Positions 1 through 64,000 of a DNA stretch of 64,000 nucleotides are shown one piece after another. The stretch covers positions 1 to 64,000 of IMG/VR virus record IMGVR_UViG_3300035698_018653; one strand, 5' to 3'. The DNA comes from a virus. Position 1 is the stretch's first letter; each line of letters begins with the position of its first letter. A program made the translations under genes and the position numbers. The notes beneath the pieces were generated by a model. The model was not told the origin of the DNA, did no database searches, and worked only from the letters and a program-made list of their open reading frames with translations.

Positions 1-2
1 AC

Positions 3-824
3 TTAATGAATGCACTTAACCGTCCAGGCACCACCAGGAGTGGGTTTGCGGTTAAATTTGTAGATAGAGTAATACACGGAAAGACACCAAAGGTTCACGA
101 GATTTATGACGAAGTTTGTAAAGAAACGCACGGTATAATATTATATCAAGAACAAGTGATGGAGTTATTTCATAAGCTTGGAAAGATGTCTTTATCTGAT
201 GCAGATGATGCAAGGAAAGCGATCAGTAAGAAAAAGAAAAAACTTTTAGATAGTTTTAAGGACGAGTTTATAAATGGTTGTATCAACAATAAGTTAAATA
301 AAAAGGTCGCTAACGACATATGGAAAAATATGGAAAAGTTTAGCAGCTATGCCTTTAATAAAGCCCACGCTGTTGGATATGCATATATAGCGTATATAGG
401 AATGTATTTGAGGAATTATTATCCCGAGTATTTTATGTGCTCACTTCTTTATCATGAAGACAAGGAAGAGAAAATAATTTCCTTTGTTCGAAAATGTAAA
501 AGCATGAATATAAAAGTATTGAAAGCGGAAATTAATTTATCAGAAGTTAATTTTAGTTTAAAGAATAGAAAGATAGTTGTGGGGCTGTCAAATATAAAGG
601 GAATAGGTGTCAAGGCAGCACCAGAGATAACGAAGGGTAAACCCTATAGTAACTTCAAAGACTTTCTCTCAAGGGTTAATAGGCGCATTGTGAATAAGAG
701 AGTCATTAACGTTCTGGTTGACGCTAGAGTATTTAGAAATTTTGATAAAATTGATAGATCGCTTTATGATTATGATTATAGAAAGAAAAAAAGTAAAGAA
801 AAACAACGCAAACTAAATTTTTAA
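3..824 (+). CDS. dnaE: DNA polymerase III alpha subunit, C-terminal part (gene begins upstream of the window)
   Basis: Motifs ALNRPG, ETHGIILYQEQVM, YAFNKAHAVGY, YPEYFMCSLL and the HhH GLSNIKGIG. The frame is open to the window edge. Confidence 0.95.
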   Translation, partial: LMNALNRPGTTRSGFAVKFVDRVIHGKTPKVHEIYDEVCKETHGIILYQEQVMELFHKLGKMSLSDADDARKAISKKKKKLLDSFKDEFINGCINNKLNKKVANDIWKNMEKFSSYAFNKAHAVGYAYIAYIGMYLRNYYPEYFMCSLLYHEDKEEKIISFVRKCKSMNIKVLKAEINLSEVNFSLKNRKIVVGLSNIKGIGVKAAPEITKGKPYSNFKDFLSRVNRRIVNKRVINVLVDARVFRNFDKIDRSLYDYDYRKKKSKEKQRKLNF

Positions 825-825
825 T

Positions 826-835
826 CGTATATTAT
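826..835 (+). promoter_or_regulatory. Putative promoter -10 element (CGTATATTAT)
   Basis: The same motif recurs in intergenic gaps at 28032, 32353, 48729 and 61817. Confidence 0.5.
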
Positions 836-882
836 ATATAAAGAGAGAGAAAATAAAATATGAATAATCTAAGGGAGAAATA

Positions 883-1476
883 TTGCCAAGAAAGTTGGAT
901 AGTAATGAAGACTATTTGACAAAAAATGACAAAGATAAATTAAACCTGAAAGATTTTAAGATTGATTTAGATGAATTTGAACTAGAGCTCTTCAAGAAGT
1001 TTAAGATAAAAAAAGAAGATGTAAAGCAGACCATACATCTCGACATACCTGATTCACTCCCAGAAATAAATAATATAGTTAAGCAGCACGGAAGCGTACA
1101 GGCTTTTTGGGGTATGATATACAAAAAGTCTGTAAGAGCGGAGAAGCTTGCCGAGGAAAAATTAATGGAGTTTAAGGTGAGGAGGAGAGAGAGGTGTCTA
1201 AAGGAATATAACAAGAGGAGGAAGAATAATAAAGGAATAGTAAAAAAACAAGCAACGAAAGACGATCTTGAACAAATGTTTTATGAGATATACGTGAAAC
1301 CTAGAGATGAAACTTATATGAAATTGAAAAATAGATCGGCTACATGTAAAGTAGTTAGGGATCAGATGGAAGTTGTACACGAAGTTATGAAGCAGAGAAA
1401 AGACATATTAATGATTTTAGCAAATAATGTTAGGTTAGAACAAGACTTAACTTTCAAAAGGAAAAATTATGCCTAA
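883..1476 (+). CDS. Hypothetical coiled-coil protein, possibly a UvsY-like recombination mediator
   Basis: Helical, charged protein located between dnaE and the SSB gene. The function is inferred from context only. Confidence 0.4.
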   Translation: MPRKLDSNEDYLTKNDKDKLNLKDFKIDLDEFELELFKKFKIKKEDVKQTIHLDIPDSLPEINNIVKQHGSVQAFWGMIYKKSVRAEKLAEEKLMEFKVRRRERCLKEYNKRRKNNKGIVKKQATKDDLEQMFYEIYVKPRDETYMKLKNRSATCKVVRDQMEVVHEVMKQRKDILMILANNVRLEQDLTFKRKNYA

Positions 1477-2665
1477 AAACATGAATGATGACCCCGTTGG
1501 TGGGGGCAGTAGTTTTCGGAGGGTAATGTTTCCGGCACCTGCAGAAACCAAAAGTACTATTGTATATATCAAGCTTTTTCAGGATAAAGATTATCAGAGA
1601 GCATATGCTCACTGGTTAAAAGACAGCGAAGGAAACACGAGGCGTGTTGTTTGCCCCGGTGGAGCCGAAGGTAAAGGAAAAGCCCCTGATAAATGTCCGA
1701 TTTGTAAGGCTATTGAAGAAGGGACATTGACAGATGTAAGAACCAATAATACATATTTCTTTAATGTACTTGTTGGTGAGCTTAAGAAAAACGTGACTGT
1801 GAAAACAAAGAAAGGAAAAAAGAAGCTTGATAAGGCTATTGTTTTTGATGACGGACAATCCTATCTCTTAGAGAAGGGATTTTCTATTGCCGGTGGTATC
1901 CAGGATGTTTTGACTGAAGAGGATGATGAATTTGACACCGCTAAACATGCTATCAAAATCAGGCGCAAGGGTTCTGGCCAGTTTGATACGAAGTATACCG
2001 TTGAAAAAGTTCATATTCCCGTTATTACAAAGGTAAAGGGAGACGATATTGAATTAGAAATTGAAGACCTTGACGAACTTGTTAAGCCAACTCCTATGGA
2101 GACTATCAATAATTATCTTGGTATAGGCGCTGACGAGGCTGATGATGAAGATGATTCCCTGGAAGATGATGACGATGACGACAAAGACACTAAGAAAGAG
2201 AAAAAGAAAAGCAAGAAAAAAGATAAGAAGAAAGAGGAAAAAGAGGAAGAAGAAGATGATGACGATGACTTAAATGACGATGATGATTCAGATTCCGATT
2301 CAGATTCTGACGATTCAGATGATGACGATGACGATTTTGGAGATGATGACGACGATGAAGATGAGGAAAAACAAGAGAAGAAAAGCAAGAAAAAAGATAA
2401 GAAGAAAGAAGCCAAGAAGTCAAAGAAGGATAAGAAAAAGAAAGACGAAGAAGAAGATGACGCAGATGATGACGAAGATGATGACTTTGACGCAGATGAT
2501 GATGACGAAGATGAAGATGACAAAGATACCAAGAAAGAGAAGAAAAGCAAGAAAGGGAAAACGGCGAAGAAGGGAAAGAAAAAGAAAGAGGAAGCAGAGG
2601 AAGATGATGATGACGATGATGATGATTTTCCCGACCTTGATGGTGATGACGACGATGACGAATAA
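1469..2665 (+). CDS. Single-stranded DNA-binding protein (gp32-like) with a very long acidic/basic tail
   Basis: HW...C...CPIC zinc motif and IKIRRKGSGQFDTKYTV OB-fold motif, followed by about 175 aa of alternating D/E and K blocks. Confidence 0.75.
   Translation: MPKNMNDDPVGGGSSFRRVMFPAPAETKSTIVYIKLFQDKDYQRAYAHWLKDSEGNTRRVVCPGGAEGKGKAPDKCPICKAIEEGTLTDVRTNNTYFFNVLVGELKKNVTVKTKKGKKKLDKAIVFDDGQSYLLEKGFSIAGGIQDVLTEEDDEFDTAKHAIKIRRKGSGQFDTKYTVEKVHIPVITKVKGDDIELEIEDLDELVKPTPMETINNYLGIGADEADDEDDSLEDDDDDDKDTKKEKKKSKKKDKKKEEKEEEEDDDDDLNDDDDSDSDSDSDDSDDDDDDFGDDDDDEDEEKQEKKSKKKDKKKEAKKSKKDKKKKDEEEDDADDDEDDDFDADDDDEDEDDKDTKKEKKSKKGKTAKKGKKKKEEAEEDDDDDDDDFPDLDGDDDDDE
2131..2662 (+). repeat. Low-complexity GAY/GAR/AAR repeats with internal duplications
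   Basis: AAAAGCAAGAAAAAAGATAAGAAGAAAGA occurs twice (near 2206 and 2381). The protein repeats DDKDTKKEKK and has DSDSDSDS. Confidence 0.85.
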
Positions 2666-3266
2666 GTGCAAGCTTAAAAGTAATAGAAAGTCGAACGCTT
2701 GCAAGCTTGGTCTGTCCTGCACTCAGGTGGTTCTGGGTGCAGGCAGTACTAAGGCTAAGTATATGATACTGGGCGAAGCCCCAGGGCGTGACGAGGACAA
2801 AGCCGGTGAACCGTTTGTGGGTCCAGCCGGAGATTGGCTTAATAGATATTTTAAATTTTTAGGAATTAAAAGAGAAGAAGTATATATAACATATACCATA
2901 AAATGTAGACCCCATAGAATACTTAAGGTAAAATGGCAGGGAAGGAAAACCAGAAATCGTGCACCCAAAAGAGAAGAAACAAAAGCCTGTAGTGCTTGGT
3001 TAGATCACGAGATAAAAAAAGTAAATCCAAAAATTATTATTATTCTTGGTAGTCAGGCGCTGACCAGAATCACGTGTCATGAAGATGAACCTTTAACAAA
3101 GATAACTCATCATAATGGCAGATTAATTAAGACGAAAAAATATGGTTGGATCTTCGGGACAATGCATCCAGCCTGCCTTTTATATAGAAAAACTGAAAGT
3201 TTAACTATAATACAGAAAGATTTGAGAAGGTTGAAGAAAATAATAAAGGAAGGTATTGATGGCTGA
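2655..3266 (+). CDS. Uracil-DNA glycosylase, family 4 (Fe-S) / SPO1 polymerase N-terminal-like
   Basis: [20 protein letters not shown] and HPA motifs. The real start is probably ATG 2655; the upstream part of the listed ORF is an alternative frame of the SSB tail. Confidence 0.9.
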
Positions 3267-4308
3267 TAAGAAGAAAAAGAATAAAGAGAAAGTTAAAGAG
3301 AGGTCAAAGGAGAAAGACAGTTCAGTCACCAGTATAGTAAATGGTGTTTTTGGAGATGGAAGTATTTTTAAATTTAGTGACAATCCAATTAATGTAGAAT
3401 TTCTTTCTACAGGAATATATGATTTAGATATTGCTTTGGGTGGTGGAATTCCCAAAGGAAGAATTATAGAAATATATGGCCCAGAAGCAAGTGGTAAAAC
3501 TACATTAGCATTACATTTTATAAGGATGATGCAAGAGGCGGGAGGAGTTGCTGCATTTATTGACGCTGAGCACGCACTAGACCCTACCTGGGCAGCGGAT
3601 ATTATAAAAGTTGATATAGATAATTTATATATTAGTCAACCAGATTGTGGTGAAAACGCATTAGATATCGCAGAGACATTAGTTGGAACAAAAAAAGTTG
3701 ATATAATAGTCATAGATTCTGTCTCTGCATTGGTTCCCAGAAAAGAATTAGAAGGAGATATGGGTGATTCTCATATGGGACTTCATGCAAGATTAATGTC
3801 TCAAGCTTTAAGAAAATTATCTGGTATTACTCACGATAACAATGTAATAGTTATTTTTATAAATCAAATAAGAATGAAAATTGGTGTTATGTTTGGCAAT
3901 CCCGAAACAACTTCTGGTGGAAGAGCATTGGCTTTTTATGCTTCTCAAAGGCTTGATATAAGGAGAAAAAGTACATTAAAGGTTGGAGAGAAAAAGGTTG
4001 CTAATTTAACTGGAGTTAAAGTAGTAAAAAATAAAGTTGCACCGCCATTTAGATATTGTGAATATGAACTTAATTTTACAGAGGGAATAGATATAGATAA
4101 GGGTTTAATTTTAGCTGGATTAAATAAGGGAATAATAAAAATTAGAGATAAAGATAAGAAACATCATATAGTATACAGAAAAAAGAGTTTGGGGTTGTTT
4201 GGTCAAGCAAATATAAAGAAACTAAATAAAGAAAAAATAGCTACCGTAAGAGACGATATAATGAAAGAGCTAAAAGGAGAGAAAGGTGGAGGGAAAGTGG
4301 TGCTATGA
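3256..4308 (+). CDS. recA: Recombinase RecA
   Basis: GPEASGKTT Walker [42 protein letters not shown] and KNKVAPP. Confidence 0.98.
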
Positions 4309-4529
4309 AGCTAAATGACCGGTTAAAAAGGGTGTATAATGAACACAGTGTTTCCCCAGAGGACAGAAAAGAGATTAACAATATAATGGGTAGTTTTTCT
4401 GTTCTTTGGAATGATCGCGTTGGTGATCCCGGACTGAGGAGAGGAAAAAAATTAGGTTCTTTTCTTGTAGGCACTATGGAAATATTTTTTACTCTTATAA
4501 ATGAGAGAATAGCCGAGAGGAAAAAATAA
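4305..4529 (+). CDS. Hypothetical protein
   Basis: ORF overlaps its neighbours through ATGA/TAATG coupling. Confidence 0.6.
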
Positions 4530-4942
4530 TGTTAAGTCAGGTATTTTTTAGTATAAACTCAAAGAAAGTAAATTATTTTTGTGAGCATTACAAACAAAGC
4601 AGAAAGCGTGGACTCCGTGCTTGTTCGAATCAAGACAAGATAAAGCATATGGAGCTTCTGGATAACGATAAGAAAAGAATACTATTAACATCTTGTAAGG
4701 GCTGCTCACTACACGGTGTTACAATTCCCAAAAAAGATAGTTACAGACCCTTAACTGGCGATGCTTGTTTGAAAATAAGAAATAGAATTAAGCAGGGGTT
4801 ATCTCCCGAAATAACAGAAGAGGAAAAAGAAAATAGATCAAAAGAGTTTGCTAATAAAAGAGAGAAAAAGAAAAGTGATCGAAAGAAATATTTAGATGAG
4901 AATCACGACAGCCCATTGGATTGGCCAGAGGAAGACTTATAA
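4529..4942 (+). CDS. Hypothetical protein (Cys-containing)
   Basis: Coupled ORF in the operon with CEHY and CKGC motifs. Confidence 0.6.
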   Translation: MLSQVFFSINSKKVNYFCEHYKQSRKRGLRACSNQDKIKHMELLDNDKKRILLTSCKGCSLHGVTIPKKDSYRPLTGDACLKIRNRIKQGLSPEITEEEKENRSKEFANKREKKKSDRKKYLDENHDSPLDWPEEDL

Positions 4943-5986
4943 ATGATTAGATTTTTACAAATAGCTGATCTTCACCTTACATTAAGCACTATTTATGGAA
5001 AAATTAGATTTGAATTTGTAAAGCTTGGAATAGAGAAAGTTGCGACGTATGCAAAAAAGAATAAAGTTGATTTTATTGTTCTTTGTGGGGATAATTTTTC
5101 TGTTGTTAACCCTTCGGAGGAAGAGCGTTTATTTTTCTCATCTTTACTTGATATACTTCTTGATTGTGATATTCCCGTTTTTATAATTCCCGGAAATCAC
5201 GATAGTAATGAGGCTCTTTCGTCATATGATTCACTTAATGTAATTATTAAAAGAACAAGTATGAATTTATTTATATTTGATGAGCCAACTTCGCTTGAAA
5301 TTAAAGATAAAAATATATATTTTCTTCCTTTTTCTGATGATATACCAAGTCACATTATTGAAGCTGGTGATAAGGATATTGATATTTTATTTTCTCATTT
5401 TAGTATTATTGGGGGTAAGCTTTCTTCTAGTAATTTTAGAATGAAAAGGTGGATAGATAAGAAATTACTTGCAGGAATACCTTACGTTGGACTTGGTGAC
5501 CTTCATTCTTATCAGAAAGTGGGAAAGAATATTTATTATAGCGGAAGTTTTTGTAGGGTTGGATGGGGCGAGAGAGAGGAGGTTAAGGGATTTCTTGATG
5601 TAAAACTTGATACTTTTCCAGATGTAAAATTTATTCCTATAGACGATATAGATTTTAGGCAGCTAGAAATAACAAAAGGAACAGAGAGAGCAAATTTATC
5701 GGATAAAAAGACAGCTTTAAAGATAAAATATAGAAATAAATTTTATGATTATGCATATAATCTTAAAAGAAAATACTCAAAGAATGAAAATATTATTGAT
5801 ATAAAGATGGAAGGAATAATTGAGGAAGAAAAAGAGAATAAAGACAAGAGAATAGAGTATAGTTTGCCTATAAGTGGAATATCAAAAGAGTTTCTCATTA
5901 AAGATCAAAATTTAAGCAAGAGCGAAAAGAAAGCAAGATATAAATATATAAAAAATGTCCTTGTAAATAGCGGAATAGGAAATTAA
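4943..5986 (+). CDS. sbcD: SbcD/Mre11-like nuclease
   Basis: Metallophosphoesterase motifs ADLH, GD, GNHD, GDLH and YSGS, adjacent to an SMC-like ATPase. Confidence 0.9.
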   Translation: MIRFLQIADLHLTLSTIYGKIRFEFVKLGIEKVATYAKKNKVDFIVLCGDNFSVVNPSEEERLFFSSLLDILLDCDIPVFIIPGNHDSNEALSSYDSLNVIIKRTSMNLFIFDEPTSLEIKDKNIYFLPFSDDIPSHIIEAGDKDIDILFSHFSIIGGKLSSSNFRMKRWIDKKLLAGIPYVGLGDLHSYQKVGKNIYYSGSFCRVGWGEREEVKGFLDVKLDTFPDVKFIPIDDIDFRQLEITKGTERANLSDKKTALKIKYRNKFYDYAYNLKRKYSKNENIIDIKMEGIIEEEKENKDKRIEYSLPISGISKEFLIKDQNLSKSEKKARYKYIKNVLVNSGIGN

Positions 5987-8113
5987 ATGGATTTAATTAA
6001 ATTAGAAGCATATAATTTATTTTCCTATAGAAAGCTTGTTATAAATTTTTTTAAATATACTTTTTGTTTGATAACCGGTGTAAAAAATTCAGAAAGTGGA
6101 ACAAATAATGGAAGCGGAAAGTCAAAAATATTTGAGATTATAACTTGGATTCTTTTTGGAAAAGTTTCTTCGTTAGCGGTTAAGGGAAACGGAACCATAA
6201 AAGATGATGTTATCAGAGAGGGAAAAAATATAGGAAAAGGCAGGTTAATACTTAAAGATAATAAAGATAAATATATTATAACAAGAAAAAGAAAGCGTGG
6301 GAGCGCCGATATAATAAGATTTTATAAAAATGGAGTTAAGCAACACATTAAAGGCGAAACCCAAAAGAAAATAATTGCTATGTTAGGAACAGATTTTAAT
6401 TCGTTTACTTCGTCTGTATATATGCCACAAGAAATGATGTCTGCTTTCTGTTCGGGAACCAATTTAGAGCGTACAAAAATTATTCAGGGCGTTGTTCCTC
6501 AGATAAGCAATATGGATATTTTAAGGTCTGTTATTTCAGATGAGAAAAGCAAGATAGATAAGGAGCTTGAGACATTTGACGTGGAAAGAAGGGTTTATGA
6601 TGAAGCCATGGAAGATATTAATATAAAAGAGCAAAAGAAACAGCTTATGATTTCTTCCGACAAGGTTGAATGTTTTTCCGATAAAATAAAGAAAAATACT
6701 ATTTTGTTAAACTCTATAGAAAGTAAAATAAAGCTCAATAAAGAGCTTTTTGAGACAAAAGAACGCAGGGAAGATCTAAGAATTGAGGCGAAGTCTCGAC
6801 ATAAAAGGTATGCCGATAGTTTAGAAAAGAATAAAGATGAATTAGGCGGTATGAGTGTTGTTAAAAAGAAAGTAAAATTAGAGAGTAAAAGAAACTCTCT
6901 TGATGCTTTATCAAAAAAGGAAGAGAAGCTCAATAAAGAAATAGATACTAATATTGCAGAGACTCAAAGTATAATTGTTAATGATAAGTTTCTTGCTAAG
7001 CAGATATTGAAAAGAAAGAGGCGTTTAGGCATGAAAGATGACGTTAAATTTTCTCCTAGTCAGAAAATGGAAAAAATAAAAGTTCAATGTGATTCTTGTA
7101 TGATGTATCTCAATAAAGATGGCTTCCGCAGACTCATTAAAGACTCGATAGCAAAAGAAACAAAGCAGAGTAATGTTATTTTAGATAAGCAGAAAAAGCT
7201 TGACGAATACTCTAAGTTAATAGATAAAAAAAGAGAATTTGAGTCAAAAAGGTCTGAGTTTTTAGGTGATATATCGTCTTTAGAAATTGATATAAGTAGT
7301 CATAAGAGAATAACCGAAAAGCTCAAGGAGGTAATGTCTGAGATAAGGGAAAATATCAAGGTGTTGAAAAGGGATTTCAATATTGATAAAAAGAAGTATA
7401 AAAGTAAAATAAATAGTTTAGAAAAAACGCTTGAAAGATATAGGGATATAGACGATAGTGATTATGAAAATTTAAATAAAAAAAATAATAGCTATAACGA
7501 AAAGCTTGACAAATATAATACTGAATCTATTGAGATTCGTGCCGTTATAGCTAACTACAAAAGGAACCTGGAAAAGAGCGAGAGAATAAAGAAAAGTATA
7601 TCAAGGCTTTCTTCCGAAGCAGAGAGTTGTAAGTATTGGTTTGATAATATACCAAAGTTAAAAGTATATATGATTGGTAGTCTTTTGCCAGATATCAATA
7701 GGGGGATGAGAGATAGGCTTAAGAGAATGAGATTTAATTTTGACGTAAAGATAAAAATTGGCAAGGAAAGAAAGACGGGTAAAATTTCCGATGAGATAGT
7801 TACTGAAACTAGAAATTTGACAACCGGAAAATTAAGGCGTTGGGAGCTTATATCTGGTGGAGAAAAACAAAGGGTTGCTCTTGCAAATTTCCTATCCCTT
7901 AATGATGTATCTAAGTTTAATTTTATCTTTCTTGACGAAGTATTAAAAAGCCTTGATCCTGTAGGTAGGAAAATAGTATTGGGTTTACTTCATGACGAGT
8001 CGGTTAATAATAAAAAGATTTTCGTAATTGATCACCTTAATGACATAGAGTCTTCATTTAAGGAGAAAATAGTTGTGAGAAATAATGACGAGATAGCAGA
8101 GGTTGCAGCGTGA
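5987..8113 (+). CDS. sbcC: SbcC/Rad50-like ATPase
   Basis: NGSGKS Walker A, long coiled coil with a CDSC hook, ISGGEKQR signature, FLDE Walker B and an H-loop. Confidence 0.92.
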   Translation: MDLIKLEAYNLFSYRKLVINFFKYTFCLITGVKNSESGTNNGSGKSKIFEIITWILFGKVSSLAVKGNGTIKDDVIREGKNIGKGRLILKDNKDKYIITRKRKRGSADIIRFYKNGVKQHIKGETQKKIIAMLGTDFNSFTSSVYMPQEMMSAFCSGTNLERTKIIQGVVPQISNMDILRSVISDEKSKIDKELETFDVERRVYDEAMEDINIKEQKKQLMISSDKVECFSDKIKKNTILLNSIESKIKLNKELFETKERREDLRIEAKSRHKRYADSLEKNKDELGGMSVVKKKVKLESKRNSLDALSKKEEKLNKEIDTNIAETQSIIVNDKFLAKQILKRKRRLGMKDDVKFSPSQKMEKIKVQCDSCMMYLNKDGFRRLIKDSIAKETKQSNVILDKQKKLDEYSKLIDKKREFESKRSEFLGDISSLEIDISSHKRITEKLKEVMSEIRENIKVLKRDFNIDKKKYKSKINSLEKTLERYRDIDDSDYENLNKKNNSYNEKLDKYNTESIEIRAVIANYKRNLEKSERIKKSISRLSSEAESCKYWFDNIPKLKVYMIGSLLPDINRGMRDRLKRMRFNFDVKIKIGKERKTGKISDEIVTETRNLTTGKLRRWELISGGEKQRVALANFLSLNDVSKFNFIFLDEVLKSLDPVGRKIVLGLLHDESVNNKKIFVIDHLNDIESSFKEKIVVRNNDEIAEVAA

Positions 8114-8424
8114 TAAGAGTAAAGAATATCAGTCCAGATATTATAATTGACAAGGATTACTTGAGAGATATGAGGTTGAGTTTTAATTATTACAAGAAAG
8201 GCAAAGGAATAAAGAAAAATACTGTTTCTCACTTTATGTCTCAGCCGAATTTAGCAAGATTATTGAGTAAGCATAAGAAGCAGATTGAGAGATATGAAGA
8301 TAAAGATTGTACGACACTACCACCGCCGGATATTATAAAGAAATTAATTTTGATTTTAAATTTAGATCCATATAAGTTATTTGGATTGTCGAAGTATGAG
8401 ACAGATGAGGATATATTACAATGA
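8110..8424 (+). CDS. Putative HTH DNA-binding protein
   Basis: MSQPNLARLL...QIERYE...LILILNLD resembles an XRE HTH. Confidence 0.5.
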   Translation: MIRVKNISPDIIIDKDYLRDMRLSFNYYKKGKGIKKNTVSHFMSQPNLARLLSKHKKQIERYEDKDCTTLPPPDIIKKLILILNLDPYKLFGLSKYETDEDILQ

Positions 8425-9002
8425 AAATTTTTATGGGTATTGACCCCGGTCAGGATGGAGCCGTTGCCGTTATAAACGAAAAAGGAAAGATACTAAAGAT
8501 TTATTTTCGTTTTTATATAGATATAGGTAAGCGCAAAAGAGTGGCCAAAGGCAAACAAAAGGGGGAAATGAAAACTTACGCAAATAAAATACATAATGAG
8601 CGTAAGATAATGGATTCCGTTAATGCAGTTAGTAATTATTGTAGCGGAAGGAATTATGAGTTGAAAGCTTGTCTTGAGAAACAGCAAGCAATGAAAATAG
8701 CAGGAATATCGCAGGGTATATCTTCCGCTTTTAAAACGGGTTCTGGATATGGTCTATGGAGAATGGCGCTAATGTGTGCGGCGATACCTTACGAGAACCC
8801 AATGCCGAGGTCATGGCAGAAAGATTTTTTTCAGGGGGTGGGCGGATTAGATACGAAGGAAAAATCTGTAATAGTTGCTGAGAGACTATTCCCTAATGAT
8901 TGTAAAAGATTTATTCCTACAAAAAGAAGTAGAAAAGCAAATCATAATATTACAGATGCAGTTTTAATGGCCGAATGGTTAAGGAGAAAAGAAAATGGTT
9001 GA
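8421..9002 (+). CDS. RuvC-like Holliday junction resolvase
   Basis: GIDPGQDGAVAV, a conserved Glu, P..WQK and DAVLMA. Confidence 0.85.
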   Translation: MKIFMGIDPGQDGAVAVINEKGKILKIYFRFYIDIGKRKRVAKGKQKGEMKTYANKIHNERKIMDSVNAVSNYCSGRNYELKACLEKQQAMKIAGISQGISSAFKTGSGYGLWRMALMCAAIPYENPMPRSWQKDFFQGVGGLDTKEKSVIVAERLFPNDCKRFIPTKRSRKANHNITDAVLMAEWLRRKENG

Positions 9003-9360
9003 TATATTAAAAATGTTTGGAAAGAAAGTTAAGCCTGCAATAGAAATTGTTAAAAATGAATTCCCCATTAAGGGTAAGTTTAAAATTCCAAAAAAGAAAA
9101 TAACTTTAGCGGCAAAGTCATCCGAAACTAGTGCGATTATTTGTCCTCATTGTAGTGGTAAGGTTTATATAAAAGAAAGATATTCAACAGTTGTTTGTCC
9201 TGGTTGTAAAAAGAGTATAACGAACGTAAAAGATTTAGTAAAGGAGGTGTATAGGTGTACCACGTTTGAGGTTGATCAGTGTTATGAGTCTAAAGATAAT
9301 ATTGTATTTATTCTTGTAAATGAATCTAAAGTTAAAGCTGTGAGTGCGATAGATGAATAA
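8995..9360 (+). CDS. Zinc-ribbon protein
   Basis: CPHC...CPGC. Confidence 0.6.
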   Translation: MVDILKMFGKKVKPAIEIVKNEFPIKGKFKIPKKKITLAAKSSETSAIICPHCSGKVYIKERYSTVVCPGCKKSITNVKDLVKEVYRCTTFEVDQCYESKDNIVFILVNESKVKAVSAIDE

Positions 9361-9700
9361 ACATGATAATATGTTTGGTGACCACAATCTTACCGAGTCT
9401 GGTAGATTTGATGGATGGAAAAGAGCACCTTTGGATATGGGTCTTGGTTCTAAAAAGATGATATTTTTTAGATGTCCAAAATGTGAAACGGTAAATAGGG
9501 TAAGTAAAAGTACTTTTTCTTTGGAGTGTAGAAATTGTCATAAATATATTCGTGTTTCTGATTGTAAAGAAGTTAAACATAATGAAGAAACTTATGAAGC
9601 AACTAAACACCAAGGAAAAATAGTTACCCCTGAGCATATGGAAATGAGAAGAACGATGGAAAATAAGGCAGAGGCATATAGAAATGGGAAAAGAAAGTGA
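9353..9700 (+). CDS. Zinc-ribbon protein
   Basis: CPKC...CRNC. Confidence 0.6.
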   Translation: MNKHDNMFGDHNLTESGRFDGWKRAPLDMGLGSKKMIFFRCPKCETVNRVSKSTFSLECRNCHKYIRVSDCKEVKHNEETYEATKHQGKIVTPEHMEMRRTMENKAEAYRNGKRK

Positions 9701-9718
9701 AAACTTTTCTAGTCTCTA
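9701..9718 (+). promoter_or_regulatory. Repeated intergenic motif, candidate promoter/operator
   Basis: AAACTTTTCTAGTCTCTA is 16/18 identical to 26979-26996. Confidence 0.4.
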
Positions 9719-9779
9719 CTTATAGTATTATATACTATGTAATAAATATAATATATATATTAAGTAAGGAGAATAAAGA

Positions 9780-10013
9780 ATGGCTAATAAATTATGTGTT
9801 ATTGTAGGTCATCTTGTTGATGACAATTGTGGGTCTACCTGCAAGTTTGGATTTCAAAGAATATCAGATGAAGTTGCTGTGAAGCGTGCAGAGAAAGGAA
9901 AGGAAATTGTTACTCACGGATGCCTTTTTGTCGAGACTATGAAAGGTTTTTATAAAATTATCAAGAAATCAAAGAAAAAGAAAGAGAATGATATTTTTAT
10001 AAAAGAAGATTGA
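9780..10013 (+). CDS. Hypothetical protein
   Basis: Preceded by an AAGGAG RBS. Confidence 0.65.
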   Translation: MANKLCVIVGHLVDDNCGSTCKFGFQRISDEVAVKRAEKGKEIVTHGCLFVETMKGFYKIIKKSKKKKENDIFIKED

Positions 10014-10240
10014 TAATGGGCATTATAATTCTTTCTCCTAAGTCCGGTAGAAAACTTACTGATGGGGAAGTAAAGAGTTTTACTTCAGCGATAAAAATGG
10101 CAGAGAAAGCGAAAGAAAAAAATATGCCGTTTACCATAATGATTGAGGATATGGATGTATTTTGCTCTCCCGGTAGTGTCAATAGGATAGAGCCTAATGA
10201 TTTTGGACAGATACAGATTAATCTCAATGAGGATTTTTAA
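10010..10240 (+). CDS. Hypothetical protein
   Basis: Coupled ORF. Confidence 0.55.
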   Translation: MIMGIIILSPKSGRKLTDGEVKSFTSAIKMAEKAKEKNMPFTIMIEDMDVFCSPGSVNRIEPNDFGQIQINLNEDF

Positions 10241-10897
10241 TTGAATAAGAATCCATTTGATCTACCCTCTATAAGATCAACCGGAACGTGTAATTCCCGA
10301 AGTAAGGGTGGTTACTGTAAGAATACCGCCGGACTTAGGACCAGCCACCCAGGGAAAGGAAGGTGCCATCTTCATGCTGGACCACTTTATACTTCCCCTT
10401 ATGGTTATGATAAAAAGAAAGTTGTTACTTCTATGACAAAGGATTTGGCCCCCACGCTTCAAGATCAGTTTTCCGAGATAGCGAATGACCCCCTTTCTAA
10501 AAGTCTTGGAAATGAGTTATTGCTTTTAAAAGTCTTACTTAAGAATGTTATTGGTGCCCTGGGGACTGATCCAGAAACTTGGTTAAGGGCGGGTAAGGCG
10601 GGATGGACTGATGCCGATGAGAAGCGCCTCAATCACACTATAAAGCTCTCTCAACAAATCAATATAACTTTCAAGAATATTTCAGAAGCCGAAGTGCGTG
10701 CAAAACAATTACTTGACGTAAAGCAAGTATCATATCTGGTCCAGCAAATAATTTCAATTCTTAATACCGTTTGTAAAGATTGCCCGAAGCGTCAAGAGTT
10801 TGCCAAGAAAATACAGAAGGTTCAAATAGTTCAGCAGAGAGAATATAGAGAGCCAAATGAGGATGAACTTTTAGAAGGTCCAGTAATGAACATATAG
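10241..10897 (+). CDS. Putative terminase small subunit (HGGxSTG-like zinc motif)
   Basis: C..S.SKGGYC...GRCHLHAG followed by a helical region with L..EL.LLKV. This pattern is common in phage small terminases. Confidence 0.55.
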   Translation: MNKNPFDLPSIRSTGTCNSRSKGGYCKNTAGLRTSHPGKGRCHLHAGPLYTSPYGYDKKKVVTSMTKDLAPTLQDQFSEIANDPLSKSLGNELLLLKVLLKNVIGALGTDPETWLRAGKAGWTDADEKRLNHTIKLSQQINITFKNISEAEVRAKQLLDVKQVSYLVQQIISILNTVCKDCPKRQEFAKKIQKVQIVQQREYREPNEDELLEGPVMNI

Positions 10898-10907
10898 GAG
10901 GGGGATT

Positions 10908-11393
10908 ATGACAACTGAAGTTGCTTATTATACGATTAGGATGGCTGCCTTTAGTTTTTCGGGATTAGGCGCACTGATTGCCGTTTTAGGTTTTGTTTTA
11001 AAAGTGAGAAAAAATGGTAATGGAGATGTAAAGAAAAATGGAAATGGAAACGGTACAAAGAGTATGGAAAATTTCCTCAAACAAGAACTGGGTTATCAAT
11101 CAGAGGGTGACGGTAAGGTAAGAAGAAATTTTTTAGATATATTTGAGAATAATAAAATAGTCAATAAAGAAATTAGTGGCATAAAGGTAAGCTGCGAAAA
11201 GCAAAAGGGTGATTTTGGAAAGGACTTAGGGATAGTAAAAACAAAAGTAGAATCAATGGAAATAAGTATAGAGAGAATAGAGAAGGGTCAGGGAGCAACT
11301 CAAAAAATGTTAACAAATCATAAAACAGAGATAAGTCAAGAAATAAGAAGTATTGTAAGCGAAGTAAAAAAGGAAATGAAAAATGGCAGATAA
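10908..11393 (+). CDS. Membrane-anchored coiled-coil protein, holin-like candidate
   Basis: One N-terminal TM helix, located directly upstream of the amidase. Confidence 0.45.
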   Translation: MTTEVAYYTIRMAAFSFSGLGALIAVLGFVLKVRKNGNGDVKKNGNGNGTKSMENFLKQELGYQSEGDGKVRRNFLDIFENNKIVNKEISGIKVSCEKQKGDFGKDLGIVKTKVESMEISIERIEKGQGATQKMLTNHKTEISQEIRSIVSEVKKEMKNGR

Positions 11394-12009
11394 ATTAAAA
11401 GTTGCTTTATCTGTAGGTCATTATAAAGAAAAGCCGGGAGCAGAGAACAATAGCTTTTATTATCCGCTGCACGAATATTATCAATGTTATAAAATAACTA
11501 TGCATTGTGCTTCGAGACTTCAGGATTATGATTATATAGATGTAATTATTTTAGAAGATAAAAACCTTTACGAAAAGAAAAAAATAGTTGATAAAGAAAA
11601 ACCGGATATTATAATAGAGAATCACATGAATTGGAGTAAGATAAAATCTTATTCTGGTATAATGACTATTTATGAAACAAATAATAGTGAAAGTTATTTG
11701 TTATCGAAAATAGTACAAGATAATTTAGTAAAAAAGCTTTTAAGAAAAGACCTGGGAATATTTTCAGATAATGAAGTTCAGAGTTGGAGAAATTGGAGAC
11801 AGTTTTTTATCTTTGATAAGATAGAATATTTTGGAGAAACGATACTTGGAAATACAGTACCAACTATTTTAACAGAAATAGATTTTATAAGCAATAAAGA
11901 TGTAGCAAAAATGCTAGTAAAGGATAATGATTTTATCTCTAAGGCCGGAGAGGGGTTAGCGAATGGGATAAGTGAATATGTAGATGGAATTTTGAACTGT
12001 GGAGTATAA
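11383..12009 (+). CDS. N-acetylmuramoyl-L-alanine amidase (Amidase_3), endolysin
   Basis: SVGH...E, ENHMN and PTILTEIDFISN zinc-amidase motifs. Confidence 0.8.
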   Translation: MADKLKVALSVGHYKEKPGAENNSFYYPLHEYYQCYKITMHCASRLQDYDYIDVIILEDKNLYEKKKIVDKEKPDIIIENHMNWSKIKSYSGIMTIYETNNSESYLLSKIVQDNLVKKLLRKDLGIFSDNEVQSWRNWRQFFIFDKIEYFGETILGNTVPTILTEIDFISNKDVAKMLVKDNDFISKAGEGLANGISEYVDGILNCGV

Positions 12010-12011
12010 GA

Positions 12012-12317
12012 ATGATAAAAAGATTTTTAAAGAAATATTTTGGCATAAGAGATGTAGTTTATATTATTCTCTTAATAGTAATGTCAATGGTTCTTTTGGT
12101 TTTTTATCTTGTAGTAGGACATAAAACAGAAACTATATCCAAGTTAGAATATAAGATAGAATTAAGGGATGAGATATTAAAAATGAATACCTTAAAGGAA
12201 GTTTTAAATAGCAGTTTAAATAAAGAGTATATGGAAATAGCAAATCATAATTTAGAGATGTTAATATTAAGCAGTAAGGGTAATAAAAATAAGAGAATGG
12301 GAGTTGGCGGAAAATAA
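12012..12317 (+). CDS. Membrane protein (spanin-like candidate)
   Basis: N-terminal TM helix plus coiled coil, following the endolysin. Confidence 0.4.
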   Translation: MIKRFLKKYFGIRDVVYIILLIVMSMVLLVFYLVVGHKTETISKLEYKIELRDEILKMNTLKEVLNSSLNKEYMEIANHNLEMLILSSKGNKNKRMGVGGK

Positions 12318-13092
12318 TTTGAAATTAGTCTTCGGACTACAGGTGTTTGAGGAGGTTGATTTTATAGCCTCAGTACTTTTTAATATATATCCCTTTGCTC
12401 ATAAGATCGTGGTCTGTGAGGGCGCATGGAGGGCAAATAAGCAGTTTTTAAAGTATAGTACATCTAAAGATGGTACAATCCCTATTATAAAGAATTTTCC
12501 AGACCCTGACAAGAAAATAGATTTTTTTCATTATTCGGGTTCGTGTCAGACAGATCAAAGACAAGCCTGTTTTAATAGGGCGAAGAAATATTTTGATGAA
12601 AATTCCTGGTATGCACTTTGGGACGGTGATGAATTCGTTGAAAAAAAGAAATTAAAAAGACTTATTGAATTGTTACCTAGACTAAAGAAAGATTGTTATA
12701 ATTTTCCTTGGAGATTATACTGGAATGATTTTTATCATTATGAAAACGGAAAATCTCCCGAAAGATTATACAGGGTAAAAGATGGAATGTATGCTCACGG
12801 AACTTGCGGCATGAAATATAAAAATGGAAGTAAGTTCCAGGCCACTCTTTCAGATCTTCTTCTCTTATATCATCCCAGTTACTGTAGGGACTTAAAAAGA
12901 CACGCAAATAAAATAGAAATGAGAACGATGGATAATAGCAGGAAGTTCCCACACTACATACGAAAGGACAGGGTGTTCCGTGGAAATCAGGCAAGAGAAA
13001 AATGGGTAAAGAGTTTAAATATAGGGACCAAGAAAGAGTTACCGAAAGAGATGAGACAACATCATTTTTCTATTCGACGTTGGGGTTTATAA
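12304..13092 (+). CDS. Glycosyltransferase, GT-A fold
   Basis: IVVCEG, SKDGT and DGDE (DxD) motifs. Confidence 0.75.
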   Translation: MAENNLKLVFGLQVFEEVDFIASVLFNIYPFAHKIVVCEGAWRANKQFLKYSTSKDGTIPIIKNFPDPDKKIDFFHYSGSCQTDQRQACFNRAKKYFDENSWYALWDGDEFVEKKKLKRLIELLPRLKKDCYNFPWRLYWNDFYHYENGKSPERLYRVKDGMYAHGTCGMKYKNGSKFQATLSDLLLLYHPSYCRDLKRHANKIEMRTMDNSRKFPHYIRKDRVFRGNQAREKWVKSLNIGTKKELPKEMRQHHFSIRRWGL

Positions 13093-13096
13093 AATT

Positions 13097-14044
13097 ATGA
13101 AAGTTAAATTATCTTTTAATAAAATTTATAATCTTTATATTAACGAAAAGAAATCATTACGCTATATAGCTAAAAAGTTCAATACTTATCATCGGTTAAT
13201 TAGTTATTTGTTAAGAAAAAATAACGTTAAGGTAAGAAAAAATGGCACTATTACAAGAAAATTAGAATCACACTATAATAAAATTTATGATCTTTATGTC
13301 AATAAGAAAAAAACATGTAAATATATTGGTAATATATTTTGTACCGACGGCAGTATGATAAGGTGTTTATTGAGAAAAAATGATGTTAAAATGAGAGGCA
13401 AGATTAATGTTAATTTTAATAAAGTTTATGATTTATATGTAAATAAAAAGATATTAATAACTTATATTGCTAATAAGCTTAATGTTTCATTCGGGACAAT
13501 AAGAAAAGTATTAATAGAAAACAATATAGAGATAAGGGATGAAAAAATAAAATTACCATATAATAGGGTTTATAATTTGTATATAAATAAAAATAGAACT
13601 TTAAAATACATAGGGAAAAAATTTAATGTTTCTTGCGATACAATTGGAAGGTTTTTAAAAAAACACAATATACCCATAAGACAATCCCGTGAATATAATT
13701 TGGGGAAAAATCATCATAGCTGGAATGGTGGATCTTCTAAATTTCCTTATCCATTTAATTTCAACGAAGATCTAAAAGAGAGTATTAGAGATAGAGATGG
13801 AAGATTATGTCAAATGTGTGGTAAAACAGAGAGGCAAAATTTAAAAGAAAGTGGTCAAAGACTGTGTGTTCATCACATAGATTATAATAAAGAAAATATA
13901 TTTGTTGAAAATCTTATTGCTCTTTGTAGGTATTGTCATTTAAAGACAAATCAAAAAACCAATAGAGAGGTTTGGACTAAATTTTTTAAACCGATAATGT
14001 TTGAAAAATATCCCTTTAAAAAAGTAAAAGTTTTAATAATGTAG
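13097..14044 (+). mobile_element. HNH homing endonuclease with four N-terminal HTH-like repeats
   Basis: Four repeats of Y.LY.N.K....IA.K.N, then RDGRLCQMCG, VHHIDYNKEN and LCRYCH. Confidence 0.85.
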
Positions 14045-14052
14045 GGGAAATT

Positions 14053-14946
14053 ATGAAAAAGAAAATACTTTGCTTGTTTGATATCCCTAATTGGGCATTC
14101 CATCGAATTTGTAGATATATAAAAAAATATAGTAAATTCGATATTGATATATGCAGAATGAGTAAAGTAAAGGTAAAGAAAGATATTTATTCTTATGACC
14201 TTATATTTTCCCTTTTGGATTTTCGTCCGCAGCAACATATTGATTTTGAGTTTCCCTTAGGTAAACTTTTGATTGCGATTCGAAGTGATGTATTTGTAAA
14301 ACAAAAAGATTTCTACAATAATAAAAAGGCAGTAGATAATCTTTGTCTTGGTTATATATGTTCAAATCAACATTTATATAATAAGTTTAAAGAAAAAGGA
14401 CATAAAGCCTGGATGGTTGAGGGTGGTGTAGACCATAGATTATTTTGCCCAAATAAGCGCGATCAATTACATTACCCTATTCGTATTGGCTGGGCAGGTT
14501 CTTCTAAACATTTTACACAATGGCGTGGATTTGATATTATACAAGAAGCTTGTAAGCGTGGTGGTTTTATATGGAATCCAGCATTCAGGGAGCAGCGTTT
14601 CAGGCCCGAAAAAGAAATGGTTAAGTACTACCAAGACGAAATAGATGTATACGTGGACCTTGATACTCGTGGGGGGCGTCAAAATGGACTTTTAGAAGCC
14701 GCTAGTTGTGGAAAATTTGTTATAGCCATTAAAGGTGATTATGGAATAAATAACAAGCTAATAAGACATAGAGAAAACGGATTGTTAATTAATAGAAGTA
14801 TAAGGGGCGTTTTGAAAGGTATAAAAGAAATAGTAAAATGTCCTGAATATAAGAAAGAGGCAAGAAAGGAAGTTTTAAAAGAGTGGACGTGGGAAAAACA
14901 TGTAGAAGCTTTTGATAAAGTCTTCGAGGAGGTATTGAATAAATGA
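14053..14946 (+). CDS. Glycosyltransferase, GT-B (GT4-like)
   Basis: GGVDHRLF, IGWAGS, LLEAASCG and ENGLLI. Confidence 0.8.
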   Translation: MKKKILCLFDIPNWAFHRICRYIKKYSKFDIDICRMSKVKVKKDIYSYDLIFSLLDFRPQQHIDFEFPLGKLLIAIRSDVFVKQKDFYNNKKAVDNLCLGYICSNQHLYNKFKEKGHKAWMVEGGVDHRLFCPNKRDQLHYPIRIGWAGSSKHFTQWRGFDIIQEACKRGGFIWNPAFREQRFRPEKEMVKYYQDEIDVYVDLDTRGGRQNGLLEAASCGKFVIAIKGDYGINNKLIRHRENGLLINRSIRGVLKGIKEIVKCPEYKKEARKEVLKEWTWEKHVEAFDKVFEEVLNK

Positions 14947-15902
14947 TTAATATACTTTATCTCTGTCCAAAACAAATCGAACAACACAAAATGTCAAGGG
15001 TGCGATTTCACGGAATAGATTTTATTGCAAAGCACAAAGAGGTAATTTTACAAAGTTTATATCCAGATAAAGACATAAATGTTTTAGGTATGGTAATTTA
15101 TTCGAGCTTTAAACCAGATTTAATAGTTGCTTATAAACTTCACGAAATGAATAACTATAAAGAACTTGTAAAATACTGTAATAAAAATAATACACCTATT
15201 TGCCTTAGATATAATGAACAATATGATCGAAAGAAAACTACTCAGCAGATAAATGATAGCGGAGCAAGTATTGTTATTTCTCATCATGAAAACGATTATA
15301 AATGGTTTAATAAAAACTATAAAGATAAAAAAGTAAAATTTTATAATATTCCCCACGGAGCCAACGAAAATATTTTTCATGATTATGGTAGCACTCGCAA
15401 GACCGACGTGTTACTTGTGGGGCGTGCGACACCTAAGCACTACCCGCTGCGGGTGCGTCAAAAAGAATGGATAAGGAAATTAAGTAGGATGGGGTATAGC
15501 GCTAAAATACATCAGCACCCAGGGTATAATATTAGAAATGTAAATAAGGATGATATATTAAGAGAGTATGCAAAAGAAATTAATAGCTCAAAAATAGTTT
15601 TATCTTGTTCGAGTAGGTATTTTTACCTGCTTGGTAAGTATTCCGAAACGATGCTATGCAATTCATTATTATGTGCTGATAAACCAGATGATAATAATAT
15701 TCCAGACATTGAAAATAAAATGATGATTATAAATCCAAAAGAAGATGACGCTAAAATTATTTATAAAATATCAGCAATGTTAGGACAAAGAAAAGAGAGA
15801 AAAAGATTAACTGGAAATGGCAGAAAGTTTGCAGAAAAGAATCTCACTATGACTTGCTATGCAAATAAATTTATAAATGCTTTTAAAGACTTTAAAAAAT
15901 GA
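14943..15902 (+). CDS. Glycosyltransferase, GT-B (CgeB/Glyco_trans_1_2-like)
   Basis: IPHGANENIF, YPLR, YAKEINSSKI, KYSE and GRKFA. Confidence 0.75.
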   Translation: MINILYLCPKQIEQHKMSRVRFHGIDFIAKHKEVILQSLYPDKDINVLGMVIYSSFKPDLIVAYKLHEMNNYKELVKYCNKNNTPICLRYNEQYDRKKTTQQINDSGASIVISHHENDYKWFNKNYKDKKVKFYNIPHGANENIFHDYGSTRKTDVLLVGRATPKHYPLRVRQKEWIRKLSRMGYSAKIHQHPGYNIRNVNKDDILREYAKEINSSKIVLSCSSRYFYLLGKYSETMLCNSLLCADKPDDNNIPDIENKMMIINPKEDDAKIIYKISAMLGQRKERKRLTGNGRKFAEKNLTMTCYANKFINAFKDFKK

Positions 15903-16549
15903 GAGTCAACTTTTTCGATTTGGGAATGTATAATGGTGTAGTAACAAACATGTTTATAAATAATTTCGAAAGAATAGGGCTTGACTATAGGGTGTATGGA
16001 TTTGAACCATTAACTAAGCACTATAATCATTTAAATAGAATATTTAAGGATAACGAAAAAGTTTTTATAAGAAATAGAGCTATATCAAATATAAATTCAA
16101 AAAAAAGACTTTTTTATTGTAAGAATGAGCTTGGATATTCATTGTTTAATGATCATGAAAGTGTAAATTCAGGTTATGAGATGGTAAAAACAATAAAGTT
16201 TAGCGATTGGTTTAAGAAAAAATTTAAATATAAAAGGCATACAAACGATTACTTAATTATAAAAGCGGATATAGAGGGCGCAGAATATTATTTATTTGAT
16301 GACCTAATGAATAATAATCTAATGAAGTATTTTGATATATTTATTGGCGACGGATATATGGATATAAAGAAAGTCAAAAGATTTAAGTCAAAAGCCAAAT
16401 CATATATCGAAAATATAAAGAATCATATAAATGAGGTGGGTGCGGTTTATTATAGAGTTAATAGTAGAATGAATAAGAATATGATAAAGGTAAGAAGAAG
16501 ATTGAGAGCGTATAAAAACATAATACAAATTAGTAAGGAAAACAAATGA
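15899..16549 (+). CDS. FkbM-family SAM methyltransferase
   Basis: FDLGMYNG, YGFEP and KADIEGAEY. Confidence 0.85.
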   Translation: MRVNFFDLGMYNGVVTNMFINNFERIGLDYRVYGFEPLTKHYNHLNRIFKDNEKVFIRNRAISNINSKKRLFYCKNELGYSLFNDHESVNSGYEMVKTIKFSDWFKKKFKYKRHTNDYLIIKADIEGAEYYLFDDLMNNNLMKYFDIFIGDGYMDIKKVKRFKSKAKSYIENIKNHINEVGAVYYRVNSRMNKNMIKVRRRLRAYKNIIQISKENK

Positions 16550-17487
16550 AATGTCTTGCGTATTTATCCGGTGATCAGAACTTCGCCTCTTCCAGGATTA
16601 GGTTTTATAGAACACTGAAGTATCTGGAAAAGAAAGAAATATATTTTGATATATATCAAGGAACTGTAAAGCAGAAGATAAATGCTTTTTCTAGTTGGAT
16701 AAAGTTTTATGATTGCCTGTATGTTCAGAAACGTTGTGATGGAAAAGTAATTGCTTTATGTAAGCAGTTTATCGAAAGAAAGAAGCCGGTAATTTATGAT
16801 GTTGATGTTGCTATTGCAGATATGACTCCCCATCAAGAATGGGTTCTTAAATACTGCTCTGCAGTAATAGTAAATACCAATACCTGTTGTGAGATAGTAA
16901 GGAAAAAGAATAAAAGAGTTTATGTTATTCAAGACGCTATTGATTATGCAGATAAAAAGAAAAGAGTAAAGATAAAAGAAAATATTGATACTGTAGGCAC
17001 GTTTTTTGGAAGTAATATAAATTATGTAAATTGGACGAAGCAGTATATGAACAAGTTGCACTCTATTAATAAAGTATATATAACCGGAAAGAAAGGTGCA
17101 GGGATTAATGGAAATTTTGTAAGGTGGAGTTTACAATCGTTTTCTAATGAGCTTAGAAAATTTGATATCTGTATCCTTATTCATCCAGAGAGCGAGTACG
17201 GGAACCTGAAGAGCACTAACCGCTTGACTACTGCGATGGCATTCGGAATTCCATGCCTTGTGAGCAATACAAGTTCTTATGTTAAAATAATAGAAGATGT
17301 AGGATATAAAAAGCAATTAGTTGTTAATTCTCCAGATGAAATACAAATGAAGTTTAATTTGTTAAAGTTTAATTTTAAGTTAAGGGAAGAAATATCAAAG
17401 AAGTTTTTTGATTATGCTTGGAAATATTTTGCTCCCGAAAAGATAGCAGATGATGTTGCTAATGTTTTTAAAGGGGTGGTAAAGTGA
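16546..17487 (+). CDS. Glycosyltransferase, GT-B
   Basis: ASSRIR, IYDVD and KSTNRLTTAMAFGIPCLVS. Confidence 0.75.
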   Translation: MKCLAYLSGDQNFASSRIRFYRTLKYLEKKEIYFDIYQGTVKQKINAFSSWIKFYDCLYVQKRCDGKVIALCKQFIERKKPVIYDVDVAIADMTPHQEWVLKYCSAVIVNTNTCCEIVRKKNKRVYVIQDAIDYADKKKRVKIKENIDTVGTFFGSNINYVNWTKQYMNKLHSINKVYITGKKGAGINGNFVRWSLQSFSNELRKFDICILIHPESEYGNLKSTNRLTTAMAFGIPCLVSNTSSYVKIIEDVGYKKQLVVNSPDEIQMKFNLLKFNFKLREEISKKFFDYAWKYFAPEKIADDVANVFKGVVK

Positions 17488-18467
17488 TAGTAATTAGTAT
17501 AAATAAACAACCCACTGCTGTAAATAGAGCTTATGGTGGCATGGGCCATTTTTTAAATTCTTTGGTTAGATTTATAAATGAAAAAAACAAGAAAAATTTA
17601 ATTCCAAAATATAAAATTATTCACGAGCTTAAAAAAGAAACAGATGTAATTATTTTCATGTCTAACAGAAAATATAAAACAACTTTCTGGATTGACGATG
17701 TTAAAAATCATTTAAGAAAATACGGAAAGAAAAGAATTATACATAGAGTTAATGATTGCGATAAACCAAGAGATTCAGATGAGATGGATAAAGCTGTTTT
17801 AAGAATATCAAATTTTAATCCTTATCATATATTTGTAAGTAATTGGGTGAAAGAATATTATGAAAATAAAGGATTGAAAATAAGAGATCATTCTGTAATA
17901 GAAAATTATCCAAATGTAAGATATTTTAATTTAAAATATGTAAAGCATAGGTTTGATGAACCTTTAAAAATTATTACCCATCATTATTCGAAGAACTATC
18001 AGAAGGGGCATAAGACTTATGAGATGCTTGATAGTTATTTATTAAAGAATAAGGATTTGGGAAGTTTTACGTATATGGGTAATAGACCAAAAAACCGCCT
18101 AGAGTACACCTGTAAGCTCGTTAGAGCGGTCCAATATAGGCATATCGCGAAGCACTTAAAGAAAAATAATGTCTATGTATCGGGTGCTAGATACGAGTCA
18201 GGCCCAAATCATATAACGGAAGCTATTTTTTGCGGATTGATTCCGGTAGTATCTGTTGAGGGTGGTGCTTGTGTTGAATACGTAAAAGATTTTGGAGTTG
18301 TATATAAAAACTTTTCCGAACTAATTAGTGGGTTGGAGGCGTTAAGGCACGACAATAAATTCTTTAATGAAAAAAAGAATAAGGTTGCAAATTATATTAC
18401 AGATAAATCACACAAGCTAATGTGTAAGAAATATTTTGATATAATTATGGGAGAAAATAATGCCTAA
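17484..18467 (+). CDS. Glycosyltransferase, GT-B (GT4-like)
   Basis: GG, IFVSNW, KG and ESGPNHITEAIFCGL. Confidence 0.8.
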   Translation: MIVISINKQPTAVNRAYGGMGHFLNSLVRFINEKNKKNLIPKYKIIHELKKETDVIIFMSNRKYKTTFWIDDVKNHLRKYGKKRIIHRVNDCDKPRDSDEMDKAVLRISNFNPYHIFVSNWVKEYYENKGLKIRDHSVIENYPNVRYFNLKYVKHRFDEPLKIITHHYSKNYQKGHKTYEMLDSYLLKNKDLGSFTYMGNRPKNRLEYTCKLVRAVQYRHIAKHLKKNNVYVSGARYESGPNHITEAIFCGLIPVVSVEGGACVEYVKDFGVVYKNFSELISGLEALRHDNKFFNEKKNKVANYITDKSHKLMCKKYFDIIMGENNA

Positions 18468-19125
18468 AGTTTTGCTTTTTGATATTGGAATGAATCAGGG
18501 CAGGACATCTTTAATGTTTGTTAATAGTTTTAATAACATTGGTGTTGAGTACGAGATACATGGTTTTGAACCCATGGTTTATCTTTGTGATATAGCAAAG
18601 AAACGTTTTAAGGATAATGAAAATATTTTTATTTACAACTGTGCATTAACAGATAGTAACGGAAAGGCGAAAGTTTATTTTTGTAGAAATAATGTAGGGC
18701 ATTCGATATTCGAGGATCATGCAGGAATAAAGAAAGGATTATTTCAAGAAGTTGATTCATACAAGTTTTCAGATTGGCTGATAGAGAATATAGGATTTAA
18801 GAGGTTAGAAGAAAATTATGTAATATTAAAGGTAAATGCTGAGGGTGCAGAGTATCATATATTTAAAGATTTATTTGAAACAAAAATGATAAAATATTTT
18901 AAGATAGTTACTGGTGATGATTTTAGTGATATAGATAAGATAAAGAGTATTGAAAATGGTAAGAAATTTCGTGAGGATATATTTAAAATACTTTATAATT
19001 ATAATATATTCTATTATAGAATAACAAGATTTAGAGGTGCAAACATGATGAAGGTAAGAAGAAGGATAAGACGCTGGCTAGATGGAAAAATAGAAACTCC
19101 AGGAAGGATAGACGAAGATGATTAA
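18460..19125 (+). CDS. FkbM-family SAM methyltransferase (paralog of 15899)
   Basis: FDIGMNQG, HGFEP and KVNAEGAEY. Shares the C-terminal NMxKVRRR motif with 15899. Confidence 0.85.
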   Translation: MPKVLLFDIGMNQGRTSLMFVNSFNNIGVEYEIHGFEPMVYLCDIAKKRFKDNENIFIYNCALTDSNGKAKVYFCRNNVGHSIFEDHAGIKKGLFQEVDSYKFSDWLIENIGFKRLEENYVILKVNAEGAEYHIFKDLFETKMIKYFKIVTGDDFSDIDKIKSIENGKKFREDIFKILYNYNIFYYRITRFRGANMMKVRRRIRRWLDGKIETPGRIDEDD

Positions 19126-19738
19126 ATTTAAGCATTATAAGTTTGATGATATAGTTTCTTCTTCTAAAAAGAAAACAAGCAGTGGAAGGAATGCTTTTTT
19201 TCATATGAAAGAATATGATTTTTTAATGACAAGAAAGAATCCAAATGTCCTTGAGTTTGGGGTTGCGCTTGGTTATTCAACTTGCGTTTTTATAAATGCT
19301 GTTGAGAAAACCGGTGGCTTTCTTTACTCTTGTGACATTATTGATTGCGGAGACAGAGTAATAGGAAGTGGAAAGTGGAAGTTTATAAAATGTGATGACA
19401 GAAATGTAAATGTTATTATGCAAAGTGGTAGAATAAAAAAGTTTGATCTAATTCATATAGATAGCTTTATTGATTATCAAAAATCTAATTCTCACGTTAT
19501 AGAACTTTTAGAGAAGTGGAGCAAGTATCTTGTTAAGGGCGGTATAATAACGGTAAGAGGTGTTGACAATACTCCATACAAAAAAGGCGGCAGGAAAGAA
19601 AATTATAGAAAAGCTTTAATGTATGAGAGGGTACACGAAGGAATAGAGACGTTTTTAGAAGACAATAAAGGGTTATTTAAAGCTGAGTTTTTATACGGGT
19701 CAGTAGGAATGGCTTATTTAATAAAATTAAAGGATTGA
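19118..19738 (+). CDS. Class I SAM methyltransferase (Methyltransf_24-like)
   Basis: VLEFGVALGYST, FDLIHID and LVKGGII. Confidence 0.8.
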   Translation: MIKFKHYKFDDIVSSSKKKTSSGRNAFFHMKEYDFLMTRKNPNVLEFGVALGYSTCVFINAVEKTGGFLYSCDIIDCGDRVIGSGKWKFIKCDDRNVNVIMQSGRIKKFDLIHIDSFIDYQKSNSHVIELLEKWSKYLVKGGIITVRGVDNTPYKKGGRKENYRKALMYERVHEGIETFLEDNKGLFKAEFLYGSVGMAYLIKLKD

Positions 19739-19742
19739 AAAT

Positions 19743-20345
19743 TTGAATAAATGGTTACTAGAATATTATTTAAAAATAATATTAGATGCTACTGGTAAAA
19801 ATTTAATTGATTTAAGAGTAAATAGAATATATAATAAAAAATTAGATATTGAAAACGCTTGTAGTTGGGGGTATAATCAAATAATAAAGCCTAGCTGTAG
19901 TATATTGAAAGCTTATGAAAAACATGGAAGAGAATATGATTTTACAAATTCAAGATACTGGAAAATGATTAAATATAGGAATAGAAAACATTAGATAAGT
20001 CCACCAAAAAATAAATTAAATGAATTTCTTAGTTTGTATGAAAGCATTAAAGATAATGGATTTGTGCGTAACAAAAAAGATATGATTGTATTTTTTGATT
20101 TAAAAAATATTTTACCGCTATTTAATTCAAATAAAATTAAAGACAGTATGAAAAGAAAAAAATATATTTATCAGAAAAAACCAGTTAGATATTTTAGGGT
20201 AGGTGGAAATCATAGATGTTCTATAATGAAATTTTTAGGTAAAGATAGTGTTTATTCTAAAATTATAGAACTTGATTTTGCAGATAAGTATCATATTGAA
20301 AAAACAAGTATAGCGTGTTTATCTTGCAAGAAAAATAAATTATAG
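19743..20345 (+). pseudogene. ParB/Srx-like protein split by an in-frame TAG at 19992-19994
   Basis: ORFs 19743-19994 and 20034-20345 share a frame with only the TAG between them. FLSLYESIKDNGF and GGNHR are ParB-like. Confidence 0.55.
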
Positions 20346-20354
20346 AGGTTGATT

Positions 20355-20888
20355 ATGAAAAATAAGATAACAGAATTTATAAGGACCAGGAGAAGCGCTG
20401 GAGCTTTTGATATGTATAAAGAAGTACCCAACGCTTTAATATTTAAAATAATCGAGACTGGTTTATCTGCACCCTCAGCTTGCGATATTCAAGGATGGAG
20501 ATTTCTTGTTATTAAGGACGACAGTGTAAGAAAGCAATTAAGAAATATTGGATTTAGAAAACTTAGAAATTGTCCCGTTGGAATATTTGTTTTTTATTCA
20601 GATGAATTTGTTAATTATGAATATCAAGATCATATTCAAAGCGCTGCCGCCGGTATTCAGAATATGTTATTGGAAGCCCATAATTTAGGGCTTGGTGCTA
20701 GATGGATTTGTGATATTTCAGATAGGAGGAAGATATGTAAGATATTAAATATTCCAAAGGGATTTCAGCCGATAGCATTAGTCAAGGTGGGATATGAGCA
20801 AAAAAGAAATGTAAGTTTTAAGGCATATAAAAGAAATATATTAAACACAGTTCATTTTGATAAATATAACAAGGAGAAAAGTTGGTGA
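20355..20888 (+). CDS. Nitroreductase-family flavoprotein
   Basis: IRTRRS, APSA...QGWRFLVI, QNMLLEAHNLGLGARW and VGY. Confidence 0.9.
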   Translation: MKNKITEFIRTRRSAGAFDMYKEVPNALIFKIIETGLSAPSACDIQGWRFLVIKDDSVRKQLRNIGFRKLRNCPVGIFVFYSDEFVNYEYQDHIQSAAAGIQNMLLEAHNLGLGARWICDISDRRKICKILNIPKGFQPIALVKVGYEQKRNVSFKAYKRNILNTVHFDKYNKEKSW

Positions 20889-21070
20889 GAAAAGTTTTAT
20901 TATTTGCATTAATTCTTATTGGGGGTTGCTCCAATCATAAGGCAATACATAAAAATATATTAAAGGAGGAAGTAAGAATAAGCTTGGAGATAGATAGTTT
21001 GAAAGTAAAGCAAAAAGAAATAATAAGATTGTTAGACATAGAAACGCTCAAAGAAATCAAAGGAGAGTAA
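20882..21070 (+). CDS. Putative lipoprotein
   Basis: Signal-like hydrophobic stretch followed by a lipobox-like IGGC. Confidence 0.5.
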   Translation: MVRKVLLFALILIGGCSNHKAIHKNILKEEVRISLEIDSLKVKQKEIIRLLDIETLKEIKGE

Positions 21071-21072
21071 AG

Positions 21073-21834
21073 ATGAAAAAGCTTACAATAGGTGCTATTA
21101 TTAGAACAGCCGGGGAAAGAACTTTAAAGCTTTGTATTGATTCTGTCTTGCAACATATATTAAAGAAAAATATAGTAACGGTAATGGAAGCGCCGTTTAC
21201 AGCCGCAATGAAAAAGTGCGTGGAGATAGCGAAAAGAAAAGGGTGGGATAAATATTTAATGATAGACGCAGATGTAATTCTTACTAAAAATTGGAGAGAT
21301 ATAGTTGAGCCATTCCTAGGCAAGGAAACGTATGGTGTTTATGAGCATGATTTTGATGTACAGGATAGATTTATAGGTAAAACTCAAAAAGGTATTTATC
21401 TTGTTAATTCAAAGTATGATAGTTTAAGAATGGAAATGCTTGAGCAGACAAAAGACATGACGAAGCCGGAAGGAAGTATCAGACACCTAATGGGTAAAGA
21501 GGGAATTGATTTTTCTCATGCCGGTGACGATATTATTGGTTATCATGGCTTTAATCAATATAAGAAAGATATATTTAATACTTTTGCACTTAGGGCATTA
21601 AGGAATAAAGATTACATTGAAAGATATAAATTGTTTAAAGGAAAGCTTTCCAAAGAGGAAAGAGTTGCAAGAGCTGGTTGGAAGTTTGGACAGAGCCATC
21701 CCGAAATGCTAAAAGACTTTATGGATTTTACTAAAAAGGTTGATACAGAAAAAATGGGATGGAAGGAATATGATGAGGTTGATTATTCACTTAATATGTT
21801 TTATAAACTTGTAGAAAAACTAGGAGTAAAATAA
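21073..21834 (+). CDS. Glycosyltransferase, GT-A-like
   Basis: TLKLCIDSV and YLMIDADVIL (DxD). Confidence 0.7.
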   Translation: MKKLTIGAIIRTAGERTLKLCIDSVLQHILKKNIVTVMEAPFTAAMKKCVEIAKRKGWDKYLMIDADVILTKNWRDIVEPFLGKETYGVYEHDFDVQDRFIGKTQKGIYLVNSKYDSLRMEMLEQTKDMTKPEGSIRHLMGKEGIDFSHAGDDIIGYHGFNQYKKDIFNTFALRALRNKDYIERYKLFKGKLSKEERVARAGWKFGQSHPEMLKDFMDFTKKVDTEKMGWKEYDEVDYSLNMFYKLVEKLGVK

Positions 21835-22094
21835 TGCAAGTTGGAATAGTAGAGATATCAACAGAATTTATTGCTGATTGTGATAATTTTGCTTTTTATT
21901 GTTTATTTTTAACAAATTTTAAAATTCGCTCTATCGCACTTAAAAAGAGTCGTGACTTATATGAGATTACTGCTGAAAGTATTTATTTTGAAGAGATACC
22001 GGAAACAAGTAAGGTTCCAAAATATAAAATTAATTTTAGAACAGACGATGGACTAATTTCAATAGATAATGTTTCAAAGATTGTAGAGGAATAA
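21834..22094 (+). CDS. Hypothetical protein
   Basis: Coupled ORF. Confidence 0.55.
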   Translation: MQVGIVEISTEFIADCDNFAFYCLFLTNFKIRSIALKKSRDLYEITAESIYFEEIPETSKVPKYKINFRTDDGLISIDNVSKIVEE

Positions 22095-22097
22095 AAA

Positions 22098-22829
22098 ATG
22101 GATGAGTGGAAGTACAGATCGGAGAAGTATGACAAGTTACAGTGGGTGAACAATAATCAATTTCTTGCCGAGTTTCTTGAGTTTGGTAATTTTAAGTCAA
22201 GCGATTTAGTACTTGATGTAGGAACAGGAACAGGCAAGATAGCCAAAGAAATTTCTCCCTTGGTTAACAAGATAATGGGAATTGATGATTCGATTTCTAT
22301 GCTTGACCATAGCCACGAAGATGAGGAGTTTAGAAACGTTGATTATGTTCAGATGGATGCTAGGGATTTATTGTTTAATAATGAAACTTTTGATAAAGCA
22401 ACTTGCCGATATGTACTTCACCATATTACCGAAGGTACTCAACGTGCTGTAAATGAGATATATCGAGTATTAAAGGGTGGTGGCAGCTTCCTTGTGTCAG
22501 AGGGTATTCCACCTACCGAAAGGTGTAGGGAGCTGTATGGAGAGATATTTGCCCTTAAGGAGCAGCGTTTAACGATATATGAGGCTGATTTAGTAAAGTG
22601 GATAAAAAATGCTGGTTTTGCCTCTATTGAAACAAGAAAAATAATACTTAAGGGAATGAGTATAAGAAACTGGTTGGATAACAGTGGACTATCTCAAATC
22701 ACGCAGGATAAGATTTTTTATATGCATATGAGAGCGCCGGAATTTTTCAAGGAAGATTATTGTATGAAAGAAGATGAAAATGATTGCTATTGTGATTTTC
22801 ATGTTTCTATTGTAAAGGGGATCAAATGA
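22098..22829 (+). CDS. Class I SAM methyltransferase (UbiE/Methyltransf_11-like)
   Basis: VLDVGTGTG, FD...C...LHH and EIYRVLKGGG. Confidence 0.9.
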   Translation: MDEWKYRSEKYDKLQWVNNNQFLAEFLEFGNFKSSDLVLDVGTGTGKIAKEISPLVNKIMGIDDSISMLDHSHEDEEFRNVDYVQMDARDLLFNNETFDKATCRYVLHHITEGTQRAVNEIYRVLKGGGSFLVSEGIPPTERCRELYGEIFALKEQRLTIYEADLVKWIKNAGFASIETRKIILKGMSIRNWLDNSGLSQITQDKIFYMHMRAPEFFKEDYCMKEDENDCYCDFHVSIVKGIK

Positions 22830-22830
22830 T

Positions 22831-23688
22831 ATGGGAAAATATTCTGAATATAAAAAGAAACACAATAAAAAGTTAGTTCTTTCTGTTACGTCAGGTAGAT
22901 CTGGAACTCTTTGGCTTGCAGATATTTTTAATCAGCATACTAATGCGATTGGTACTTCAGAGAGGTACATGAATTTTGAGGCGTTTTACAGATACGTAAA
23001 ATTTAATCATTTGCTTGTTGATCTAACTGGCATTTATGATATGCTCAGACTTGGAATTTTAAGCGATTGGGCGCAAGGCAAAGCAGATTTATCTTTGGTT
23101 AATTCCCCTTTTCTTTCTCATGATTGTTATCATCTGTTTAAAGAATTGAAAGCAGATCAAATCATTTGGGGCATAACAGATATAAGATTTACAGTACATT
23201 CGTTTTTGAAAAAGAAATGGTATGAAAATTCAATATCTAAAACAAATCATAATCAAGTATGCGGACCACAACTTGCCTACAGAAACGGAATAGCATATAC
23301 ATTCGGCAGGGTGGTTCCTTATAATCAAGACAAATATAAAAAGTGGACTAAGCTGACCCAGGTGGGAAAAATATCTTGGTTCTTAAGCAATATTAATAAA
23401 GAAATATATTCTAATGTAAACAGAATAAGAAAAGAGTTTGGAAATGATAAAGTGCTTATTTATAGATTAGAAGAAGCAGATCAGAATTACGCATATTACA
23501 GAATGCTGGCGAGTAAATATAATTTAAAGCCGGTGATGTCAGAGAGAAAATTTTTATCGTTAAAAGGTAAAACTGTTAAGAGTAATGATAAATTTAGGGT
23601 GGTGAGATTTAATGGTAGGGCAGAGGATGAATTTAAAAGCGAAGCAAAAACCGCTATTGACATATACAAACAGGTGAAGCAATGGTGA
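22831..23688 (+). CDS. Sulfotransferase-like P-loop protein
   Basis: TSGRSGTLWL resembles the 5'-PSB loop, with downstream E, S and RLEE motifs. Confidence 0.65.
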   Translation: MGKYSEYKKKHNKKLVLSVTSGRSGTLWLADIFNQHTNAIGTSERYMNFEAFYRYVKFNHLLVDLTGIYDMLRLGILSDWAQGKADLSLVNSPFLSHDCYHLFKELKADQIIWGITDIRFTVHSFLKKKWYENSISKTNHNQVCGPQLAYRNGIAYTFGRVVPYNQDKYKKWTKLTQVGKISWFLSNINKEIYSNVNRIRKEFGNDKVLIYRLEEADQNYAYYRMLASKYNLKPVMSERKFLSLKGKTVKSNDKFRVVRFNGRAEDEFKSEAKTAIDIYKQVKQW

Positions 23689-25145
23689 AAAACTTTATAG
23701 AGAGAAAGCAGTGCCCGTGCTGCGGGTTCGATAAAGCTACAATTATTTTTAATGACGTTAAAGATGCAAGAAATTATATAAGGAATTATTATATAAAGGT
23801 TCCCGAAAAATTGTTAAGGGAGATGGAATTTGAGTTAAGGAAATGTTTAAAATGTACTCACATATATCAAGCATATATATTAACCAGTAAAAATATTGTA
23901 AGGCTATATTCGGAATGGATGGATAACAAAAAGTCATTGAACAAGAAGGAGAAGCCAGCGAAGAATATAGGGAGGCAGTATGAAAAGCAATGCGTGAGGA
24001 TGAGGGAGCTGTTTGATTCTGATGATGTGAGAATACTCGATTACGGAATGGGCTGGGGCTTCTGGTGCGATATGGCTAAGAATTATTTTAATAATATTTT
24101 CGGTTATGAGATAGATGAAGGTAGAGTGAAATATGCAATGGATAATTTTAGTTTTAGATGCGGCAGTTTAGTGCCACCTAAAGAAAAATTTAATTTTATA
24201 AATTTTGAGCAAGTATTTGAACATCTGACTCATCCGTTTGAGACCCTAAGAGATATAGTTAAAAATAATCTAGCCTCTAATGGAATTATTCATATAGCTG
24301 TCCCTGATGCAACTTTTGCAGTAGATGAAATAACAGAAGGAACATATGATATGGGGAGCTATATGCAACCGCTAGAACATATCAATATGTTCAACCTAAG
24401 ATCATTAAAAGCTTTATTGCTCAGGTGCGGACTTCACTTTCAATACAATATAGCCAGAACCATAGTCTATGCCTCTAAAAAAGATTTTTCATTATTAAAA
24501 GAACATAGAGATTATTTTGTAGAAAATTCAAAACCAATGATGGTTAAAAAAAGAAGGAGAAAAGGTGTCATGGTTGTGAGAGCTAAATATAATAAGTATC
24601 AGAAGTTTGGAGCGTATCATTGGGATTGGTATCGAAAGAATACAGATGAATATAAAGATCATGTGGATTACCTTTTGGGATTGTTCCCCCAGGGGAATAA
24701 TGCAACGTTGCTTGATGTAGGGTGCGGAGATGGCCTCATTGCCTCGAAGCTTGCTATACAGGGCTACAGGGTCACGGGGTTTGATAGTGACTCTACCGCT
24801 ATAAAATTAGCTACCGAGCTTTGTATGAATAGGGGTATCAGGTTATCTAAAAAAACATTTTATGACTTGCATGAATCGTACGATTTTTGCGTATGTTCAG
24901 AGGTGATCGAGCACGTCAAGAACCCAGAGGATTTAGTTAATATAATTTTTGCTCATACAAATAAGTTCGCAATTATCACCTCTCCGAATGCACGTGGAAC
25001 ACGCATGGGACTTTATGACTATAACAAATGGAGCAAGGAAAAATTTGGAAGGATGTTTAAGCAGCTTGGGTATAATGGGGAATTTTTGAAAGTTACAAGG
25101 CGTAAAATGTATTATTTGCTAGATTGTTCGTCCAGGAGAGTGTAA
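23682..25145 (+). CDS. Double SAM methyltransferase (two fused domains, N-terminal zinc ribbon)
   Basis: CPCC/CLKC and ILDYGMGWG...VFEHL in the first domain; LLDVGCGDG...SEVIEHV in the second. Confidence 0.85.
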   Translation: MVKNFIERKQCPCCGFDKATIIFNDVKDARNYIRNYYIKVPEKLLREMEFELRKCLKCTHIYQAYILTSKNIVRLYSEWMDNKKSLNKKEKPAKNIGRQYEKQCVRMRELFDSDDVRILDYGMGWGFWCDMAKNYFNNIFGYEIDEGRVKYAMDNFSFRCGSLVPPKEKFNFINFEQVFEHLTHPFETLRDIVKNNLASNGIIHIAVPDATFAVDEITEGTYDMGSYMQPLEHINMFNLRSLKALLLRCGLHFQYNIARTIVYASKKDFSLLKEHRDYFVENSKPMMVKKRRRKGVMVVRAKYNKYQKFGAYHWDWYRKNTDEYKDHVDYLLGLFPQGNNATLLDVGCGDGLIASKLAIQGYRVTGFDSDSTAIKLATELCMNRGIRLSKKTFYDLHESYDFCVCSEVIEHVKNPEDLVNIIFAHTNKFAIITSPNARGTRMGLYDYNKWSKEKFGRMFKQLGYNGEFLKVTRRKMYYLLDCSSRRV

Positions 25146-26974
25146 TGTATAATCTAGATATTAAAGATAAATCAATATTAATAATTGCGGCACATTGTGA
25201 CGACGAATTAATCTTCGCCTCTTCAATATTAACTTCTAAGAAACCATGCAAGAAAATATTATTGACGGTACATAATGATCATGGTGACGGGAGGTACAAA
25301 GCCTTAAAGCAAAATTGTATAGATAATAATATAATACATCATTATTTAGCAATGGATGAACACAGGGAAAGTGACAGAAGCAAAACCTATTTTACAGAAA
25401 GACAGATCCCCACTATAATAGAAGCGATTAAGAATGCGATTAAGGTATATAAGCCGGATTATGTATTTACGCACAATGAATTCGGAGAGTATTACCATGG
25501 GCACCATAGGCACCTGCACAGGATAGTTACCGCCTTAGTACCCAAGAAAAAACTTGTGTTTTTTGGATTTAACTTCAATGACGTGAGGGAGAAAAATAAA
25601 TATTGGAAGCTGAGAAAGTATCACAATATTTTTAAGGCAAAAAAATGGCAAAACTATTATTATTGTTGCAATAGTTGTTACATTAGGCAAGGGGACAGAG
25701 AGGCTGTCAGAAGGATGATAAAGCTCTATGGTAGTTCTTTCCCTTATGACTCAAAACATTACTTCTACGAGCACGCAATGGCCGATATGCAGTACTTTTC
25801 GAAGGCTACGGCAATGAATAGAACGTTCCGCAGGAATACGTTCACCTGTAGTGCGAGAATACAGCATGAAGAACTGAAACGCTACCTAGAATTAGAGCTG
25901 GATGGGAATGGCATACGCACGGGGGATTTAAGCAAGGTAAAGGGGCGCTTAGATTGGTGTGATATTGATATTACGGATTCTGTGTTACTTTCTGAAGTAT
26001 TGAAAAAGTTGTCTCAGTGTTTAAAATCAAACCGTAGATTTTTGTTAGGTATACCGGGCAAGAACAATCGTGTTCAAAAACAAAAATACCAATTGGAACA
26101 CGTACTTAGTGTGATGAGGCGTCACGGATTAATACCTTGCGAAACTTTTAATGTGGCAGAGTCGTACGAATATATTTTTGTACATGGTTTTAAGCTTGCG
26201 GAGGACTACACTTTTAATGGGGAGCAACCAACGCTTTGCATTGTAACGCCTGCTATCAAAATACCTGAGCGCCAGTTTAAAAAACACATTTCGTGGAATA
26301 GAGAATTACTTGAGAAGTATAAGGGTAGAGTAAGAATTTTATACGTGACAGAGAGAGATGTGAGTCATTTAATGACATCTAATACCGATTTTATTATTTA
26401 CCCGAAAAAGCAGAAAATATTTTCGTTGTCAAATACAAATAACTACGGAATTAAGAGAGCAGAGTCAACAATTTGTGTAAAAGGTGATGTGGACATAAAG
26501 TATACCTCTGTCGCCGTAGAATTTTATTTTAAAAAATTAAGTACCCCTGGAACGGCAGTATCAATAGAATATTTTAAGGTAAACGAAAATTGTGAATTCC
26601 AGACAGAAAACGAAAGATATTTAAAAGACATGGATGGGATGAGCAAATCGTTTGGAAATTTGGCTATGCATCGGAGCGATTGGCAAACGTTTAGGGGGCT
26701 GTTCGATCAGAGAATGGTCCACGGATATGGCGGAGAAGACAAGGTTGCGTTTCGTGCTCTTATGCGGATTTCTGCTTTTAAAAAAATTCGTGTTACCGTA
26801 CAGAAAAAAATTCCTATCTATCATATGCCACATGATTCTCAATTGGGGTGCAGGTGGGGAGGGGAGGACGGTTTCAATCCTTATGCTTATTACGAAAATC
26901 GTCGTTGTGCTATGAGGCGTTGGGGAGGCACCAAAGAGAGTGAACGTTGGGGCGAGGGTGATTATGGAGAATGA
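25145..26974 (+). CDS. PIG-L-family deacetylase fused to a C-terminal GT-A glycosyltransferase
   Basis: AHCDDE and THNEFGEYYHGHH at the N-terminus; GDVD (DxD) and FDQRM..GYGGED at the C-terminus. AGGAG RBS before ATG 25145. Confidence 0.75.
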   Translation: MYNLDIKDKSILIIAAHCDDELIFASSILTSKKPCKKILLTVHNDHGDGRYKALKQNCIDNNIIHHYLAMDEHRESDRSKTYFTERQIPTIIEAIKNAIKVYKPDYVFTHNEFGEYYHGHHRHLHRIVTALVPKKKLVFFGFNFNDVREKNKYWKLRKYHNIFKAKKWQNYYYCCNSCYIRQGDREAVRRMIKLYGSSFPYDSKHYFYEHAMADMQYFSKATAMNRTFRRNTFTCSARIQHEELKRYLELELDGNGIRTGDLSKVKGRLDWCDIDITDSVLLSEVLKKLSQCLKSNRRFLLGIPGKNNRVQKQKYQLEHVLSVMRRHGLIPCETFNVAESYEYIFVHGFKLAEDYTFNGEQPTLCIVTPAIKIPERQFKKHISWNRELLEKYKGRVRILYVTERDVSHLMTSNTDFIIYPKKQKIFSLSNTNNYGIKRAESTICVKGDVDIKYTSVAVEFYFKKLSTPGTAVSIEYFKVNENCEFQTENERYLKDMDGMSKSFGNLAMHRSDWQTFRGLFDQRMVHGYGGEDKVAFRALMRISAFKKIRVTVQKKIPIYHMPHDSQLGCRWGGEDGFNPYAYYENRRCAMRRWGGTKESERWGEGDYGE

Positions 26975-27015
26975 TCATAAACTTCTTTAGTCTCTATGAT
27001 AAGAATTATGTATAT

Positions 27016-27175
27016 TTTATTACTCCTTTTGCTTATATTTAATATTGTCACTGGAACTGGCAGTATTAATATACTTAGTTCAAAACAAAGCGCCTGTAGG
27101 GTTGGTAGTTTCCTACCATTTATTGTCATTCCAGTGATCAAACCTACAGGCGCTTTTTGTATAGGAGAAAATAAG
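27016..27175 (+). promoter_or_regulatory. Structured leader (terminator-like stem plus alternative pairings) upstream of the HNH gene
   Basis: Perfect 14-bp stem 27087-27100/27143-27156 ending in a T run. 27048-27065 is complementary to 27121-27137, and an inner hairpin forms at 27103-27118. Confidence 0.65.
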
Positions 27176-28024
27176 ATGCCCGCAAAAGGACAAAAGCAGA
27201 GTAAAGACGCTAGAAATAAAATATCTAAAGCATTGATGGGACATGATGTTTCTGAATAGTCTAGAAAGAAAATGAGTATTGCAAAGAAAGGAAAAAAACG
27301 ATCTCAAGAAGCTATAGAAAAAACTATAAAAACAAGAAGGGAAAGAAGCGATGATTGGCATACTAAAGAAACAAAAGAAAAAATGAGTAAGGCCAGTAAG
27401 GGCAAAAAGAAATCAAAAGAAGCCTGTGAAAATATGAGTAAGGTAAAGAGTGGTGAAAAACACCCAATGTATGGCCAGCACCATACAGAAGAAACAAAAA
27501 AGAAGATGAGTAAATCTCATAAGGGAATATTGCATACAGAAGAAACGAAAAGAAAAATAGGTAAAATATGTAAGGGATATAAACACACAGAAGAGTCAAA
27601 AAAGAAAATAGGGGAATCTTCTACTAGGAATAATTTAATTAGATTTTCTAATCCAGTAAATCACCCTAACTGGCAAGGTGGAGTATCAAAACTACCCTAC
27701 CCCTTTGAGTTTGATAAAGAGCTAAAAAAGTATATTAGAAAAAGAGATAAAAATATATGTCAATTATGTGGTAAAAGAAAGTATGGGGAAGAGCTTGCGG
27801 TTCATCATATAGACTACGATAAGGATAATATTAATGAAAGAAATTTAATTTCTTTACATAGAGGCTGTAATACTAAAGCAAATTATAATAGGGATTATTG
27901 GTATGCTTTCTTTACTGAAAAAATAAAGCAAATCTACAAAAAACCCCTAATCCTTGATGAAGAGATAACCCCTGTAGAAGCCCCTAATACTGCCTTAAAA
28001 AAGAAAAAACCACTAATCCCCTGA
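27176..28024 (+). mobile_element. NUMOD3-repeat HNH homing endonuclease with an in-frame TAG at 27257-27259
   Basis: AGGAG RBS before ATG 27176, multiple HTEETKKKMS repeats, RDKNICQLCG and VHHIDYDKDN. The frame continues past the TAG (VSE*SRKKMS). Confidence 0.8.
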
Positions 28025-28031
28025 ACTCATA

Positions 28032-28040
28032 GTATATTAT
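28032..28040 (+). promoter_or_regulatory. Putative promoter -10 (GTATATTAT)
   Basis: Recurring intergenic motif. Confidence 0.45.
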
Positions 28041-28062
28041 ATATATAAACTTTTAAAGGAGT

Positions 28063-28554
28063 TTGAAAATGGAAGATAAATATGAATACCAAATTTGTAC
28101 TTGGGGTGGTTTTTATAATGACGAGCATCAAGTCAAGCATAAATTCAAAGAAGGATATTATTTTTTTAAAACGAAAGAAGAAAGAGAAGTATATGTTGAG
28201 AAGCTAAAAGAAGCAGAAAAGAAATATGATGCAAGAATGCTTTGTATTGATCTTAGAGAAGGAACAGGAGTAAGGTATAGCCTCATTGTAGTGGCCGAGT
28301 ATAGATATGAGGGTAAAATATATAAATGTAAATATAATTTTGGATATGGATATGAAAGTGATGACCTTTATTATATGTTCGAAGATGGAAATTATGCTTG
28401 CGATTGTAATAGAAGCATGCATATTATTAGTGAGCATGGAGATGTTATTCCTGAAATGGATTGCGGAGATAAAATAGAAATGATAGATATAAGCCATTAT
28501 AAGTCTGAGAAACTTCCAGATGATATAATGTATGTAGAATCAAAGGACCAATAA
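28063..28554 (+). CDS. Hypothetical phage protein
   Basis: AAGGAG RBS and a GNYACDCNRS Cys motif. Confidence 0.65.
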   Translation: MKMEDKYEYQICTWGGFYNDEHQVKHKFKEGYYFFKTKEEREVYVEKLKEAEKKYDARMLCIDLREGTGVRYSLIVVAEYRYEGKIYKCKYNFGYGYESDDLYYMFEDGNYACDCNRSMHIISEHGDVIPEMDCGDKIEMIDISHYKSEKLPDDIMYVESKDQ

Positions 28555-28555
28555 A

Positions 28556-28999
28556 ATGGATGAAATTTTAGAGTTAATATCAATGAGTCCCAGAAAGAAT
28601 GTCGAGTATGTTAGGCAAAGGATGCACAATGACTGCATGGTGTCCACCATGGCCATGATACAGGGGTGCACCTATGAGGAGTCAGAAAAACAATTAAAGG
28701 ACTTAAACCCCGCTGGTCCTCCGTTTAAAGATGGCGACGCAATAATATGCTGCTTCAATAAAGATATTTACCTTGGCACCTTTGGAATCGCAAGCCAGTT
28801 TGTAAAAGAGACAGAAGTAATTAGATTTGATATATCGGTTAAGCTTGAAATGTTTGTTACTGTAAAAAGCTTGACAATGATAGGCTGTACTCATGCAATT
28901 TATTGGACAGGAGAAAAAGTAATGGACCCTTTTCCCGATAAAAAATATGATAATTTATATGATTATGATATTGTTGCAATTTATCCTATAGCGAGATAA
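28556..28999 (+). CDS. Peptidase C39-like protein
   Basis: Q....DC, HAIYW and DP in papain-like triad order. Paralog of 32381. Confidence 0.55.
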   Translation: MDEILELISMSPRKNVEYVRQRMHNDCMVSTMAMIQGCTYEESEKQLKDLNPAGPPFKDGDAIICCFNKDIYLGTFGIASQFVKETEVIRFDISVKLEMFVTVKSLTMIGCTHAIYWTGEKVMDPFPDKKYDNLYDYDIVAIYPIAR

Positions 29000-29017
29000 A
29001 CCTTTAAAGGAACTATA

Positions 29018-29431
29018 ATGAAAATCGAACTAGGCAAAATTGATATTAAAAGAAATCATGTTTATATTGGAAAGAATGATATAGCAACTATTTATAGGTC
29101 AACTACAGGGTTAATTGACTTGTTAGATGAGAAAGGTCAAGATAAGGAAAAAATGGATTATATTATTGATTATAATTTCCCCATTAACACTAGTGTAATT
29201 AAAACAACGTTGAAGGGCGCAAAGGAAAGGATACGAAGGGATATCGGGGAGTTTTTGGATAGCGAAAAAATAAAGAACGATAAAGATTATGACAAATTAA
29301 TGCCTGAAATATGGAGAAAGATAGTTAAGAATGCAAAACTAAAAATCGTAAAACCTAATCCAGATAATAATGTTTTACCGAAAGTTATAGCAAAAGCAAC
29401 TGTTGAAACCGAAAAGAGGAAATCTAAATGA
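29018..29431 (+). CDS. Hypothetical protein
   Basis: ORF with RBS. Confidence 0.6.
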   Translation: MKIELGKIDIKRNHVYIGKNDIATIYRSTTGLIDLLDEKGQDKEKMDYIIDYNFPINTSVIKTTLKGAKERIRRDIGEFLDSEKIKNDKDYDKLMPEIWRKIVKNAKLKIVKPNPDNNVLPKVIAKATVETEKRKSK

Positions 29432-29655
29432 TAGAAAATCTCATAGTATTTTGGTACAGAATAAGAAGATTTATAAATAAAATATCGTTTGGTTTAATTT
29501 TTAATATTTCTATTAAAGAATATTTTATATTAAAGTTTGGATATAAAGTTGGTTTAATTAAATATAAAGAGTTTGCAGAAAAACTAGCAAAGCCGGTAAG
29601 ATATTTTAGAAACCTTAATTGGTGCAGAAGCATGTTTAAAGTGGAGAGGGTATAA
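29428..29655 (+). CDS. Hypothetical protein
   Basis: Coupled ORF. Confidence 0.45.
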   Translation: MIENLIVFWYRIRRFINKISFGLIFNISIKEYFILKFGYKVGLIKYKEFAEKLAKPVRYFRNLNWCRSMFKVERV

Positions 29656-30074
29656 TGCAAAAGAAATTTAGAGCATACGATAAAGAAAGAAAAGAATATT
29701 TAACTGCCGGTAATTTATTACTTACAGTTAATCCAGGTAGAAATCCAACAGAATCTATTTTATTTTTAGACATACTTGATAAACCAGATAAATGGAAAGA
29801 TAGATTTATAATTGAGCAGTTTACGGGATTAAAGGATGTAGATAAAAAAGAAATATATGAGCACGATATAGTGGCTGGTGTAGGTTGGGGTGATAATGAA
29901 GAGTATAGACCAGTTTATATTGTTCGTTTTTTGGATGGAATGTTTGTAAGAGCAAGTAGCCTTGATAATGATGAATGTTATCAAAGTAGATTTTGGGATT
30001 TGTGTTATCACGGAAGGATAAAGCTATTGGGTAACATACATGAAAATCCAGAATTATTATTAGGGAAGGATTAA
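29655..30074 (+). CDS. YopX-family phage protein
   Basis: KFRAYD, QFTGLKD..KKEIYE.DIV and GNIHENPELL. Confidence 0.9.
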   Translation: MQKKFRAYDKERKEYLTAGNLLLTVNPGRNPTESILFLDILDKPDKWKDRFIIEQFTGLKDVDKKEIYEHDIVAGVGWGDNEEYRPVYIVRFLDGMFVRASSLDNDECYQSRFWDLCYHGRIKLLGNIHENPELLLGKD

Positions 30075-30149
30075 ATAAATAATGGGATATATTGAAAATT
30101 TGTATGAAGATTGGGCAGAGAGTAAGCTCATTAAAGAGAGGGAAACAAA

Positions 30150-30350
30150 ATGAATGATAAAGTTTTAACTATAATTGGATTTATAGGTGCTGCCGCATTT
30201 TTATTTGGCTGGCCTTATTATACAAAGTGGATTGAGGATTTATTTAAAAAGCCAATAAAATGGTTTTTTAGAAAATATTATGAATGTTCAAGTTGCTTAA
30301 GGGATAATGAATGTTTAGTTGATAATTATCTTCCACCCGAAAAGGAGTAA
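30150..30350 (+). CDS. Small membrane protein
   Basis: N-terminal TM helix. Confidence 0.5.
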   Translation: MNDKVLTIIGFIGAAAFLFGWPYYTKWIEDLFKKPIKWFFRKYYECSSCLRDNECLVDNYLPPEKE

Positions 30351-30352
30351 TA

Positions 30353-30487
30353 ATGTTCTGCGTATCTTGCTATGACGGAAAAAATCTGGAGCTGGATGAA
30401 GTATGTAATGCATGCGGAATGGTCGGCAAAGAAGAAGATAAATTAAATTGTGATATTACTAATATAGAAGAAGAAACAGAGGAGTAG
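30353..30487 (+). CDS. Small CxxC-CxxC protein (44 aa, not in the ORF track)
   Basis: AAGGAG RBS; MFCVSCYDG...CNACG. Confidence 0.5.
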   Translation: MFCVSCYDGKNLELDEVCNACGMVGKEEDKLNCDITNIEEETEE

Positions 30488-30490
30488 AAA

Positions 30491-30733
30491 ATGGACAATA
30501 GTGAAGCCGGTGCCTTTGTTGCAGGATTAGTAGTTGGAATTATATGTACATCTTTGTTAGTGCTTTCGGCAGTCTTTAGTTGTGACGCCAATATATGGAG
30601 ATGGCCAGATTTTGTAAAAGTAAAGATGGTAAAAGAAGGTGTTGCTAAATGGGAAACAGGTGAACACGGTAGACCCGAATGGATAATAATAAAACCAGAT
30701 AGTACTAAATCTTTACTGGAGAAAAAAGAATGA
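30491..30733 (+). CDS. Small membrane protein
   Basis: GAGGAG RBS and a TM helix. Confidence 0.55.
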   Translation: MDNSEAGAFVAGLVVGIICTSLLVLSAVFSCDANIWRWPDFVKVKMVKEGVAKWETGEHGRPEWIIIKPDSTKSLLEKKE

Positions 30734-31209
30734 GCGATAAGACAGTTGTTAGTTGGTTAGAAGAAAATTTGAAAAATTACGATCTGAATATTGATGGCAC
30801 AAAAAAGAAAATGTTTCTTGCTTGTGCTAAAGAATTAAAGTCAACCTTTGGCTATGTAAGAAAGCGATATTATCAGTATGCATCCAAGAACAATCCACAG
30901 GCAGTGAAGAGAGAGGATGTTGGCGATAGAGTAAAGAATAATATAGAGAAGCTGTCTGTTGATGCTTCGGAAGTCAAGAAGGGATTTGATGTACCGGCAA
31001 TGATAAGAGATAGACTTATATCATTAGGTAATAAGGTTATAAAGGATCAGGACTTCAGGGCAGCCCTTGGAATTGGCAATGAGCGCTGGAGCAAAGCAGC
31101 GAATTTGGAAGAATTCGATATGTACAGAAGGAAATTCCCAAGTAGCGGATTCTGGTGGGGCAAGTCAGAAGTGCTTGATGACATACAGAATACAGTTGAC
31201 ATAATATAA
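30730..31209 (+). CDS. Hypothetical protein
   Basis: Coupled ORF upstream of the phosphoesterase. Confidence 0.6.
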   Translation: MSDKTVVSWLEENLKNYDLNIDGTKKKMFLACAKELKSTFGYVRKRYYQYASKNNPQAVKREDVGDRVKNNIEKLSVDASEVKKGFDVPAMIRDRLISLGNKVIKDQDFRAALGIGNERWSKAANLEEFDMYRRKFPSSGFWWGKSEVLDDIQNTVDII

Positions 31210-31218
31210 GGAGACAAT

Positions 31219-32328
31219 ATGGGAAGAAAAAAGAAAGTTAATTTAGATAAAGCGATAGACGCAGATGAGTTGAAAAGAGACCTTGACCCTGATCCTCGAA
31301 TAAGAACATTGCAGGGTGACGTTATAAGGTTAACGTCAATAGCGCGGAAGCTTAAGGTGGAGTTAGGCGAGAGGGATATGTTTTCGGGCAAGATATTAGA
31401 AGCAATTAAAAAGCTGCCAATACCTGCCCCGGTAAAGAGGCAGAAGTTGGCAAGCAAACATAGCCCTTCCCAGGCAATTCTTGTCTGTACCGACGAGCAC
31501 GGAGAGGAGTATGTGGACAAAATTGAAATGGAAGGATATGCGAAATACGACTGGAATACTTTTTTGAACAGGGAGTGGGCAACACAAGCAAAGGCGATAG
31601 AGCTGGTTGAAATAAACAGAAAAGCGTTTAATGTTTCGAAGCTCAATGTTTTTCGGCTTGGGGATGTTTTGACCGGCATTATACATGCGGAACTCGACAG
31701 GTCAAACACGTGGAATTTACCCGTGGCTGTAGTAAATATGGCAAATATAATTGCTCAGCAAACTAATTTACTATCCGCTCATTTTGATGAAGTAGAGAAT
31801 TGGTGCGTATGTGGAAATCATGGAAGGTTAGATAAGAAACCAAGTCAAAAGAATAAAGCAGATAGAAACTGGGATGGAGCAGTTTATAAGTTAGCAAGTA
31901 TGCTCACGGCCGGGAACCCGAAAATTAAATGGAATATTCCAAGGAGTCCGGCTATTGTAGCAAAGGTGTTTAATACAAAGTTTTTATTAAAGCACGGAGA
32001 TGGAATTTCTGCTGGTGGGGTAACACCTTACTATGGGCTGGCCAGGGACACCTCTAAGGAGCACGCTAAGAGAAGAAAAAGAGAGGACTTTGACTTTATA
32101 GTACAGGGTCATCTACATCACTTCGGAGTAGTTGAAGAGGAAAGGATTCTCTGTCCTTCGATGATTGGGGCAAATCAGTTCTCATCTTATAAGCTTCATA
32201 TGATCTCTGACCCTGCGCAGCTTCTGATGCTTGTAAACGAAAAGCATAAGATTGGAAGCTTCCACCCTATCTTTTTAGATAAAGCAAATCATAATGATTT
32301 TAATACTACGCACGCATGGGCAGAATAA
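31219..32328 (+). CDS. Calcineurin-like metallophosphoesterase
   Basis: TDEH, LGD, GNHGR, HGD and GHLH. Confidence 0.85.
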   Translation: MGRKKKVNLDKAIDADELKRDLDPDPRIRTLQGDVIRLTSIARKLKVELGERDMFSGKILEAIKKLPIPAPVKRQKLASKHSPSQAILVCTDEHGEEYVDKIEMEGYAKYDWNTFLNREWATQAKAIELVEINRKAFNVSKLNVFRLGDVLTGIIHAELDRSNTWNLPVAVVNMANIIAQQTNLLSAHFDEVENWCVCGNHGRLDKKPSQKNKADRNWDGAVYKLASMLTAGNPKIKWNIPRSPAIVAKVFNTKFLLKHGDGISAGGVTPYYGLARDTSKEHAKRRKREDFDFIVQGHLHHFGVVEEERILCPSMIGANQFSSYKLHMISDPAQLLMLVNEKHKIGSFHPIFLDKANHNDFNTTHAWAE

Positions 32329-32333
32329 TATTT

Positions 32334-32362
32334 TTCACTATAGTTAAAGGTTCGTATATTAT
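32334..32362 (+). promoter_or_regulatory. Putative promoter TTCACT-17-TATTAT
   Basis: Sigma70-like spacing, matching the motifs at 48709 and 61798. Confidence 0.55.
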
Positions 32363-32380
32363 CTAAAAGGGATAATTATT

Positions 32381-32842
32381 ATGGGTAAGACAATTAAGCA
32401 GAAATTTTTTTGGGATTGTACGGTGGCCTCTTGTTCTATGGCGCTTAATGCCGATTATAAAAAGACTTTTCAGGATATGGTAAATATTATAAATGAAAAT
32501 CCACCTTATGATGATTTACAACTTGCTCAATATTTTGCTTTTAAAGGTTATTTCTACGGATTGTATTTTTCCCCTAAAGACGGAGAGAAAAAATATTTTG
32601 ATATGAAGAAGTATATTAAGAGAAATAAGATAACTATTTCTTTTAGCGTAGACCAGCCCGCACTACTAACCGTAAAGTCAAAGCATTACAAAGATGATTA
32701 TCATAGTGTCTATTGGGACGGAAAAGTTGTTCGTGATCCGTCGCAGAACTTCCAGGATGAACAATCATTAGATAACTATAAGATAATTGATTGGACACCT
32801 ATAATTGAGGTTGAAGTTGAAGACGCTAAAATGGAGGACTGA
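32381..32842 (+). CDS. Peptidase C39-like protein
   Basis: Q....DC, HSVYW and DP. Paralog of 28556. Confidence 0.55.
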   Translation: MGKTIKQKFFWDCTVASCSMALNADYKKTFQDMVNIINENPPYDDLQLAQYFAFKGYFYGLYFSPKDGEKKYFDMKKYIKRNKITISFSVDQPALLTVKSKHYKDDYHSVYWDGKVVRDPSQNFQDEQSLDNYKIIDWTPIIEVEVEDAKMED

Positions 32843-32848
32843 TTTAAT

Positions 32849-33115
32849 ATGATATTATGGCAAGATATTGTATTTACAGTTTGTAGTATTTCGTTTTCTT
32901 ATGCATTAATACCTCAGGTATTGAAACACCACAAAGAAAAGAAGGTGGGGATAGCTTGGCAGACCGTGATAGTTACTCCGATATCTTTATGGGTTTATAA
33001 TATAACAGCTTATACTCTTGGGTTATATTTCTCTGCAATAGTTGGAGTAGTAAGTTCTGCTTGTTGGACTACATTTTTAATACAAAAATTATATTATGGT
33101 AACCAAGAAATTTAA
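32849..33115 (+). CDS. PQ-loop / SemiSWEET-like membrane protein
   Basis: 88 aa with three hydrophobic helices and LIPQVLK after helix 1. Confidence 0.65.
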   Translation: MILWQDIVFTVCSISFSYALIPQVLKHHKEKKVGIAWQTVIVTPISLWVYNITAYTLGLYFSAIVGVVSSACWTTFLIQKLYYGNQEI

Positions 33116-33156
33116 TAGTAACCAATAGATAGTCACAATAAAATTTAGAGGTTAAT

Positions 33157-33810
33157 ATGAGACCAGGATTCGATGTTGACGGAGTACTTGCTAATTTCTC
33201 AGAGGGTAATAGAAAGCTCTTTGAAAGTTATTATAAAATAAAGCTTCCAGATAAGTTATATGATAAAAAGACCGGCAGAGCAAAAGAGTGGTATTGGAAT
33301 ATGGTTGATCCTTTATACTCTAAGGAACTCGAAACAGAAAACCTTACAAGAGTGATACCGGGGCAGTATAGATTTTGGTGGAGCTTAAGGCCATTTTATG
33401 ATCTTGTAAAGAATAGAAAATTATTTGATAAGGTGGTTAGGAAAGTAAAGGATGTTTATTTTATATCCAATAGGATAGAGAATCCAACCTTGATCGATAC
33501 AAGAAATCAAACAGCTCTCTGGCTTTATAGCAATACAGGAGAGTCATACAGCTTCTATCAAGACAGAACTATTATAACCAAGAATAAAGTGCTTGTTGCA
33601 AAGCTTCTAAAGCTCGATTGTTACATAGAAGATAACTATAAGAATTTTGATAAGTTTAATAAAGCAGGGATAAAGTGTTTTCTTTTAAAGACTCCGTATA
33701 ATGAAAAGGAAAGAAATAGATTTAATCAATGGCCGCATTTATGGATAGATTCGATTTCTGAATATCTTAACTATATATTAAAATGCAAGGAGAATGATAA
33801 TGAAGCGTGA
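33157..33810 (+). CDS. HAD-family 5'(3')-deoxyribonucleotidase-like protein
   Basis: FDVDGVLANF, ISNR, YIEDN and PYN. Confidence 0.75.
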   Translation: MRPGFDVDGVLANFSEGNRKLFESYYKIKLPDKLYDKKTGRAKEWYWNMVDPLYSKELETENLTRVIPGQYRFWWSLRPFYDLVKNRKLFDKVVRKVKDVYFISNRIENPTLIDTRNQTALWLYSNTGESYSFYQDRTIITKNKVLVAKLLKLDCYIEDNYKNFDKFNKAGIKCFLLKTPYNEKERNRFNQWPHLWIDSISEYLNYILKCKENDNEA

Positions 33811-34126
33811 GAATTTTGAAATGTTTATTGATAAGGAGATGATACCCCTCTGCCTCAGAATACTAAAGGTAAAGGGAAAATCATATTCGGGTGACGAGGA
33901 TGCTTTTAAAAACTTTAAGGAAACCGCCAAGGAAGCCGGTATAACAGTTGAGCAATCGTGGCTTACACAGTATCTTAAGCATTACAACGCCATACGGTCG
34001 TTTTTAAACGATGAATATACCGATAGCGAACCTATTAAGCTGAGAATAGCGGACGCCATAAACTACCTCCTAATGCTTTCAGGCATACTGCGGGAACAAG
34101 GAAAGATAAAGGGAGAGATGAAGTGA
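33794..34126 (+). CDS. Nucleotide-modification-associated domain 1 (Nmad1/DUF1599-like; MazG-like helical fold)
   Basis: KGKSYS...AFKNF, KH and RIADAINYLLML. Confidence 0.6.
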   Translation: MIMKRENFEMFIDKEMIPLCLRILKVKGKSYSGDEDAFKNFKETAKEAGITVEQSWLTQYLKHYNAIRSFLNDEYTDSEPIKLRIADAINYLLMLSGILREQGKIKGEMK

Positions 34127-34866
34127 TACCTGAAAATCTAATAGTTAGTTTTCAGAAGGCAGGACGTACGTTTTTGCGTACGCTTATTGGCAAGGTAATT
34201 GTAGATTCATATGATATAAATTTACCGGACAATAAAAAACACAGAATTTTGGAGATAGAAAAGTTAAACGAAATGAACAGTAAAGTTCCATCTATTAAAT
34301 TTATTCATTGGGACTTAACAAAAATGTGCACTAAAGAAACAAATATAATGATAATGACCAGGGATATAAGGGACTTGGTTGTATCGAATTATTTTGCAAT
34401 CAAGTACTGGGGCATAAAGAGAGAGGAAAGTATATCAGAACATATGAAAAAGACAAAAGGCAAAGCCAGCCCCATGGTTATAGTGAAATATTATAATAAT
34501 TATCTTTCATATAGCAATAAGTGTGAGAAAAGAGGTATAATAAGATATGAAGATCTAAATTTAAAAACAAATAAGACTATAAAGAGAGTATTAAACTTTT
34601 TTAATGTAGAATATACAGAGAAAGCGATAACAGAAGCTATTGAGTTTTGTAAGTTTGAGAATATGAGAAAGATGGAAGAGGAAAATTATTTTCATTCTCC
34701 CAGGATGATGCCGAGTAATCCGGCAGATAAGACATCTCTGAAAACAAGAAAAGGAAAGGTACATGGATTCAAAGAGTATTTAAGTGATAACGATACAGAT
34801 TATATAATGGATATATTACATAAGAACGGAAGTGACGAAACAAAGAAATATTTGGAATGGAGATAA
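34123..34866 (+). CDS. PAPS-dependent sulfotransferase (Sulfotransfer_1)
   Basis: SFQKAGRTFL (5'-PSB), RDIRDLVVSNY (3'-PB), RYEDL, FENMRKME and RKGKVHG. Confidence 0.88.
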   Translation: MIPENLIVSFQKAGRTFLRTLIGKVIVDSYDINLPDNKKHRILEIEKLNEMNSKVPSIKFIHWDLTKMCTKETNIMIMTRDIRDLVVSNYFAIKYWGIKREESISEHMKKTKGKASPMVIVKYYNNYLSYSNKCEKRGIIRYEDLNLKTNKTIKRVLNFFNVEYTEKAITEAIEFCKFENMRKMEEENYFHSPRMMPSNPADKTSLKTRKGKVHGFKEYLSDNDTDYIMDILHKNGSDETKKYLEWR

Positions 34867-35345
34867 AAGATAAACCATTTATGCTTAGTAGTGCTATTAA
34901 GCATTTTGAAAGTATATTAAATAAGAAGCAATATGTTCTTGAGTTTGGTGGTGGTTCGTCAACTATCTGGCTTGCTAAAAGGGTAAATAAAGTAATATCT
35001 TTAGAGAATGATTTAAGATGGCAACACGCAATAAAAGAACAGGCGAGAGACGAAGAGGTAAACAATATTGATTTATACTATTATAATGTAATTGAATATC
35101 TTTCTAATTTAAGAACAAGTTTTGATATAATATTTGTAGATGGAAAAAGTAACAGGCGCCCCGAGTTTATATCTGAATCATACATGCTGTTAAGCGCTGG
35201 AGGGTACATGATATTAGACGATTCCGAGAGAGATAGGTATAAGAGCGCCATAGTCTTTCTGGACAACTTAGGCTGGACCAAAGAGGCAATAGGGAAACGA
35301 GGTAAAGCAAAACAAACTACTTTCTGGAGAAAGAATGGCAATTAG
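34857..35345 (+). CDS. Class I SAM methyltransferase
   Basis: LEFGGGSSTIWL, FDIIFVDG and GGYMILDDS. Confidence 0.8.
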   Translation: MEIKDKPFMLSSAIKHFESILNKKQYVLEFGGGSSTIWLAKRVNKVISLENDLRWQHAIKEQARDEEVNNIDLYYYNVIEYLSNLRTSFDIIFVDGKSNRRPEFISESYMLLSAGGYMILDDSERDRYKSAIVFLDNLGWTKEAIGKRGKAKQTTFWRKNGN

Positions 35346-35964
35346 AAAAGATACAATTGATTTGATTTATAGGGCCATAGGATTAACAGATAAAAAGTTT
35401 AAAGATATTTCTATCTGTGAATTAGGAAATCAAAATATAAGACATATAGAAAATCTTGATTATCCACATAAAACTGTTCAGTTTCCCGAGTATAGCAAAA
35501 GATATTTTGAGAGATTAGGAATAGGAAAGGTAACTTCAATAGATTGGAATGGGAAAGATGGAGCATTAAAATGTGATTTATCAAAACCCTTAAAAATAGA
35601 GAGAGGGTTTGATATAATAACTAATTACGGAACCTCAGAGCATATATCAAATCAGTATGATGTATTTAATAATATACATAATCTAATTGGGTTTGATAGT
35701 TTCATGGTTCATTGTCTGCCTGGCAAAAGTAATGTTTGGAAAAGACATGGTTATTTTTATTATTCAACAGAATTTTTTGAGCACCTAGCAAACGCAATGG
35801 AGTATGAGATTGTTATAAATGAAGTCAGGAGAATTAAATCTTGTATATGCGTTTTGCTAATTAAAAAATATCATTCTCAATTTATGAATAGAGAAAAATT
35901 TAATTTACTATTTAGTACACATACAGAATTAAATGAAAAAGGAAAGAAAAAATGGAAGCTGTAA
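35335..35964 (+). CDS. Class I SAM methyltransferase-like protein
   Basis: ICELGNQ and FDIITNYGTSEH. Confidence 0.7.
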   Translation: MAIRKDTIDLIYRAIGLTDKKFKDISICELGNQNIRHIENLDYPHKTVQFPEYSKRYFERLGIGKVTSIDWNGKDGALKCDLSKPLKIERGFDIITNYGTSEHISNQYDVFNNIHNLIGFDSFMVHCLPGKSNVWKRHGYFYYSTEFFEHLANAMEYEIVINEVRRIKSCICVLLIKKYHSQFMNREKFNLLFSTHTELNEKGKKKWKL

Positions 35965-37169
35965 AATTTGTTAAGGTAGAAAATCCAGAGGAAGGAATAA
36001 AATTACTATTAGATGAGACGGGTAGCTGGCTAGATGAGCTATGTGAAAAGTATGAGAATGTAGAATGGCAAGGAGGACACGATGAAGCAAATTTTTTAAC
36101 AAGTTTTAAAGATTATTATGAGATAACAAAATCAAGTAAAGTATTGGATTTAGCAACTAAGTTTTTTCTTGCTTGGAGAAATTCAGAAGAAATGGATTTT
36201 GAAATAAAAGATATTCATCACGATACAGAGCACTATAGTATTTTTCTTAAATGGTATTATGATATAAGTAAAGATGATTTAGCAAAAGATATTTTAATTA
36301 GATATGCAGAATTTATAATGGAAAATTTTAACGAGAAATTTGGGAGTAATTCTAGCGAATGTGTTAGGTTAATAAAATGTGTTTTAAATGCTTACGAAGT
36401 AACAGAAGATAGAAAATATTATGAATGGGCAAATGAAAAATTACAAGCATATTTTTCTCATTTAGACAACGATATAATTTATTTAAATGAAATAGAAAAA
36501 TATATTGCAGATGGATTAGTAAATACAATGTTTAATGACTATAAAACAACTGGATTGAAATATAAAGAGACAATAAAAAAAATAATTAATCCTTTAATGT
36601 TTGAATTAGATAATTTTTATGCAAATGTAGCAGGGTATTTTATTTTAAAATATATAAAAAAATATAGCTGGAATTTTGAATTATCTAATTCAGTATATGG
36701 AATGATATTAGAGCAATTAGATAATATTAATTTTGGTGATTTAAGTGATTATGAGATGAAGTATGGCAATGAATTATATTTTCATTCTCAAACTGGAATG
36801 AATTTTATTACTTGGGGAAAGCTAGGAAATAGAAAGAAAATGAAATATACTGCTATATATAAAATAGAAGAGAAAAGTAAAGCATGGTTTGATCATTATC
36901 CTAGTGTAGGTGCTTTGATGCTTGGGCATTATATTTCTAAAGATGATAAATATTTAAACAATGCTCTTTCCATAGCTCTAACAAAACTAAAGTTATTTAG
37001 AATAAATAAAATGGATGATGGAAGAACCTCAGCTTGTAGTGCAAATACAATATCTACTGTTTTCAGAGGACACGGCCGAAGTGATGGAATAGGGGATATA
37101 AGTTGTATACTTTCAGATACTGGTGTAAGAAATATAATAAGTAAAGAATTTCAGAAACTAGGAGAATAA
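35952..37169 (+). CDS. Hypothetical protein, possible (alpha/alpha)-toroid carbohydrate-active enzyme
   Basis: Repeated helical motifs such as AYEVTEDRKYYEWA and HYISKDDKYLNNA; lies within the glycan cluster. Confidence 0.35.
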   Translation: MEAVKFVKVENPEEGIKLLLDETGSWLDELCEKYENVEWQGGHDEANFLTSFKDYYEITKSSKVLDLATKFFLAWRNSEEMDFEIKDIHHDTEHYSIFLKWYYDISKDDLAKDILIRYAEFIMENFNEKFGSNSSECVRLIKCVLNAYEVTEDRKYYEWANEKLQAYFSHLDNDIIYLNEIEKYIADGLVNTMFNDYKTTGLKYKETIKKIINPLMFELDNFYANVAGYFILKYIKKYSWNFELSNSVYGMILEQLDNINFGDLSDYEMKYGNELYFHSQTGMNFITWGKLGNRKKMKYTAIYKIEEKSKAWFDHYPSVGALMLGHYISKDDKYLNNALSIALTKLKLFRINKMDDGRTSACSANTISTVFRGHGRSDGIGDISCILSDTGVRNIISKEFQKLGE

Positions 37170-37982
37170 ATGAAAGTGTCAGTAATTATTCCAACATATA
37201 ATAGGCCAGAACTACTTCACAATACCCTCTTGTCTATTTATAATCAAAAAGATAAAGGTGATTATGAAGTAATAGTTCTCATTGACGACGATGACATGTA
37301 TATTAGAAACGCTACAAATGGTACTGTTATTAATTTTATGCTTATTTCAAAATTAAATATAAAAAATTATAACACCTATCTGTATAAAAAGAAAGGGTGG
37401 AGTGTAGAGACTTATCCCGTTAATGTAGGAATACAGAAATCAACAGGTGATATTATAATGCTTAATAGCGCCGATACTATGAGTATATCAAATACGATCA
37501 ATCAGCATAGAAAGTTGCATGAGGAATACGATAAAAAGATTGTAGTAAGCAGTGTATATGCTCAAAGGGAAGAATGTAAAGGAATGAAGCTAGATGAATA
37601 TAATACTTTATCCTTAAAGAAAAGTAGCAGGTGTATTTATTCTGGAATAGGGGTATTGAGCAAGAATGCAGAGATTCTTATAAGAAGAAGAAGATTATAT
37701 ACTTTTCAAATGAGTGTGAGGAAAAAATATCTAATGCAGATAGGTGGAATGGATGAAAGTATTACCGGTTTTTATTATGGTCGTGCAGGGGCAGACCGAG
37801 ATTTGGGCAATAGATTAAAGTTGATAGGGTTGAAACCTGTATTTAGTAAAGATATAATTGCAGTACATCAATATCATGAGTCAGCAACATCTGGGGCAGA
37901 AGCAGGGGAAAGAATGAAAGTAAATAATGATCCAGTAAGAAATAAAAATGTTAAATGGGGAGAGTATCCAAAAAATGTATAA
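37170..37982 (+). CDS. Glycosyltransferase family 2
   Basis: VSVIIPTYNR, EVIVLIDD, GGMDE and HQYH. Confidence 0.9.
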   Translation: MKVSVIIPTYNRPELLHNTLLSIYNQKDKGDYEVIVLIDDDDMYIRNATNGTVINFMLISKLNIKNYNTYLYKKKGWSVETYPVNVGIQKSTGDIIMLNSADTMSISNTINQHRKLHEEYDKKIVVSSVYAQREECKGMKLDEYNTLSLKKSSRCIYSGIGVLSKNAEILIRRRRLYTFQMSVRKKYLMQIGGMDESITGFYYGRAGADRDLGNRLKLIGLKPVFSKDIIAVHQYHESATSGAEAGERMKVNNDPVRNKNVKWGEYPKNV

Positions 37983-38706
37983 CGAAAAACTATATGACAA
38001 TATAAATTACTTTATTGGTAAGCCTCAAAGTAAAGAGCAAAGACCCTGGGGGCATGGACAATTAAGATACGGAACACAATGCTGCGCTATTGGATATGCA
38101 TTAGGGTATCCTGATTTTGAAAGCGTAAGAGATATTTTAGGGTTTAAAAATAAAGGAAAGGGTATTAAACCAATAGTAGGAGCAAATAAACAAATTGAAA
38201 GATTATGTATGAATAGCAAATATTGTAATAGATTTCCAAATGGTGTTTTGGAAATCGGCGCAGGAAGAGGTGAAATCTCTGTATCAATTGCTTCAAAATG
38301 TTGTAATGTATATTCAATAGAACCAAATGAAAATGCCCTAATATTAGCTTATGATACGAGACAAATTTTTAAAATAGACCTTTATCATCTTGAAAAATAT
38401 TATAATTTAATAAATAAAGATTTAGCCAATGCATTAAAGTATATTGAATGGGATAAAATAGATACAATCATAATGGATGAAACAATAGAACATATTACAG
38501 AAGATGATTTTGAATATTTTCTTTTAGAAGTAAGAAGGAATTTTAAAGGATTGTTTATTATAACAAATTGGATAGATGCACACCCAATAGAATTAAAAGG
38601 TGATTTTCATATAAGAAAAATTGACGATGGCGTATATGATAGACTTTGTAAATATGGTAAAACAATTTATAGGAATGGAAGTCATCTAGTGGTGGAGTAC
38701 AAATGA
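37975..38706 (+). CDS. Class I SAM methyltransferase
   Basis: VLEIGAGRGE and ETIEHI. Confidence 0.75.
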   Translation: MYNEKLYDNINYFIGKPQSKEQRPWGHGQLRYGTQCCAIGYALGYPDFESVRDILGFKNKGKGIKPIVGANKQIERLCMNSKYCNRFPNGVLEIGAGRGEISVSIASKCCNVYSIEPNENALILAYDTRQIFKIDLYHLEKYYNLINKDLANALKYIEWDKIDTIIMDETIEHITEDDFEYFLLEVRRNFKGLFIITNWIDAHPIELKGDFHIRKIDDGVYDRLCKYGKTIYRNGSHLVVEYK

Positions 38707-40109
38707 TAAGAAAAATATTTGATTTAAATAATCTAAAAGAATGTCAAGAAGTCGAAGGGATAACAGATCTTCTCTTTAAAGATAACCTAAACATAAAAGA
38801 TATAGAGAAGTCAAGGGGCGAGTTTGCAGGTTATTTTGTAAAGAACAATAAAGTATATCTATTTAGAGATAGAGTTGGTGCAAGAAATATTTATTATCGT
38901 TTAATAAAAAACAAGCTGTATGTTTCGACAGACATATGGTGGATAGCAAAACAAATTAAAGCAAAGATAAATGACCTGTATTTATCTTACGAGTATTTTG
39001 AATATCAGGTTCCATTCGGCGCAGCTACAGTTTATGAAGGTATTTTTAAAATTATGCCATCGATTATTAAAAGTTTTTATATTGATGGTGTTGATGAACA
39101 TAGATATTGGAGACTTGATTTTTGGGGAGAATGTGGAGAAGAGTTTAATTCGGGTAGCTTAAATATGATAATTGATGATGCAGTTAGATTTAGAAGAGGT
39201 ATTTTAGCAAGATTGGGGAAAAATTATACTTCATATTTAAGCGGTGGAATAGATTCTAGTTGTGTAACAGAATTATTAAATCCAGAAGAAAGTTTTTCGG
39301 GTATCTATAAAGACGAAGAGTATTCTGAAAAGAGTTTTATAAAAGCATTAAAAAGAAAAACAAATTATGTTGATATTACAGAAAAGGTATTTAAAAATTT
39401 TCTAAAAGATATTTCTAAAATAATGCCTGATCCAATGTGTGGACTAGGTGTTATTTCTCAAGCTATGGTTGCTTGTAAAGCAATGAGTAAGGGATATAAT
39501 TATGCTTTTACGGGAGAAGGTGGGGATGAAATTTTTGGTGGTTATATTTGGAATATGGTTGGAAGTAAATTAGATGAATATTTATTTTTATTAAATGACA
39601 ATAAATATTTTATAAGATATGAAAAAACATTGGAAAAATTTAATAAAGAATTGTTACCGTATTTTGTAGCTATAAGTTTAAATCGGGGAGCAAAAAGACA
39701 TATAGATAATATTCTTGATAGATGGAATTATAAATTGTCTCCTGCAAATAATATGATGAAAATAGCAATTGAAGTTAGTTTACCCGCTATATTAACGGTA
39801 GACGAATGTGTTGGAAAATATACTAGCGTAATGCCTGTATCTCCATTAGTAGACCATAAAATAATTGAGTATGTTGCTTCTGTTGATGATAAAGAAAGAA
39901 ATATAATTCCAAAATATTTTTTAAGGCAATCAATGCAAGGGTGTTTACCAAGTAAGATAATAAATAGATATGATAAGATGGGATTTCCAGTGCCTCACGA
40001 AAAGTGGGATTGGAGCGAGTTTGGATATGACAATATGAGAAGGGAAACGTGGGCCGAATTAAATATAAAAATGTTAAAGGAGAGATTAAATGAACCAGGA
40101 ATTTCTTGA
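38703..40109 (+). CDS. Asparagine-synthase-like amidotransferase (sugar amidation; truncated N-terminal domain)
   Basis: RDRVGARNIYY, LSGGIDSS, TGEGGDEIFGGY and KMGFPVP. Confidence 0.85.
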   Translation: MIRKIFDLNNLKECQEVEGITDLLFKDNLNIKDIEKSRGEFAGYFVKNNKVYLFRDRVGARNIYYRLIKNKLYVSTDIWWIAKQIKAKINDLYLSYEYFEYQVPFGAATVYEGIFKIMPSIIKSFYIDGVDEHRYWRLDFWGECGEEFNSGSLNMIIDDAVRFRRGILARLGKNYTSYLSGGIDSSCVTELLNPEESFSGIYKDEEYSEKSFIKALKRKTNYVDITEKVFKNFLKDISKIMPDPMCGLGVISQAMVACKAMSKGYNYAFTGEGGDEIFGGYIWNMVGSKLDEYLFLLNDNKYFIRYEKTLEKFNKELLPYFVAISLNRGAKRHIDNILDRWNYKLSPANNMMKIAIEVSLPAILTVDECVGKYTSVMPVSPLVDHKIIEYVASVDDKERNIIPKYFLRQSMQGCLPSKIINRYDKMGFPVPHEKWDWSEFGYDNMRRETWAELNIKMLKERLNEPGIS

Positions 40110-40893
40110 TAAATATTGTAATTGGAATGGATTAAAAACAATATTTTTAACCTTTGATATAGATTGGGCACCAGACTATATGATAGAAAATGTAGTAAAA
40201 ATATTAAGCGAGTTTCCAGAGATAAAAGCAACATTTTTTATTACTCATTATGAACAAATATTACAAGAAATATATAAGAAATATGAAATTGGTTCTCATA
40301 TAAATCTAGGCAATAAACATTCAAGTGAATATTTCGAGAAAGCAAAAGAATATTTTGATTATCAACATGGCAGAGATATTCTGAAATATACTGGAAATAG
40401 ATTTCATAAATTAAACTACTCTTATGGTGATTTAATTAAATTAAAAAATCTAAACTATCTTTATGATGCTTCTAATTTGAGATTTGGTTGTGAGTATCTT
40501 ATTCCAAATTTAATGATCGAGACAGAACTTGTTTTAATTCCTTATTTTTGGGAAGATGGAATTCATGAAAACATAAAGACAAGAAATATTTATTGGAGTA
40601 GAAATAATATATGGGAAGGCAAAGGGTTAAGGGTTTTAAATTTTCATCCATTGAATTTATATTTAAATAATTCTGACAGTGGGTTAAGAGTGCAATTTTT
40701 AAAGGACATTAAAGATTGTAATATTAATTTATTAGATTGCCCTAAAGAATTAGCAGATCAATACGTTAATAACGAAAGTGTAACACATAAGATGTGTGAT
40801 AATTTTAAAGAGTGGTTACAAAAGATAAGGGATGAAAAAATTAATACTTATACTTTAGGCGAATTAGCAAAAGCCTTTAAGGAGAGTATATGA
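40090..40893 (+). CDS. Polysaccharide deacetylase-like protein (WbmS-like)
   Basis: LTFDIDWAPD, ATFFITH, PYFWED and LNFHP. Confidence 0.75.
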   Translation: MNQEFLDKYCNWNGLKTIFLTFDIDWAPDYMIENVVKILSEFPEIKATFFITHYEQILQEIYKKYEIGSHINLGNKHSSEYFEKAKEYFDYQHGRDILKYTGNRFHKLNYSYGDLIKLKNLNYLYDASNLRFGCEYLIPNLMIETELVLIPYFWEDGIHENIKTRNIYWSRNNIWEGKGLRVLNFHPLNLYLNNSDSGLRVQFLKDIKDCNINLLDCPKELADQYVNNESVTHKMCDNFKEWLQKIRDEKINTYTLGELAKAFKESI

Positions 40894-41819
40894 ATTTAGC
40901 GGTAGCCGGTAATCAGTGGATAACGAAGTATTTAATTGATAGGTTAATAGAAGTAAATTTAAAACCTAGCCTTATAATTAATTTAGATTCTAATTTTAAA
41001 AATATAAGTGGCTATTGTGATTTTTCAGACGGTAGCCCATATATATCTATTTATGACGAAATAAAATTGTATAGTCCAAAAAGTTATTCTTTAAAAAACG
41101 ATAAAGAATTATTATCTTGCGATATTGATATACTACTTGTCTTTGGTTGGCAAAGATTAATTCCCGAATGGCTAATAGATCACTGTAAGCTTGGAGCGTT
41201 TGGAGTACATGGATCAATTCATGAATTACCAGACGGAAGAGGTAGAGCTGTGTTTAATTGGACATTAATAAATGAATGCTATGATTATTATCATACTTTT
41301 AAAATGTATATGTTAAAGCTTAATAAAAATATTGATGATGGAGAAATAGTTGACAAAAGAGAATTTGATCTTTTAGAAACAGACAATATTAAAACCCTTT
41401 ATCATAAAAATTGTATCGTATCGAGTGATATGTTTATAGAGAATATCCCAAAGATAATTAATAGTACAGTAAAATACAAAGAACAGCCAAAAAGAAAAAA
41501 AGAAAAGACACTTTATTATGAAAAAAGAACACCGGAACAAAGTCAAATAAATTGGGAAAATTCTGCCCATTCAATACTTTATTTTATAAAAGCATTAACT
41601 GACCCTTACCCTAATGCTTTTAGTTATATAAAGGACAACATAATAAAAATAAAAAAAGCGTCAGGTTTTGATAGCAGAATAAAGTTTAAGGGTAATGTTG
41701 GTGAAGTTGTAGATGTATTTCCAGATGGAGAATTTTTAGTAATAACAGAAGAGTTCCCTATTTATATAGAAGAGTATAGTTATAATGGTAAAATTAAAAA
41801 AGGAGATGTATTAAGGTGA
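40890..41819 (+). CDS. Formyltransferase (Fmt/sugar N-formyltransferase)
   Basis: GWQRLIP, GVHGS..LP.GRGRA..NW, D.G and PYPNAF. Confidence 0.85.
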   Translation: MNLAVAGNQWITKYLIDRLIEVNLKPSLIINLDSNFKNISGYCDFSDGSPYISIYDEIKLYSPKSYSLKNDKELLSCDIDILLVFGWQRLIPEWLIDHCKLGAFGVHGSIHELPDGRGRAVFNWTLINECYDYYHTFKMYMLKLNKNIDDGEIVDKREFDLLETDNIKTLYHKNCIVSSDMFIENIPKIINSTVKYKEQPKRKKEKTLYYEKRTPEQSQINWENSAHSILYFIKALTDPYPNAFSYIKDNIIKIKKASGFDSRIKFKGNVGEVVDVFPDGEFLVITEEFPIYIEEYSYNGKIKKGDVLR

Positions 41820-42745
41820 AAATATTGATTACCGGAAACGCTGGCTTCATCGGAAGTAATATAGCGGATAGATTAATAGAAGAAGTACATAAAGTTGCCG
41901 GAGTAGATAATTTTTTAACTGGCAATATTGAAAATATAAATGAAAAAGTACATCAATATTATTATTCTTTAACAGATGAAAAACAAATGGATATTGTTTT
42001 TAGAAATTTTAAACCGGAAATGGTTTTCCATTGTGCTGCCTCTTATAATGATGCAGATAATTGGAATAGAGATATAGAAACAAATTGTGTTGGAACTTCA
42101 AATATAGTAAAGTGTTGTCAGAAGTACAATGTTAAAAAATTAGTTTATTTCCAAACAGCTTTATGCTATGGGGATTTTATTGAGCAACCAATAACCTTAA
42201 GTCACCCAATCAATCCTACAAGATGTTCTTATGCTATCACTAAAACAACGGCAGAGCAAATAATTGATATGAGCGGAATACCTTGCCTTACTTTTAGAAT
42301 GGCAAATGTTTATGGGCCGAGGCATTTGAGCAGCTGTATTCCCACTTTCTATTTAAAGCTAAAGAATAGAGAAAAAACCATTATTACAAATACCAAAAGA
42401 TCATTCGTATATATTTCAGACTTAGTTGATTTAATCGTTAAAACAATGGACAGTAAGATTACTGGCGTTTATCATTTATCTACATTACAAGAGGTTTCTA
42501 TTAAATTTATATTTGAAGCTATGGCAGAATTGATGAATATAGACATAAGAGATATTGAAGTTAATTATCAAGAGCCAAAAGAAGATAATGTAAAAACAAT
42601 ATTGCTTGATAATTTAAAAACAAAAATGGATTTTTCTGACTGGTACCCTAAAGTTGGCATAATAGATGGGTTAAAAAGATCAATAGAGTGGTATAATAAA
42701 AATAAATTTGATAAAACATTTACTCATTTGAAGTTAGGGAAATAA
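41816..42745 (+). CDS. NDP-sugar SDR epimerase/reductase, WbmG/WbmH-like
   Basis: ITGNAGFIGS, HCAASY, YFQTALCYG, SYAITK and C-terminal FTHLK. As I recall, these resemble Bordetella WbmG/H. Confidence 0.85.
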   Translation: MKILITGNAGFIGSNIADRLIEEVHKVAGVDNFLTGNIENINEKVHQYYYSLTDEKQMDIVFRNFKPEMVFHCAASYNDADNWNRDIETNCVGTSNIVKCCQKYNVKKLVYFQTALCYGDFIEQPITLSHPINPTRCSYAITKTTAEQIIDMSGIPCLTFRMANVYGPRHLSSCIPTFYLKLKNREKTIITNTKRSFVYISDLVDLIVKTMDSKITGVYHLSTLQEVSIKFIFEAMAELMNIDIRDIEVNYQEPKEDNVKTILLDNLKTKMDFSDWYPKVGIIDGLKRSIEWYNKNKFDKTFTHLKLGK

Positions 42746-42746
42746 A

Positions 42747-43217
42747 ATGGAAGGCTTATATTTTGGTTTGATGGACAACTTTGTTATGATAATTGGTGCT
42801 TTTTTTGGTTTGAATTTGGAGAGACTTTTTTCAAAAAGAGACAATGGATTGGGGGCGGTTATAGGTGCGGGGATAGGGAATGCTATTTCAGACTTTTTAG
42901 GTGGTGTAGTAGAGGGCAATATGTCACTAGCCTATGGAACTGCACTTGGGTGCATGCTTTGTTTAGCGATTATTCCACTTTTTGTTATTATTATTAGATT
43001 TAAAAAACCATCTGCGATAGCTGAATATAGATTTCAGTTAGATAAAGATTTATTTATAACGGCAAAAGAAAAAAGAATAAAAGGCAATGAAGGAAAAACA
43101 ATAGAGAACACTACAAGATACATTTTGTCAATTTTGTTTTCAAAAATATTGATACATAAAGAAAAGCATGAAAGAGTAAATGTATTAACCCTATGTCAAA
43201 AGGAGAAGATAAAGTGA
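42747..43217 (+). CDS. Membrane protein (TMEM65/VIT-like Gly-rich motif)
   Basis: GLMDNFVMIIGA and GAGIGNAISDFLGG. Confidence 0.5.
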   Translation: MEGLYFGLMDNFVMIIGAFFGLNLERLFSKRDNGLGAVIGAGIGNAISDFLGGVVEGNMSLAYGTALGCMLCLAIIPLFVIIIRFKKPSAIAEYRFQLDKDLFITAKEKRIKGNEGKTIENTTRYILSILFSKILIHKEKHERVNVLTLCQKEKIK

Positions 43218-43465
43218 TATACTTGATAGGGTTTGGATGTTTTTTATTGGGGTATATACTTTCATCTATAAGGTGTATTATATGGTATAATAAATTAATT
43301 AATAAACAGGGAAAGCGCTTTGAAGGGGTAATGAAAAAAGTAGTTTGTCCACATATATCGCCAAGAATAGGTGATGGAGAACAATATTGTTGTGACCAAC
43401 AAAAGAAATTAACCGGAACACATCATATGCTTGATGATAATAAATGGATATATTTAATTAATTAA
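43193..43465 (+). CDS. Small membrane protein
   Basis: TM helix; the start is probably GTG 43214 after AAGGAG. Confidence 0.45.
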   Translation: MSKGEDKVIYLIGFGCFLLGYILSSIRCIIWYNKLINKQGKRFEGVMKKVVCPHISPRIGDGEQYCCDQQKKLTGTHHMLDDNKWIYLIN

Positions 43466-43477
43466 GGAGAAGATAAA

Positions 43478-43633
43478 ATGAGCAATAACGAAAAAGATTT
43501 AGAAAAGATTTTTGAAGGGCTTTGGAAGGATAAACTGTTTGATAAATGGTTTAATGGTGGAAATACAAAGGCAAAAGATATTTGTAAAAAGTCTTTTATG
43601 TTTGGTGTAAAATTAAAGGAGAAAAAAGAATAA
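43478..43633 (+). CDS. Small hypothetical protein (not in the ORF track)
   Basis: AAGGAG RBS; MSNNEKDLEKIFEGLW... Confidence 0.5.
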   Translation: MSNNEKDLEKIFEGLWKDKLFDKWFNGGNTKAKDICKKSFMFGVKLKEKKE

Positions 43634-44601
43634 TGAATTTTGTAAATGTCTCTGACACAATGGTTGGTGTAAAAGACGGAAAGAATATTACAAATTTTCC
43701 AGGCATATATCCGTTCTTTGACGAAAGAAATAAGTTTACTAACATAATTGGTGTCGGGAATAAAAACGGAATAGATAAAAATATTGATTTGCTAAAAATA
43801 AAAAAAGTATTTAAAGGGTGTAAGTTTGTTTTTAATGGTCGTCTTGCTTCTTACCTAATAAAGAACTGGGATTTTATAGTTTCTAATTTTGATGGTATTA
43901 TGGGTGCGGAGTTAAATAAAAATCATCCGAAGTCATTGAATATGGTTCATTCTTCCATGGCACGAAGCATGCCATATAAGGGTTTTTATTGGGAACCAAC
44001 AAACGAAAAAAAGGATTTTGATTTTAGTATCTTATCTAAAATAAATGATTATAAGAATAAGAGATGGGGGCGTTGTTTAAAATTAATTGATATTCTCTGC
44101 ACCTCCAAGCTTAAGGGCATACTTATAACGCAAAGTGGTGATTTAAATAAGGTTTCAGAGCTGAAACAGCACGTTAAGAGCGGATATTTAAAGATATCTA
44201 ATAATATAGACGAAAGAGAGTTTCACAGGCTTCACAACAGGGCTAGAGTCGGTATATTCCCAAATACACTGGATAGCTTTCCCAAGCATATGATAGAGAG
44301 TATACTTTCAAATAAGCCAATAATATTTTCGTCTGATTTAACTATGGGCAAAGAGATTGCGTTAGAGTTTGGTATAAAGCTAAATTTTGACAATAGAAGA
44401 TCTTATAAGAGAGTAAAGACTTTTTTGAGAGAGGGATATAAAGAATATACTACAAATAGGATAAAATATATTTGGAAGTATTCATTTGAAAGCGTATCTG
44501 CTTTTTGGGCTTCTGAAATTAATAGATTATTTAAAACAAAATTTAAAAGAGTTTATATGTTTAATCATTATCAAAGGTTAAAGGAAAATAAATTGATATG
44601 A
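43633..44601 (+). CDS. Glycosyltransferase, GT-B-like
   Basis: KNKRW and IFPNTLDSFPKHMIESILSNKPII (Ex7E-like). Confidence 0.65.
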   Translation: MNFVNVSDTMVGVKDGKNITNFPGIYPFFDERNKFTNIIGVGNKNGIDKNIDLLKIKKVFKGCKFVFNGRLASYLIKNWDFIVSNFDGIMGAELNKNHPKSLNMVHSSMARSMPYKGFYWEPTNEKKDFDFSILSKINDYKNKRWGRCLKLIDILCTSKLKGILITQSGDLNKVSELKQHVKSGYLKISNNIDEREFHRLHNRARVGIFPNTLDSFPKHMIESILSNKPIIFSSDLTMGKEIALEFGIKLNFDNRRSYKRVKTFLREGYKEYTTNRIKYIWKYSFESVSAFWASEINRLFKTKFKRVYMFNHYQRLKENKLI

Positions 44602-44834
44602 ACAAATTTAAAAAGTGTTGTGATTGCGGAACGTACGAGCATCAAGTATTAATGCCAATTAAGGGTAGGGTTCAGGGAATAGATTTATGTATATCTCATA
44701 TAGTTGCCGCCTTAAATGCCGGTAATGTAATAACAGAAGCTTCTTGTTGCGGACACGGTAAAATAGACGGAAGTATAATTTTAGAGGATGGAAGGGAATT
44801 AGTGATTAAGAAATGGAAAAAAGGAATAAATTAA
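44598..44834 (+). CDS. Conserved phage hypothetical protein
   Basis: IDLCISHIVAALN...TEASCCGHG. Confidence 0.6.
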   Translation: MNKFKKCCDCGTYEHQVLMPIKGRVQGIDLCISHIVAALNAGNVITEASCCGHGKIDGSIILEDGRELVIKKWKKGIN

Positions 44835-44838
44835 TATT

Positions 44839-45657
44839 ATGGGAAAGAATTTTTTAGACAAAGATCACACTAAAGATTCGGACATAAAGAATTTTATACA
44901 AGAGAGTAGGATTGAGAATAGAAAGCCTTTCTCCCGTGACCTGATTTCCATTTGTGTATCCATAAAGAACAGAAGTAGATTTAAGATTGGCAAGAAAGAG
45001 TATAAGCCGTTTGTTCATTTTATCCATTCCATTGTTAGGCTCCCAAAGCATTTAATGAATATTGAATTGATCATAGCAGACTTCTTTTCTGATGATTATC
45101 CGTTAAAAGAATGGATTCCTTTCGAGTCTCAACACATTAAGTATAAGATAGTGTCTGTCCCTGGTCCATTTTCGAGAGGAAAGGGGCTAAATGCGGCCGC
45201 TAAGCAGTCTAAAGGCAAGTATCTATTCTTTACCGACGCAGACATGCTATTAAGCACACAGGTGATTGAGAGGGGCTTACATTATGCTAAGAAAAGTAAG
45301 GCTTTCTTTCCCATTGCTTTCCGCCATGTTGATGAGCAATTAAAAGTTGGAAGGTGGTTTCAAAGCGGATTCGGAAATATGTTTTTAAGGAGGAGTCAGT
45401 TTGAGAAACGTGGTGGATATATGGAGCACGATAGGTGGGGGCGAGAGGACTTTTATTTTCATAGACAACTTGTTCAGAAGAGTCAAGTAAAATGTGTAAG
45501 GGAACAAATACAAACCTTCTATCATCAATTCCACCCAGACGATGTTGTTTGGAAAAATAGATTTGTAGAAAAAAATGTTTTCAAAGAAATCCAGGCATCG
45601 TATACTATTAGTAAAGGAAATAAAGAGCATTTTGATAAAAATAGGAGCAAGAAATGA
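44839..45657 (+). CDS. Glycosyltransferase GT-A (GT2/GT7-like)
   Basis: FSRGKGLN, FTDADM, GGY and WGRED. Confidence 0.85.
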   Translation: MGKNFLDKDHTKDSDIKNFIQESRIENRKPFSRDLISICVSIKNRSRFKIGKKEYKPFVHFIHSIVRLPKHLMNIELIIADFFSDDYPLKEWIPFESQHIKYKIVSVPGPFSRGKGLNAAAKQSKGKYLFFTDADMLLSTQVIERGLHYAKKSKAFFPIAFRHVDEQLKVGRWFQSGFGNMFLRRSQFEKRGGYMEHDRWGREDFYFHRQLVQKSQVKCVREQIQTFYHQFHPDDVVWKNRFVEKNVFKEIQASYTISKGNKEHFDKNRSKK

Positions 45658-46187
45658 ATATTAAAAACGACACCAAAAAGATAAGGAAGGCAGTAAGAGA
45701 TAATTTTACATTTAAGTCAGCTATACCGTATGTAAATTTTATGCAGACTATAGGGAAGGTTGCGACAGATAAAATAAGGATAGAGTTAAAGCTAAAGAAT
45801 GAGGGTAATTTAAATATTGGAACGTTGTATTTACATTATAGCATAAAAGACAAGAGTTATATAATAAGTTCAAAATCTGGGTGCTTTACCTATAAACATT
45901 TTAAGGATAAAATTTTTAGTGTTTTAAGTGAGGTAAATCATGGAACAAAAATAGTCAATAAGACAGATAATATTTTTATGGATAATAATTATTTAATTAA
46001 AAGAAGAGAAGCAAAAAAGTTAAATCAATTACAGTTAGCGAAATTATTAGGAAAGAATGTAAAGCAGATACAAAGATATGAAATAAGCGGAAGTGTTCAG
46101 AATCCTTATGGCAGAACATTAAGGGATTTAGCTATAATACTTGATCTTGATTTAAATAAGTTATTTATGTTAGGGAAAAAGAAATGA
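45654..46187 (+). CDS. Protein with a C-terminal XRE HTH
   Basis: RREAKKLNQLQLAKLLG...IQRYE...P..LRDLA. Confidence 0.7.
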   Translation: MNIKNDTKKIRKAVRDNFTFKSAIPYVNFMQTIGKVATDKIRIELKLKNEGNLNIGTLYLHYSIKDKSYIISSKSGCFTYKHFKDKIFSVLSEVNHGTKIVNKTDNIFMDNNYLIKRREAKKLNQLQLAKLLGKNVKQIQRYEISGSVQNPYGRTLRDLAIILDLDLNKLFMLGKKK

Positions 46188-46807
46188 TAGATAAAATATT
46201 ACTTGCTATATGGATAGGGGTAATTATATTTGCCTGGTGGTATCCACTTAGAAAAAGAAAAAAGAAAGGTGAGTTTCAAGACACAAGCGATTATCAAAAA
46301 TGTATAAAGAAAAATAAAGAAGGAAAATATTATCTTGATAAAAATGCCACAAAGATAATATTTGGTGATTATGATAAACCATTTAAAACTCCTCACTCTA
46401 AAATATGGGATGAAAAACCAATGAGTTTTGATAAATTTTTTAAAGAGCTAAACAATAATATAATAGATCACGGATGGGGAGTTGAGTTTAAATCCATTAA
46501 AGATGGAGAAGAGAAAAAATATATTCAATGTAAAAAATGTGGGTCAAAAAGACAAATAATAAGTACGGTTCCGGCTTTCTGTCTTAATTGTGATAATGGA
46601 TTATATGATCTTCCTTGTGAAGTTGATATAGAAAGTAAAATGGGTGATATATCACAAGCAATGATAGAGGATTTTGAAAAAAGAATATTAGATGGAGAAA
46701 GCGATATAAAGAATCCAAAAGGATTATTTAATAATCGTGAAATGATTGCTAATGCAATTAAAAACTCAAAAGAATTTAAGGAGAGATATGGGAAAGATCA
46801 AGATTAA
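46184..46807 (+). CDS. Membrane-anchored hypothetical protein with zinc ribbon
   Basis: N-terminal TM helix; CKKC...CLNC. Confidence 0.55.
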   Translation: MIDKILLAIWIGVIIFAWWYPLRKRKKKGEFQDTSDYQKCIKKNKEGKYYLDKNATKIIFGDYDKPFKTPHSKIWDEKPMSFDKFFKELNNNIIDHGWGVEFKSIKDGEEKKYIQCKKCGSKRQIISTVPAFCLNCDNGLYDLPCEVDIESKMGDISQAMIEDFEKRILDGESDIKNPKGLFNNREMIANAIKNSKEFKERYGKDQD

Positions 46808-47162
46808 TGAAGTTATGCTAGAGAGATTAAAGCTTAATCATTCGGTAATAATATCTAAAGACGCTATTGGTCAAGCAATGAAACCAATTTTTAATACATT
46901 ACCTGATCAGGACGCTATAAATATATTATTTAGAAATTACGTTGCTTCCGAAGTTCAAAAGAAAATTCAAATACAATACCCAAAGGATTGGTGGAATGCC
47001 TTTAAAGAAAGATGGTTTCCAAATTGGTTAAAATGGAGATATCCAGTTATATATAGAAAGCATGATTTTTCACCTAAAGTACTTTATCCTTTCATGAAAA
47101 TAAGTTTACCTAACGAAAGGCGGTTTCCAATAGTTATAGAATCAATAGAGGAGAAAGAATAA
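46788..47162 (+). CDS. Hypothetical phage protein
   Basis: AAGGAG RBS before ATG 46788; YPKDWWNAFKERWFP. Confidence 0.6.
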   Translation: MGKIKINEVMLERLKLNHSVIISKDAIGQAMKPIFNTLPDQDAINILFRNYVASEVQKKIQIQYPKDWWNAFKERWFPNWLKWRYPVIYRKHDFSPKVLYPFMKISLPNERRFPIVIESIEEKE

Positions 47163-47722
47163 TGACTTGTATAATTGGCTGGATTAAAAACAAAAAGATG
47201 TATATGGGTTGTGATAATATCGGCTCTAATGGGTCTATAGTTATACAAAGGAATGACAGTAAAATATTTACAAGAAATAACGAAATGATTTTTGGATATA
47301 CTTCATCTTATAGAATGGGTCAGCTTTTGAGATATTCGCTTAAGATTCCTTTGCATGATCCCAAGATACCTGATGACGAATATATGAGTACGAAGTTCAT
47401 CGATGAAGTTAGGAATTGCCTAAAAGATGGTGGCTATATGATTAGAGATAATAATGAGGAGTCTGGTGGAACATTTCTTGTTGGATATAAAGGTAAGCTA
47501 TATCTTATCTCTGATGATTTTCAAGTTGGAATTCCTTCTGATGGTTTTTTCTCCGTTGGTTGCGGAATGTATTATGCATTAGGGGCAATGAAAGTTCTTG
47601 TAAAATCAAATAAAAATCCAGTGGCGATAATAGAGGAGGCGTTGTCTATCGCAGAATATTATAGCCCCGGTGTTCGTGGACCATACCAGATAGATCACTT
47701 AGATATAGGGGAGAAAAAATAA
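47162..47722 (+). CDS. Ntn-hydrolase, HslV/proteasome-beta-like peptidase
   Basis: N-terminal MTCI (Thr nucleophile), GCD, K and VGCG..YALGAM. Confidence 0.75.
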   Translation: MTCIIGWIKNKKMYMGCDNIGSNGSIVIQRNDSKIFTRNNEMIFGYTSSYRMGQLLRYSLKIPLHDPKIPDDEYMSTKFIDEVRNCLKDGGYMIRDNNEESGGTFLVGYKGKLYLISDDFQVGIPSDGFFSVGCGMYYALGAMKVLVKSNKNPVAIIEEALSIAEYYSPGVRGPYQIDHLDIGEKK

Positions 47723-48693
47723 TGAAAAGAGTTTTAGTTACAGGTGCCAGCGGGTTCGTCGGGTCACACTTACTTGACTTACTTCTTGACGATATTGATT
47801 GTTCTGAATGTGAAGTTCACGGTACAATGAGGTACAGGAGCAATCTTGATAATATAAAACATAACATAGGAAAAGATTGCCTTAAGCTGCACACCTGCGA
47901 TTATACAGATCAGAAGTCTGTCGATGAGCTTATTAAGGAGGTTAATCCACATAAGATATTTCACCTGGCAGCTCATTCCTTTGTTCCTGATTCGTTTCAT
48001 ATGCCTCACTATATGCTTGATAATGTAAAGATGACTTTAAATATTTTGGAGTCGGTTAAAACGCACGCTCCAAATTGTAAGGTACATATCGCAGGTAGTT
48101 CCGAGGAGTATGGGATGGTAGAAGCAAGCGAATGCCCTATTGACGAAACGCAACCATTAAGGCCGATGTCACAATATGGTGTCTCTAAAATTGCTTGCGA
48201 GTATCTTGCTTTTCAATATCAAACAACTTATAATATAAAGGTAATAGTAACCAGGAGTTTTAATCATACTGGACCACGCAGAAATTCAAGATTTGTTTGT
48301 AGTCATTTTGCTCGTGAGCTTGCACTTATGAATATGGGCAAGAAAGCGTATTCGATAGAGCATGGCAATCTTGACGCTATACGTGACTATACAGATGTAA
48401 GAGATATAGTAAGGGCGTACTGGGATTTGTCTGAACTTGAAGAAGAAATTAAATATCCAATTAATCTTTGTAGCGGTAAAGGACATAAGATAGAAGAAGT
48501 ATTAAATATGCTTCAGAGTATGTCGGGCATTTCCCCTCAAAGGAATTGGGTTGAGAGCAGGATGAGACCCTCTGATGTTCCGTTGCTTGTTGGTAGTAGT
48601 GAGAAAGCAAAGATGCTTATAGGGTGGAAACCGGAAATTAATTTTAAGAAAACATTAGAAGATCTATATGATTATTGGCTTGAGAACGTATAG
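47722..48693 (+). CDS. gmd: GDP-mannose 4,6-dehydratase/RMD-like SDR
   Basis: VTGASGFVGS, HLAAHSFVPDSF, GSSEEYG, YGVSK, FNHTGPRR and GNLDAIRD. Confidence 0.85.
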   Translation: MKRVLVTGASGFVGSHLLDLLLDDIDCSECEVHGTMRYRSNLDNIKHNIGKDCLKLHTCDYTDQKSVDELIKEVNPHKIFHLAAHSFVPDSFHMPHYMLDNVKMTLNILESVKTHAPNCKVHIAGSSEEYGMVEASECPIDETQPLRPMSQYGVSKIACEYLAFQYQTTYNIKVIVTRSFNHTGPRRNSRFVCSHFARELALMNMGKKAYSIEHGNLDAIRDYTDVRDIVRAYWDLSELEEEIKYPINLCSGKGHKIEEVLNMLQSMSGISPQRNWVESRMRPSDVPLLVGSSEKAKMLIGWKPEINFKKTLEDLYDYWLENV

Positions 48694-48708
48694 TTAATAA
48701 AATAATTT

Positions 48709-48737
48709 TTCAACTTTTTAAATATAGTGTATATTGT
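48709..48737 (+). promoter_or_regulatory. Putative promoter TTCAAC-17-TATTGT for the NAD/TerY-P operon
   Basis: Same architecture as 32334 and 61798. Confidence 0.55.
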
Positions 48738-48776
48738 TTATAGATAACATTTAACCTTTTAAAAAGGAGAAGCAAG

Positions 48777-49577
48777 ATGAAAGAAAGTACTTGTTTGTTT
48801 GTAATTGACCCTCAAGTTGACTTCTGTGACCCCGTAGGAAACTTATTTGTACCGGGAGCAGACGAAGATATGAGGCGTTTATCGTCAATGGTAATAAATA
48901 ATAAGGGAGAGATAGATGATATTCAGTTGACTCTTGACTCCCATCACTATGTCCACGTGGCGCATCCTTGCTCGTGGATAGACAGTAAAGGAAAGCATCC
49001 TGACCCGTTTACAGTTATTACAGTAGAGGACGTTGAGAAAGGAACGTGGATGGCAACTAATCCTGGGTTCAGAGATAGATATAAGGAATACGTACAGAAG
49101 CTTCAGGACAATAATCGATACGTACTTTGTATCTGGCCTTATCATTGCCTTATTGGTAGCCCCCATGCCGCTATCTCTCCTGATTTTTACGCCTCCATGA
49201 TTTCCTGGGAACGTCTGTATGCTGTAGCCGGAAAGACCACTAAGGGTTCAAATATATTTACCGAGCATTACTCTGCTGTTAAAGCAGACGTACCGGATGA
49301 CGAAGATGTAGGAACTCATTTAAATACCGATGGGCTGATTAATGTTTTAAAGAAACACGATAGTATCCTTATAGCTGGAGAGGCACTGTCACATTGCGTG
49401 GCCTCTACCATTAGAGATATAGCTTCTGAGTTCTCTGACGAGCAGGTTAAGAAGTTTGTCTTGCTTGAGGATGCTTCGTCACCCGTTACCGGTTTTGAGA
49501 AGTTGGGAGAGGATTTTGTAAACGATATGGTTGCGAAAGGAATGAGAATTTCCAAAACAACTGAATATTTTAAATAG
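48777..49577 (+). CDS. pncA: Nicotinamidase (isochorismatase family)
   Basis: IDPQVDFC, DSH, WPYHCLIG, KG and AGEALSHCV (catalytic D/K/C plus metal-binding His). Confidence 0.85.
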   Translation: MKESTCLFVIDPQVDFCDPVGNLFVPGADEDMRRLSSMVINNKGEIDDIQLTLDSHHYVHVAHPCSWIDSKGKHPDPFTVITVEDVEKGTWMATNPGFRDRYKEYVQKLQDNNRYVLCIWPYHCLIGSPHAAISPDFYASMISWERLYAVAGKTTKGSNIFTEHYSAVKADVPDDEDVGTHLNTDGLINVLKKHDSILIAGEALSHCVASTIRDIASEFSDEQVKKFVLLEDASSPVTGFEKLGEDFVNDMVAKGMRISKTTEYFK

Positions 49578-49587
49578 GAGATTGACC

Positions 49588-50352
49588 ATGAAATTAATGA
49601 ATGTAGATGCAAGCGAAGTGGCGAAGTCGGTACAGGGTTTTGATTATAGCCACATTGAGTTTGATAAGTTAGGCGCTCCAGAATATACCATTGTTGCTAT
49701 CGTTACAGATAAGTCAGGTTCAGTATCGGAATTTAAAACTGAGCTGGAGAATATTAATAAGACTTGCGTGGAGTCCTGCCAGAAATCTCCCAAAGCGGAG
49801 AACTTACTTATTCGGTCCACCGCTTTTAATGGTATTGACGGAATAGAGGAGCTTCACGGCTTTACATTACTTTCTGCTATTGATATTAATCAGTATGACG
49901 GAAGTATTGAGGCGGACGGTATGACTCCGCTCTATGACGCAACTCTTGACGGTATAGATACCGTTCTTGATTATTCAAAGAAGCTGTATGACCGTCAGTA
50001 CTTTTGTAACGCAATAGTATTTGTTATTACCGATGGCATAGAGAACAGTTCGCACTCTGGTTCTGTTTCTAAGATTAAAGATGCCATTAGTAAAATAAAG
50101 AAAGGAGAGATGCTTGAGTCTTTTACTTCTGTACTAATCGGAGTGGGGACGGAAGACGATCAGGTCAAAGATTTCCTGGAGAATTTTAATAAGGAAGCCG
50201 GCTTTGATCAGTATGTAGAAATTACAGAAGCAACCCCACAGAAGCTTGCCAAGCTTGCGAAGTTTGTAAGCCAAAGTGTTTCCAGTACGTCGCAAGCTCT
50301 TGGAACGCAAGGCCCGTCTCAGCCTATTGATATTAAAACCGTAACTATCTAA
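49588..50352 (+). CDS. vWA-domain protein (TerY-like)
   Basis: MIDAS DKSGS, GMTPLYDA and ITDG.EN.S. Confidence 0.85.
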   Translation: MKLMNVDASEVAKSVQGFDYSHIEFDKLGAPEYTIVAIVTDKSGSVSEFKTELENINKTCVESCQKSPKAENLLIRSTAFNGIDGIEELHGFTLLSAIDINQYDGSIEADGMTPLYDATLDGIDTVLDYSKKLYDRQYFCNAIVFVITDGIENSSHSGSVSKIKDAISKIKKGEMLESFTSVLIGVGTEDDQVKDFLENFNKEAGFDQYVEITEATPQKLAKLAKFVSQSVSSTSQALGTQGPSQPIDIKTVTI

Positions 50353-51152
50353 TGAATTCTAATTCGTATTTTGAGATTGGATCTTCTCACCTGATCTGCC
50401 AGGACTATGCTCTTTCTGGTAGGTCAGGTGATGGGGGTCTTCAGTATGGGATTATATCTGATGGTTGTAGTTCGTCAAAGCATTCGGAAGTGGGCGCTCA
50501 GATATTATCTTTTGTAGCAAAGTATTGCGTAACACTTTTATACCCACGTATGGATTTCTTAGGGGAGACACTAAGAGATTTTATAATTGATAGGGTAGAA
50601 AAGTTAAGAGCGCTTTATGGTTTACCGGAAGAAGCTCTTGACGCAACTTTATTTATTGTTATTTATGCCGATGGTTTCTGGAGTGTATTTGGTTGGGGTG
50701 ACGGTACAGTTATAATTGAAAAACCATTTGGCGTAGTCAATATTGAAATGATAGAGTACAAACAAAACGCACCTTACTATCTTTCTTATTTGAGAAATTG
50801 CGACAGAAAAGAAAGATATATGAAAGAGTTTAATGATAACAATATAATTCAATCTAGTTATGGTACCTTAAGTACTCCCAGTAAAGTTGAAAGACATGTT
50901 GAAGCTCCATTCTTTTATTCGACTGCTGACGACGAAATTAAATCGATAACTGTTTGCTCAGATGGAATATCAAGTTATATAGACGAATTTGCAAATCCTG
51001 TTGGTATTTTTAAGATGGCCCATGAATTTATTGGTTTTAAAAGAACTAACGGAGAATTTGTTAAATCAAATATGATGTTTCTTAAAAGAAAGATGGAGAG
51101 GGAAGGGATTCAGCATTATGACGATATAAGTTGCGCAACGGTAACGTTATGA
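50352..51152 (+). CDS. PP2C-like protein phosphatase
   Basis: GSSH..CQD, ISDGCSS, GDG, CSDG and DDIS. Confidence 0.88.
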   Translation: MNSNSYFEIGSSHLICQDYALSGRSGDGGLQYGIISDGCSSSKHSEVGAQILSFVAKYCVTLLYPRMDFLGETLRDFIIDRVEKLRALYGLPEEALDATLFIVIYADGFWSVFGWGDGTVIIEKPFGVVNIEMIEYKQNAPYYLSYLRNCDRKERYMKEFNDNNIIQSSYGTLSTPSKVERHVEAPFFYSTADDEIKSITVCSDGISSYIDEFANPVGIFKMAHEFIGFKRTNGEFVKSNMMFLKRKMEREGIQHYDDISCATVTL

Positions 51153-52846
51153 GCAAATCAATAAAAGTATTCCGTAAGGGTAAGCAACCATTAACGCTTA
51201 CCGAGAATCACTATAAGGGTGGTGGTGGAGAGGGAGCAGTATACAAAAGAGATAGATATGCTTATAAAATATATCATGATCCTTCAAAGATGATTTCGGA
51301 AGATAAAATAAAAGAACTTAAAAAGATAAAGAGAAAGAATGTTTTAAATCCTATTGATATTTTATACAATAGCAAAAATAAGCCTATTGGGTTTATGATG
51401 AATTATGTCAAAGATACAGAATATCTTTGTAAATTATTTGTTAAGAACTTTAAAGATCAAAATGGAATTTCAACATCTAATATAACAAATATAGTAATCG
51501 AGATGGAAAAAACATTATCCGATATACATAAATATAATATGCTGGTAGTTGATTATAATGAAATGAATTTTCTGATAGATAAGAAATTTAGTATTCCTTA
51601 TTATATAGATGTAGATTCGTGGCAGACTAAAGATCATAAAGCAAAAGCTTTGATGGAGACAGTTAGGGATAGGGTAACGAAGTATGGAGAGTTTACCGAG
51701 CTGACTGATTGGTTTTCGTTCGCTGTAGTAACGTTCCAGCTTTATACTGGTCTTCACCCTTATAGGGGCGGCAGACACCCTAATTATAAGCCTAGAGACT
51801 GGTCAAAGAGGATGGATGACAACGTATCGGTATTTAATAAAGATGTAGCGCTTCCAAAATTTATACCAAGCTTTTCTTTTATACCAAAGAATTATCTTGC
51901 ATGGTATCAGGAGATATTTGAAAAGAAAGTAAGAAGCGCACCCCCTTCTGTAGCTGGGACAGTTTCTATGCCTTCGATAGTGGTAAAGGTTTCTGGAAAT
52001 GATATATTTGATATTGAGTTATTAGGAAGCTTTACCGGAAATATAAAAGGCGTTTATTATATCGATGGAAATAGATATATAATGACAAATAAGAATGTAT
52101 ATTTTAATACTGACAATAAAACAATATTTACTTTCGGTAGCGATATAAAAAACATAAGGGTGGGAATGGCTTCTATATTTAATGATACATCTCCCGTTAT
52201 CGCATATATAAAAGATACTCAATGTATTTTTCTTGACCTACGGAGAACTTATCAGACCGCTATATTGGCAGATGATTTTATGGAAGCTAACAATGCAATA
52301 TATACGGTACATGGTGGCAAGCTTATAGAGAATACGTTTGAGAAGTTTGGAAAGATAATTCATAAGACCAAGAATGTATGCAATATATATGAGAGCGCAT
52401 ACAAAGTATTTGACAGTATTGTATCTCAAGATATTATGGGTACATGTTGGCTTGCGATTCCGTATGATATAGGTAAATGTGCTCACGTAAGAATGAAAGA
52501 GCTAGACGGATATAGAATTATTGACGCTAAGTATTGTAATCGAACTGCCGTTATTATCGGAGAGAAAGCAGGACTTTATAATCTCTTTACAATATTCTTT
52601 TCTAAAGATGGTCATTCTGTATATGATATAAAGAAAGATGATGTAAGTTATCATTCAATAAATTTTGTAAGAAAAGATGAAGCTTGTGTACTTATAGACA
52701 ATGAAAAGATGACTTTATTTGTTGATAATATAGGCAGGAAGGAACTAAAAAATCCACCACTTGATCTTTCAATGAAAATGTATTGTGAAAATAGCGACGT
52801 TATGTTTGCTAATGAAAATAAACTTTATAAAGTGAGGATGAAATGA
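51149..52846 (+). CDS. Ser/Thr protein kinase (TerY-P type) with a C-terminal beta-rich domain
   Basis: GGGGEGAVY, AYKIY, VDYNEMNFL, IDVDSWQ and DWFSFAV..FQLYTGLHPY. Confidence 0.88.
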   Translation: MSKSIKVFRKGKQPLTLTENHYKGGGGEGAVYKRDRYAYKIYHDPSKMISEDKIKELKKIKRKNVLNPIDILYNSKNKPIGFMMNYVKDTEYLCKLFVKNFKDQNGISTSNITNIVIEMEKTLSDIHKYNMLVVDYNEMNFLIDKKFSIPYYIDVDSWQTKDHKAKALMETVRDRVTKYGEFTELTDWFSFAVVTFQLYTGLHPYRGGRHPNYKPRDWSKRMDDNVSVFNKDVALPKFIPSFSFIPKNYLAWYQEIFEKKVRSAPPSVAGTVSMPSIVVKVSGNDIFDIELLGSFTGNIKGVYYIDGNRYIMTNKNVYFNTDNKTIFTFGSDIKNIRVGMASIFNDTSPVIAYIKDTQCIFLDLRRTYQTAILADDFMEANNAIYTVHGGKLIENTFEKFGKIIHKTKNVCNIYESAYKVFDSIVSQDIMGTCWLAIPYDIGKCAHVRMKELDGYRIIDAKYCNRTAVIIGEKAGLYNLFTIFFSKDGHSVYDIKKDDVSYHSINFVRKDEACVLIDNEKMTLFVDNIGRKELKNPPLDLSMKMYCENSDVMFANENKLYKVRMK

Positions 52847-53583
52847 AAACTAAAGATCAAATAGTTTTTTGGCTTAAACAAATGTTAATTAAAACAAAGA
52901 AAGATGGGTATGTAGTGGGTTTAAGTGGCGGTATTGATTCGGCGGTTGTTGCTTGTTTAATAAAGGAAGCCGTTCCTGAAAATAGCCTTGGAATTATAAT
53001 GCCATGTTTAAGCGATATATTAGATAAAAATTATGCAGTAAAATTAGCAAATCAAATAAATTTAAGGTATTCAATAAAAGATTTAGAAAGTACCTATTAT
53101 CATTTTATAGGAGAAATCGAAGGAGATGGATTAAGGTCCGATGGGTATAATACAATGCTTGGCAATATAAAAGCAAGATTAAGGATGACAACATTATATC
53201 ACACCGCTTCTCTACATAATTATCTTGTGGTTGGCACCTCTAATAAAACAGAAATTTATCTTGGTTATTATACTAAGTATGGAGATGGTGGAGTTGACCT
53301 TGAGCCGATAGGGGATTTATTAAAGAGAGAAGTATATGAACTTGGTAATTATTTTAATATACCTCCCGAAATACAAATAAGAAAACCTTCTGCTGGATTA
53401 TGGGAAGGACAAACAGATGAAGATGAGTTAGGCTTAAGTTATGAGATAATGGATAAGTTTGTAGAGAAACATCCAACAAGAGAATTAAAAGAATGTGATA
53501 GTATAAAGCTTTGTAATTTAAGAATGAATTCAATTCATAAAAGAAATACGCCTGAAATTTGTACCATTAAAAAGGAGTTATAA
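52843..53583 (+). CDS. nadE: NH3-dependent NAD+ synthetase
   Basis: GLSGGIDSAV, NIKARLRM, GTSNKTE, GYYTKYGDG and PSAGLWEGQTDE. Confidence 0.96.
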   Translation: MKTKDQIVFWLKQMLIKTKKDGYVVGLSGGIDSAVVACLIKEAVPENSLGIIMPCLSDILDKNYAVKLANQINLRYSIKDLESTYYHFIGEIEGDGLRSDGYNTMLGNIKARLRMTTLYHTASLHNYLVVGTSNKTEIYLGYYTKYGDGGVDLEPIGDLLKREVYELGNYFNIPPEIQIRKPSAGLWEGQTDEDELGLSYEIMDKFVEKHPTRELKECDSIKLCNLRMNSIHKRNTPEICTIKKEL

Positions 53584-53584
53584 A

Positions 53585-54703
53585 ATGATTATGCCTGATG
53601 ATCACAAACCGTATATTGATTTATATTTCTTAAGGGCAAAAGAGATACTACAGAAGGAGGGATTAAACCCAATAGTAAGGGCTAAAGTATTTATTAGAAA
53701 AGTAAAAGATGGAAGTAATCAGGTTTATGGAATAAATGAAGCAGTTGATATTATAGATAGATATAGTAATTTATTTAAGAATGGCGGTAAGGTTTATGCT
53801 CTTGCCGAAGGGTCTGAGTATTACTCTAAAGAAACTATTATGATTTTAGAGGGAAGGATACAAGATTTTATTGATTTAGAAACAATGTATTTGGGGGTTA
53901 TTAGCTATAATACAACAATGAAGAATGACAGCAGACATGTTGATATAGATAAAGTAAAAACAAACGCAAAAGAAATAGTTGACGTTGTTGAAGGTAGACC
54001 AATTACGTATATGGGGCCAAGGCACTGGCATTATATTTACGATTATGATATTACAGAAGCCGCTTTAAGTGGTGGATTTACAAATTGTTCTACGTATAAT
54101 GGTTCAAGAGAAAAAGTTGTTGGAACAATTCCCCACGCTCTCGAAAATATTTATGCCTGGAAGTACGGAAAAGAAAATGCAGTATTAACTTCCACACTTG
54201 CTTTTGATAGACATATGAATATAGATATCCCCAGAATAGCGTTAGTTGATTATAACAACCGGGAAATAACAGATTCATTGGTTTGTGCTTATGTTTTAAA
54301 AGATAGACTATCCGGTGTAAGGGTCGACACTTGCGGCGAGAATCACATGGAAGATATTGGCGCTGGCCCTGACGAACTCGCTATTACTAGTGGAGTTTCT
54401 GTAAGGGGAGTATATCAGTTAAGAAAGAAATTAAATGAAGTAGGTTTTAAAAATATTAAAATAACTCTTTCAAGTGGATTTGGAGATATTGAAAAGGTAA
54501 AAAGTTTTATAGAGGCAGAAAAGTATTTTGGGGTTAAGCTATTCGATTCTTTAGGGGTTGGTGGATTGTTCGAATCAAGAATGGCTACCATGGACATATT
54601 TGAAGTGGGGGAAAATCTTAATCGCATGAAATTGATAAGCAAAGAAGGCAGAGAGATAAATGATCCTAGTATTCCTTCAGAATTAAAGGAAGTAAAAATA
54701 TAA
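53585..54703 (+). CDS. pncB: Nicotinate phosphoribosyltransferase-like (type II PRTase)
   Basis: DLYF, LETMYLG, GPRH, GTIPHAL, LVDYNN, GVRVDT, SSGF and GVG. Confidence 0.8.
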   Translation: MIMPDDHKPYIDLYFLRAKEILQKEGLNPIVRAKVFIRKVKDGSNQVYGINEAVDIIDRYSNLFKNGGKVYALAEGSEYYSKETIMILEGRIQDFIDLETMYLGVISYNTTMKNDSRHVDIDKVKTNAKEIVDVVEGRPITYMGPRHWHYIYDYDITEAALSGGFTNCSTYNGSREKVVGTIPHALENIYAWKYGKENAVLTSTLAFDRHMNIDIPRIALVDYNNREITDSLVCAYVLKDRLSGVRVDTCGENHMEDIGAGPDELAITSGVSVRGVYQLRKKLNEVGFKNIKITLSSGFGDIEKVKSFIEAEKYFGVKLFDSLGVGGLFESRMATMDIFEVGENLNRMKLISKEGREINDPSIPSELKEVKI

Positions 54704-54883
54704 GTTTTATGTTACTAAAATATATACATTGTATTATAAATAGAGAATAAAAAATCATGATAGATGACAGAGATTCAAATGAGGATAGTCACGAAGATCA
54801 TAAATCATTTTATAAAAGAATTGGTTTTACTTTTGGTTTAATTTTATTAATTCTATTTATATTAAAAATAACAGGTTGTTAAA

Positions 54884-55291
54884 ATGTCTTTAAAGATTCA
54901 AAGAAAAATAAATAGATGGAATAGAAGTAATGTTAGCTTAAGTGTGCTCTGCCCTTCTGATTTAAAAAAAGATACTCGTATATATAAACCTCAAAAAGCA
55001 ACACTATTAGATAAATGTATTATACCAAAATTAAATTCCTCTTTATTTGATTGGCAGAAGTGGAGAGCAAATTCAATACATTCTCTTGGATTTATAGCAT
55101 GCAGATATAGATTTATAGTTTCTGTTTACGGTAAGTATATATTAAAGAAACATGCTGTTGGATATTGTGAGGGAGAGAATCTTGCATGTCGTCCAAAGCT
55201 TTATGAAATAGCCTTAATGTGTTTTAAAGATGGAGGGGAGTTTTGGTTTCATATGAGAAGCAATGAATTCGAAGAGGTATTTTGTAATTAG
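54884..55291 (+). CDS. Hypothetical protein
   Basis: 135-aa ORF. Confidence 0.55.
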   Translation: MSLKIQRKINRWNRSNVSLSVLCPSDLKKDTRIYKPQKATLLDKCIIPKLNSSLFDWQKWRANSIHSLGFIACRYRFIVSVYGKYILKKHAVGYCEGENLACRPKLYEIALMCFKDGGEFWFHMRSNEFEEVFCN

Positions 55292-55304
55292 GAAAAATAT
55301 GAAA

Positions 55305-55377
55305 CGGGGTGTAACTCAGCGGTTAGAGTGCCTGTCTGATATACAGGTGGTCGGTGGTTCAATTCCATCCATCCCGA
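55305..55377 (+). tRNA. tRNA-Ile(GAT)
   Basis: Acceptor stem CGGGGTG/CATCCCG, anticodon arm CCTGT-CTGATAT-ACAGG and T-loop GTTCAATTC. No encoded CCA. Confidence 0.92.
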
Positions 55378-55398
55378 TTATTTTAATGAGGAGTTGAT

Positions 55399-56370
55399 AT
55401 GAAGTTAGAGGATATAGGGTTTTATACATTATCGGATCAGAGGGCAAAGGGGGCTTCCGAAGTTTCTAACTTAAAGCGCTGTGAGCTTATACTTACAGAT
55501 AGATGTAATTTTAAGTGTACTTATTGCCGAGGCATAAAGAAAGAATATCAGGGTGATCTTGACTTTAAAGAAGCAGAAAGAATTGTAAGTTATTGGCTGG
55601 ATAACGAATTAGAGAATATCCGGTTCAGCGGTGGAGAGCCAACACTGTATCAGGGGCTGAATGAGCTTGTTGAGAGGTGTAAATTCTGTGGGGTTAAGAA
55701 TATAGCCGTGTCCACTAATGGATATTCTGAAATGGACGTATATGAAAGATTAATAAAAGATGGAGTAAATGATTTTTCAATATCTTTAGATGCTTGTTGT
55801 TCTGTTATAGGAAACGAAATAAGTAATACTAAGGGTAGCTGGGAGAAAGTTGTTGATAATATAAGGAAGCTTTCAAAGCTAACATATGTTTCTGTCGGTA
55901 TGGTATTTACAGAAGAGAATATTGACTCTTGTGTTGAGAGTGCATTATTTGCAGATGGTCTTGGTGTTTCCGATATTCGTATTATTCCTTCTGCTCAATA
56001 TAACGAAGCTTTAATAATGCTTGCAAAATTACCAGAGGATATATTAAATAAATATCCTATTTTAAAATACAGAATAAACAATATAAGAAACGGAAGACAC
56101 GTAAGGGGAATACAAGAAAGCGATTGTAATAAATGTTGGTTAATGATGGATGATATGGCTGTAATGAAAGGATTTCATTTTCCATGTATTATATATTTAA
56201 GGGAAGGTGGAGAGCCAATAGGGAAGGTGGGCGAGAATTGCAGGAAAGAAAGAGTCAAATGGATAATGGATAACAACACAAAAGAAAATATTATATGTAA
56301 AAATAATTGCCTTGATGTTTGTATTGATTATAATAATAAAGTTGAATCTTTTAACAAGGAGTTAGTATGA
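55399..56370 (+). CDS. Radical SAM protein
   Basis: CNFKCTYC, FSGGEPT, STNG and ISLD, with additional C-terminal Cys residues. Confidence 0.92.
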   Translation: MKLEDIGFYTLSDQRAKGASEVSNLKRCELILTDRCNFKCTYCRGIKKEYQGDLDFKEAERIVSYWLDNELENIRFSGGEPTLYQGLNELVERCKFCGVKNIAVSTNGYSEMDVYERLIKDGVNDFSISLDACCSVIGNEISNTKGSWEKVVDNIRKLSKLTYVSVGMVFTEENIDSCVESALFADGLGVSDIRIIPSAQYNEALIMLAKLPEDILNKYPILKYRINNIRNGRHVRGIQESDCNKCWLMMDDMAVMKGFHFPCIIYLREGGEPIGKVGENCRKERVKWIMDNNTKENIICKNNCLDVCIDYNNKVESFNKELV

Positions 56371-56870
56371 AAGATACGATTTTTATTCATTATGGTCATA
56401 ATGAATTTAATAAGAGTAAATTTCAAAATATAAGTAATGATGGTGCTTGGATAAAGCCCAAAGGGGGGCTATGGGGTTCTCCCATTAACTCTAGTTGGGG
56501 TTGGAAAACTTGGTGTAAAGAAAATAATTTTCAAGATGATGATTTTTCTATTTATTTTGAATTTAAATTAAATATAATATATAGCAATGTTCTTGTTATA
56601 AATTCTTATGGCGATATGCTTAAACTTCCTTGGAAAAATGTCAAATACAGTGATAAAATTAAACGTATTGATTTTGAAGAAATAAATCGATGGTATGATG
56701 CTATTTATTTAACAGAAAATGGACAAAGAGAAACACACTTACCTAAATTTACAGTTAAAGACTATAAGATTGATCATTTTAAAAATCTTTACGGGTGGGA
56801 TTGTGAAAGTGTATTAGTTATGAATCCAAATATAATAGAGGAGTTAAAAAATGAAAAGTGTTATAAGTGA
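56367..56870 (+). CDS. Conserved hypothetical phage protein
   Basis: KPKGGLWGSP, YDAIYLT and LYGWDCES. The H...S...E pattern could be ART-like, but this is unverified. Confidence 0.5.
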   Translation: MKDTIFIHYGHNEFNKSKFQNISNDGAWIKPKGGLWGSPINSSWGWKTWCKENNFQDDDFSIYFEFKLNIIYSNVLVINSYGDMLKLPWKNVKYSDKIKRIDFEEINRWYDAIYLTENGQRETHLPKFTVKDYKIDHFKNLYGWDCESVLVMNPNIIEELKNEKCYK

Positions 56871-58071
56871 TGTTGTAAATGGAAGTCATCTTCCAATAAA
56901 ATTATGGTTAGATAAAGACAAGATAGAAGAAAAAGCATTAGAGCAAGCAAAGAATTTAGCAAGACTCCCTTTTGCTTTTCGTCATATAGCAATTATGCCT
57001 GATGCTCATGTTGGTTATGGAATGTGTATTGGCGGTGTCGTAGCATGCAAAGGTGTAATAATTCCCTATGCTGTTGGTTATGATATTTCATGTGGTATGA
57101 TAGCTGTTAAAACTTCTTTAAAAGAAATAGATAAAGAAACCATAAAGAAAATATTTGGAGGAAGTAGTAAGTATAAGGGAGGGATAAGAAGTTGTATTCC
57201 GGTAGGTAGGGGTCATCATAGTAAAGCACAAGATGAAAGATTTATGCCCAGTGAAGAAATGTTTATGCCTGATTTTCATAACGAAAGAAGTATTTGCGAA
57301 GAGCAATATCAATCTGCTAGAAAACAAGTAGGCACTATGGGGTCAAATAATCATTTCATAGAAATACAAAAAGGAGATGATGGATATATTTGGATTATGA
57401 TTCATTCTGGAAGTAGAAATATAGGATATAGAGTTGCTGATCATTATAATAAAATTGCCGTTAAGTTAAATGAAAAATATTATTCTCAAGTTCCTAAGAG
57501 TTGGCAATTAGCTTACCTTCCTTTAGATTCAAAAGAGGGGCAAAGGTATAAAAAAGAAATGGAGTACTGTATCGAGTTCGCTAATTGTAATAGACAATTA
57601 ATGATGGAAAGAGCAAAAGAATGTTTTAATGAAATAGTTCCAGAAGTAGAATTTACAAATATAACAAATATAGATCATAATTATGCTTCTATGGAGAATC
57701 ATTTTGGTGAAAACGTAATGGTTCATAGAAAGGGGGCTACATTAGCGAGAGCAGGAAAGACCGGAATTATACCTGGTAGTATGGGCACGAAAAGTTATAT
57801 AACCGAAGGACTTGGTAATCCAGAAAGTTTTATGAGTTGCTCTCATGGTGCTGGTAGGGTTTTAAGTAGAACTAAGGCAAAGGAAGATTTAAATTTAAAT
57901 GAAGAAAAAAAGAAGATGGACGATAAGGGAATTATACACAGTATAAGAAATATAAAAGATTTAGAAGAAGCGTCATCAGCTTACAAGAATATTGACGAGG
58001 TAATGGAGAATCAAAAAGACCTCGTAAAGATACTAGTAACTTTAAGTCCACTAGCAGTTATAAAAGGCTAA
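56851..58071 (+). CDS. rtcB: RtcB RNA-splicing/repair ligase
   Basis: MPDAHVGYG, VGYDISCGM, GSNNHFIE, HSGSRN, HNYA, HRKGAT, PGSMG, SCSHGAGR and AYK. Confidence 0.96.
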   Translation: MKSVISDVVNGSHLPIKLWLDKDKIEEKALEQAKNLARLPFAFRHIAIMPDAHVGYGMCIGGVVACKGVIIPYAVGYDISCGMIAVKTSLKEIDKETIKKIFGGSSKYKGGIRSCIPVGRGHHSKAQDERFMPSEEMFMPDFHNERSICEEQYQSARKQVGTMGSNNHFIEIQKGDDGYIWIMIHSGSRNIGYRVADHYNKIAVKLNEKYYSQVPKSWQLAYLPLDSKEGQRYKKEMEYCIEFANCNRQLMMERAKECFNEIVPEVEFTNITNIDHNYASMENHFGENVMVHRKGATLARAGKTGIIPGSMGTKSYITEGLGNPESFMSCSHGAGRVLSRTKAKEDLNLNEEKKKMDDKGIIHSIRNIKDLEEASSAYKNIDEVMENQKDLVKILVTLSPLAVIKG

Positions 58072-58095
58072 TGCTAATGAGAACAATAAATAAAT

Positions 58096-58167
58096 TGTCA
58101 GGTACCCAAGTGGTAAGGGGACTGATTGTTAATCAGTTTGTCGCAAGTTCGAATCTTGCCCTGACAG
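58096..58167 (+). tRNA. tRNA-Asn(GTT)
   Basis: Acceptor stem TGTCAGG/CCTGACA, anticodon arm ACTGA-TTGTTAA-TCAGT and GTTCGAATC. Confidence 0.92.
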
Positions 58168-58175
58168 TAAAAATA

Positions 58176-58249
58176 ACCCGATTGGTCTATTGGATGGGCG
58201 CATGGCTACGGACTATGTTAGAGGGGTTCGATTCCTCTATCGGGTACCA
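58176..58249 (+). tRNA. tRNA-Arg(ACG)
   Basis: Acceptor stem ACCCGAT/ATCGGGT, anticodon arm CATGG-CTACGGA-CTATG, GTTCGATTC and an encoded CCA. Confidence 0.88.
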
Positions 58250-58257
58250 AATTTAAT

Positions 58258-58333
58258 CGTGGTGTGGCGAAGCCTGGTTCAACGCACCGGATTTTGGGTC
58301 CGGCACTCGCAGGTTCGAATCCTGTCACTACCG
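58258..58333 (+). tRNA. tRNA-Gln(TTG)
   Basis: Anticodon arm CCGGA-TTTTGGG-TCCGG, GTTCGAATC and G73, with a C1:C72 mismatch. Confidence 0.82.
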
Positions 58334-58357
58334 AACAATTTAACAGAGGGGGAATAA

Positions 58358-58684
58358 TTGGCAGCACCGAAATCAAAGAATTTTCAAGAAGCGTTTGACC
58401 GCTGTGGTGGTTTTCTTGCGAAACTTGGAACAGATATAGCTTTAATGAAAAATATTGACCGTGCCTTTGAAAAGAATTATGATTTTGTAGAGAAAGATAT
58501 ACCTGTTGATGAGTTAAATAAAGAACAGCTACAGGGCTATTTACAAAAGCACTTAGTTAATATGAGTATGGAGATTAGGCTTGGTATAAGTAATCTGATG
58601 GCGCTCCTCTATCACGTTAAGACCGATAATAAAATTGAGATAGTTAAAGGAAATTTAGAAAACCAAAATTTAAGTGGGAAATAA
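58358..58684 (+). CDS. Hypothetical protein
   Basis: GAGGGG RBS and a TTG start. Confidence 0.6.
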   Translation: MAAPKSKNFQEAFDRCGGFLAKLGTDIALMKNIDRAFEKNYDFVEKDIPVDELNKEQLQGYLQKHLVNMSMEIRLGISNLMALLYHVKTDNKIEIVKGNLENQNLSGK

Positions 58685-58844
58685 AAATGGGTGATCATAT
58701 CCAAGAAATGCTTGCTAAATATTTTAGTAAACTTACGCTTCAAATAGAAAGTGGAAAGTATGGAAATGGAGATCGTGTTGATACAATTGCTTTAAAAAAC
58801 GATGTTGAAGAAAATATAAATACAATAGAGATAGGAGAATAAAG

Positions 58845-59009
58845 ATGGAGAAAGAAAACAATCCAAATAGTTTTAACAAAAAAGAAAAAGAGGAGGGAAA
58901 GGATTTAAAGAAAGAAAATACAGTAACCTGTAATAATTGTAAAGCAAAGTTTGTACTTGAAGGTGAAGAAGATAATTGTCCAAATTGTGGATTAGTGTAT
59001 AGGAGATAA
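58845..59009 (+). CDS. Small zinc-ribbon protein (not in the ORF track)
   Basis: AGGAG RBS; CNNC...CPNC. Confidence 0.5.
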   Translation: MEKENNPNSFNKKEKEEGKDLKKENTVTCNNCKAKFVLEGEEDNCPNCGLVYRR

Positions 59010-59013
59010 TAAA

Positions 59014-59625
59014 ATGGTTCCAAAAATAAGTAAATGGAAAATAGCGTTTTATATTATTGGTAGTCTTATTGGAATAATAGGAGTTGTTTTTATTCTTGAA
59101 TTAGCAGGACTTGGCTTCATGAAATTCTTTGAACCAAAGAAAGAAAACATTAGGAGGGAAATATTTGAGAATACAAAGTCATACAGTCATGGCAAGATGC
59201 AGGATTTAGCAAAACAGGCACTAAGTGAAGCACAGAGACAAATTGGAATGCCCAATATAGTTAATTTTCAACAAAGAAAATTACTAAAGGGAATTCTTGA
59301 GCTTTGCGACAAAGAGAAACTTATTTGTTTTGCTTATTTGAAAAGTGATTATACCGGTAAATTAATCTTTATTGGAAAATGTATTGGTTACGGAATTCCT
59401 TTTAGTGCTCAGTTTACAAATCCAGATAAAGTTAAAACTGTAGACGGCGGACAATACAGGGCGAGAAACCCATATACGCTTCCGCAAGCAGATCCTAATG
59501 GATTATTTATGCCCACTTCCAGTAGTGCTACCTGGCTTATTATGATTGACCCCAAAACAAGTAAGCCACGAGCAGTATATATTGAACCCGAAATTGTAGT
59601 GTCACCTTTCCCTCTTCATAAATAA
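59014..59625 (+). CDS. Membrane-anchored phage protein
   Basis: N-terminal TM helix; CIGYGIPFSAQFTNP, QADPNGLF and YIEP.IVVSPFPL. Confidence 0.65.
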   Translation: MVPKISKWKIAFYIIGSLIGIIGVVFILELAGLGFMKFFEPKKENIRREIFENTKSYSHGKMQDLAKQALSEAQRQIGMPNIVNFQQRKLLKGILELCDKEKLICFAYLKSDYTGKLIFIGKCIGYGIPFSAQFTNPDKVKTVDGGQYRARNPYTLPQADPNGLFMPTSSSATWLIMIDPKTSKPRAVYIEPEIVVSPFPLHK

Positions 59626-59634
59626 GGAATAAAT

Positions 59635-59883
59635 ATGAAGTGTCCGCTTTGTACAAAAGAAAAGGATTATGAAGAGGAATCTCTTTGTTGTGACGATTGC
59701 AGCACTAAGATAATAAAAGCAGCCAAAGATGTATCGCCATCTACCGATACAGATGAAGTCAGCCCATTGATAAATGATTTAAGGGAACTTTATAATCAAA
59801 TAAAGAATAGCGGAGAGTCAGTAGATGATCAGATGATAGAATTGCTTAAATTACGTGTTGAGATGATTACTTTAATTTGGTAA
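59635..59883 (+). CDS. Hypothetical zinc-finger protein
   Basis: CPLC...CDDC. Confidence 0.55.
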   Translation: MKCPLCTKEKDYEEESLCCDDCSTKIIKAAKDVSPSTDTDEVSPLINDLRELYNQIKNSGESVDDQMIELLKLRVEMITLIW

Positions 59884-60149
59884 GGAGAAATATAATGCCA
59901 AAGAAAATAGTAAAAGACAAAGAAAAGAAAGCGATTTCAAAAGAGCAGAAGGAAATCAATAATCTCAAGGTAGAACTTCAGGAAGCAAACGACAAGATAG
60001 AAGATCTATATAAAAGGTATAAAAAGTTTGACGTTATTGAAGAGCGCCTTTATAAAAACGACAAACTTGACAATAAGATGATGGAAGCCATTAATGAATT
60101 CTGCCATCACTTAGGCAAGTATGAGTTTGCAGTAAAGAGGGAGAAATAA
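59877..60149 (+). CDS. Hypothetical coiled-coil protein
   Basis: AAGGAG RBS before the internal ATG near 59895. Confidence 0.55.
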   Translation: MVRRNIMPKKIVKDKEKKAISKEQKEINNLKVELQEANDKIEDLYKRYKKFDVIEERLYKNDKLDNKMMEAINEFCHHLGKYEFAVKREK

Positions 60150-60152
60150 GTT

Positions 60153-60737
60153 ATGGAAATAAGGTATTATAATTCAAATGGAGCTATTGAAAAGACTGAA
60201 ATTACTTCCAAGCGTGAGGCAGCAGCGTTCCTTTCCATCCTTTCATTAGAGGTTAAGGAACTTTCTTCTCAGGTAGATTTAGAAGAGGTATTTCAAAAGA
60301 TCATGGAAGCTGTTGGCAAGAATAGTTTAATGCTTAATCAGAATGTTGAAATACTTAGTATATTGACCGACTATGTTAATGGTGACGCCGAAGTCCTCTC
60401 ACTCCTTGAGGAGATAGACAAGAAAATAGATTTGCCTCAAGAGAAAGTAAAAAAGGAAAAAGCTGCCGATGATGATTTTCTTGACGAGGACGAAGATGAA
60501 GATCCACCACCTAAAAAGCAAGCCAAGAAAAAGGCAAAAGAGGAAGATGATGATTTCGAGGAAGAAGAGGAAACGGGTGGTGCTGCAGATGCCGATGACG
60601 ACGTAACGAATCAGGCTAATGCTGTTGATGTCGCAGAAGATAGGAGAGCTAATTTACATAGGAAAAAGACAGAAGCGGCAACTCATCGTTTTGAAACAGA
60701 ACTTAAGAATAAAAAAAAGAAAGGTAAGAAAAAATGA
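60153..60737 (+). CDS. Hypothetical protein with an acidic/basic low-complexity tail
   Basis: 194-aa ORF with GGAG RBS. Confidence 0.65.
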   Translation: MEIRYYNSNGAIEKTEITSKREAAAFLSILSLEVKELSSQVDLEEVFQKIMEAVGKNSLMLNQNVEILSILTDYVNGDAEVLSLLEEIDKKIDLPQEKVKKEKAADDDFLDEDEDEDPPPKKQAKKKAKEEDDDFEEEEETGGAADADDDVTNQANAVDVAEDRRANLHRKKTEAATHRFETELKNKKKKGKKK

Positions 60738-61045
60738 TTACTGTAATTGAAGTAAAAGGGATAGATGAAGGTTGTGTTAGTTTTCAAGTAGTAGGTATAA
60801 TTACAATGGGAAAATTGAAGGGGGTAGCATATAGTTCAAATTCAACGGGAAATGAAGAAGGGAAAAGAAGTAAATATAAAAATATAGAAAACGGCAGAGG
60901 ATTTATACTTTCATATCCAATTCAAATAGCTTCTTTATTTAAAATAAAAGATAGACTGTATACAGAAAAGACAGAGCAAGAAATTGTGGATGCCATAAAC
61001 AATAAAGAAGTTCCTTTTGAATTGAAATTGGAGATAAGAGAATAA
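60734..61045 (+). CDS. Hypothetical protein
   Basis: Coupled ORF. Confidence 0.55.
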   Translation: MITVIEVKGIDEGCVSFQVVGIITMGKLKGVAYSSNSTGNEEGKRSKYKNIENGRGFILSYPIQIASLFKIKDRLYTEKTEQEIVDAINNKEVPFELKLEIRE

Positions 61046-61788
61046 TGCCTAAATCAAAAGCAGCAAGGATATTTGATGAGTATAAGGAACTTGAAAGATT
61101 TCTTAAATTAGAAGAGGTTCCGCTTAAGCTTGTCAATATTGAAATGACAATTACCGAAAGAATAAAGTGGGTGATAGGTAGAAAAAGAGGTGTTGAATTT
61201 ACTATTGGTGAGTTAATGAAAGAGAGAGTTGAAGATTATGAATTAAGAAATAAGAAAATGAAGGAAGGTGTAAGTTCGACTACCGGTGGAGAGGAAGTAA
61301 AACAAGTTGGGGTAAAGGAAGAAAAGAAAGAGCTTACAGAAGAAGAAATAGAAAAACTCCCCATAATACAAAGACCAGATAAAAAACCAGAAGAGAAAGT
61401 TGAATTTCTTTTTAAAGAAATAATGAATAACTTAGAATTTCCACAACAACGTGGTTTTGATTATATTAATATTATTTTTGGTGTATTTATGGCAGATGAT
61501 GGAAATTTATTTCTAGTTATGGCCAAAGAAAATTATTATAAACATGGTGTAAAGGAAGTAAGTTTTAATATTGGAAGTTTTCTTACGTTTTGGAAGTTAG
61601 ATAAAATTGCAGAAATGTTTCGACATACCGTTATTAAAAAGGATGATTTTTCTTCCCTTGAAGGAATGTGGTTTGACAAAGAGGGTGGTGATATAAAAAT
61701 GATAATATCGTGTTTTACAAATCCTGATCAAAATGATCCACAGGACTTAGGTGAAGAAGATGATTATGGGACTACAAAATTTATTTAA
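61045..61788 (+). CDS. Hypothetical protein
   Basis: 247-aa coupled ORF. Confidence 0.65.
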   Translation: MPKSKAARIFDEYKELERFLKLEEVPLKLVNIEMTITERIKWVIGRKRGVEFTIGELMKERVEDYELRNKKMKEGVSSTTGGEEVKQVGVKEEKKELTEEEIEKLPIIQRPDKKPEEKVEFLFKEIMNNLEFPQQRGFDYINIIFGVFMADDGNLFLVMAKENYYKHGVKEVSFNIGSFLTFWKLDKIAEMFRHTVIKKDDFSSLEGMWFDKEGGDIKMIISCFTNPDQNDPQDLGEEDDYGTTKFI

Positions 61789-61797
61789 AATATATAA

Positions 61798-61826
61798 TTC
61801 AATTGTAAAATAACAGCGTATATTAT
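61798..61826 (+). promoter_or_regulatory. Putative promoter TTCAAT-17-TATTAT
   Basis: Same architecture as 32334 and 48709. Confidence 0.6.
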
Positions 61827-61886
61827 TAATAACGGGCTACCTCAGAGAGGTTGGCTGAAGTACAGTAAAGAAGTACAGAAGTAAGT

Positions 61887-61899
61887 TGTTCTTTGAAAA
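61887..61899 (+). promoter_or_regulatory. rrn-type boxA antitermination element (TGTTCTTTGAAAA)
   Basis: Matches the GYTCTTTGAAAA form of rRNA-leader boxA and is preceded by a small hairpin (61835-61856). Confidence 0.6.
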
Positions 61900-61959
61900 G
61901 CGGGGAGAAACAAAATAGTATTTAATTTAGCTATTTTGATTGCCTATTTCTCCCCGCTT
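61898..61959 (+). other. Strong RNA hairpin
   Basis: AAGCGGGGAGAAA/TTTCTCCCCGCTT (13 bp, perfect) plus an inner CAAAATAG/CTATTTTG stem. Confidence 0.75.
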
Positions 61960-62110
61960 CTTAATCTTTAAAAAAGGGACTGAATTTGATAATGACTATG
62001 AAGCGAAATAAGGAGTTTTCCTTACAATGAGCAATAAACTACTAGAAAGTACATATAATCGCTTAAACCGTCCTGTTTGGCGCTCAAAACAGCTATAATA
62101 AGGAGTTGAT

Positions 62111-62356
62111 ATGTCTAAAGTGAAGGTATTTGTTACCTGTACTGTTCCGAAGTTAGGGGATATGGAAGTAAGTGAACGAATTTTAGTTAATAAAAAGGAT
62201 GTTGAATTTTTTACTTTACAAAAGATATTAAGGGAAAAATACAAAGACAAAAGAACGGTAATTGGAATTGGAGTATATAATAAAGCAGGCGATAAACAAG
62301 TGCCGCTTGAAGAAGTGAAGAAAATACAAAAGAAAAAGAAAGCATTAATATTATAA
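62111..62356 (+). CDS. Hypothetical protein
   Basis: AAGGAG RBS. Confidence 0.7.
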   Translation: MSKVKVFVTCTVPKLGDMEVSERILVNKKDVEFFTLQKILREKYKDKRTVIGIGVYNKAGDKQVPLEEVKKIQKKKKALIL

Positions 62357-62415
62357 ACAATTGAAACTATACAAAATCAGGAAAGTAGCATTTAAACTAA
62401 ATAAGGGAGGTTGTA

Positions 62416-62532
62416 ATGGCTAATAAAAAAGAAGCATCAATAAAGAGAGAAAAAATAACCTTAAGAGTATGTACTTTAGATTTAAACGATGATGAGTTTT
62501 GGGGCCAACTTGTGAGCGTAGGGGCAAAATAG
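62416..62532 (+). CDS. Small ORF (38 aa) ending in TAG, with the frame open for 31 more codons
   Basis: GGGAGG RBS; MANKKEASIKREK...SVGAK*TLYLTIR... Confidence 0.4.
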   Translation: MANKKEASIKREKITLRVCTLDLNDDEFWGQLVSVGAK

Positions 62533-62695
62533 ACTTTATATTTGACAATAAGAACCTCCAGCCACAATGGGGTGCATGTAATTCACCGGATACGTGTAAA
62601 TATAGTGCATATAAAAAAGGAGTGTTAGTGTTACGGGTAGGGGAAGTATAAGTAAATTTACAATTATAATTGAGAAAAATGTTCTTAAAGATATA

Positions 62696-62708
62696 AGCTC
62701 TTTGAAAA
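62696..62708 (+). promoter_or_regulatory. Second boxA-like element (AGCTCTTTGAAAA)
   Basis: Directly abuts the 5' end of the structured RNA. Confidence 0.6.
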
Positions 62709-63035
62709 TTTATGTGGGAGGCGCCGTACTATAGGTGAAAGTGATGAATTTGTCTATAGCACAACGCCCCCGAACTTGTGATTCGGGGTAGCAACTAAAC
62801 CGTAACCTGTTCTGAATTTCTAAAAGTATAGTGGTAATCACCCACCAGGGGCTTTTAAAGCTATATGTTTTTTCAGCGACGTATTCCAACGTCATTATAC
62901 ATATGGCCAGTTCAGTCATTGGCTACGATAAAGTAAGCGCCATTCAGTCAAGAGGTTTGTCAATAAATACTGCATGATTGGCCTCCTTTGCATTATTAGT
63001 ACGGTGACGGAAAGCGTCTGCGCCTCCCACATAAA
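62709..63035 (+). ncRNA. Unassigned ~330-nt structured non-coding RNA
   Basis: A perfect 16-bp closing helix (62709-62724/63020-63035) encloses at least 6 internal stems, several with G-U pairs on the + strand. The segment is locally GC-richer than its flanks. Confidence 0.75.
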
Positions 63036-63064
63036 AATTTTATAAAAAAACAGGAGAAATTAAC

Positions 63065-63379
63065 ATGAAATTATCTAGAGAAGAAAATTATAAGAGATAT
63101 AAAAAGGTAACAATGTTAGCGAGAATAATTAGGTCTGGTAGAAAATTGAGTAAAGATAATTTAAAGTTTTACGACAAAGAAGTAGAAAGAATAAGAAAAC
63201 ATAGGGAAGAATCAGATAAGATTAAGTGGGAAAATTACGATAAAGACATAAAAGGGCTTTCAAAAAAGTTTAAAAGATTAGATAGGGCAATATCAAAAAA
63301 TGACGCATTAGAGTCTATAAAAATAATACGAGATATACTAGTGATCGATGTAGATTTTGGAGGTTTTTGTGAAAGATGA
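63065..63379 (+). CDS. Hypothetical protein
   Basis: AGGAG RBS. Confidence 0.65.
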   Translation: MKLSREENYKRYKKVTMLARIIRSGRKLSKDNLKFYDKEVERIRKHREESDKIKWENYDKDIKGLSKKFKRLDRAISKNDALESIKIIRDILVIDVDFGGFCER

Positions 63380-63434
63380 ACAGTTAGATAAAGCGATTAA
63401 TTAATATTATAAATAATACAAAGGAGCGTATTAA

Positions 63435-63623
63435 ATGAATCAAAACGACCTGATCAACATGAACAAAGAAATAATTTCTGTAATGAAGGATATGTTAACC
63501 TTTATAAATCATAGATCAAATTGCCAGATGGTTATGTATGCTGCATTCGAAGGTCAGAAGTGCGATTGTGGATATGACAATCTCATTAATCAATTAAAGA
63601 AATTGAAAAAGGAAGCCGAGTAA
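63435..63623 (+). CDS. Hypothetical protein
   Basis: AAGGAG RBS; H..NC...CDCG. Confidence 0.55.
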   Translation: MNQNDLINMNKEIISVMKDMLTFINHRSNCQMVMYAAFEGQKCDCGYDNLINQLKKLKKEAE

Positions 63624-64000
63624 TGAGCAGAACAAAATTTATTAAGATAGACTATACTTGCGATGTAGATGCACTAGGGCATAAAGAGTGTGATGAGAAA
63701 TTAGAAACCGCTTGTAATACCTCATCGAAGTGTGACAAGGAAGCGAAAGAGAAAGGGTGGTATCTGGGATATAAGTATACTGGGGGCGAAAGAGTGCCGG
63801 TGACGTTATGCCCTAAACATGCAAATTTAATTCATGTGCCCAAAAGAGTAAATAGAGAGGGAAATATATATCTTTATGAAGAGGGAGATTATCTTGCCAA
63901 GGTAAAGGTAATTGATGATCTAAGCAATAGAACATCTGACAATAACTTTTCTTTCTGTTTAAAGATTCTTGTTATCATAAGGCAAGTAAAAGATATGAGT
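63623..64000 (+). CDS. Hypothetical Cys-containing protein, truncated by the window end
   Basis: TAATG coupling; MSRTKFIKIDYTCD...EAKEKGW...LCPKH, open to the edge. Confidence 0.55.
   Translation, partial: MSRTKFIKIDYTCDVDALGHKECDEKLETACNTSSKCDKEAKEKGWYLGYKYTGGERVPVTLCPKHANLIHVPKRVNREGNIYLYEEGDYLAKVKVIDDLSNRTSDNNFSFCLKILVIIRQVKDMS

Follow-up and report, generated by a model that had tools for sequence, protein, structure and literature searches.

A phage gene cassette that probably encodes regulated Preiss-Handler-type NAD+ salvage

The six-gene region and its phage context

Positions 48777 to 54703 of a 64,000-nucleotide stretch of viral DNA (the window) hold six closely spaced open reading frames, all on the + strand, which confirms the set of six coupled genes described in an earlier note on this DNA. 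The genes and the spacer that precedes them are as follows.

48694..48776, + strand: 83-bp AT-rich spacer, possible promoter (TTTTCA-N17-TATATT at 48707-48735, RBS, motif)
48777..49577, + strand: predicted PncA-type nicotinamidase, 266 aa, isochorismatase-like fold (active-site residues, family profile)
49582..50352, + strand, probable start ATG 49588: vWA/MIDAS protein, 256 aa, with a Ser-rich C-terminal tail (MIDAS residues, PF00092 in relatives, Atlas fold)
50352..51152, + strand: PP2C-type Ser/Thr phosphatase, 266 aa (PP2C_2 match, Asp motifs)
51131..52846, + strand, probable start ATG 51149: Ser/Thr protein kinase with a beta-propeller-like C-terminus (catalytic residues, Atlas neighbours)
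52843..53583, + strand: NadE, single-domain NAD+ synthetase, 246 aa (PF02540, TIGR00552, phrog_11189)
53585..54703, + strand: archaeal-type type II PRTase, 372 aa, predicted nicotinate PRTase (NF006415, family profile against structures)

From the first gene to the last, neighbours are separated by 4 nt, then overlap by 1, 22 and 4 nt in turn, and finally lie 1 nt apart; the 22-nt overlap, between the PP2C and kinase genes, shrinks to 4 nt with the kinase start at ATG 51149 that the Atlas record suggests. The source record is that of a large tailed phage from a salt lake (126.9 kb, about 74% complete), and its portal, tape measure, minor head protein, UvsX-like and SbcCD-like genes bear out the phage origin assumed earlier. 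Contigs of four DNA runs (X1-X4) match the window sequence with 0 differences. Only X1, possibly the window's own assembly sample, spans the nicotinamidase/vWA and vWA/PP2C junctions; the PP2C/kinase junction is spanned by X1 and X4, the kinase/NadE junction by X2 and X3, and the NadE/PRTase junction by X1, X3 and X4; with the gene junctions spanned in this way at 0 differences, a chimeric assembly was rejected.

The spacer contains TGTATATT at 48728-48735, which is CGTATATT with one mismatch, and an AAGGAG RBS at 48764-48769, ahead of the nicotinamidase gene. Of 38 intergenic regions, 6 contain the CGTATATT 8-mer, which turns up just twice in coding sequence. The TGTATATT motif and the RBS make the earlier proposal that the operon has its own promoter plausible, but sigma-70-like matches (25 observed) are no more frequent than in shuffled sequence (38.2 +/- 6.3).

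Conserved catalytic residues of the encoded proteins

The window nicotinamidase scores below curated thresholds (PF00857, E 0.0038, 17.8 bits against a 27-bit cut-off; NF008623, 18.1 against a cut-off of 174), while PF00857 is a precomputed annotation on many of its homologues. The family profile matches yeast Pnc1 (2h0r) at 5e-16, and eight of its ten PDB matches are named nicotinamidase or pyrazinamidase. The catalytic triad D11/K156/C207 is invariant in 57/57 sequences and corresponds to the 2h0r motifs DxQxDF, KG and CV; the metal site D54/H56/H123 is likewise invariant (57/57), and the WPxHC motif (W120-P121-x-H123-C124) is conserved. The protein is a member of a distinct subfamily of ~265 aa and is predicted to convert nicotinamide to nicotinate and NH3.

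The vWA protein of the window gave no match in a Pfam search, and PF00092 matches 21 of 59 members of its family, in which the MIDAS residues D43, S47, T115 and D151 never vary, and neither do S230, S232 and S237 of the Ser-rich tail; its Atlas model (pTM 0.84) has VWA fold neighbours. PP2C_2 matches the phosphatase with an E value of 1.8e-11, and all 61 sequences of its family share the Asp motifs (D18, D37-G38, D117, D204 and D257-D258) without variation. The kinase matches Pkinase at E 8.4e-6, under the Pfam cut-off, and G32, G33, K46, D141, N146 and D160 are invariant in its 61 relatives. Its kinase domain occupies the N-terminal ~280 aa and is followed by a beta-propeller-like region (~285-571), whose Atlas structural neighbours include Beta_propel, Reg_prop and DUF5711.

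NadE is assigned by PF02540 (E 1.5e-65, 221.2 bits), TIGR00552 (225.1 bits against a cut-off of 63.65) and phrog_11189. It consists of a single NAD_synthase domain without a glutaminase domain, and is predicted to be NH3-dependent, forming NAD+ from NaAD, NH3 and ATP. The PRTase matches two NCBIfam NaPRTase models below their cut-offs (NF006415, 1.6e-42, 145.7 against 243; NF005529, 2.6e-39, 135.2 against 378) and barely reaches that of Pfam QRPTase_N (27.8 against 27). A profile of 32 family sequences matches only the structures 2i14 (5.8e-33), 1ytd (3.6e-9) and 2f7f (3.9e-3), with no NAMPT or QPRTase structure at E <= 0.01. Relatives of the enzyme occupy PncB's place in the cassette at two loci (L035 and L040), and it is predicted to be a nicotinate PRTase that replaces classic PncB.

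Linkage of the genes in phages and bacteria

Among 80 viral loci anchored on the nicotinamidase, vWA, PP2C and kinase genes are present in 73, 71 and 71, respectively, and the full trio in 69; PncB is found in 28, a NadM-Nudix fusion in 18, NadE in 17 and the archaeal-type PRTase in just 2. When these loci are reduced to 67 non-redundant clusters, the trio is retained in 58, a PRTase in 25, NadE in 15 and both PRTase and NadE in 10, and in 34 the nicotinamidase has no further NAD gene within 10 kb. Anchoring on the kinase instead recovers the nicotinamidase in 74 of 80 viral loci, with contig ends explaining four of the six misses. The three genes that had been passed over as bystanders are thus the most constant partners of the nicotinamidase, and the pncA-pncB-nadE synteny for which the earlier note proposed a survey of phages does occur but is far less common than the trio. 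The usual order is [NadM-Nudix] PncA vWA PP2C kinase [PncB] [NadE], the brackets marking optional genes; Pfam confirms the identity of PncB, NadE and the NadM-like+NUDIX fusion in the relatives. In 7 loci PncB follows PncA and no triad gene was detected. The module is over-represented among very large phages.

The cassette is not confined to phages: Armatimonadota, Pyrinomonadaceae and Thiotrichaceae also carry it as a chromosomal operon, in clades that agree with taxonomy. On a complete Capsulimonadaceae chromosome, pncA-vWA-PP2C-kinase-pncB lies amid leuA/leuB, a serpin, a PAS histidine kinase and an MFS gene, and in 8 of 10 cellular loci PncB is the gene right after the kinase. Each of five complete Capsulimonadaceae (Armatimonadota) chromosomes has one NAPRTase-family gene, borne by the cassette in four.

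The NAD gene set of the phage itself is incomplete, because the 126.9-kb record (about 74% of the genome) has no adenylyltransferase (no PF01467 match, and none to the relatives' NadM-Nudix used as a tblastn query) and no PRPP synthetase or Nudix gene. The absence of NadD and NadM noted earlier for the window therefore extends to the whole record, and the proposed search for these genes, NadR and PRPP synthetase elsewhere in it returned nothing. Nampt (PF04095), an Adps-like or PRPS-like gene (PF13793), PnuC (PF04973) and a NadR-type NMNAT domain were also not found in the record, which lacks the signature genes of NARP1, NARP2 and NARP3. SIR2 and macrodomain genes are missing from it as well.

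A deamidating salvage route and its alternatives

We consider it reasonably probable (roughly 60%) that the six genes are the phage's copy of a conserved cassette that serves regulated NAD+ salvage of the Preiss-Handler type. Since a PncA-like gene adjoins PncB, NadE and NadM-like-Nudix in relatives, the route would run from nicotinamide through nicotinate, NaMN and NaAD to NAD+, with the adenylyl step left to the host. The nicotinamidase would release NH3 and supply nicotinate; the type II PRTase (archaeal-type here, classic PncB in most relatives) would combine this with host PRPP to give NaMN; host NadD, or an enzyme encoded in the ~26% of the genome that the record lacks, would form NaAD, a step that may fall to the NadM-like-Nudix fusion in relatives; and NH3-dependent NadE would complete NAD+. 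The vWA(MIDAS)-PP2C-kinase(beta-propeller) unit, placed between the first and second enzymes, may act on the nicotinamidase step as a reversible phosphorylation switch or a scaffold; the likeliest phospho-site is the vWA protein's conserved Ser-rich tail. The phage would benefit either through its NAD+ supply in general or by evading defences that deplete NAD+. Weakening this reading are the sub-threshold scores of the nicotinamidase and PRTase, the gaps in the phage's own NAD gene set, the 34 clusters that lack a nearby NAD gene and the few (10) with both PRTase and NadE, and the rarity of the archaeal-type PRTase.

Comparative genomics thus supports the deamidating route that the earlier note proposed, but neither its status as a third type nor the role given to the trio. 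In its available text, PMC13464706 (2026) already applies the name NARP3 to a nicotinamide riboside import route, PnuC + NadR. The available text of PMC11662467 (2024) reports Preiss-Handler clusters in 'NAD-jumbo phages', such as pncB-nadD-nadE of Kuafu_71, and mentions phage pncA, so that the claim to novelty is weakened and, for a phage deamidating route, overtaken. Those clusters resemble the window in grouping phage pncB/nadE-type genes for deamidated NAD+ synthesis; the window differs in lacking nadD, in its archaeal-type PRTase and in bracketing the trio, and kinase, phosphatase, vWA and TerY have 0 occurrences in that text, supplementary tables aside. NARP3 and the cassette are both sets of ordinary salvage genes that restore, or in the window would restore, NAD+. 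As far as the available descriptions go, NARP1 (Adps + Namat) and NARP2 (Nampt + Nmnat) are amidated routes that rebuild NAD+ from the products of NADase defences. NARP2 starts from nicotinamide, as predicted here, whereas the window route would pass through nicotinate and need NadE, with defence escape as a candidate role. Bacterial pncA-pncB-nadE operons likewise unite these three enzyme functions in a single transcription unit, but have neither the ~265-aa nicotinamidase subfamily nor the predicted embedded phospho-switch, on which our literature search found no paper; in Pseudomonas aeruginosa, jumbo phage PA5oct raises expression of the host's pncA-pncB1-nadE operon, according to the portion of PMC7318152 available.

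It is possible, though doubtful, that the cassette is a dedicated counter-defence device, a deamidating NARP that mainly rebuilds NAD+ from nicotinamide freed by SIR2/TIR NADases. It would consume the same breakdown product as NARP2, the phage lacks the genes of all three NARPs, the module favours very large phages, and NARP2 and NARP3, as far as their accounts are available, are ordinary salvage enzymes shown to defeat such defences. However, in four of the five Capsulimonadaceae chromosomes the sole NaPRTase-family gene found is that of the operon, and the cassette therefore need not be an anti-defence device; the four-step route costs ATP, needs host NadD and PRPP and would recycle nicotinamide but not ADP-ribose, and the NARP preprint mentions PncA, NadE and nicotinic acid 0 times.

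Rather unlikely is a signalling or conflict module in which nicotinamidase, vWA, PP2C and kinase form a TerY-P-like sensor/effector, for example in superinfection exclusion or in sensing or removing nicotinamide, with the NAD genes as 'NAD island' neighbours. In the available text of PMC11090510 (citing Anantharaman 2012 and Gao 2020), the TerY-P triad is a vWA protein, PP2C and Ser/Thr kinase, and TerY-P-like modules are stand-alone defences; the window trio shares this architecture, with adjacent genes and intact motifs, its core is far more constant than any NAD synthesis partner (58 against 25 of 67 clusters), and its kinases match the defence-kinase models mad6 (29/61) and PD-T4-6 (25/61). 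That text defines the TerY-P kinase by a C-terminal zinc ribbon or OB fold, whereas the ~285 C-terminal residues here are propeller-like, and the partner of the trio is a nicotinamidase instead of restriction or tellurite-resistance genes. The TerY-P models of PADLOC match 0/61 kinases, 0/59 vWA proteins and none of the window proteins, PP2C included. The direct succession of kinase and PncB in cellular loci, the seven loci where PncB follows PncA and no triad gene was detected, and the lack in the phage of a SIR2 or macrodomain protein whose nicotinamide inhibition would need relief also speak against such a module.

NadE of the Francisella type amidates NaMN to NMN. A different chemistry of this kind with NadM-type finishing, and/or a PRTase acting on nicotinamide, quinolinate or ADPR-PP (Namat-like), is improbable: the PRTase, a type II enzyme, is divergent and scores below the equivalog cut-offs, and relatives carry NadM-like-Nudix fusions instead of NadD, but its profile matches NaPRTase-type structures only, its kin stand in for PncB, an adjoining nicotinamidase would be pointless were nicotinamide used directly, and no Adps-like gene accompanies it.

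Within the regulated-salvage reading, it is conceivable but unlikely that the switch is sensor-gated. The propeller would then sense an NADase effector or the breakdown of NAD+, and phosphorylation of the Ser-rich vWA tail by the kinase would start nicotinamide clearance and deamidated NAD+ resynthesis on demand. If true, this would give phages their first regulated pathway of NAD+ reconstitution, and a TerY-P-like triad would for the first time have a physiological output assigned to it. The association of the trio with a nicotinamidase in giant phages and some bacteria hints at a so far undescribed form of regulated NAD salvage.

The virus record, its operon and the encoded enzymes

The window covers the opening 64 kb of its source virus record (126,906 bp, without terminal repeats, estimated completeness 74%), in which nearly all ORFs lie on the + strand. 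UvsX-like recombinase, SbcCD-like nuclease and SSB genes are found in the window, and portal, minor head, tape-measure, DnaB-like and other helicase genes in the second half of the record, together with a weak large-terminase match. The record is thus that of a tailed phage, as the earlier note had assumed, and the phage genes in both parts rule out a cellular contig. Terminase_6N and NAD-dependent ligase had no match in the phage's own genome, nor had Gp23, for which the control was likewise without any match.

The operon described in the earlier note was recovered as six tightly packed + strand ORFs at 48777–54703, encoding nicotinamidase (PncA), a von Willebrand factor A (vWA) protein, a PP2C phosphatase, a Ser/Thr kinase, NadE and an archaeal-type phosphoribosyltransferase (PRTase), with gaps or overlaps of 1–22 nt. 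Contigs from four salt-lake metagenome DNA runs match the locus with 0 differences and span all five gene junctions. X1, one of these runs, may be the sample that gave the window itself; three of the five junctions are spanned in the others. This agreement excludes a chimera and shows that the gene order did not arise in assembly. No RNA run is listed as carrying the operon.

NadE is an unambiguous, single-domain enzyme (PF02540, 221 bits; TIGR00552, 225 bits). The last gene encodes a type II PRTase, which scores best, though below both cut-offs, against two NCBIfam equivalog models for nicotinate PRTase (1.6e-42 and 2.6e-39). The profile of its family, built from 32 members, matches only NaPRTase-type structures (2i14, 1ytd and 2f7f), on which grounds assignment as Namat, NAMPT or QPRTase was rejected; the family comprises 772 clusters at E <= 0.001, with some of its proteins on chromosome-length Methanolapillus contigs. 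The nicotinamidase alone scores weakly (PF00857, E 0.0038), and its family profile matches yeast Pnc1 at 5e-16, eight of ten PDB matches being named nicotinamidase or pyrazinamidase. Its Asp-Lys-Cys triad and Asp/His/His metal site are invariant in 57/57 relatives, in a second alignment made without loci L058 and L088 (internal stops) from a locus list that already lacked L087 and L170.

Linkage of nicotinamidase to the vWA-PP2C-kinase trio

In an alignment-based scan, nicotinamidase relatives numbered 177 in viruses, and contigs of cellular genomes contained at least 589 such stretches. Among the first 10 viral loci, vWA, PP2C and kinase genes occur in the same order in nine, NadE in two and the archaeal-type PRTase in none; the recurrent neighbours in relatives are a classic PncB, NadE and a fusion of NadM-like and NUDIX domains. 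Neighbours were then counted over 80 viral and 80 cellular loci.

Genes within 10 kb of nicotinamidase (viral loci; cellular loci, many of which are on short contigs)
vWA: 73/80; 56/80
PP2C: 71/80; 42/80
Kinase: 71/80; 45/80
Full trio: 69/80; 38/80
PncB: 28/80; 20/80
NadE: 17/80; 2/80
NadM-Nudix: 18/80; 6/80
Archaeal-type PRTase: 2/80; 0/80

When viral loci were reduced to 67 non-redundant clusters, the trio was present in 58, a PRTase in 25, NadE in 15 and PRTase plus NadE in 10. In the reverse test, with the kinase as anchor, PP2C was found at 80, vWA at 74 and nicotinamidase at 74 of 80 loci, four of the six nicotinamidase misses being cut by contig ends. The tightest link is from nicotinamidase to vWA, which are adjacent in 53/73 viral and 53/56 cellular loci, and the usual gene order is (NadM-Nudix) PncA, vWA, PP2C, kinase, (PncB), (NadE), where brackets mark genes that vary. 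No triad gene was detected at seven loci, where PncB comes after PncA.

The three proteins of the trio retain their functional residues. The vWA protein has an invariant MIDAS, the PP2C invariant Asp motifs, and the kinase, whose C-terminal half is β-propeller-like, invariant catalytic residues. The vWA protein (49582–50352) also has a conserved Ser-rich C-terminal tail (residues ~225–245) in which S230, S232 and S237 are invariant in 59 sequences (alignment without L087 and L170, which have internal stops); this tail is a candidate target, as a phosphorylation site, of the kinase and PP2C encoded next to it. Catalytic intactness and the gene-order tie to the first enzyme suggest a reversible phospho-switch or scaffold.

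The cassette is also chromosomal. In a complete Capsulimonadaceae chromosome it sits among leuA, leuB, serpin, PAS histidine kinase and MFS transporter genes, and each of five complete chromosomes has exactly one NAPRTase-family gene, which is that of the cassette in four. In a tree of 152 nicotinamidases (9 of 161 rows left out by the length and X filter), the sequences of Pyrinomonadaceae, Armatimonadota and Thiotrichaceae fall into coherent clades of their own. Viral rows are interspersed with scattered MAG rows, with 18 label changes (at least 4 forced) where shuffles give ~50. The window nicotinamidase clusters with viral rows. A DNA-level search of GenBank phages returned only short NadE-like stretches and one nicotinamidase-like stretch, and a protein search of GenBank placed the nicotinamidase in four uncultured records only; by this search, the nicotinamidase-vWA-PP2C-kinase core is absent from cultured phages.

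Genes and motifs around the module

Features flanking the operon in the window
47162–48693: HslV-like peptidase (phrog_1040) and GDP-mannose 4,6-dehydratase-like epimerase, directly upstream
54884–55291: 135-aa ORF, downstream
55305–55377: tRNA-Ile, between the operon and the radical SAM gene
55399–56370: radical SAM gene (MoaA/viperin-like matches), downstream
56851–58071: RtcB RNA ligase
58095–58334: tRNA-Asn, Arg, Gln cluster

In one related locus (L249:8390–9599) the kinase is immediately preceded by homologues of both the radical SAM gene and the 135-aa ORF; in another (L060) a radical SAM homologue follows the kinase after ~2 kb. The pair may belong to the module as an additional, loosely linked partner. 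RtcB homologues are also near the module in L009, L019, L034, L040, L057 and L070, and HslV homologues are close to it in 2/80 viral loci.

Some huge phages carry nicotinamidase paralogues, two copies a few kb apart (L010:8001–8831 and 13478–14398; L012:10001 and 14694). An IMPDH/GMP-reductase-family gene adjoins the archaeal-type PRTase in L001 (5308–6429) and the nicotinamidase in L011 (9196–10239); in L001 it is flanked on either side by ORFs of ~420 aa (2864–4132 and 6434–7687) that by eye resemble TnpB/IS200-605-type transposon-associated proteins. In the records of L007 and L008, genes 15–17 kb from the nicotinamidase module encode a weak NAPRTase-family protein of 526 aa and a NadE of 660 aa, a length that would accommodate a glutaminase fusion.

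A recurrent motif, CGTATATT(AT), lies ~15–45 nt upstream of gene starts.

Positions of CGTATATT(AT) in G000 (window coordinates up to 64000)
826, 32353, 61817, 68081, 71950, 74324, 109776, 123432

The motif is present in 6/38 intergenic regions and has just two occurrences within coding sequence, which makes it a candidate promoter element of the phage.

Proposed NAD+ salvage and comparison with known systems

NAD+ depletion is a major antiphage strategy. To our knowledge, three phage counter-pathways exist, and no deamidating or regulated one is among them. We consider the cassette to be a regulated Preiss-Handler salvage route with a probability of roughly 60%. The nicotinamidase would convert nicotinamide to nicotinate, setting NH3 free; the PRTase would make NaMN from nicotinate with host PRPP; NaMN would be converted to NaAD by host NadD, or by an enzyme encoded in the quarter of the genome that the record lacks; and NH3-dependent NadE would convert NaAD to NAD+. 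The switch might receive its input via the kinase propeller and act on the vWA Ser-rich tail or perhaps the nicotinamidase itself.

The earlier note saw no NadD/NadM in the window, which holds for the whole record: cytidylyltransferase-like NMNAT, PRPP synthetase, Nudix and the relatives' NadM-Nudix and PncB proteins had no match there, nor had the NAPRTase/NAMPT Pfam family, PnuC, SIR2, macrodomain or NAD-dependent ligase. NARP1, NARP2 and NARP3 are amidated routes, and the signature genes of all three are missing here. The analysis partly bears out the earlier interpretation, of which counter-defence is a hypothetical part. Deamidating salvage, as proposed earlier, is a reasonable reading but has precedents: a bioinformatic catalogue of 2024 already includes phage Preiss-Handler clusters as well as phage pncA (PMC11662467). 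Nor can the cassette be called the third type of NAD+ reconstitution, a place already held by NARP3 (PMC13464706). AMG lists of CPR/DPANN viruses include pncA, pncB, nadM and nadE (PMC12647753), and a host pncA-pncB1-nadE operon is up-regulated by PA5oct (PMC7318152). Literature searches found no relevant paper on a NARP4, none joining nicotinamidase, von Willebrand, PP2C and kinase and, judged from titles and abstracts, nothing relevant on phage nicotinamidase and Thoeris.

What is truly new is the conserved core of nicotinamidase, vWA, PP2C and kinase and its position between pncA and pncB, in huge phages as well as in several bacterial phyla. The main text of the 2024 survey never mentions kinase, phosphatase or vWA (PMC11662467). 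The trio shares the architecture of TerY-P (PMC11090510); strict membership fails on two features, the kinase C-terminal fusion and the PADLOC TerY-P models.

Across ~180 viral relatives, many very large uncultured phages link nicotinamidase to a kinase/phosphatase/vWA switch, often accompanied by PncB, NadE and the NadM-like-Nudix fusion. The mechanism of TerY-P-like triads as defence or stress modules is, as far as we know, still only hypothesised. If the switch does not control salvage, the cassette is merely another auxiliary NAD gene cluster of an already catalogued sort; if it does, TerY-P-like triads would gain an output that is concrete and can be assayed, and NAD+ salvage would prove to be under phospho-control in several bacterial phyla.

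What the first reader, a model, noticed from the sequence alone, without database searches (positions are those of the whole stretch)
62709..63035. Large, unassigned structured RNA (~330 nt) closed by a perfect 16-bp helix
Seen: TTTATGTGGGAGGCGC (62709-24) pairs with GCGCCTCCCACATAAA (63020-35). Inside are CGTACTA/TAGTACG (62725-31/62997-63003), GACG-GAAAG-CGTC (63006-18), CCCCGAA/TTCGGGG (62768-74/62782-88), TAAAAGT/GCTTTTA (62821-27/62851-57), GCTATATGT/ACATATGGC (62860-68/62899-907) enclosing GACGT/ACGTC, and GAGGTT/GGCCTC (62952-57/62980-85). The G-U wobbles work only on the + strand, there is no long + strand ORF, and a boxA abuts the 5' end. I see no tmRNA, RNase P, SRP or tRNA hallmarks. 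Inference: a new phage ncRNA class, comparable in concept to the large phage-associated RNAs GOLLD and ROOL.
Basis: partly seen in the sequence, partly recalled or inferred. Interest (0 to 1): 0.85.

Follow-up and report, generated by a model that had tools for sequence, protein, structure and literature searches.

The report
Orphan folded-RNA candidate in a phage
A 327-base gene-free stretch of an uncultured salt-lake phage looks like a folded RNA gene laid out like a miniature ribosomal-RNA precursor, but no relative was found, so its reality and function remain unproven.

Summary
The sequence features are real. A perfect 16-bp inverted repeat (62709-24 / 63020-35) closes a 327-nt ORF-poor block. 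The block is richer in G+C and free of strand skew. A boxA-like motif, AGCTCTTTGAAAA, abuts its 5' arm. The closing repeat is far beyond chance, but the interior folds only modestly better than shuffles (z about -1 to -2.5). No Rfam family, tRNA or tmRNA matches.

The element is single-copy in the 126.9-kb record. It has no look-alike in the phage, plasmid, IMG/VR, metagenome or GTDB pattern searches I ran. Its neighbour genes are ORFans and the nearest phage relatives lack it. Covariation therefore cannot be tested.

Best reading (about 0.4): a plus-strand non-coding RNA made in rRNA style. BoxA-guided antitermination would carry the polymerase through, and a leader-trailer-type stalk would be cut by host double-strand RNase. 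The job of the released RNA is unknown.

Rivals are an oversized processing or leader element for the downstream genes, a MITE-like insert, an invertible switch, or nothing functional.

Earlier notes of this scan describe boxA-plus-stalk RNAs in other phages; none was shown to be related to this one. Interest is moderate.

The parts
62696..62708 (+). boxA-like motif AGCTCTTTGAAAA, directly abutting the 5' arm of the stalk
   Evidence: Sequence. GCTCTTTGAAA matches 10 of 11 positions of the gamma-proteobacterial consensus GYTCTTTAANA (PMC5725501). It matches 11 of the first 12 bases of a mycoplasma 16S-23S spacer primer (PMC3019172). As a 2-mismatch match to TGTTCTTTGAAAA it is not significant by itself: 8 plus-strand hits against 4.7 in shuffles.
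62705..62708 (+). AAAA, a possible 4-bp outer extension of the stalk, pairing with TTTT at 63038-63041 across a 2-nt bulge
   Evidence: Read from the sequence. I11 reports arms 62705-62716 / 63030-63041 as 83% complementary.
62709..62724 (+). P1 5' arm, TTTATGTGGGAGGCGC
   Evidence: mean pair probability 0.93.
63020..63035 (+). P1 3' arm, GCGCCTCCCACATAAA
62725..62731 (+). P2 5' strand, CGTACTA, pairing with 62997-63003 (TAGTACG)
   Evidence: 7 bp, probability 0.84.
62997..63003 (+). P2 3' strand, TAGTACG
63006..63018 (+). Small hairpin GACG-GAAAG-CGTC. It branches between P2 and P1 on the 3' side and forms a three-way junction.
   Evidence: probability 0.93.
62768..62788 (+). Hairpin CCCCGAA-loop-TTCGGGG
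   Evidence: probability 0.97.
62791..62938 (+). Predicted branched domain. CUGAAUU/AGUUCAG and CGUA/UACG close two hairpins (62821-62857 and 62860-62907).
   Evidence: helix probabilities 0.62-0.93. Prediction from a single sequence only.
62939..62982 (+). Weakly predicted hairpin.
   Evidence: probabilities 0.43-0.74 against 0.22 for the alternative.
63051..63379 (+). Context: Shine-Dalgarno-like AGGAG and the 104-aa ORFan gene that starts 29 nt after the stalk. No terminator-like site lies between them.
   Evidence: The protein matches only itself in 5.8 billion proteins.
61887..61964 (+). Context: a second, smaller unit of the same layout. An exact TGTTCTTTGAAAA is followed at once by a 13-bp-stem hairpin (61898-61959) and a T-rich tail.
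   Evidence: (I2, I16).

Best explanation
The block 62696-63041 is a plus-strand non-coding RNA gene, or RNA cassette, inside a rightward phage operon. It appears to be expressed the way bacteria express rRNA. The proposed steps are these. (1) RNA polymerase reads in from upstream; no convincing promoter of its own was found. (2) The boxA-like AGCTCTTTGAAAA on the nascent RNA recruits host NusB/S10 and the other Nus factors. The polymerase then crosses about 530 nt of untranslated RNA without Rho termination, and the 5' arm stays near the exit channel. (3) When the 3' arm emerges 295 nt later, it closes a leader-trailer-type stalk: 16 perfect bp, plus 7 bp beyond a three-way junction, plus about 4 A-U pairs outside. 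(4) A host double-strand-specific RNase (RNase III or Mini-III type) cuts the stalk. This releases a folded RNA of about 300 nt and separates the upstream message from the downstream one. (5) The released RNA acts in trans, most plausibly as a protein-binding scaffold or decoy. Shown here: the sequence features, their non-randomness, the absence of coding capacity and the absence of any known family. Inferred: transcription, strand, Nus binding, cleavage and any trans function.
For: The closing stalk is far beyond chance (3 repeats of 16 nt or more against 0.12 expected; G/C-rich ones 3 against 0).

The element has G+C 0.43, GC skew 0.02 and AT skew -0.02. The genome has 0.33, 0.26 and 0.14, and three other non-coding stretches have GC skews of 0.26-0.29 and AT skews of 0.13-0.23. 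Among 327-nt windows it lies in the lowest 1.5% for purine excess and the top 3% for G+C. This is as expected for a self-complementary RNA in an AT-rich genome.

Of 187 crude ORFs, 178 are on the + strand, so plus-strand transcription is the default. The strand-specific boxA-like motif is on that strand.

Of the 5 sites in this genome within one mismatch of GTTCTTTGAAAA (3 on +, 2 on -), only the two at 61888 and 62697 are followed at once by a long stem (13 and 16 bp). The other three have stems scoring 8-8.5. The first of the two is an exact 13-mer, TGTTCTTTGAAAA.

Both motifs match 10 of 11 positions of GYTCTTTAANA (PMC5725501, passages). [quoted passage not shown] Leader-trailer helices longer than 17 bp bracket rRNAs, and the antitermination complex is proposed to hold the leader strand until the trailer emerges (PMC10250234, passages).

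A phage using boxA behind its early promoters is in print for T7 (PMC3709561, Introduction passage).

No long ORF and no Rfam, tRNA or tmRNA match. No terminator-like site lies between the stalk and the next gene.
Against: No homologue was found, so there is no covariation at all. The nearest relatives lack any comparable unit.

Without the stalk, the interior is only z -1 to -2.5 against shuffles, and no better on + than on -. The minus strand folds slightly better overall.

The boxA-like motif at 62696 has two mismatches to the exact copy at 61887. At that tolerance there are 8 plus-strand sites against 4.7 in shuffles. Both motifs differ from the gamma-proteobacterial consensus at one position (A to G).

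No promoter and no terminator of its own were found. The phage record encodes no RNase III, so processing would depend on an unknown host. Other parts of the genome, all coding, are equally G+C-rich and skew-free. Perfect 16-bp complementarity is equally what a DNA-level inverted repeat would show.
Confidence: 0.4

Rival explanations
1. A cis-acting processing and stability element, not an RNA with a job of its own. On this reading the stalk is an oversized RNase III-type site in a polycistronic transcript, of the kind that separates T7 early messages. It would split the small upstream genes from the 63065 gene cluster, leaving protective structures at the new ends. BoxA would serve only to get the polymerase to the downstream genes.
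For: The stalk ends 29 nt before the next start codon, with a good Shine-Dalgarno sequence and no terminator-like site between. No own promoter or terminator was found. The interior is only weakly structured. A smaller unit of boxA plus hairpin, with no cargo, lies 800 nt upstream. BoxA elements also regulate protein-coding genes (PMC5725501).
Against: About 295 nt of G+C-enriched, skew-free cargo is far more than a cleavage site needs. T7-type sites are short hairpins (recalled, not checked here).
Confidence: 0.22
2. No present function. The repeat would be a fortuitous or decaying structure, for example the remnant of a past rearrangement or of a lost gene, that is tolerated in an intergenic gap.
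For: It is a singleton with no conservation to show. The interior z-scores are modest. The genome holds two other 16-bp perfect inverted repeats with no obvious role.
Against: A perfect, G/C-rich 16-bp repeat was never seen in shuffles. It is extended by a 7-bp helix. It coincides with a compositional island and with the second of the only two units of boxA plus stem in the genome. The sequence is identical in contigs of four further runs.
Confidence: 0.15
3. A DNA-level insert: a non-autonomous mobile element (MITE-like) with 12-16-bp terminal inverted repeats, that landed in the intergenic region.
For: The terminal inverted repeats are perfect. Composition is unlike the surrounding DNA. A TA or AA duplication at the ends cannot be excluded by eye.
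Against: The record holds one copy. No transposase of the families tested is present: DDE_3, serine and tyrosine recombinases, RT, and only a sub-threshold TnpB-type zinc ribbon. Phage and plasmid collections give no match. The two-arm pattern found 5 GTDB and 13 metagenome loci, all of 42-75% G+C and none alike inside the arms. No contig joins across an empty site, which is weak evidence from low depth.
Confidence: 0.1
4. An invertible DNA switch (inverton). A recombinase would flip the 295-bp segment between the 16-bp repeats. That would bring the minus-strand promoter-like site near the left end (TAGACA-17-TATAGT, 62756-62728) to face the 63065 gene.
For: The geometry resembles known invertible promoters (recalled). 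After inversion, the promoter-like site would lie about 40 nt upstream of the 63065 gene (plus arithmetic). Zero strand skew is also what a flipping segment would show.
Against: The 126.9-kb record, 74% complete, has no serine or tyrosine recombinase. All 4 contigs that cross a repeat boundary, from 3 runs, show the reference orientation, and no joints were reported; these are low-depth contigs, so rare forms would be missed. Promoter-like hits are common here, 21 found against 13.1 expected in 3 kb.
Confidence: 0.06

Closest known systems
Bacterial rRNA operon leader and spacer: boxA antitermination site plus the leader-trailer (RNase III) helix around 16S and 23S rRNA
   Same: A boxA-type motif lies on the transcribed strand just upstream of a long helix formed by sequences flanking a non-coding RNA. 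The stalk length, 16 + 7 (+4) bp, is in the range stated to matter: more than 17 bp for 16S and 27 bp for 23S (PMC10250234).
   Different: The cargo is about 295 nt with no similarity to any rRNA. BoxA touches the stalk directly, whereas in Enterobacteriaceae 16S leaders boxA and boxC are 18-19 nt apart. No boxB or boxC was identified. Nus binding and cleavage are untested.
GOLLD and ROOL, large ornate RNAs often carried by phages
   Same: A phage-borne, gene-free, folded RNA candidate of unknown function in a genome that also carries tRNA genes.
   Different: There is no covariance-model match to any Rfam family, at the curated cut-offs or at E up to 10. The element is much smaller. No homologues or covariation are known. 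GOLLD and ROOL have conserved folds and form RNA-only cages (abstract of PMC12286853).
Phage T7 early region: boxA behind the host-polymerase promoters and RNase III sites between early genes
   Same: A phage uses a host-type boxA for host-polymerase transcription (PMC3709561, passage). On the rival reading, double-stranded RNA structures punctuate a polycistronic transcript.
   Different: T7 RNase III sites are short hairpins (recalled). Here the stalk encloses about 295 nt.
Phage T4 stable RNAs, species 1 and 2 (rnaC, rnaD)
   Same: Stable phage-encoded RNAs of unknown function in a tRNA-bearing phage. This is recalled, and is also named in a scan note.
   Different: The T4 RNAs lie inside the tRNA cluster and are smaller. 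This element lies 4.4 kb from the nearest tRNA. No sequence comparison was made.
MITEs and invertible promoter segments
   Same: Perfect inverted repeats bracket about 300 bp.
   Different: The element is single-copy, with no transposase or recombinase and no second orientation seen.

Membership tests
rrn-type boxA (NusB/NusE binding site) | Sequence match to the boxA consensus on the transcribed strand | tested here: inconclusive
   GCTCTTTGAAA matches 10 of 11 positions of GYTCTTTAANA and 11 of 12 of the mycoplasma spacer primer start. At 2 mismatches or fewer to TGTTCTTTGAAAA there are 8 plus-strand sites against 4.7 in shuffles. The Gram-positive consensus itself is recalled, not checked.
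rrn-type boxA (NusB/NusE binding site) | Binding of NusB/S10 and Nus-dependent antitermination | not testable with these tools
   Needs binding or reporter assays. The host is unknown.
Leader-trailer (RNase III) processing helix | A long helix formed by the 5' and 3' flanks of a non-coding RNA | tested here: met
   16 perfect bp with probability 0.93, continued by 7 bp. The repeat is beyond chance.
Leader-trailer (RNase III) processing helix | Cleavage by a double-strand-specific RNase in vivo | not testable with these tools
   No RNA run holds the stretch. The phage record encodes no RNase III.
Any Rfam family (GOLLD, ROOL, OLE, HEARO, RNase P, SRP, 6S, tmRNA, group I/II introns, riboswitches and others) | Covariance-model match at or near the curated cut-off | tested here: not met
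   Only tRNAs pass the cut-offs in the whole record. At E up to 10 the only hit in the element is a U7 chance match, at 19.5 and 12.7 bits against a cut-off of 34. ARAGORN finds no tmRNA.
Conserved structured ncRNA (any new family) | Homologues with compensatory base changes | tested here: inconclusive
   No homologue was found by blastn, pattern scans or model R1 over 1.33 Mb of own and related phage DNA. Whole collections could not be searched with a structure model.
MITE | Many copies, terminal inverted repeats and target-site duplication | tested here: not met
   Inverted repeats are present, but there is one copy and no look-alikes elsewhere. A duplication is ambiguous.
Invertible promoter segment | A site-specific recombinase and both orientations in the population | tested here: not met
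   No PF00239 or PF00589 match in the record. All 4 boundary-crossing contigs are in one orientation (low depth). The record is 74% complete, so a recombinase could lie in the missing part or in the host.
Retron ncRNA or TnpB/IscB guide RNA | An adjacent reverse transcriptase or TnpB/IscB gene | tested here: not met
   No PF00078 match. PF07282 gives only 18.4 bits, below the 26.3 cut-off, 3.7 kb away and with 2 stops.

The most novel reading that the evidence does not exclude
The element is the founding member of a new class of phage stable RNAs produced by hijacking the host's rRNA production line. BoxA-nucleated antitermination and co-transcriptional closure of a leader-trailer stalk would be followed by RNase III/Mini-III release. 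The released RNA of about 300 nt would act in trans during infection, for example as a decoy or scaffold for a host RNA-processing, ribosome-assembly or defence protein. The small unit of boxA plus hairpin at 61887-61964 would be an 'empty' version of the same cassette.
Probability: 0.2. Interest if true: 0.7.

Novelty: new variant of a known kind. Interest (0 to 1): 0.4.

Why it matters
If real, this would be another case of a large phage investing in a sizeable folded RNA of unknown function. It would also show a phage copying the bacterial rRNA expression logic, boxA plus a processing stalk, to make that RNA. That would give a simple sequence signature for finding such RNAs in uncultured phages. 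It would also offer an experimental handle for asking what they do: boxA or stalk mutants, and RNase III dependence. As it stands this is a single, unconserved instance. It adds a candidate, not a demonstrated RNA class.

Tried and rejected
Known families. Rfam found nothing at the curated cut-offs on the window or on the rest of the record. At E up to 10 it gave only chance hits, on 1.1 kb and on 356 nt. ARAGORN found 4 tRNAs and nothing else.

Close copies. There is one place in the own record. blastn found nothing in 50,697 phage records or 72,556 plasmid records. A 20-mer gave 0 hits in IMG/VR. The unit-1 18-mer gave 0 hits. The pattern of boxA plus stalk start gave 3 loci, all the same coding sequence inside a long ORF, taken as chance.

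Two-arm pattern. It found 5 GTDB loci and 13 metagenome loci. blastn matched only the arms, and none of these loci has an Rfam hit apart from one tRNA. Three are long perfect palindromes and four are one and the same sequence. I rejected them as unrelated, G/C-rich chance or repeat matches.

Neighbour genes as anchors. The 247-aa, 167-aa and 104-aa neighbours each match only themselves. PHROGs and Pfam give nothing usable. The search for related loci with the 247-aa protein and with the portal protein found no relative.

Relatives. A TerL alignment gave 80 IMG/VR loci. I fetched the whole records G001-G003. The nearest, G002, shares 19 ORFs. Five related records gave only 14-22-nt chance matches by blastn. 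None of the three fetched records has a comparable unit of boxA plus long stem. Model R1 found only itself over 1.33 Mb. A full-length model could not be calibrated within the time limit.

Expression. No RNA holder was listed. Contigs of 4 DNA runs are identical to the window where they cover it, so they give no variants for covariation. Stretches without cover say nothing.

Literature. Sequence-string searches yielded only a mycoplasma spacer primer and an unrelated promoter table. Searches for boxA with phage, structured RNA, noncoding RNA or leader-trailer listed no paper describing a phage ncRNA with this layout.

Full report
What the window is. The window is the first 64 kb of a 126,906-base IMG/VR virus record, classed as linear and estimated 74% complete. 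G+C is 33%. Of 187 crude non-overlapping ORFs, 178 lie on the + strand. Portal, major head protein, tape measure and large terminase lie at 76-98 kb, so this is a large tailed phage. Its portal protein is at most about 26% identical to that of any isolated phage among the 25 best rows. The distant hits are mostly phages of Gram-positive hosts: Staphylococcus 239, Bacillus 130 and Streptomyces 78 of 501 records. Contigs from four further DNA runs, in four studies labelled salt lake metagenome, carry the stretch with no differences where they cover it.

Checking the observation. The 16-bp perfect inverted repeat is at the stated coordinates (I3). The eighth, GAGGTT/GGCCTC, is a minority alternative at about 0.22. 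The longest ORFs overlapping the block are 48 aa (+) and 69 aa (-), neither with a ribosome-binding site that I could see. AGCTCTTTGAAAA ends exactly where the 5' arm begins.

Is it more than chance? Perfect inverted repeats of 16 nt or more, spaced 30-2000 nt, number 3 in the genome against 0.12 in 25 block shuffles. G/C-rich ones of 14 nt or more number 3 against 0. The whole element folds at -105.1 kcal/mol, z -4.6. Most of that signal is the stalk. The interior 62732-62996 gives z -0.98 (+) and -2.22 (-), and 62760-62990 gives -2.47 and -2.59.

The strand argument. The minus strand folds at -108.4 kcal/mol with 11 G-U pairs, against 8 on the plus strand.

Composition. The element has G+C 0.43, GC skew 0.02 and AT skew -0.02; its interior has 0.41, 0.00 and -0.03. 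The genome has 0.33, 0.26 and 0.14. Three other non-coding stretches keep the genomic skew, with GC skew 0.26-0.29 and AT skew 0.13-0.23. Among 327-nt windows the element is in the lowest 1.5% for purine excess and the top 3% for G+C, although several coding regions are similar. Loss of skew together with raised G+C is what extensive self-pairing produces. An invertible or a foreign segment would produce it too.

Known families. Rfam 15 gives only tRNAs across the whole record. With permissive filters the only hit in the element is a U7 chance match, caused by the boxA-like string: 19.5 and 12.7 bits against a cut-off of 34. ARAGORN finds four tRNAs in the window and no tmRNA. The record has no reverse transcriptase, DDE_3 transposase, serine or tyrosine recombinase, or RNase III. 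It has only a sub-threshold TnpB-type zinc-ribbon match 3.7 kb away. Retron RNAs, guide RNAs, autonomous transposons and self-encoded invertases are therefore not supported.

Search for relatives. The element is single-copy. It has no blastn match in the phage or plasmid collections. Its 20-mer and the unit-1 18-mer are absent from IMG/VR. The pattern of boxA tail plus stalk start found three loci, all one coding sequence. The two-arm pattern found 5 loci in 185,579 species genomes and 13 in the metagenome collection. All have 42-75% G+C, and blastn similarity is limited to the arms. Three are palindromic contigs and four are one repeated sequence. I take these as unrelated.

The three nearest sizeable neighbour proteins match only themselves in 5.8 billion proteins (the 247-aa and 104-aa ones) or in 1.84 billion representatives (the 167-aa one).

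A terminase alignment gave 80 IMG/VR loci. I searched five related records by blastn and fetched three whole records, G001-G003. The nearest, G002, shares 19 ORFs, mostly structural. Neither blastn nor a covariance model of the 197-nt inner domain found anything but the element itself. That model, R1, came from a single sequence and so has limited reach. It was run over 1.33 Mb of the own genome plus these relatives. A full-length model exceeded the calibration limit. In G002, at 8.3-9.7 kb upstream of TerL, there is a repeated intergenic unit of about 170 nt with palindromic boxes; it is not alike. Covariation therefore cannot be assessed.

The boxA-plus-stalk layout. Two plus-strand sites within 810 nt carry TCTTTGAAAA. 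TGTTCTTTGAAAA at 61887 is followed at once by a hairpin with a 13-bp stem (61898-61959) and a T-rich tail. AGCTCTTTGAAAA at 62696 is followed at once by the 16-bp stalk. Of the 5 sites in this genome within one mismatch of GTTCTTTGAAAA, only these two have a long stem immediately downstream. Their stems score 13 and 16, against 8-8.5 for the other three and 7-11 for the 8 such sites in the three fetched relatives.

Both motifs match 10 of 11 positions of the gamma-proteobacterial boxA consensus GYTCTTTAANA (PMC5725501, passages read). The first equals the first 12 bases of a nested-PCR primer aimed at the mycoplasma 16S-23S spacer (PMC3019172, Methods passage). That this string is the Gram-positive rrn boxA is my recollection, not a tool result. 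As a caveat, at two mismatches such motifs are not rare: 8 against 4.7 expected.

In rrn operons, boxA is necessary and sufficient to form the antitermination complex. rRNAs are bracketed by leader-trailer helices: more than 17 bp is critical for 16S, and the 23S helix is 27 bp. The complex is proposed to hold the leader strand near the RNA exit until the trailer emerges (PMC10250234, passages). T7 has a boxA behind its early host-polymerase promoters (PMC3709561, passage).

Mechanism proposed. Put together, the most economical reading is a plus-strand RNA cassette made like a miniature rRNA precursor. BoxA protects a roughly 530-nt untranslated stretch from Rho and helps the 5' and 3' arms to meet. 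The resulting stalk of 16 + 7 (+4) bp is a substrate for a host double-strand RNase. A folded RNA of about 300 nt is then released. No step beyond the sequence features has been shown. What the RNA would do is unknown. I lean towards a protein-binding scaffold or decoy only because no catalytic or regulatory family matches.

Rivals. (a) The structure serves only as a processing and stability site for the downstream operon. The lack of an own promoter or terminator, and the 29-nt distance to the next gene, fit this. (b) It is a MITE-like insert. (c) It is an invertible promoter. A minus-strand TAGACA-17-TATAGT near the left end would face the next gene after inversion. However, such hits are common here (21 against 13.1 expected). 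No recombinase is encoded. All 4 boundary-crossing contigs show one orientation. (d) It has no function.

Relation to earlier notes of this scan. Notes on the same genome describe the same stretch and the upstream unit of boxA plus hairpin. Notes on other genomes describe phage RNAs with a boxA and a long closing stem. These are unchecked leads. A word-based sequence look-up of the scan's notes matched only this genome. I could not compare sequences with them and saw no evidence that any is homologous to this element.

Verdict. The interpretation as a structured RNA is plausible but rests on layout and composition, not on conservation or expression. It belongs to no known family, and it is not shown to found a new one.

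Noticed in passing
window 61887-61964: An exact TGTTCTTTGAAAA is followed at once by a 62-nt hairpin (13-bp outer stem, inner AAAATAG/CTATTTT helix) and a T-rich tail. It looks like a nut-like site or a boxA-guarded terminator. It has the same layout as the main element but no cargo.
   Followed up: partly
window 62027-62101 and 62416-62532: Two very small ORFs (24 aa and 38 aa) have strong Shine-Dalgarno sequences (AAGGAG, GGGAGG). They lie between the two boxA units, beside the 81-aa ORF at 62111-62356. All lack relatives or were not searched.
   Followed up: no
G000 90961-90976 / 91904-91919 and 13740-13755 / 15466-15481: Two further perfect 16-bp inverted repeats, both AT-rich, are spaced 927 and 1710 nt apart. 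Only 0.12 such repeats are expected from shuffles.
   Followed up: no
window 27087-27156 and 18838-20479: Two G/C-rich 14-bp perfect inverted repeats. The first (AAAGCGCCTGTAGG, gap 42 nt) looks like a hairpin or terminator. The second spans 1.6 kb.
   Followed up: no
window 58920-59027: A sub-threshold match to the TnpB/Cas12f-type zinc-ribbon domain (PF07282, 18.4 bits against a cut-off of 26.3) with two TAA stops inside, just after the tRNA cluster.
   Followed up: no
L034 311-480 and 1526-1695 (record G002): The nearest related phage has an intergenic unit of about 170 nt, repeated twice, with palindromic TGCATAAATTTATGCA-like boxes. It lies 8.3-9.7 kb upstream of its terminase gene and is probably a regulatory region.
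   Followed up: no
proteins P0017 and P0020: Two distant terminase relatives are about 900 aa long and carry intein/HNH-type domains (PF14890, PF13392, PF07460) inside the terminase.
   Followed up: no
L012, L020, L022: Three metagenome contigs hit by the two-arm pattern are near-perfect long palindromes around the match. They are probably fold-back assembly artefacts.
   Followed up: no
whole record G000: The phage is very isolated. Its portal is at most about 26% identical to that of any isolated phage among the 25 best rows. The best terminase relative among 5.8 billion proteins is 55% identical. Three neighbour genes of the element have no relative at all.
   Followed up: partly
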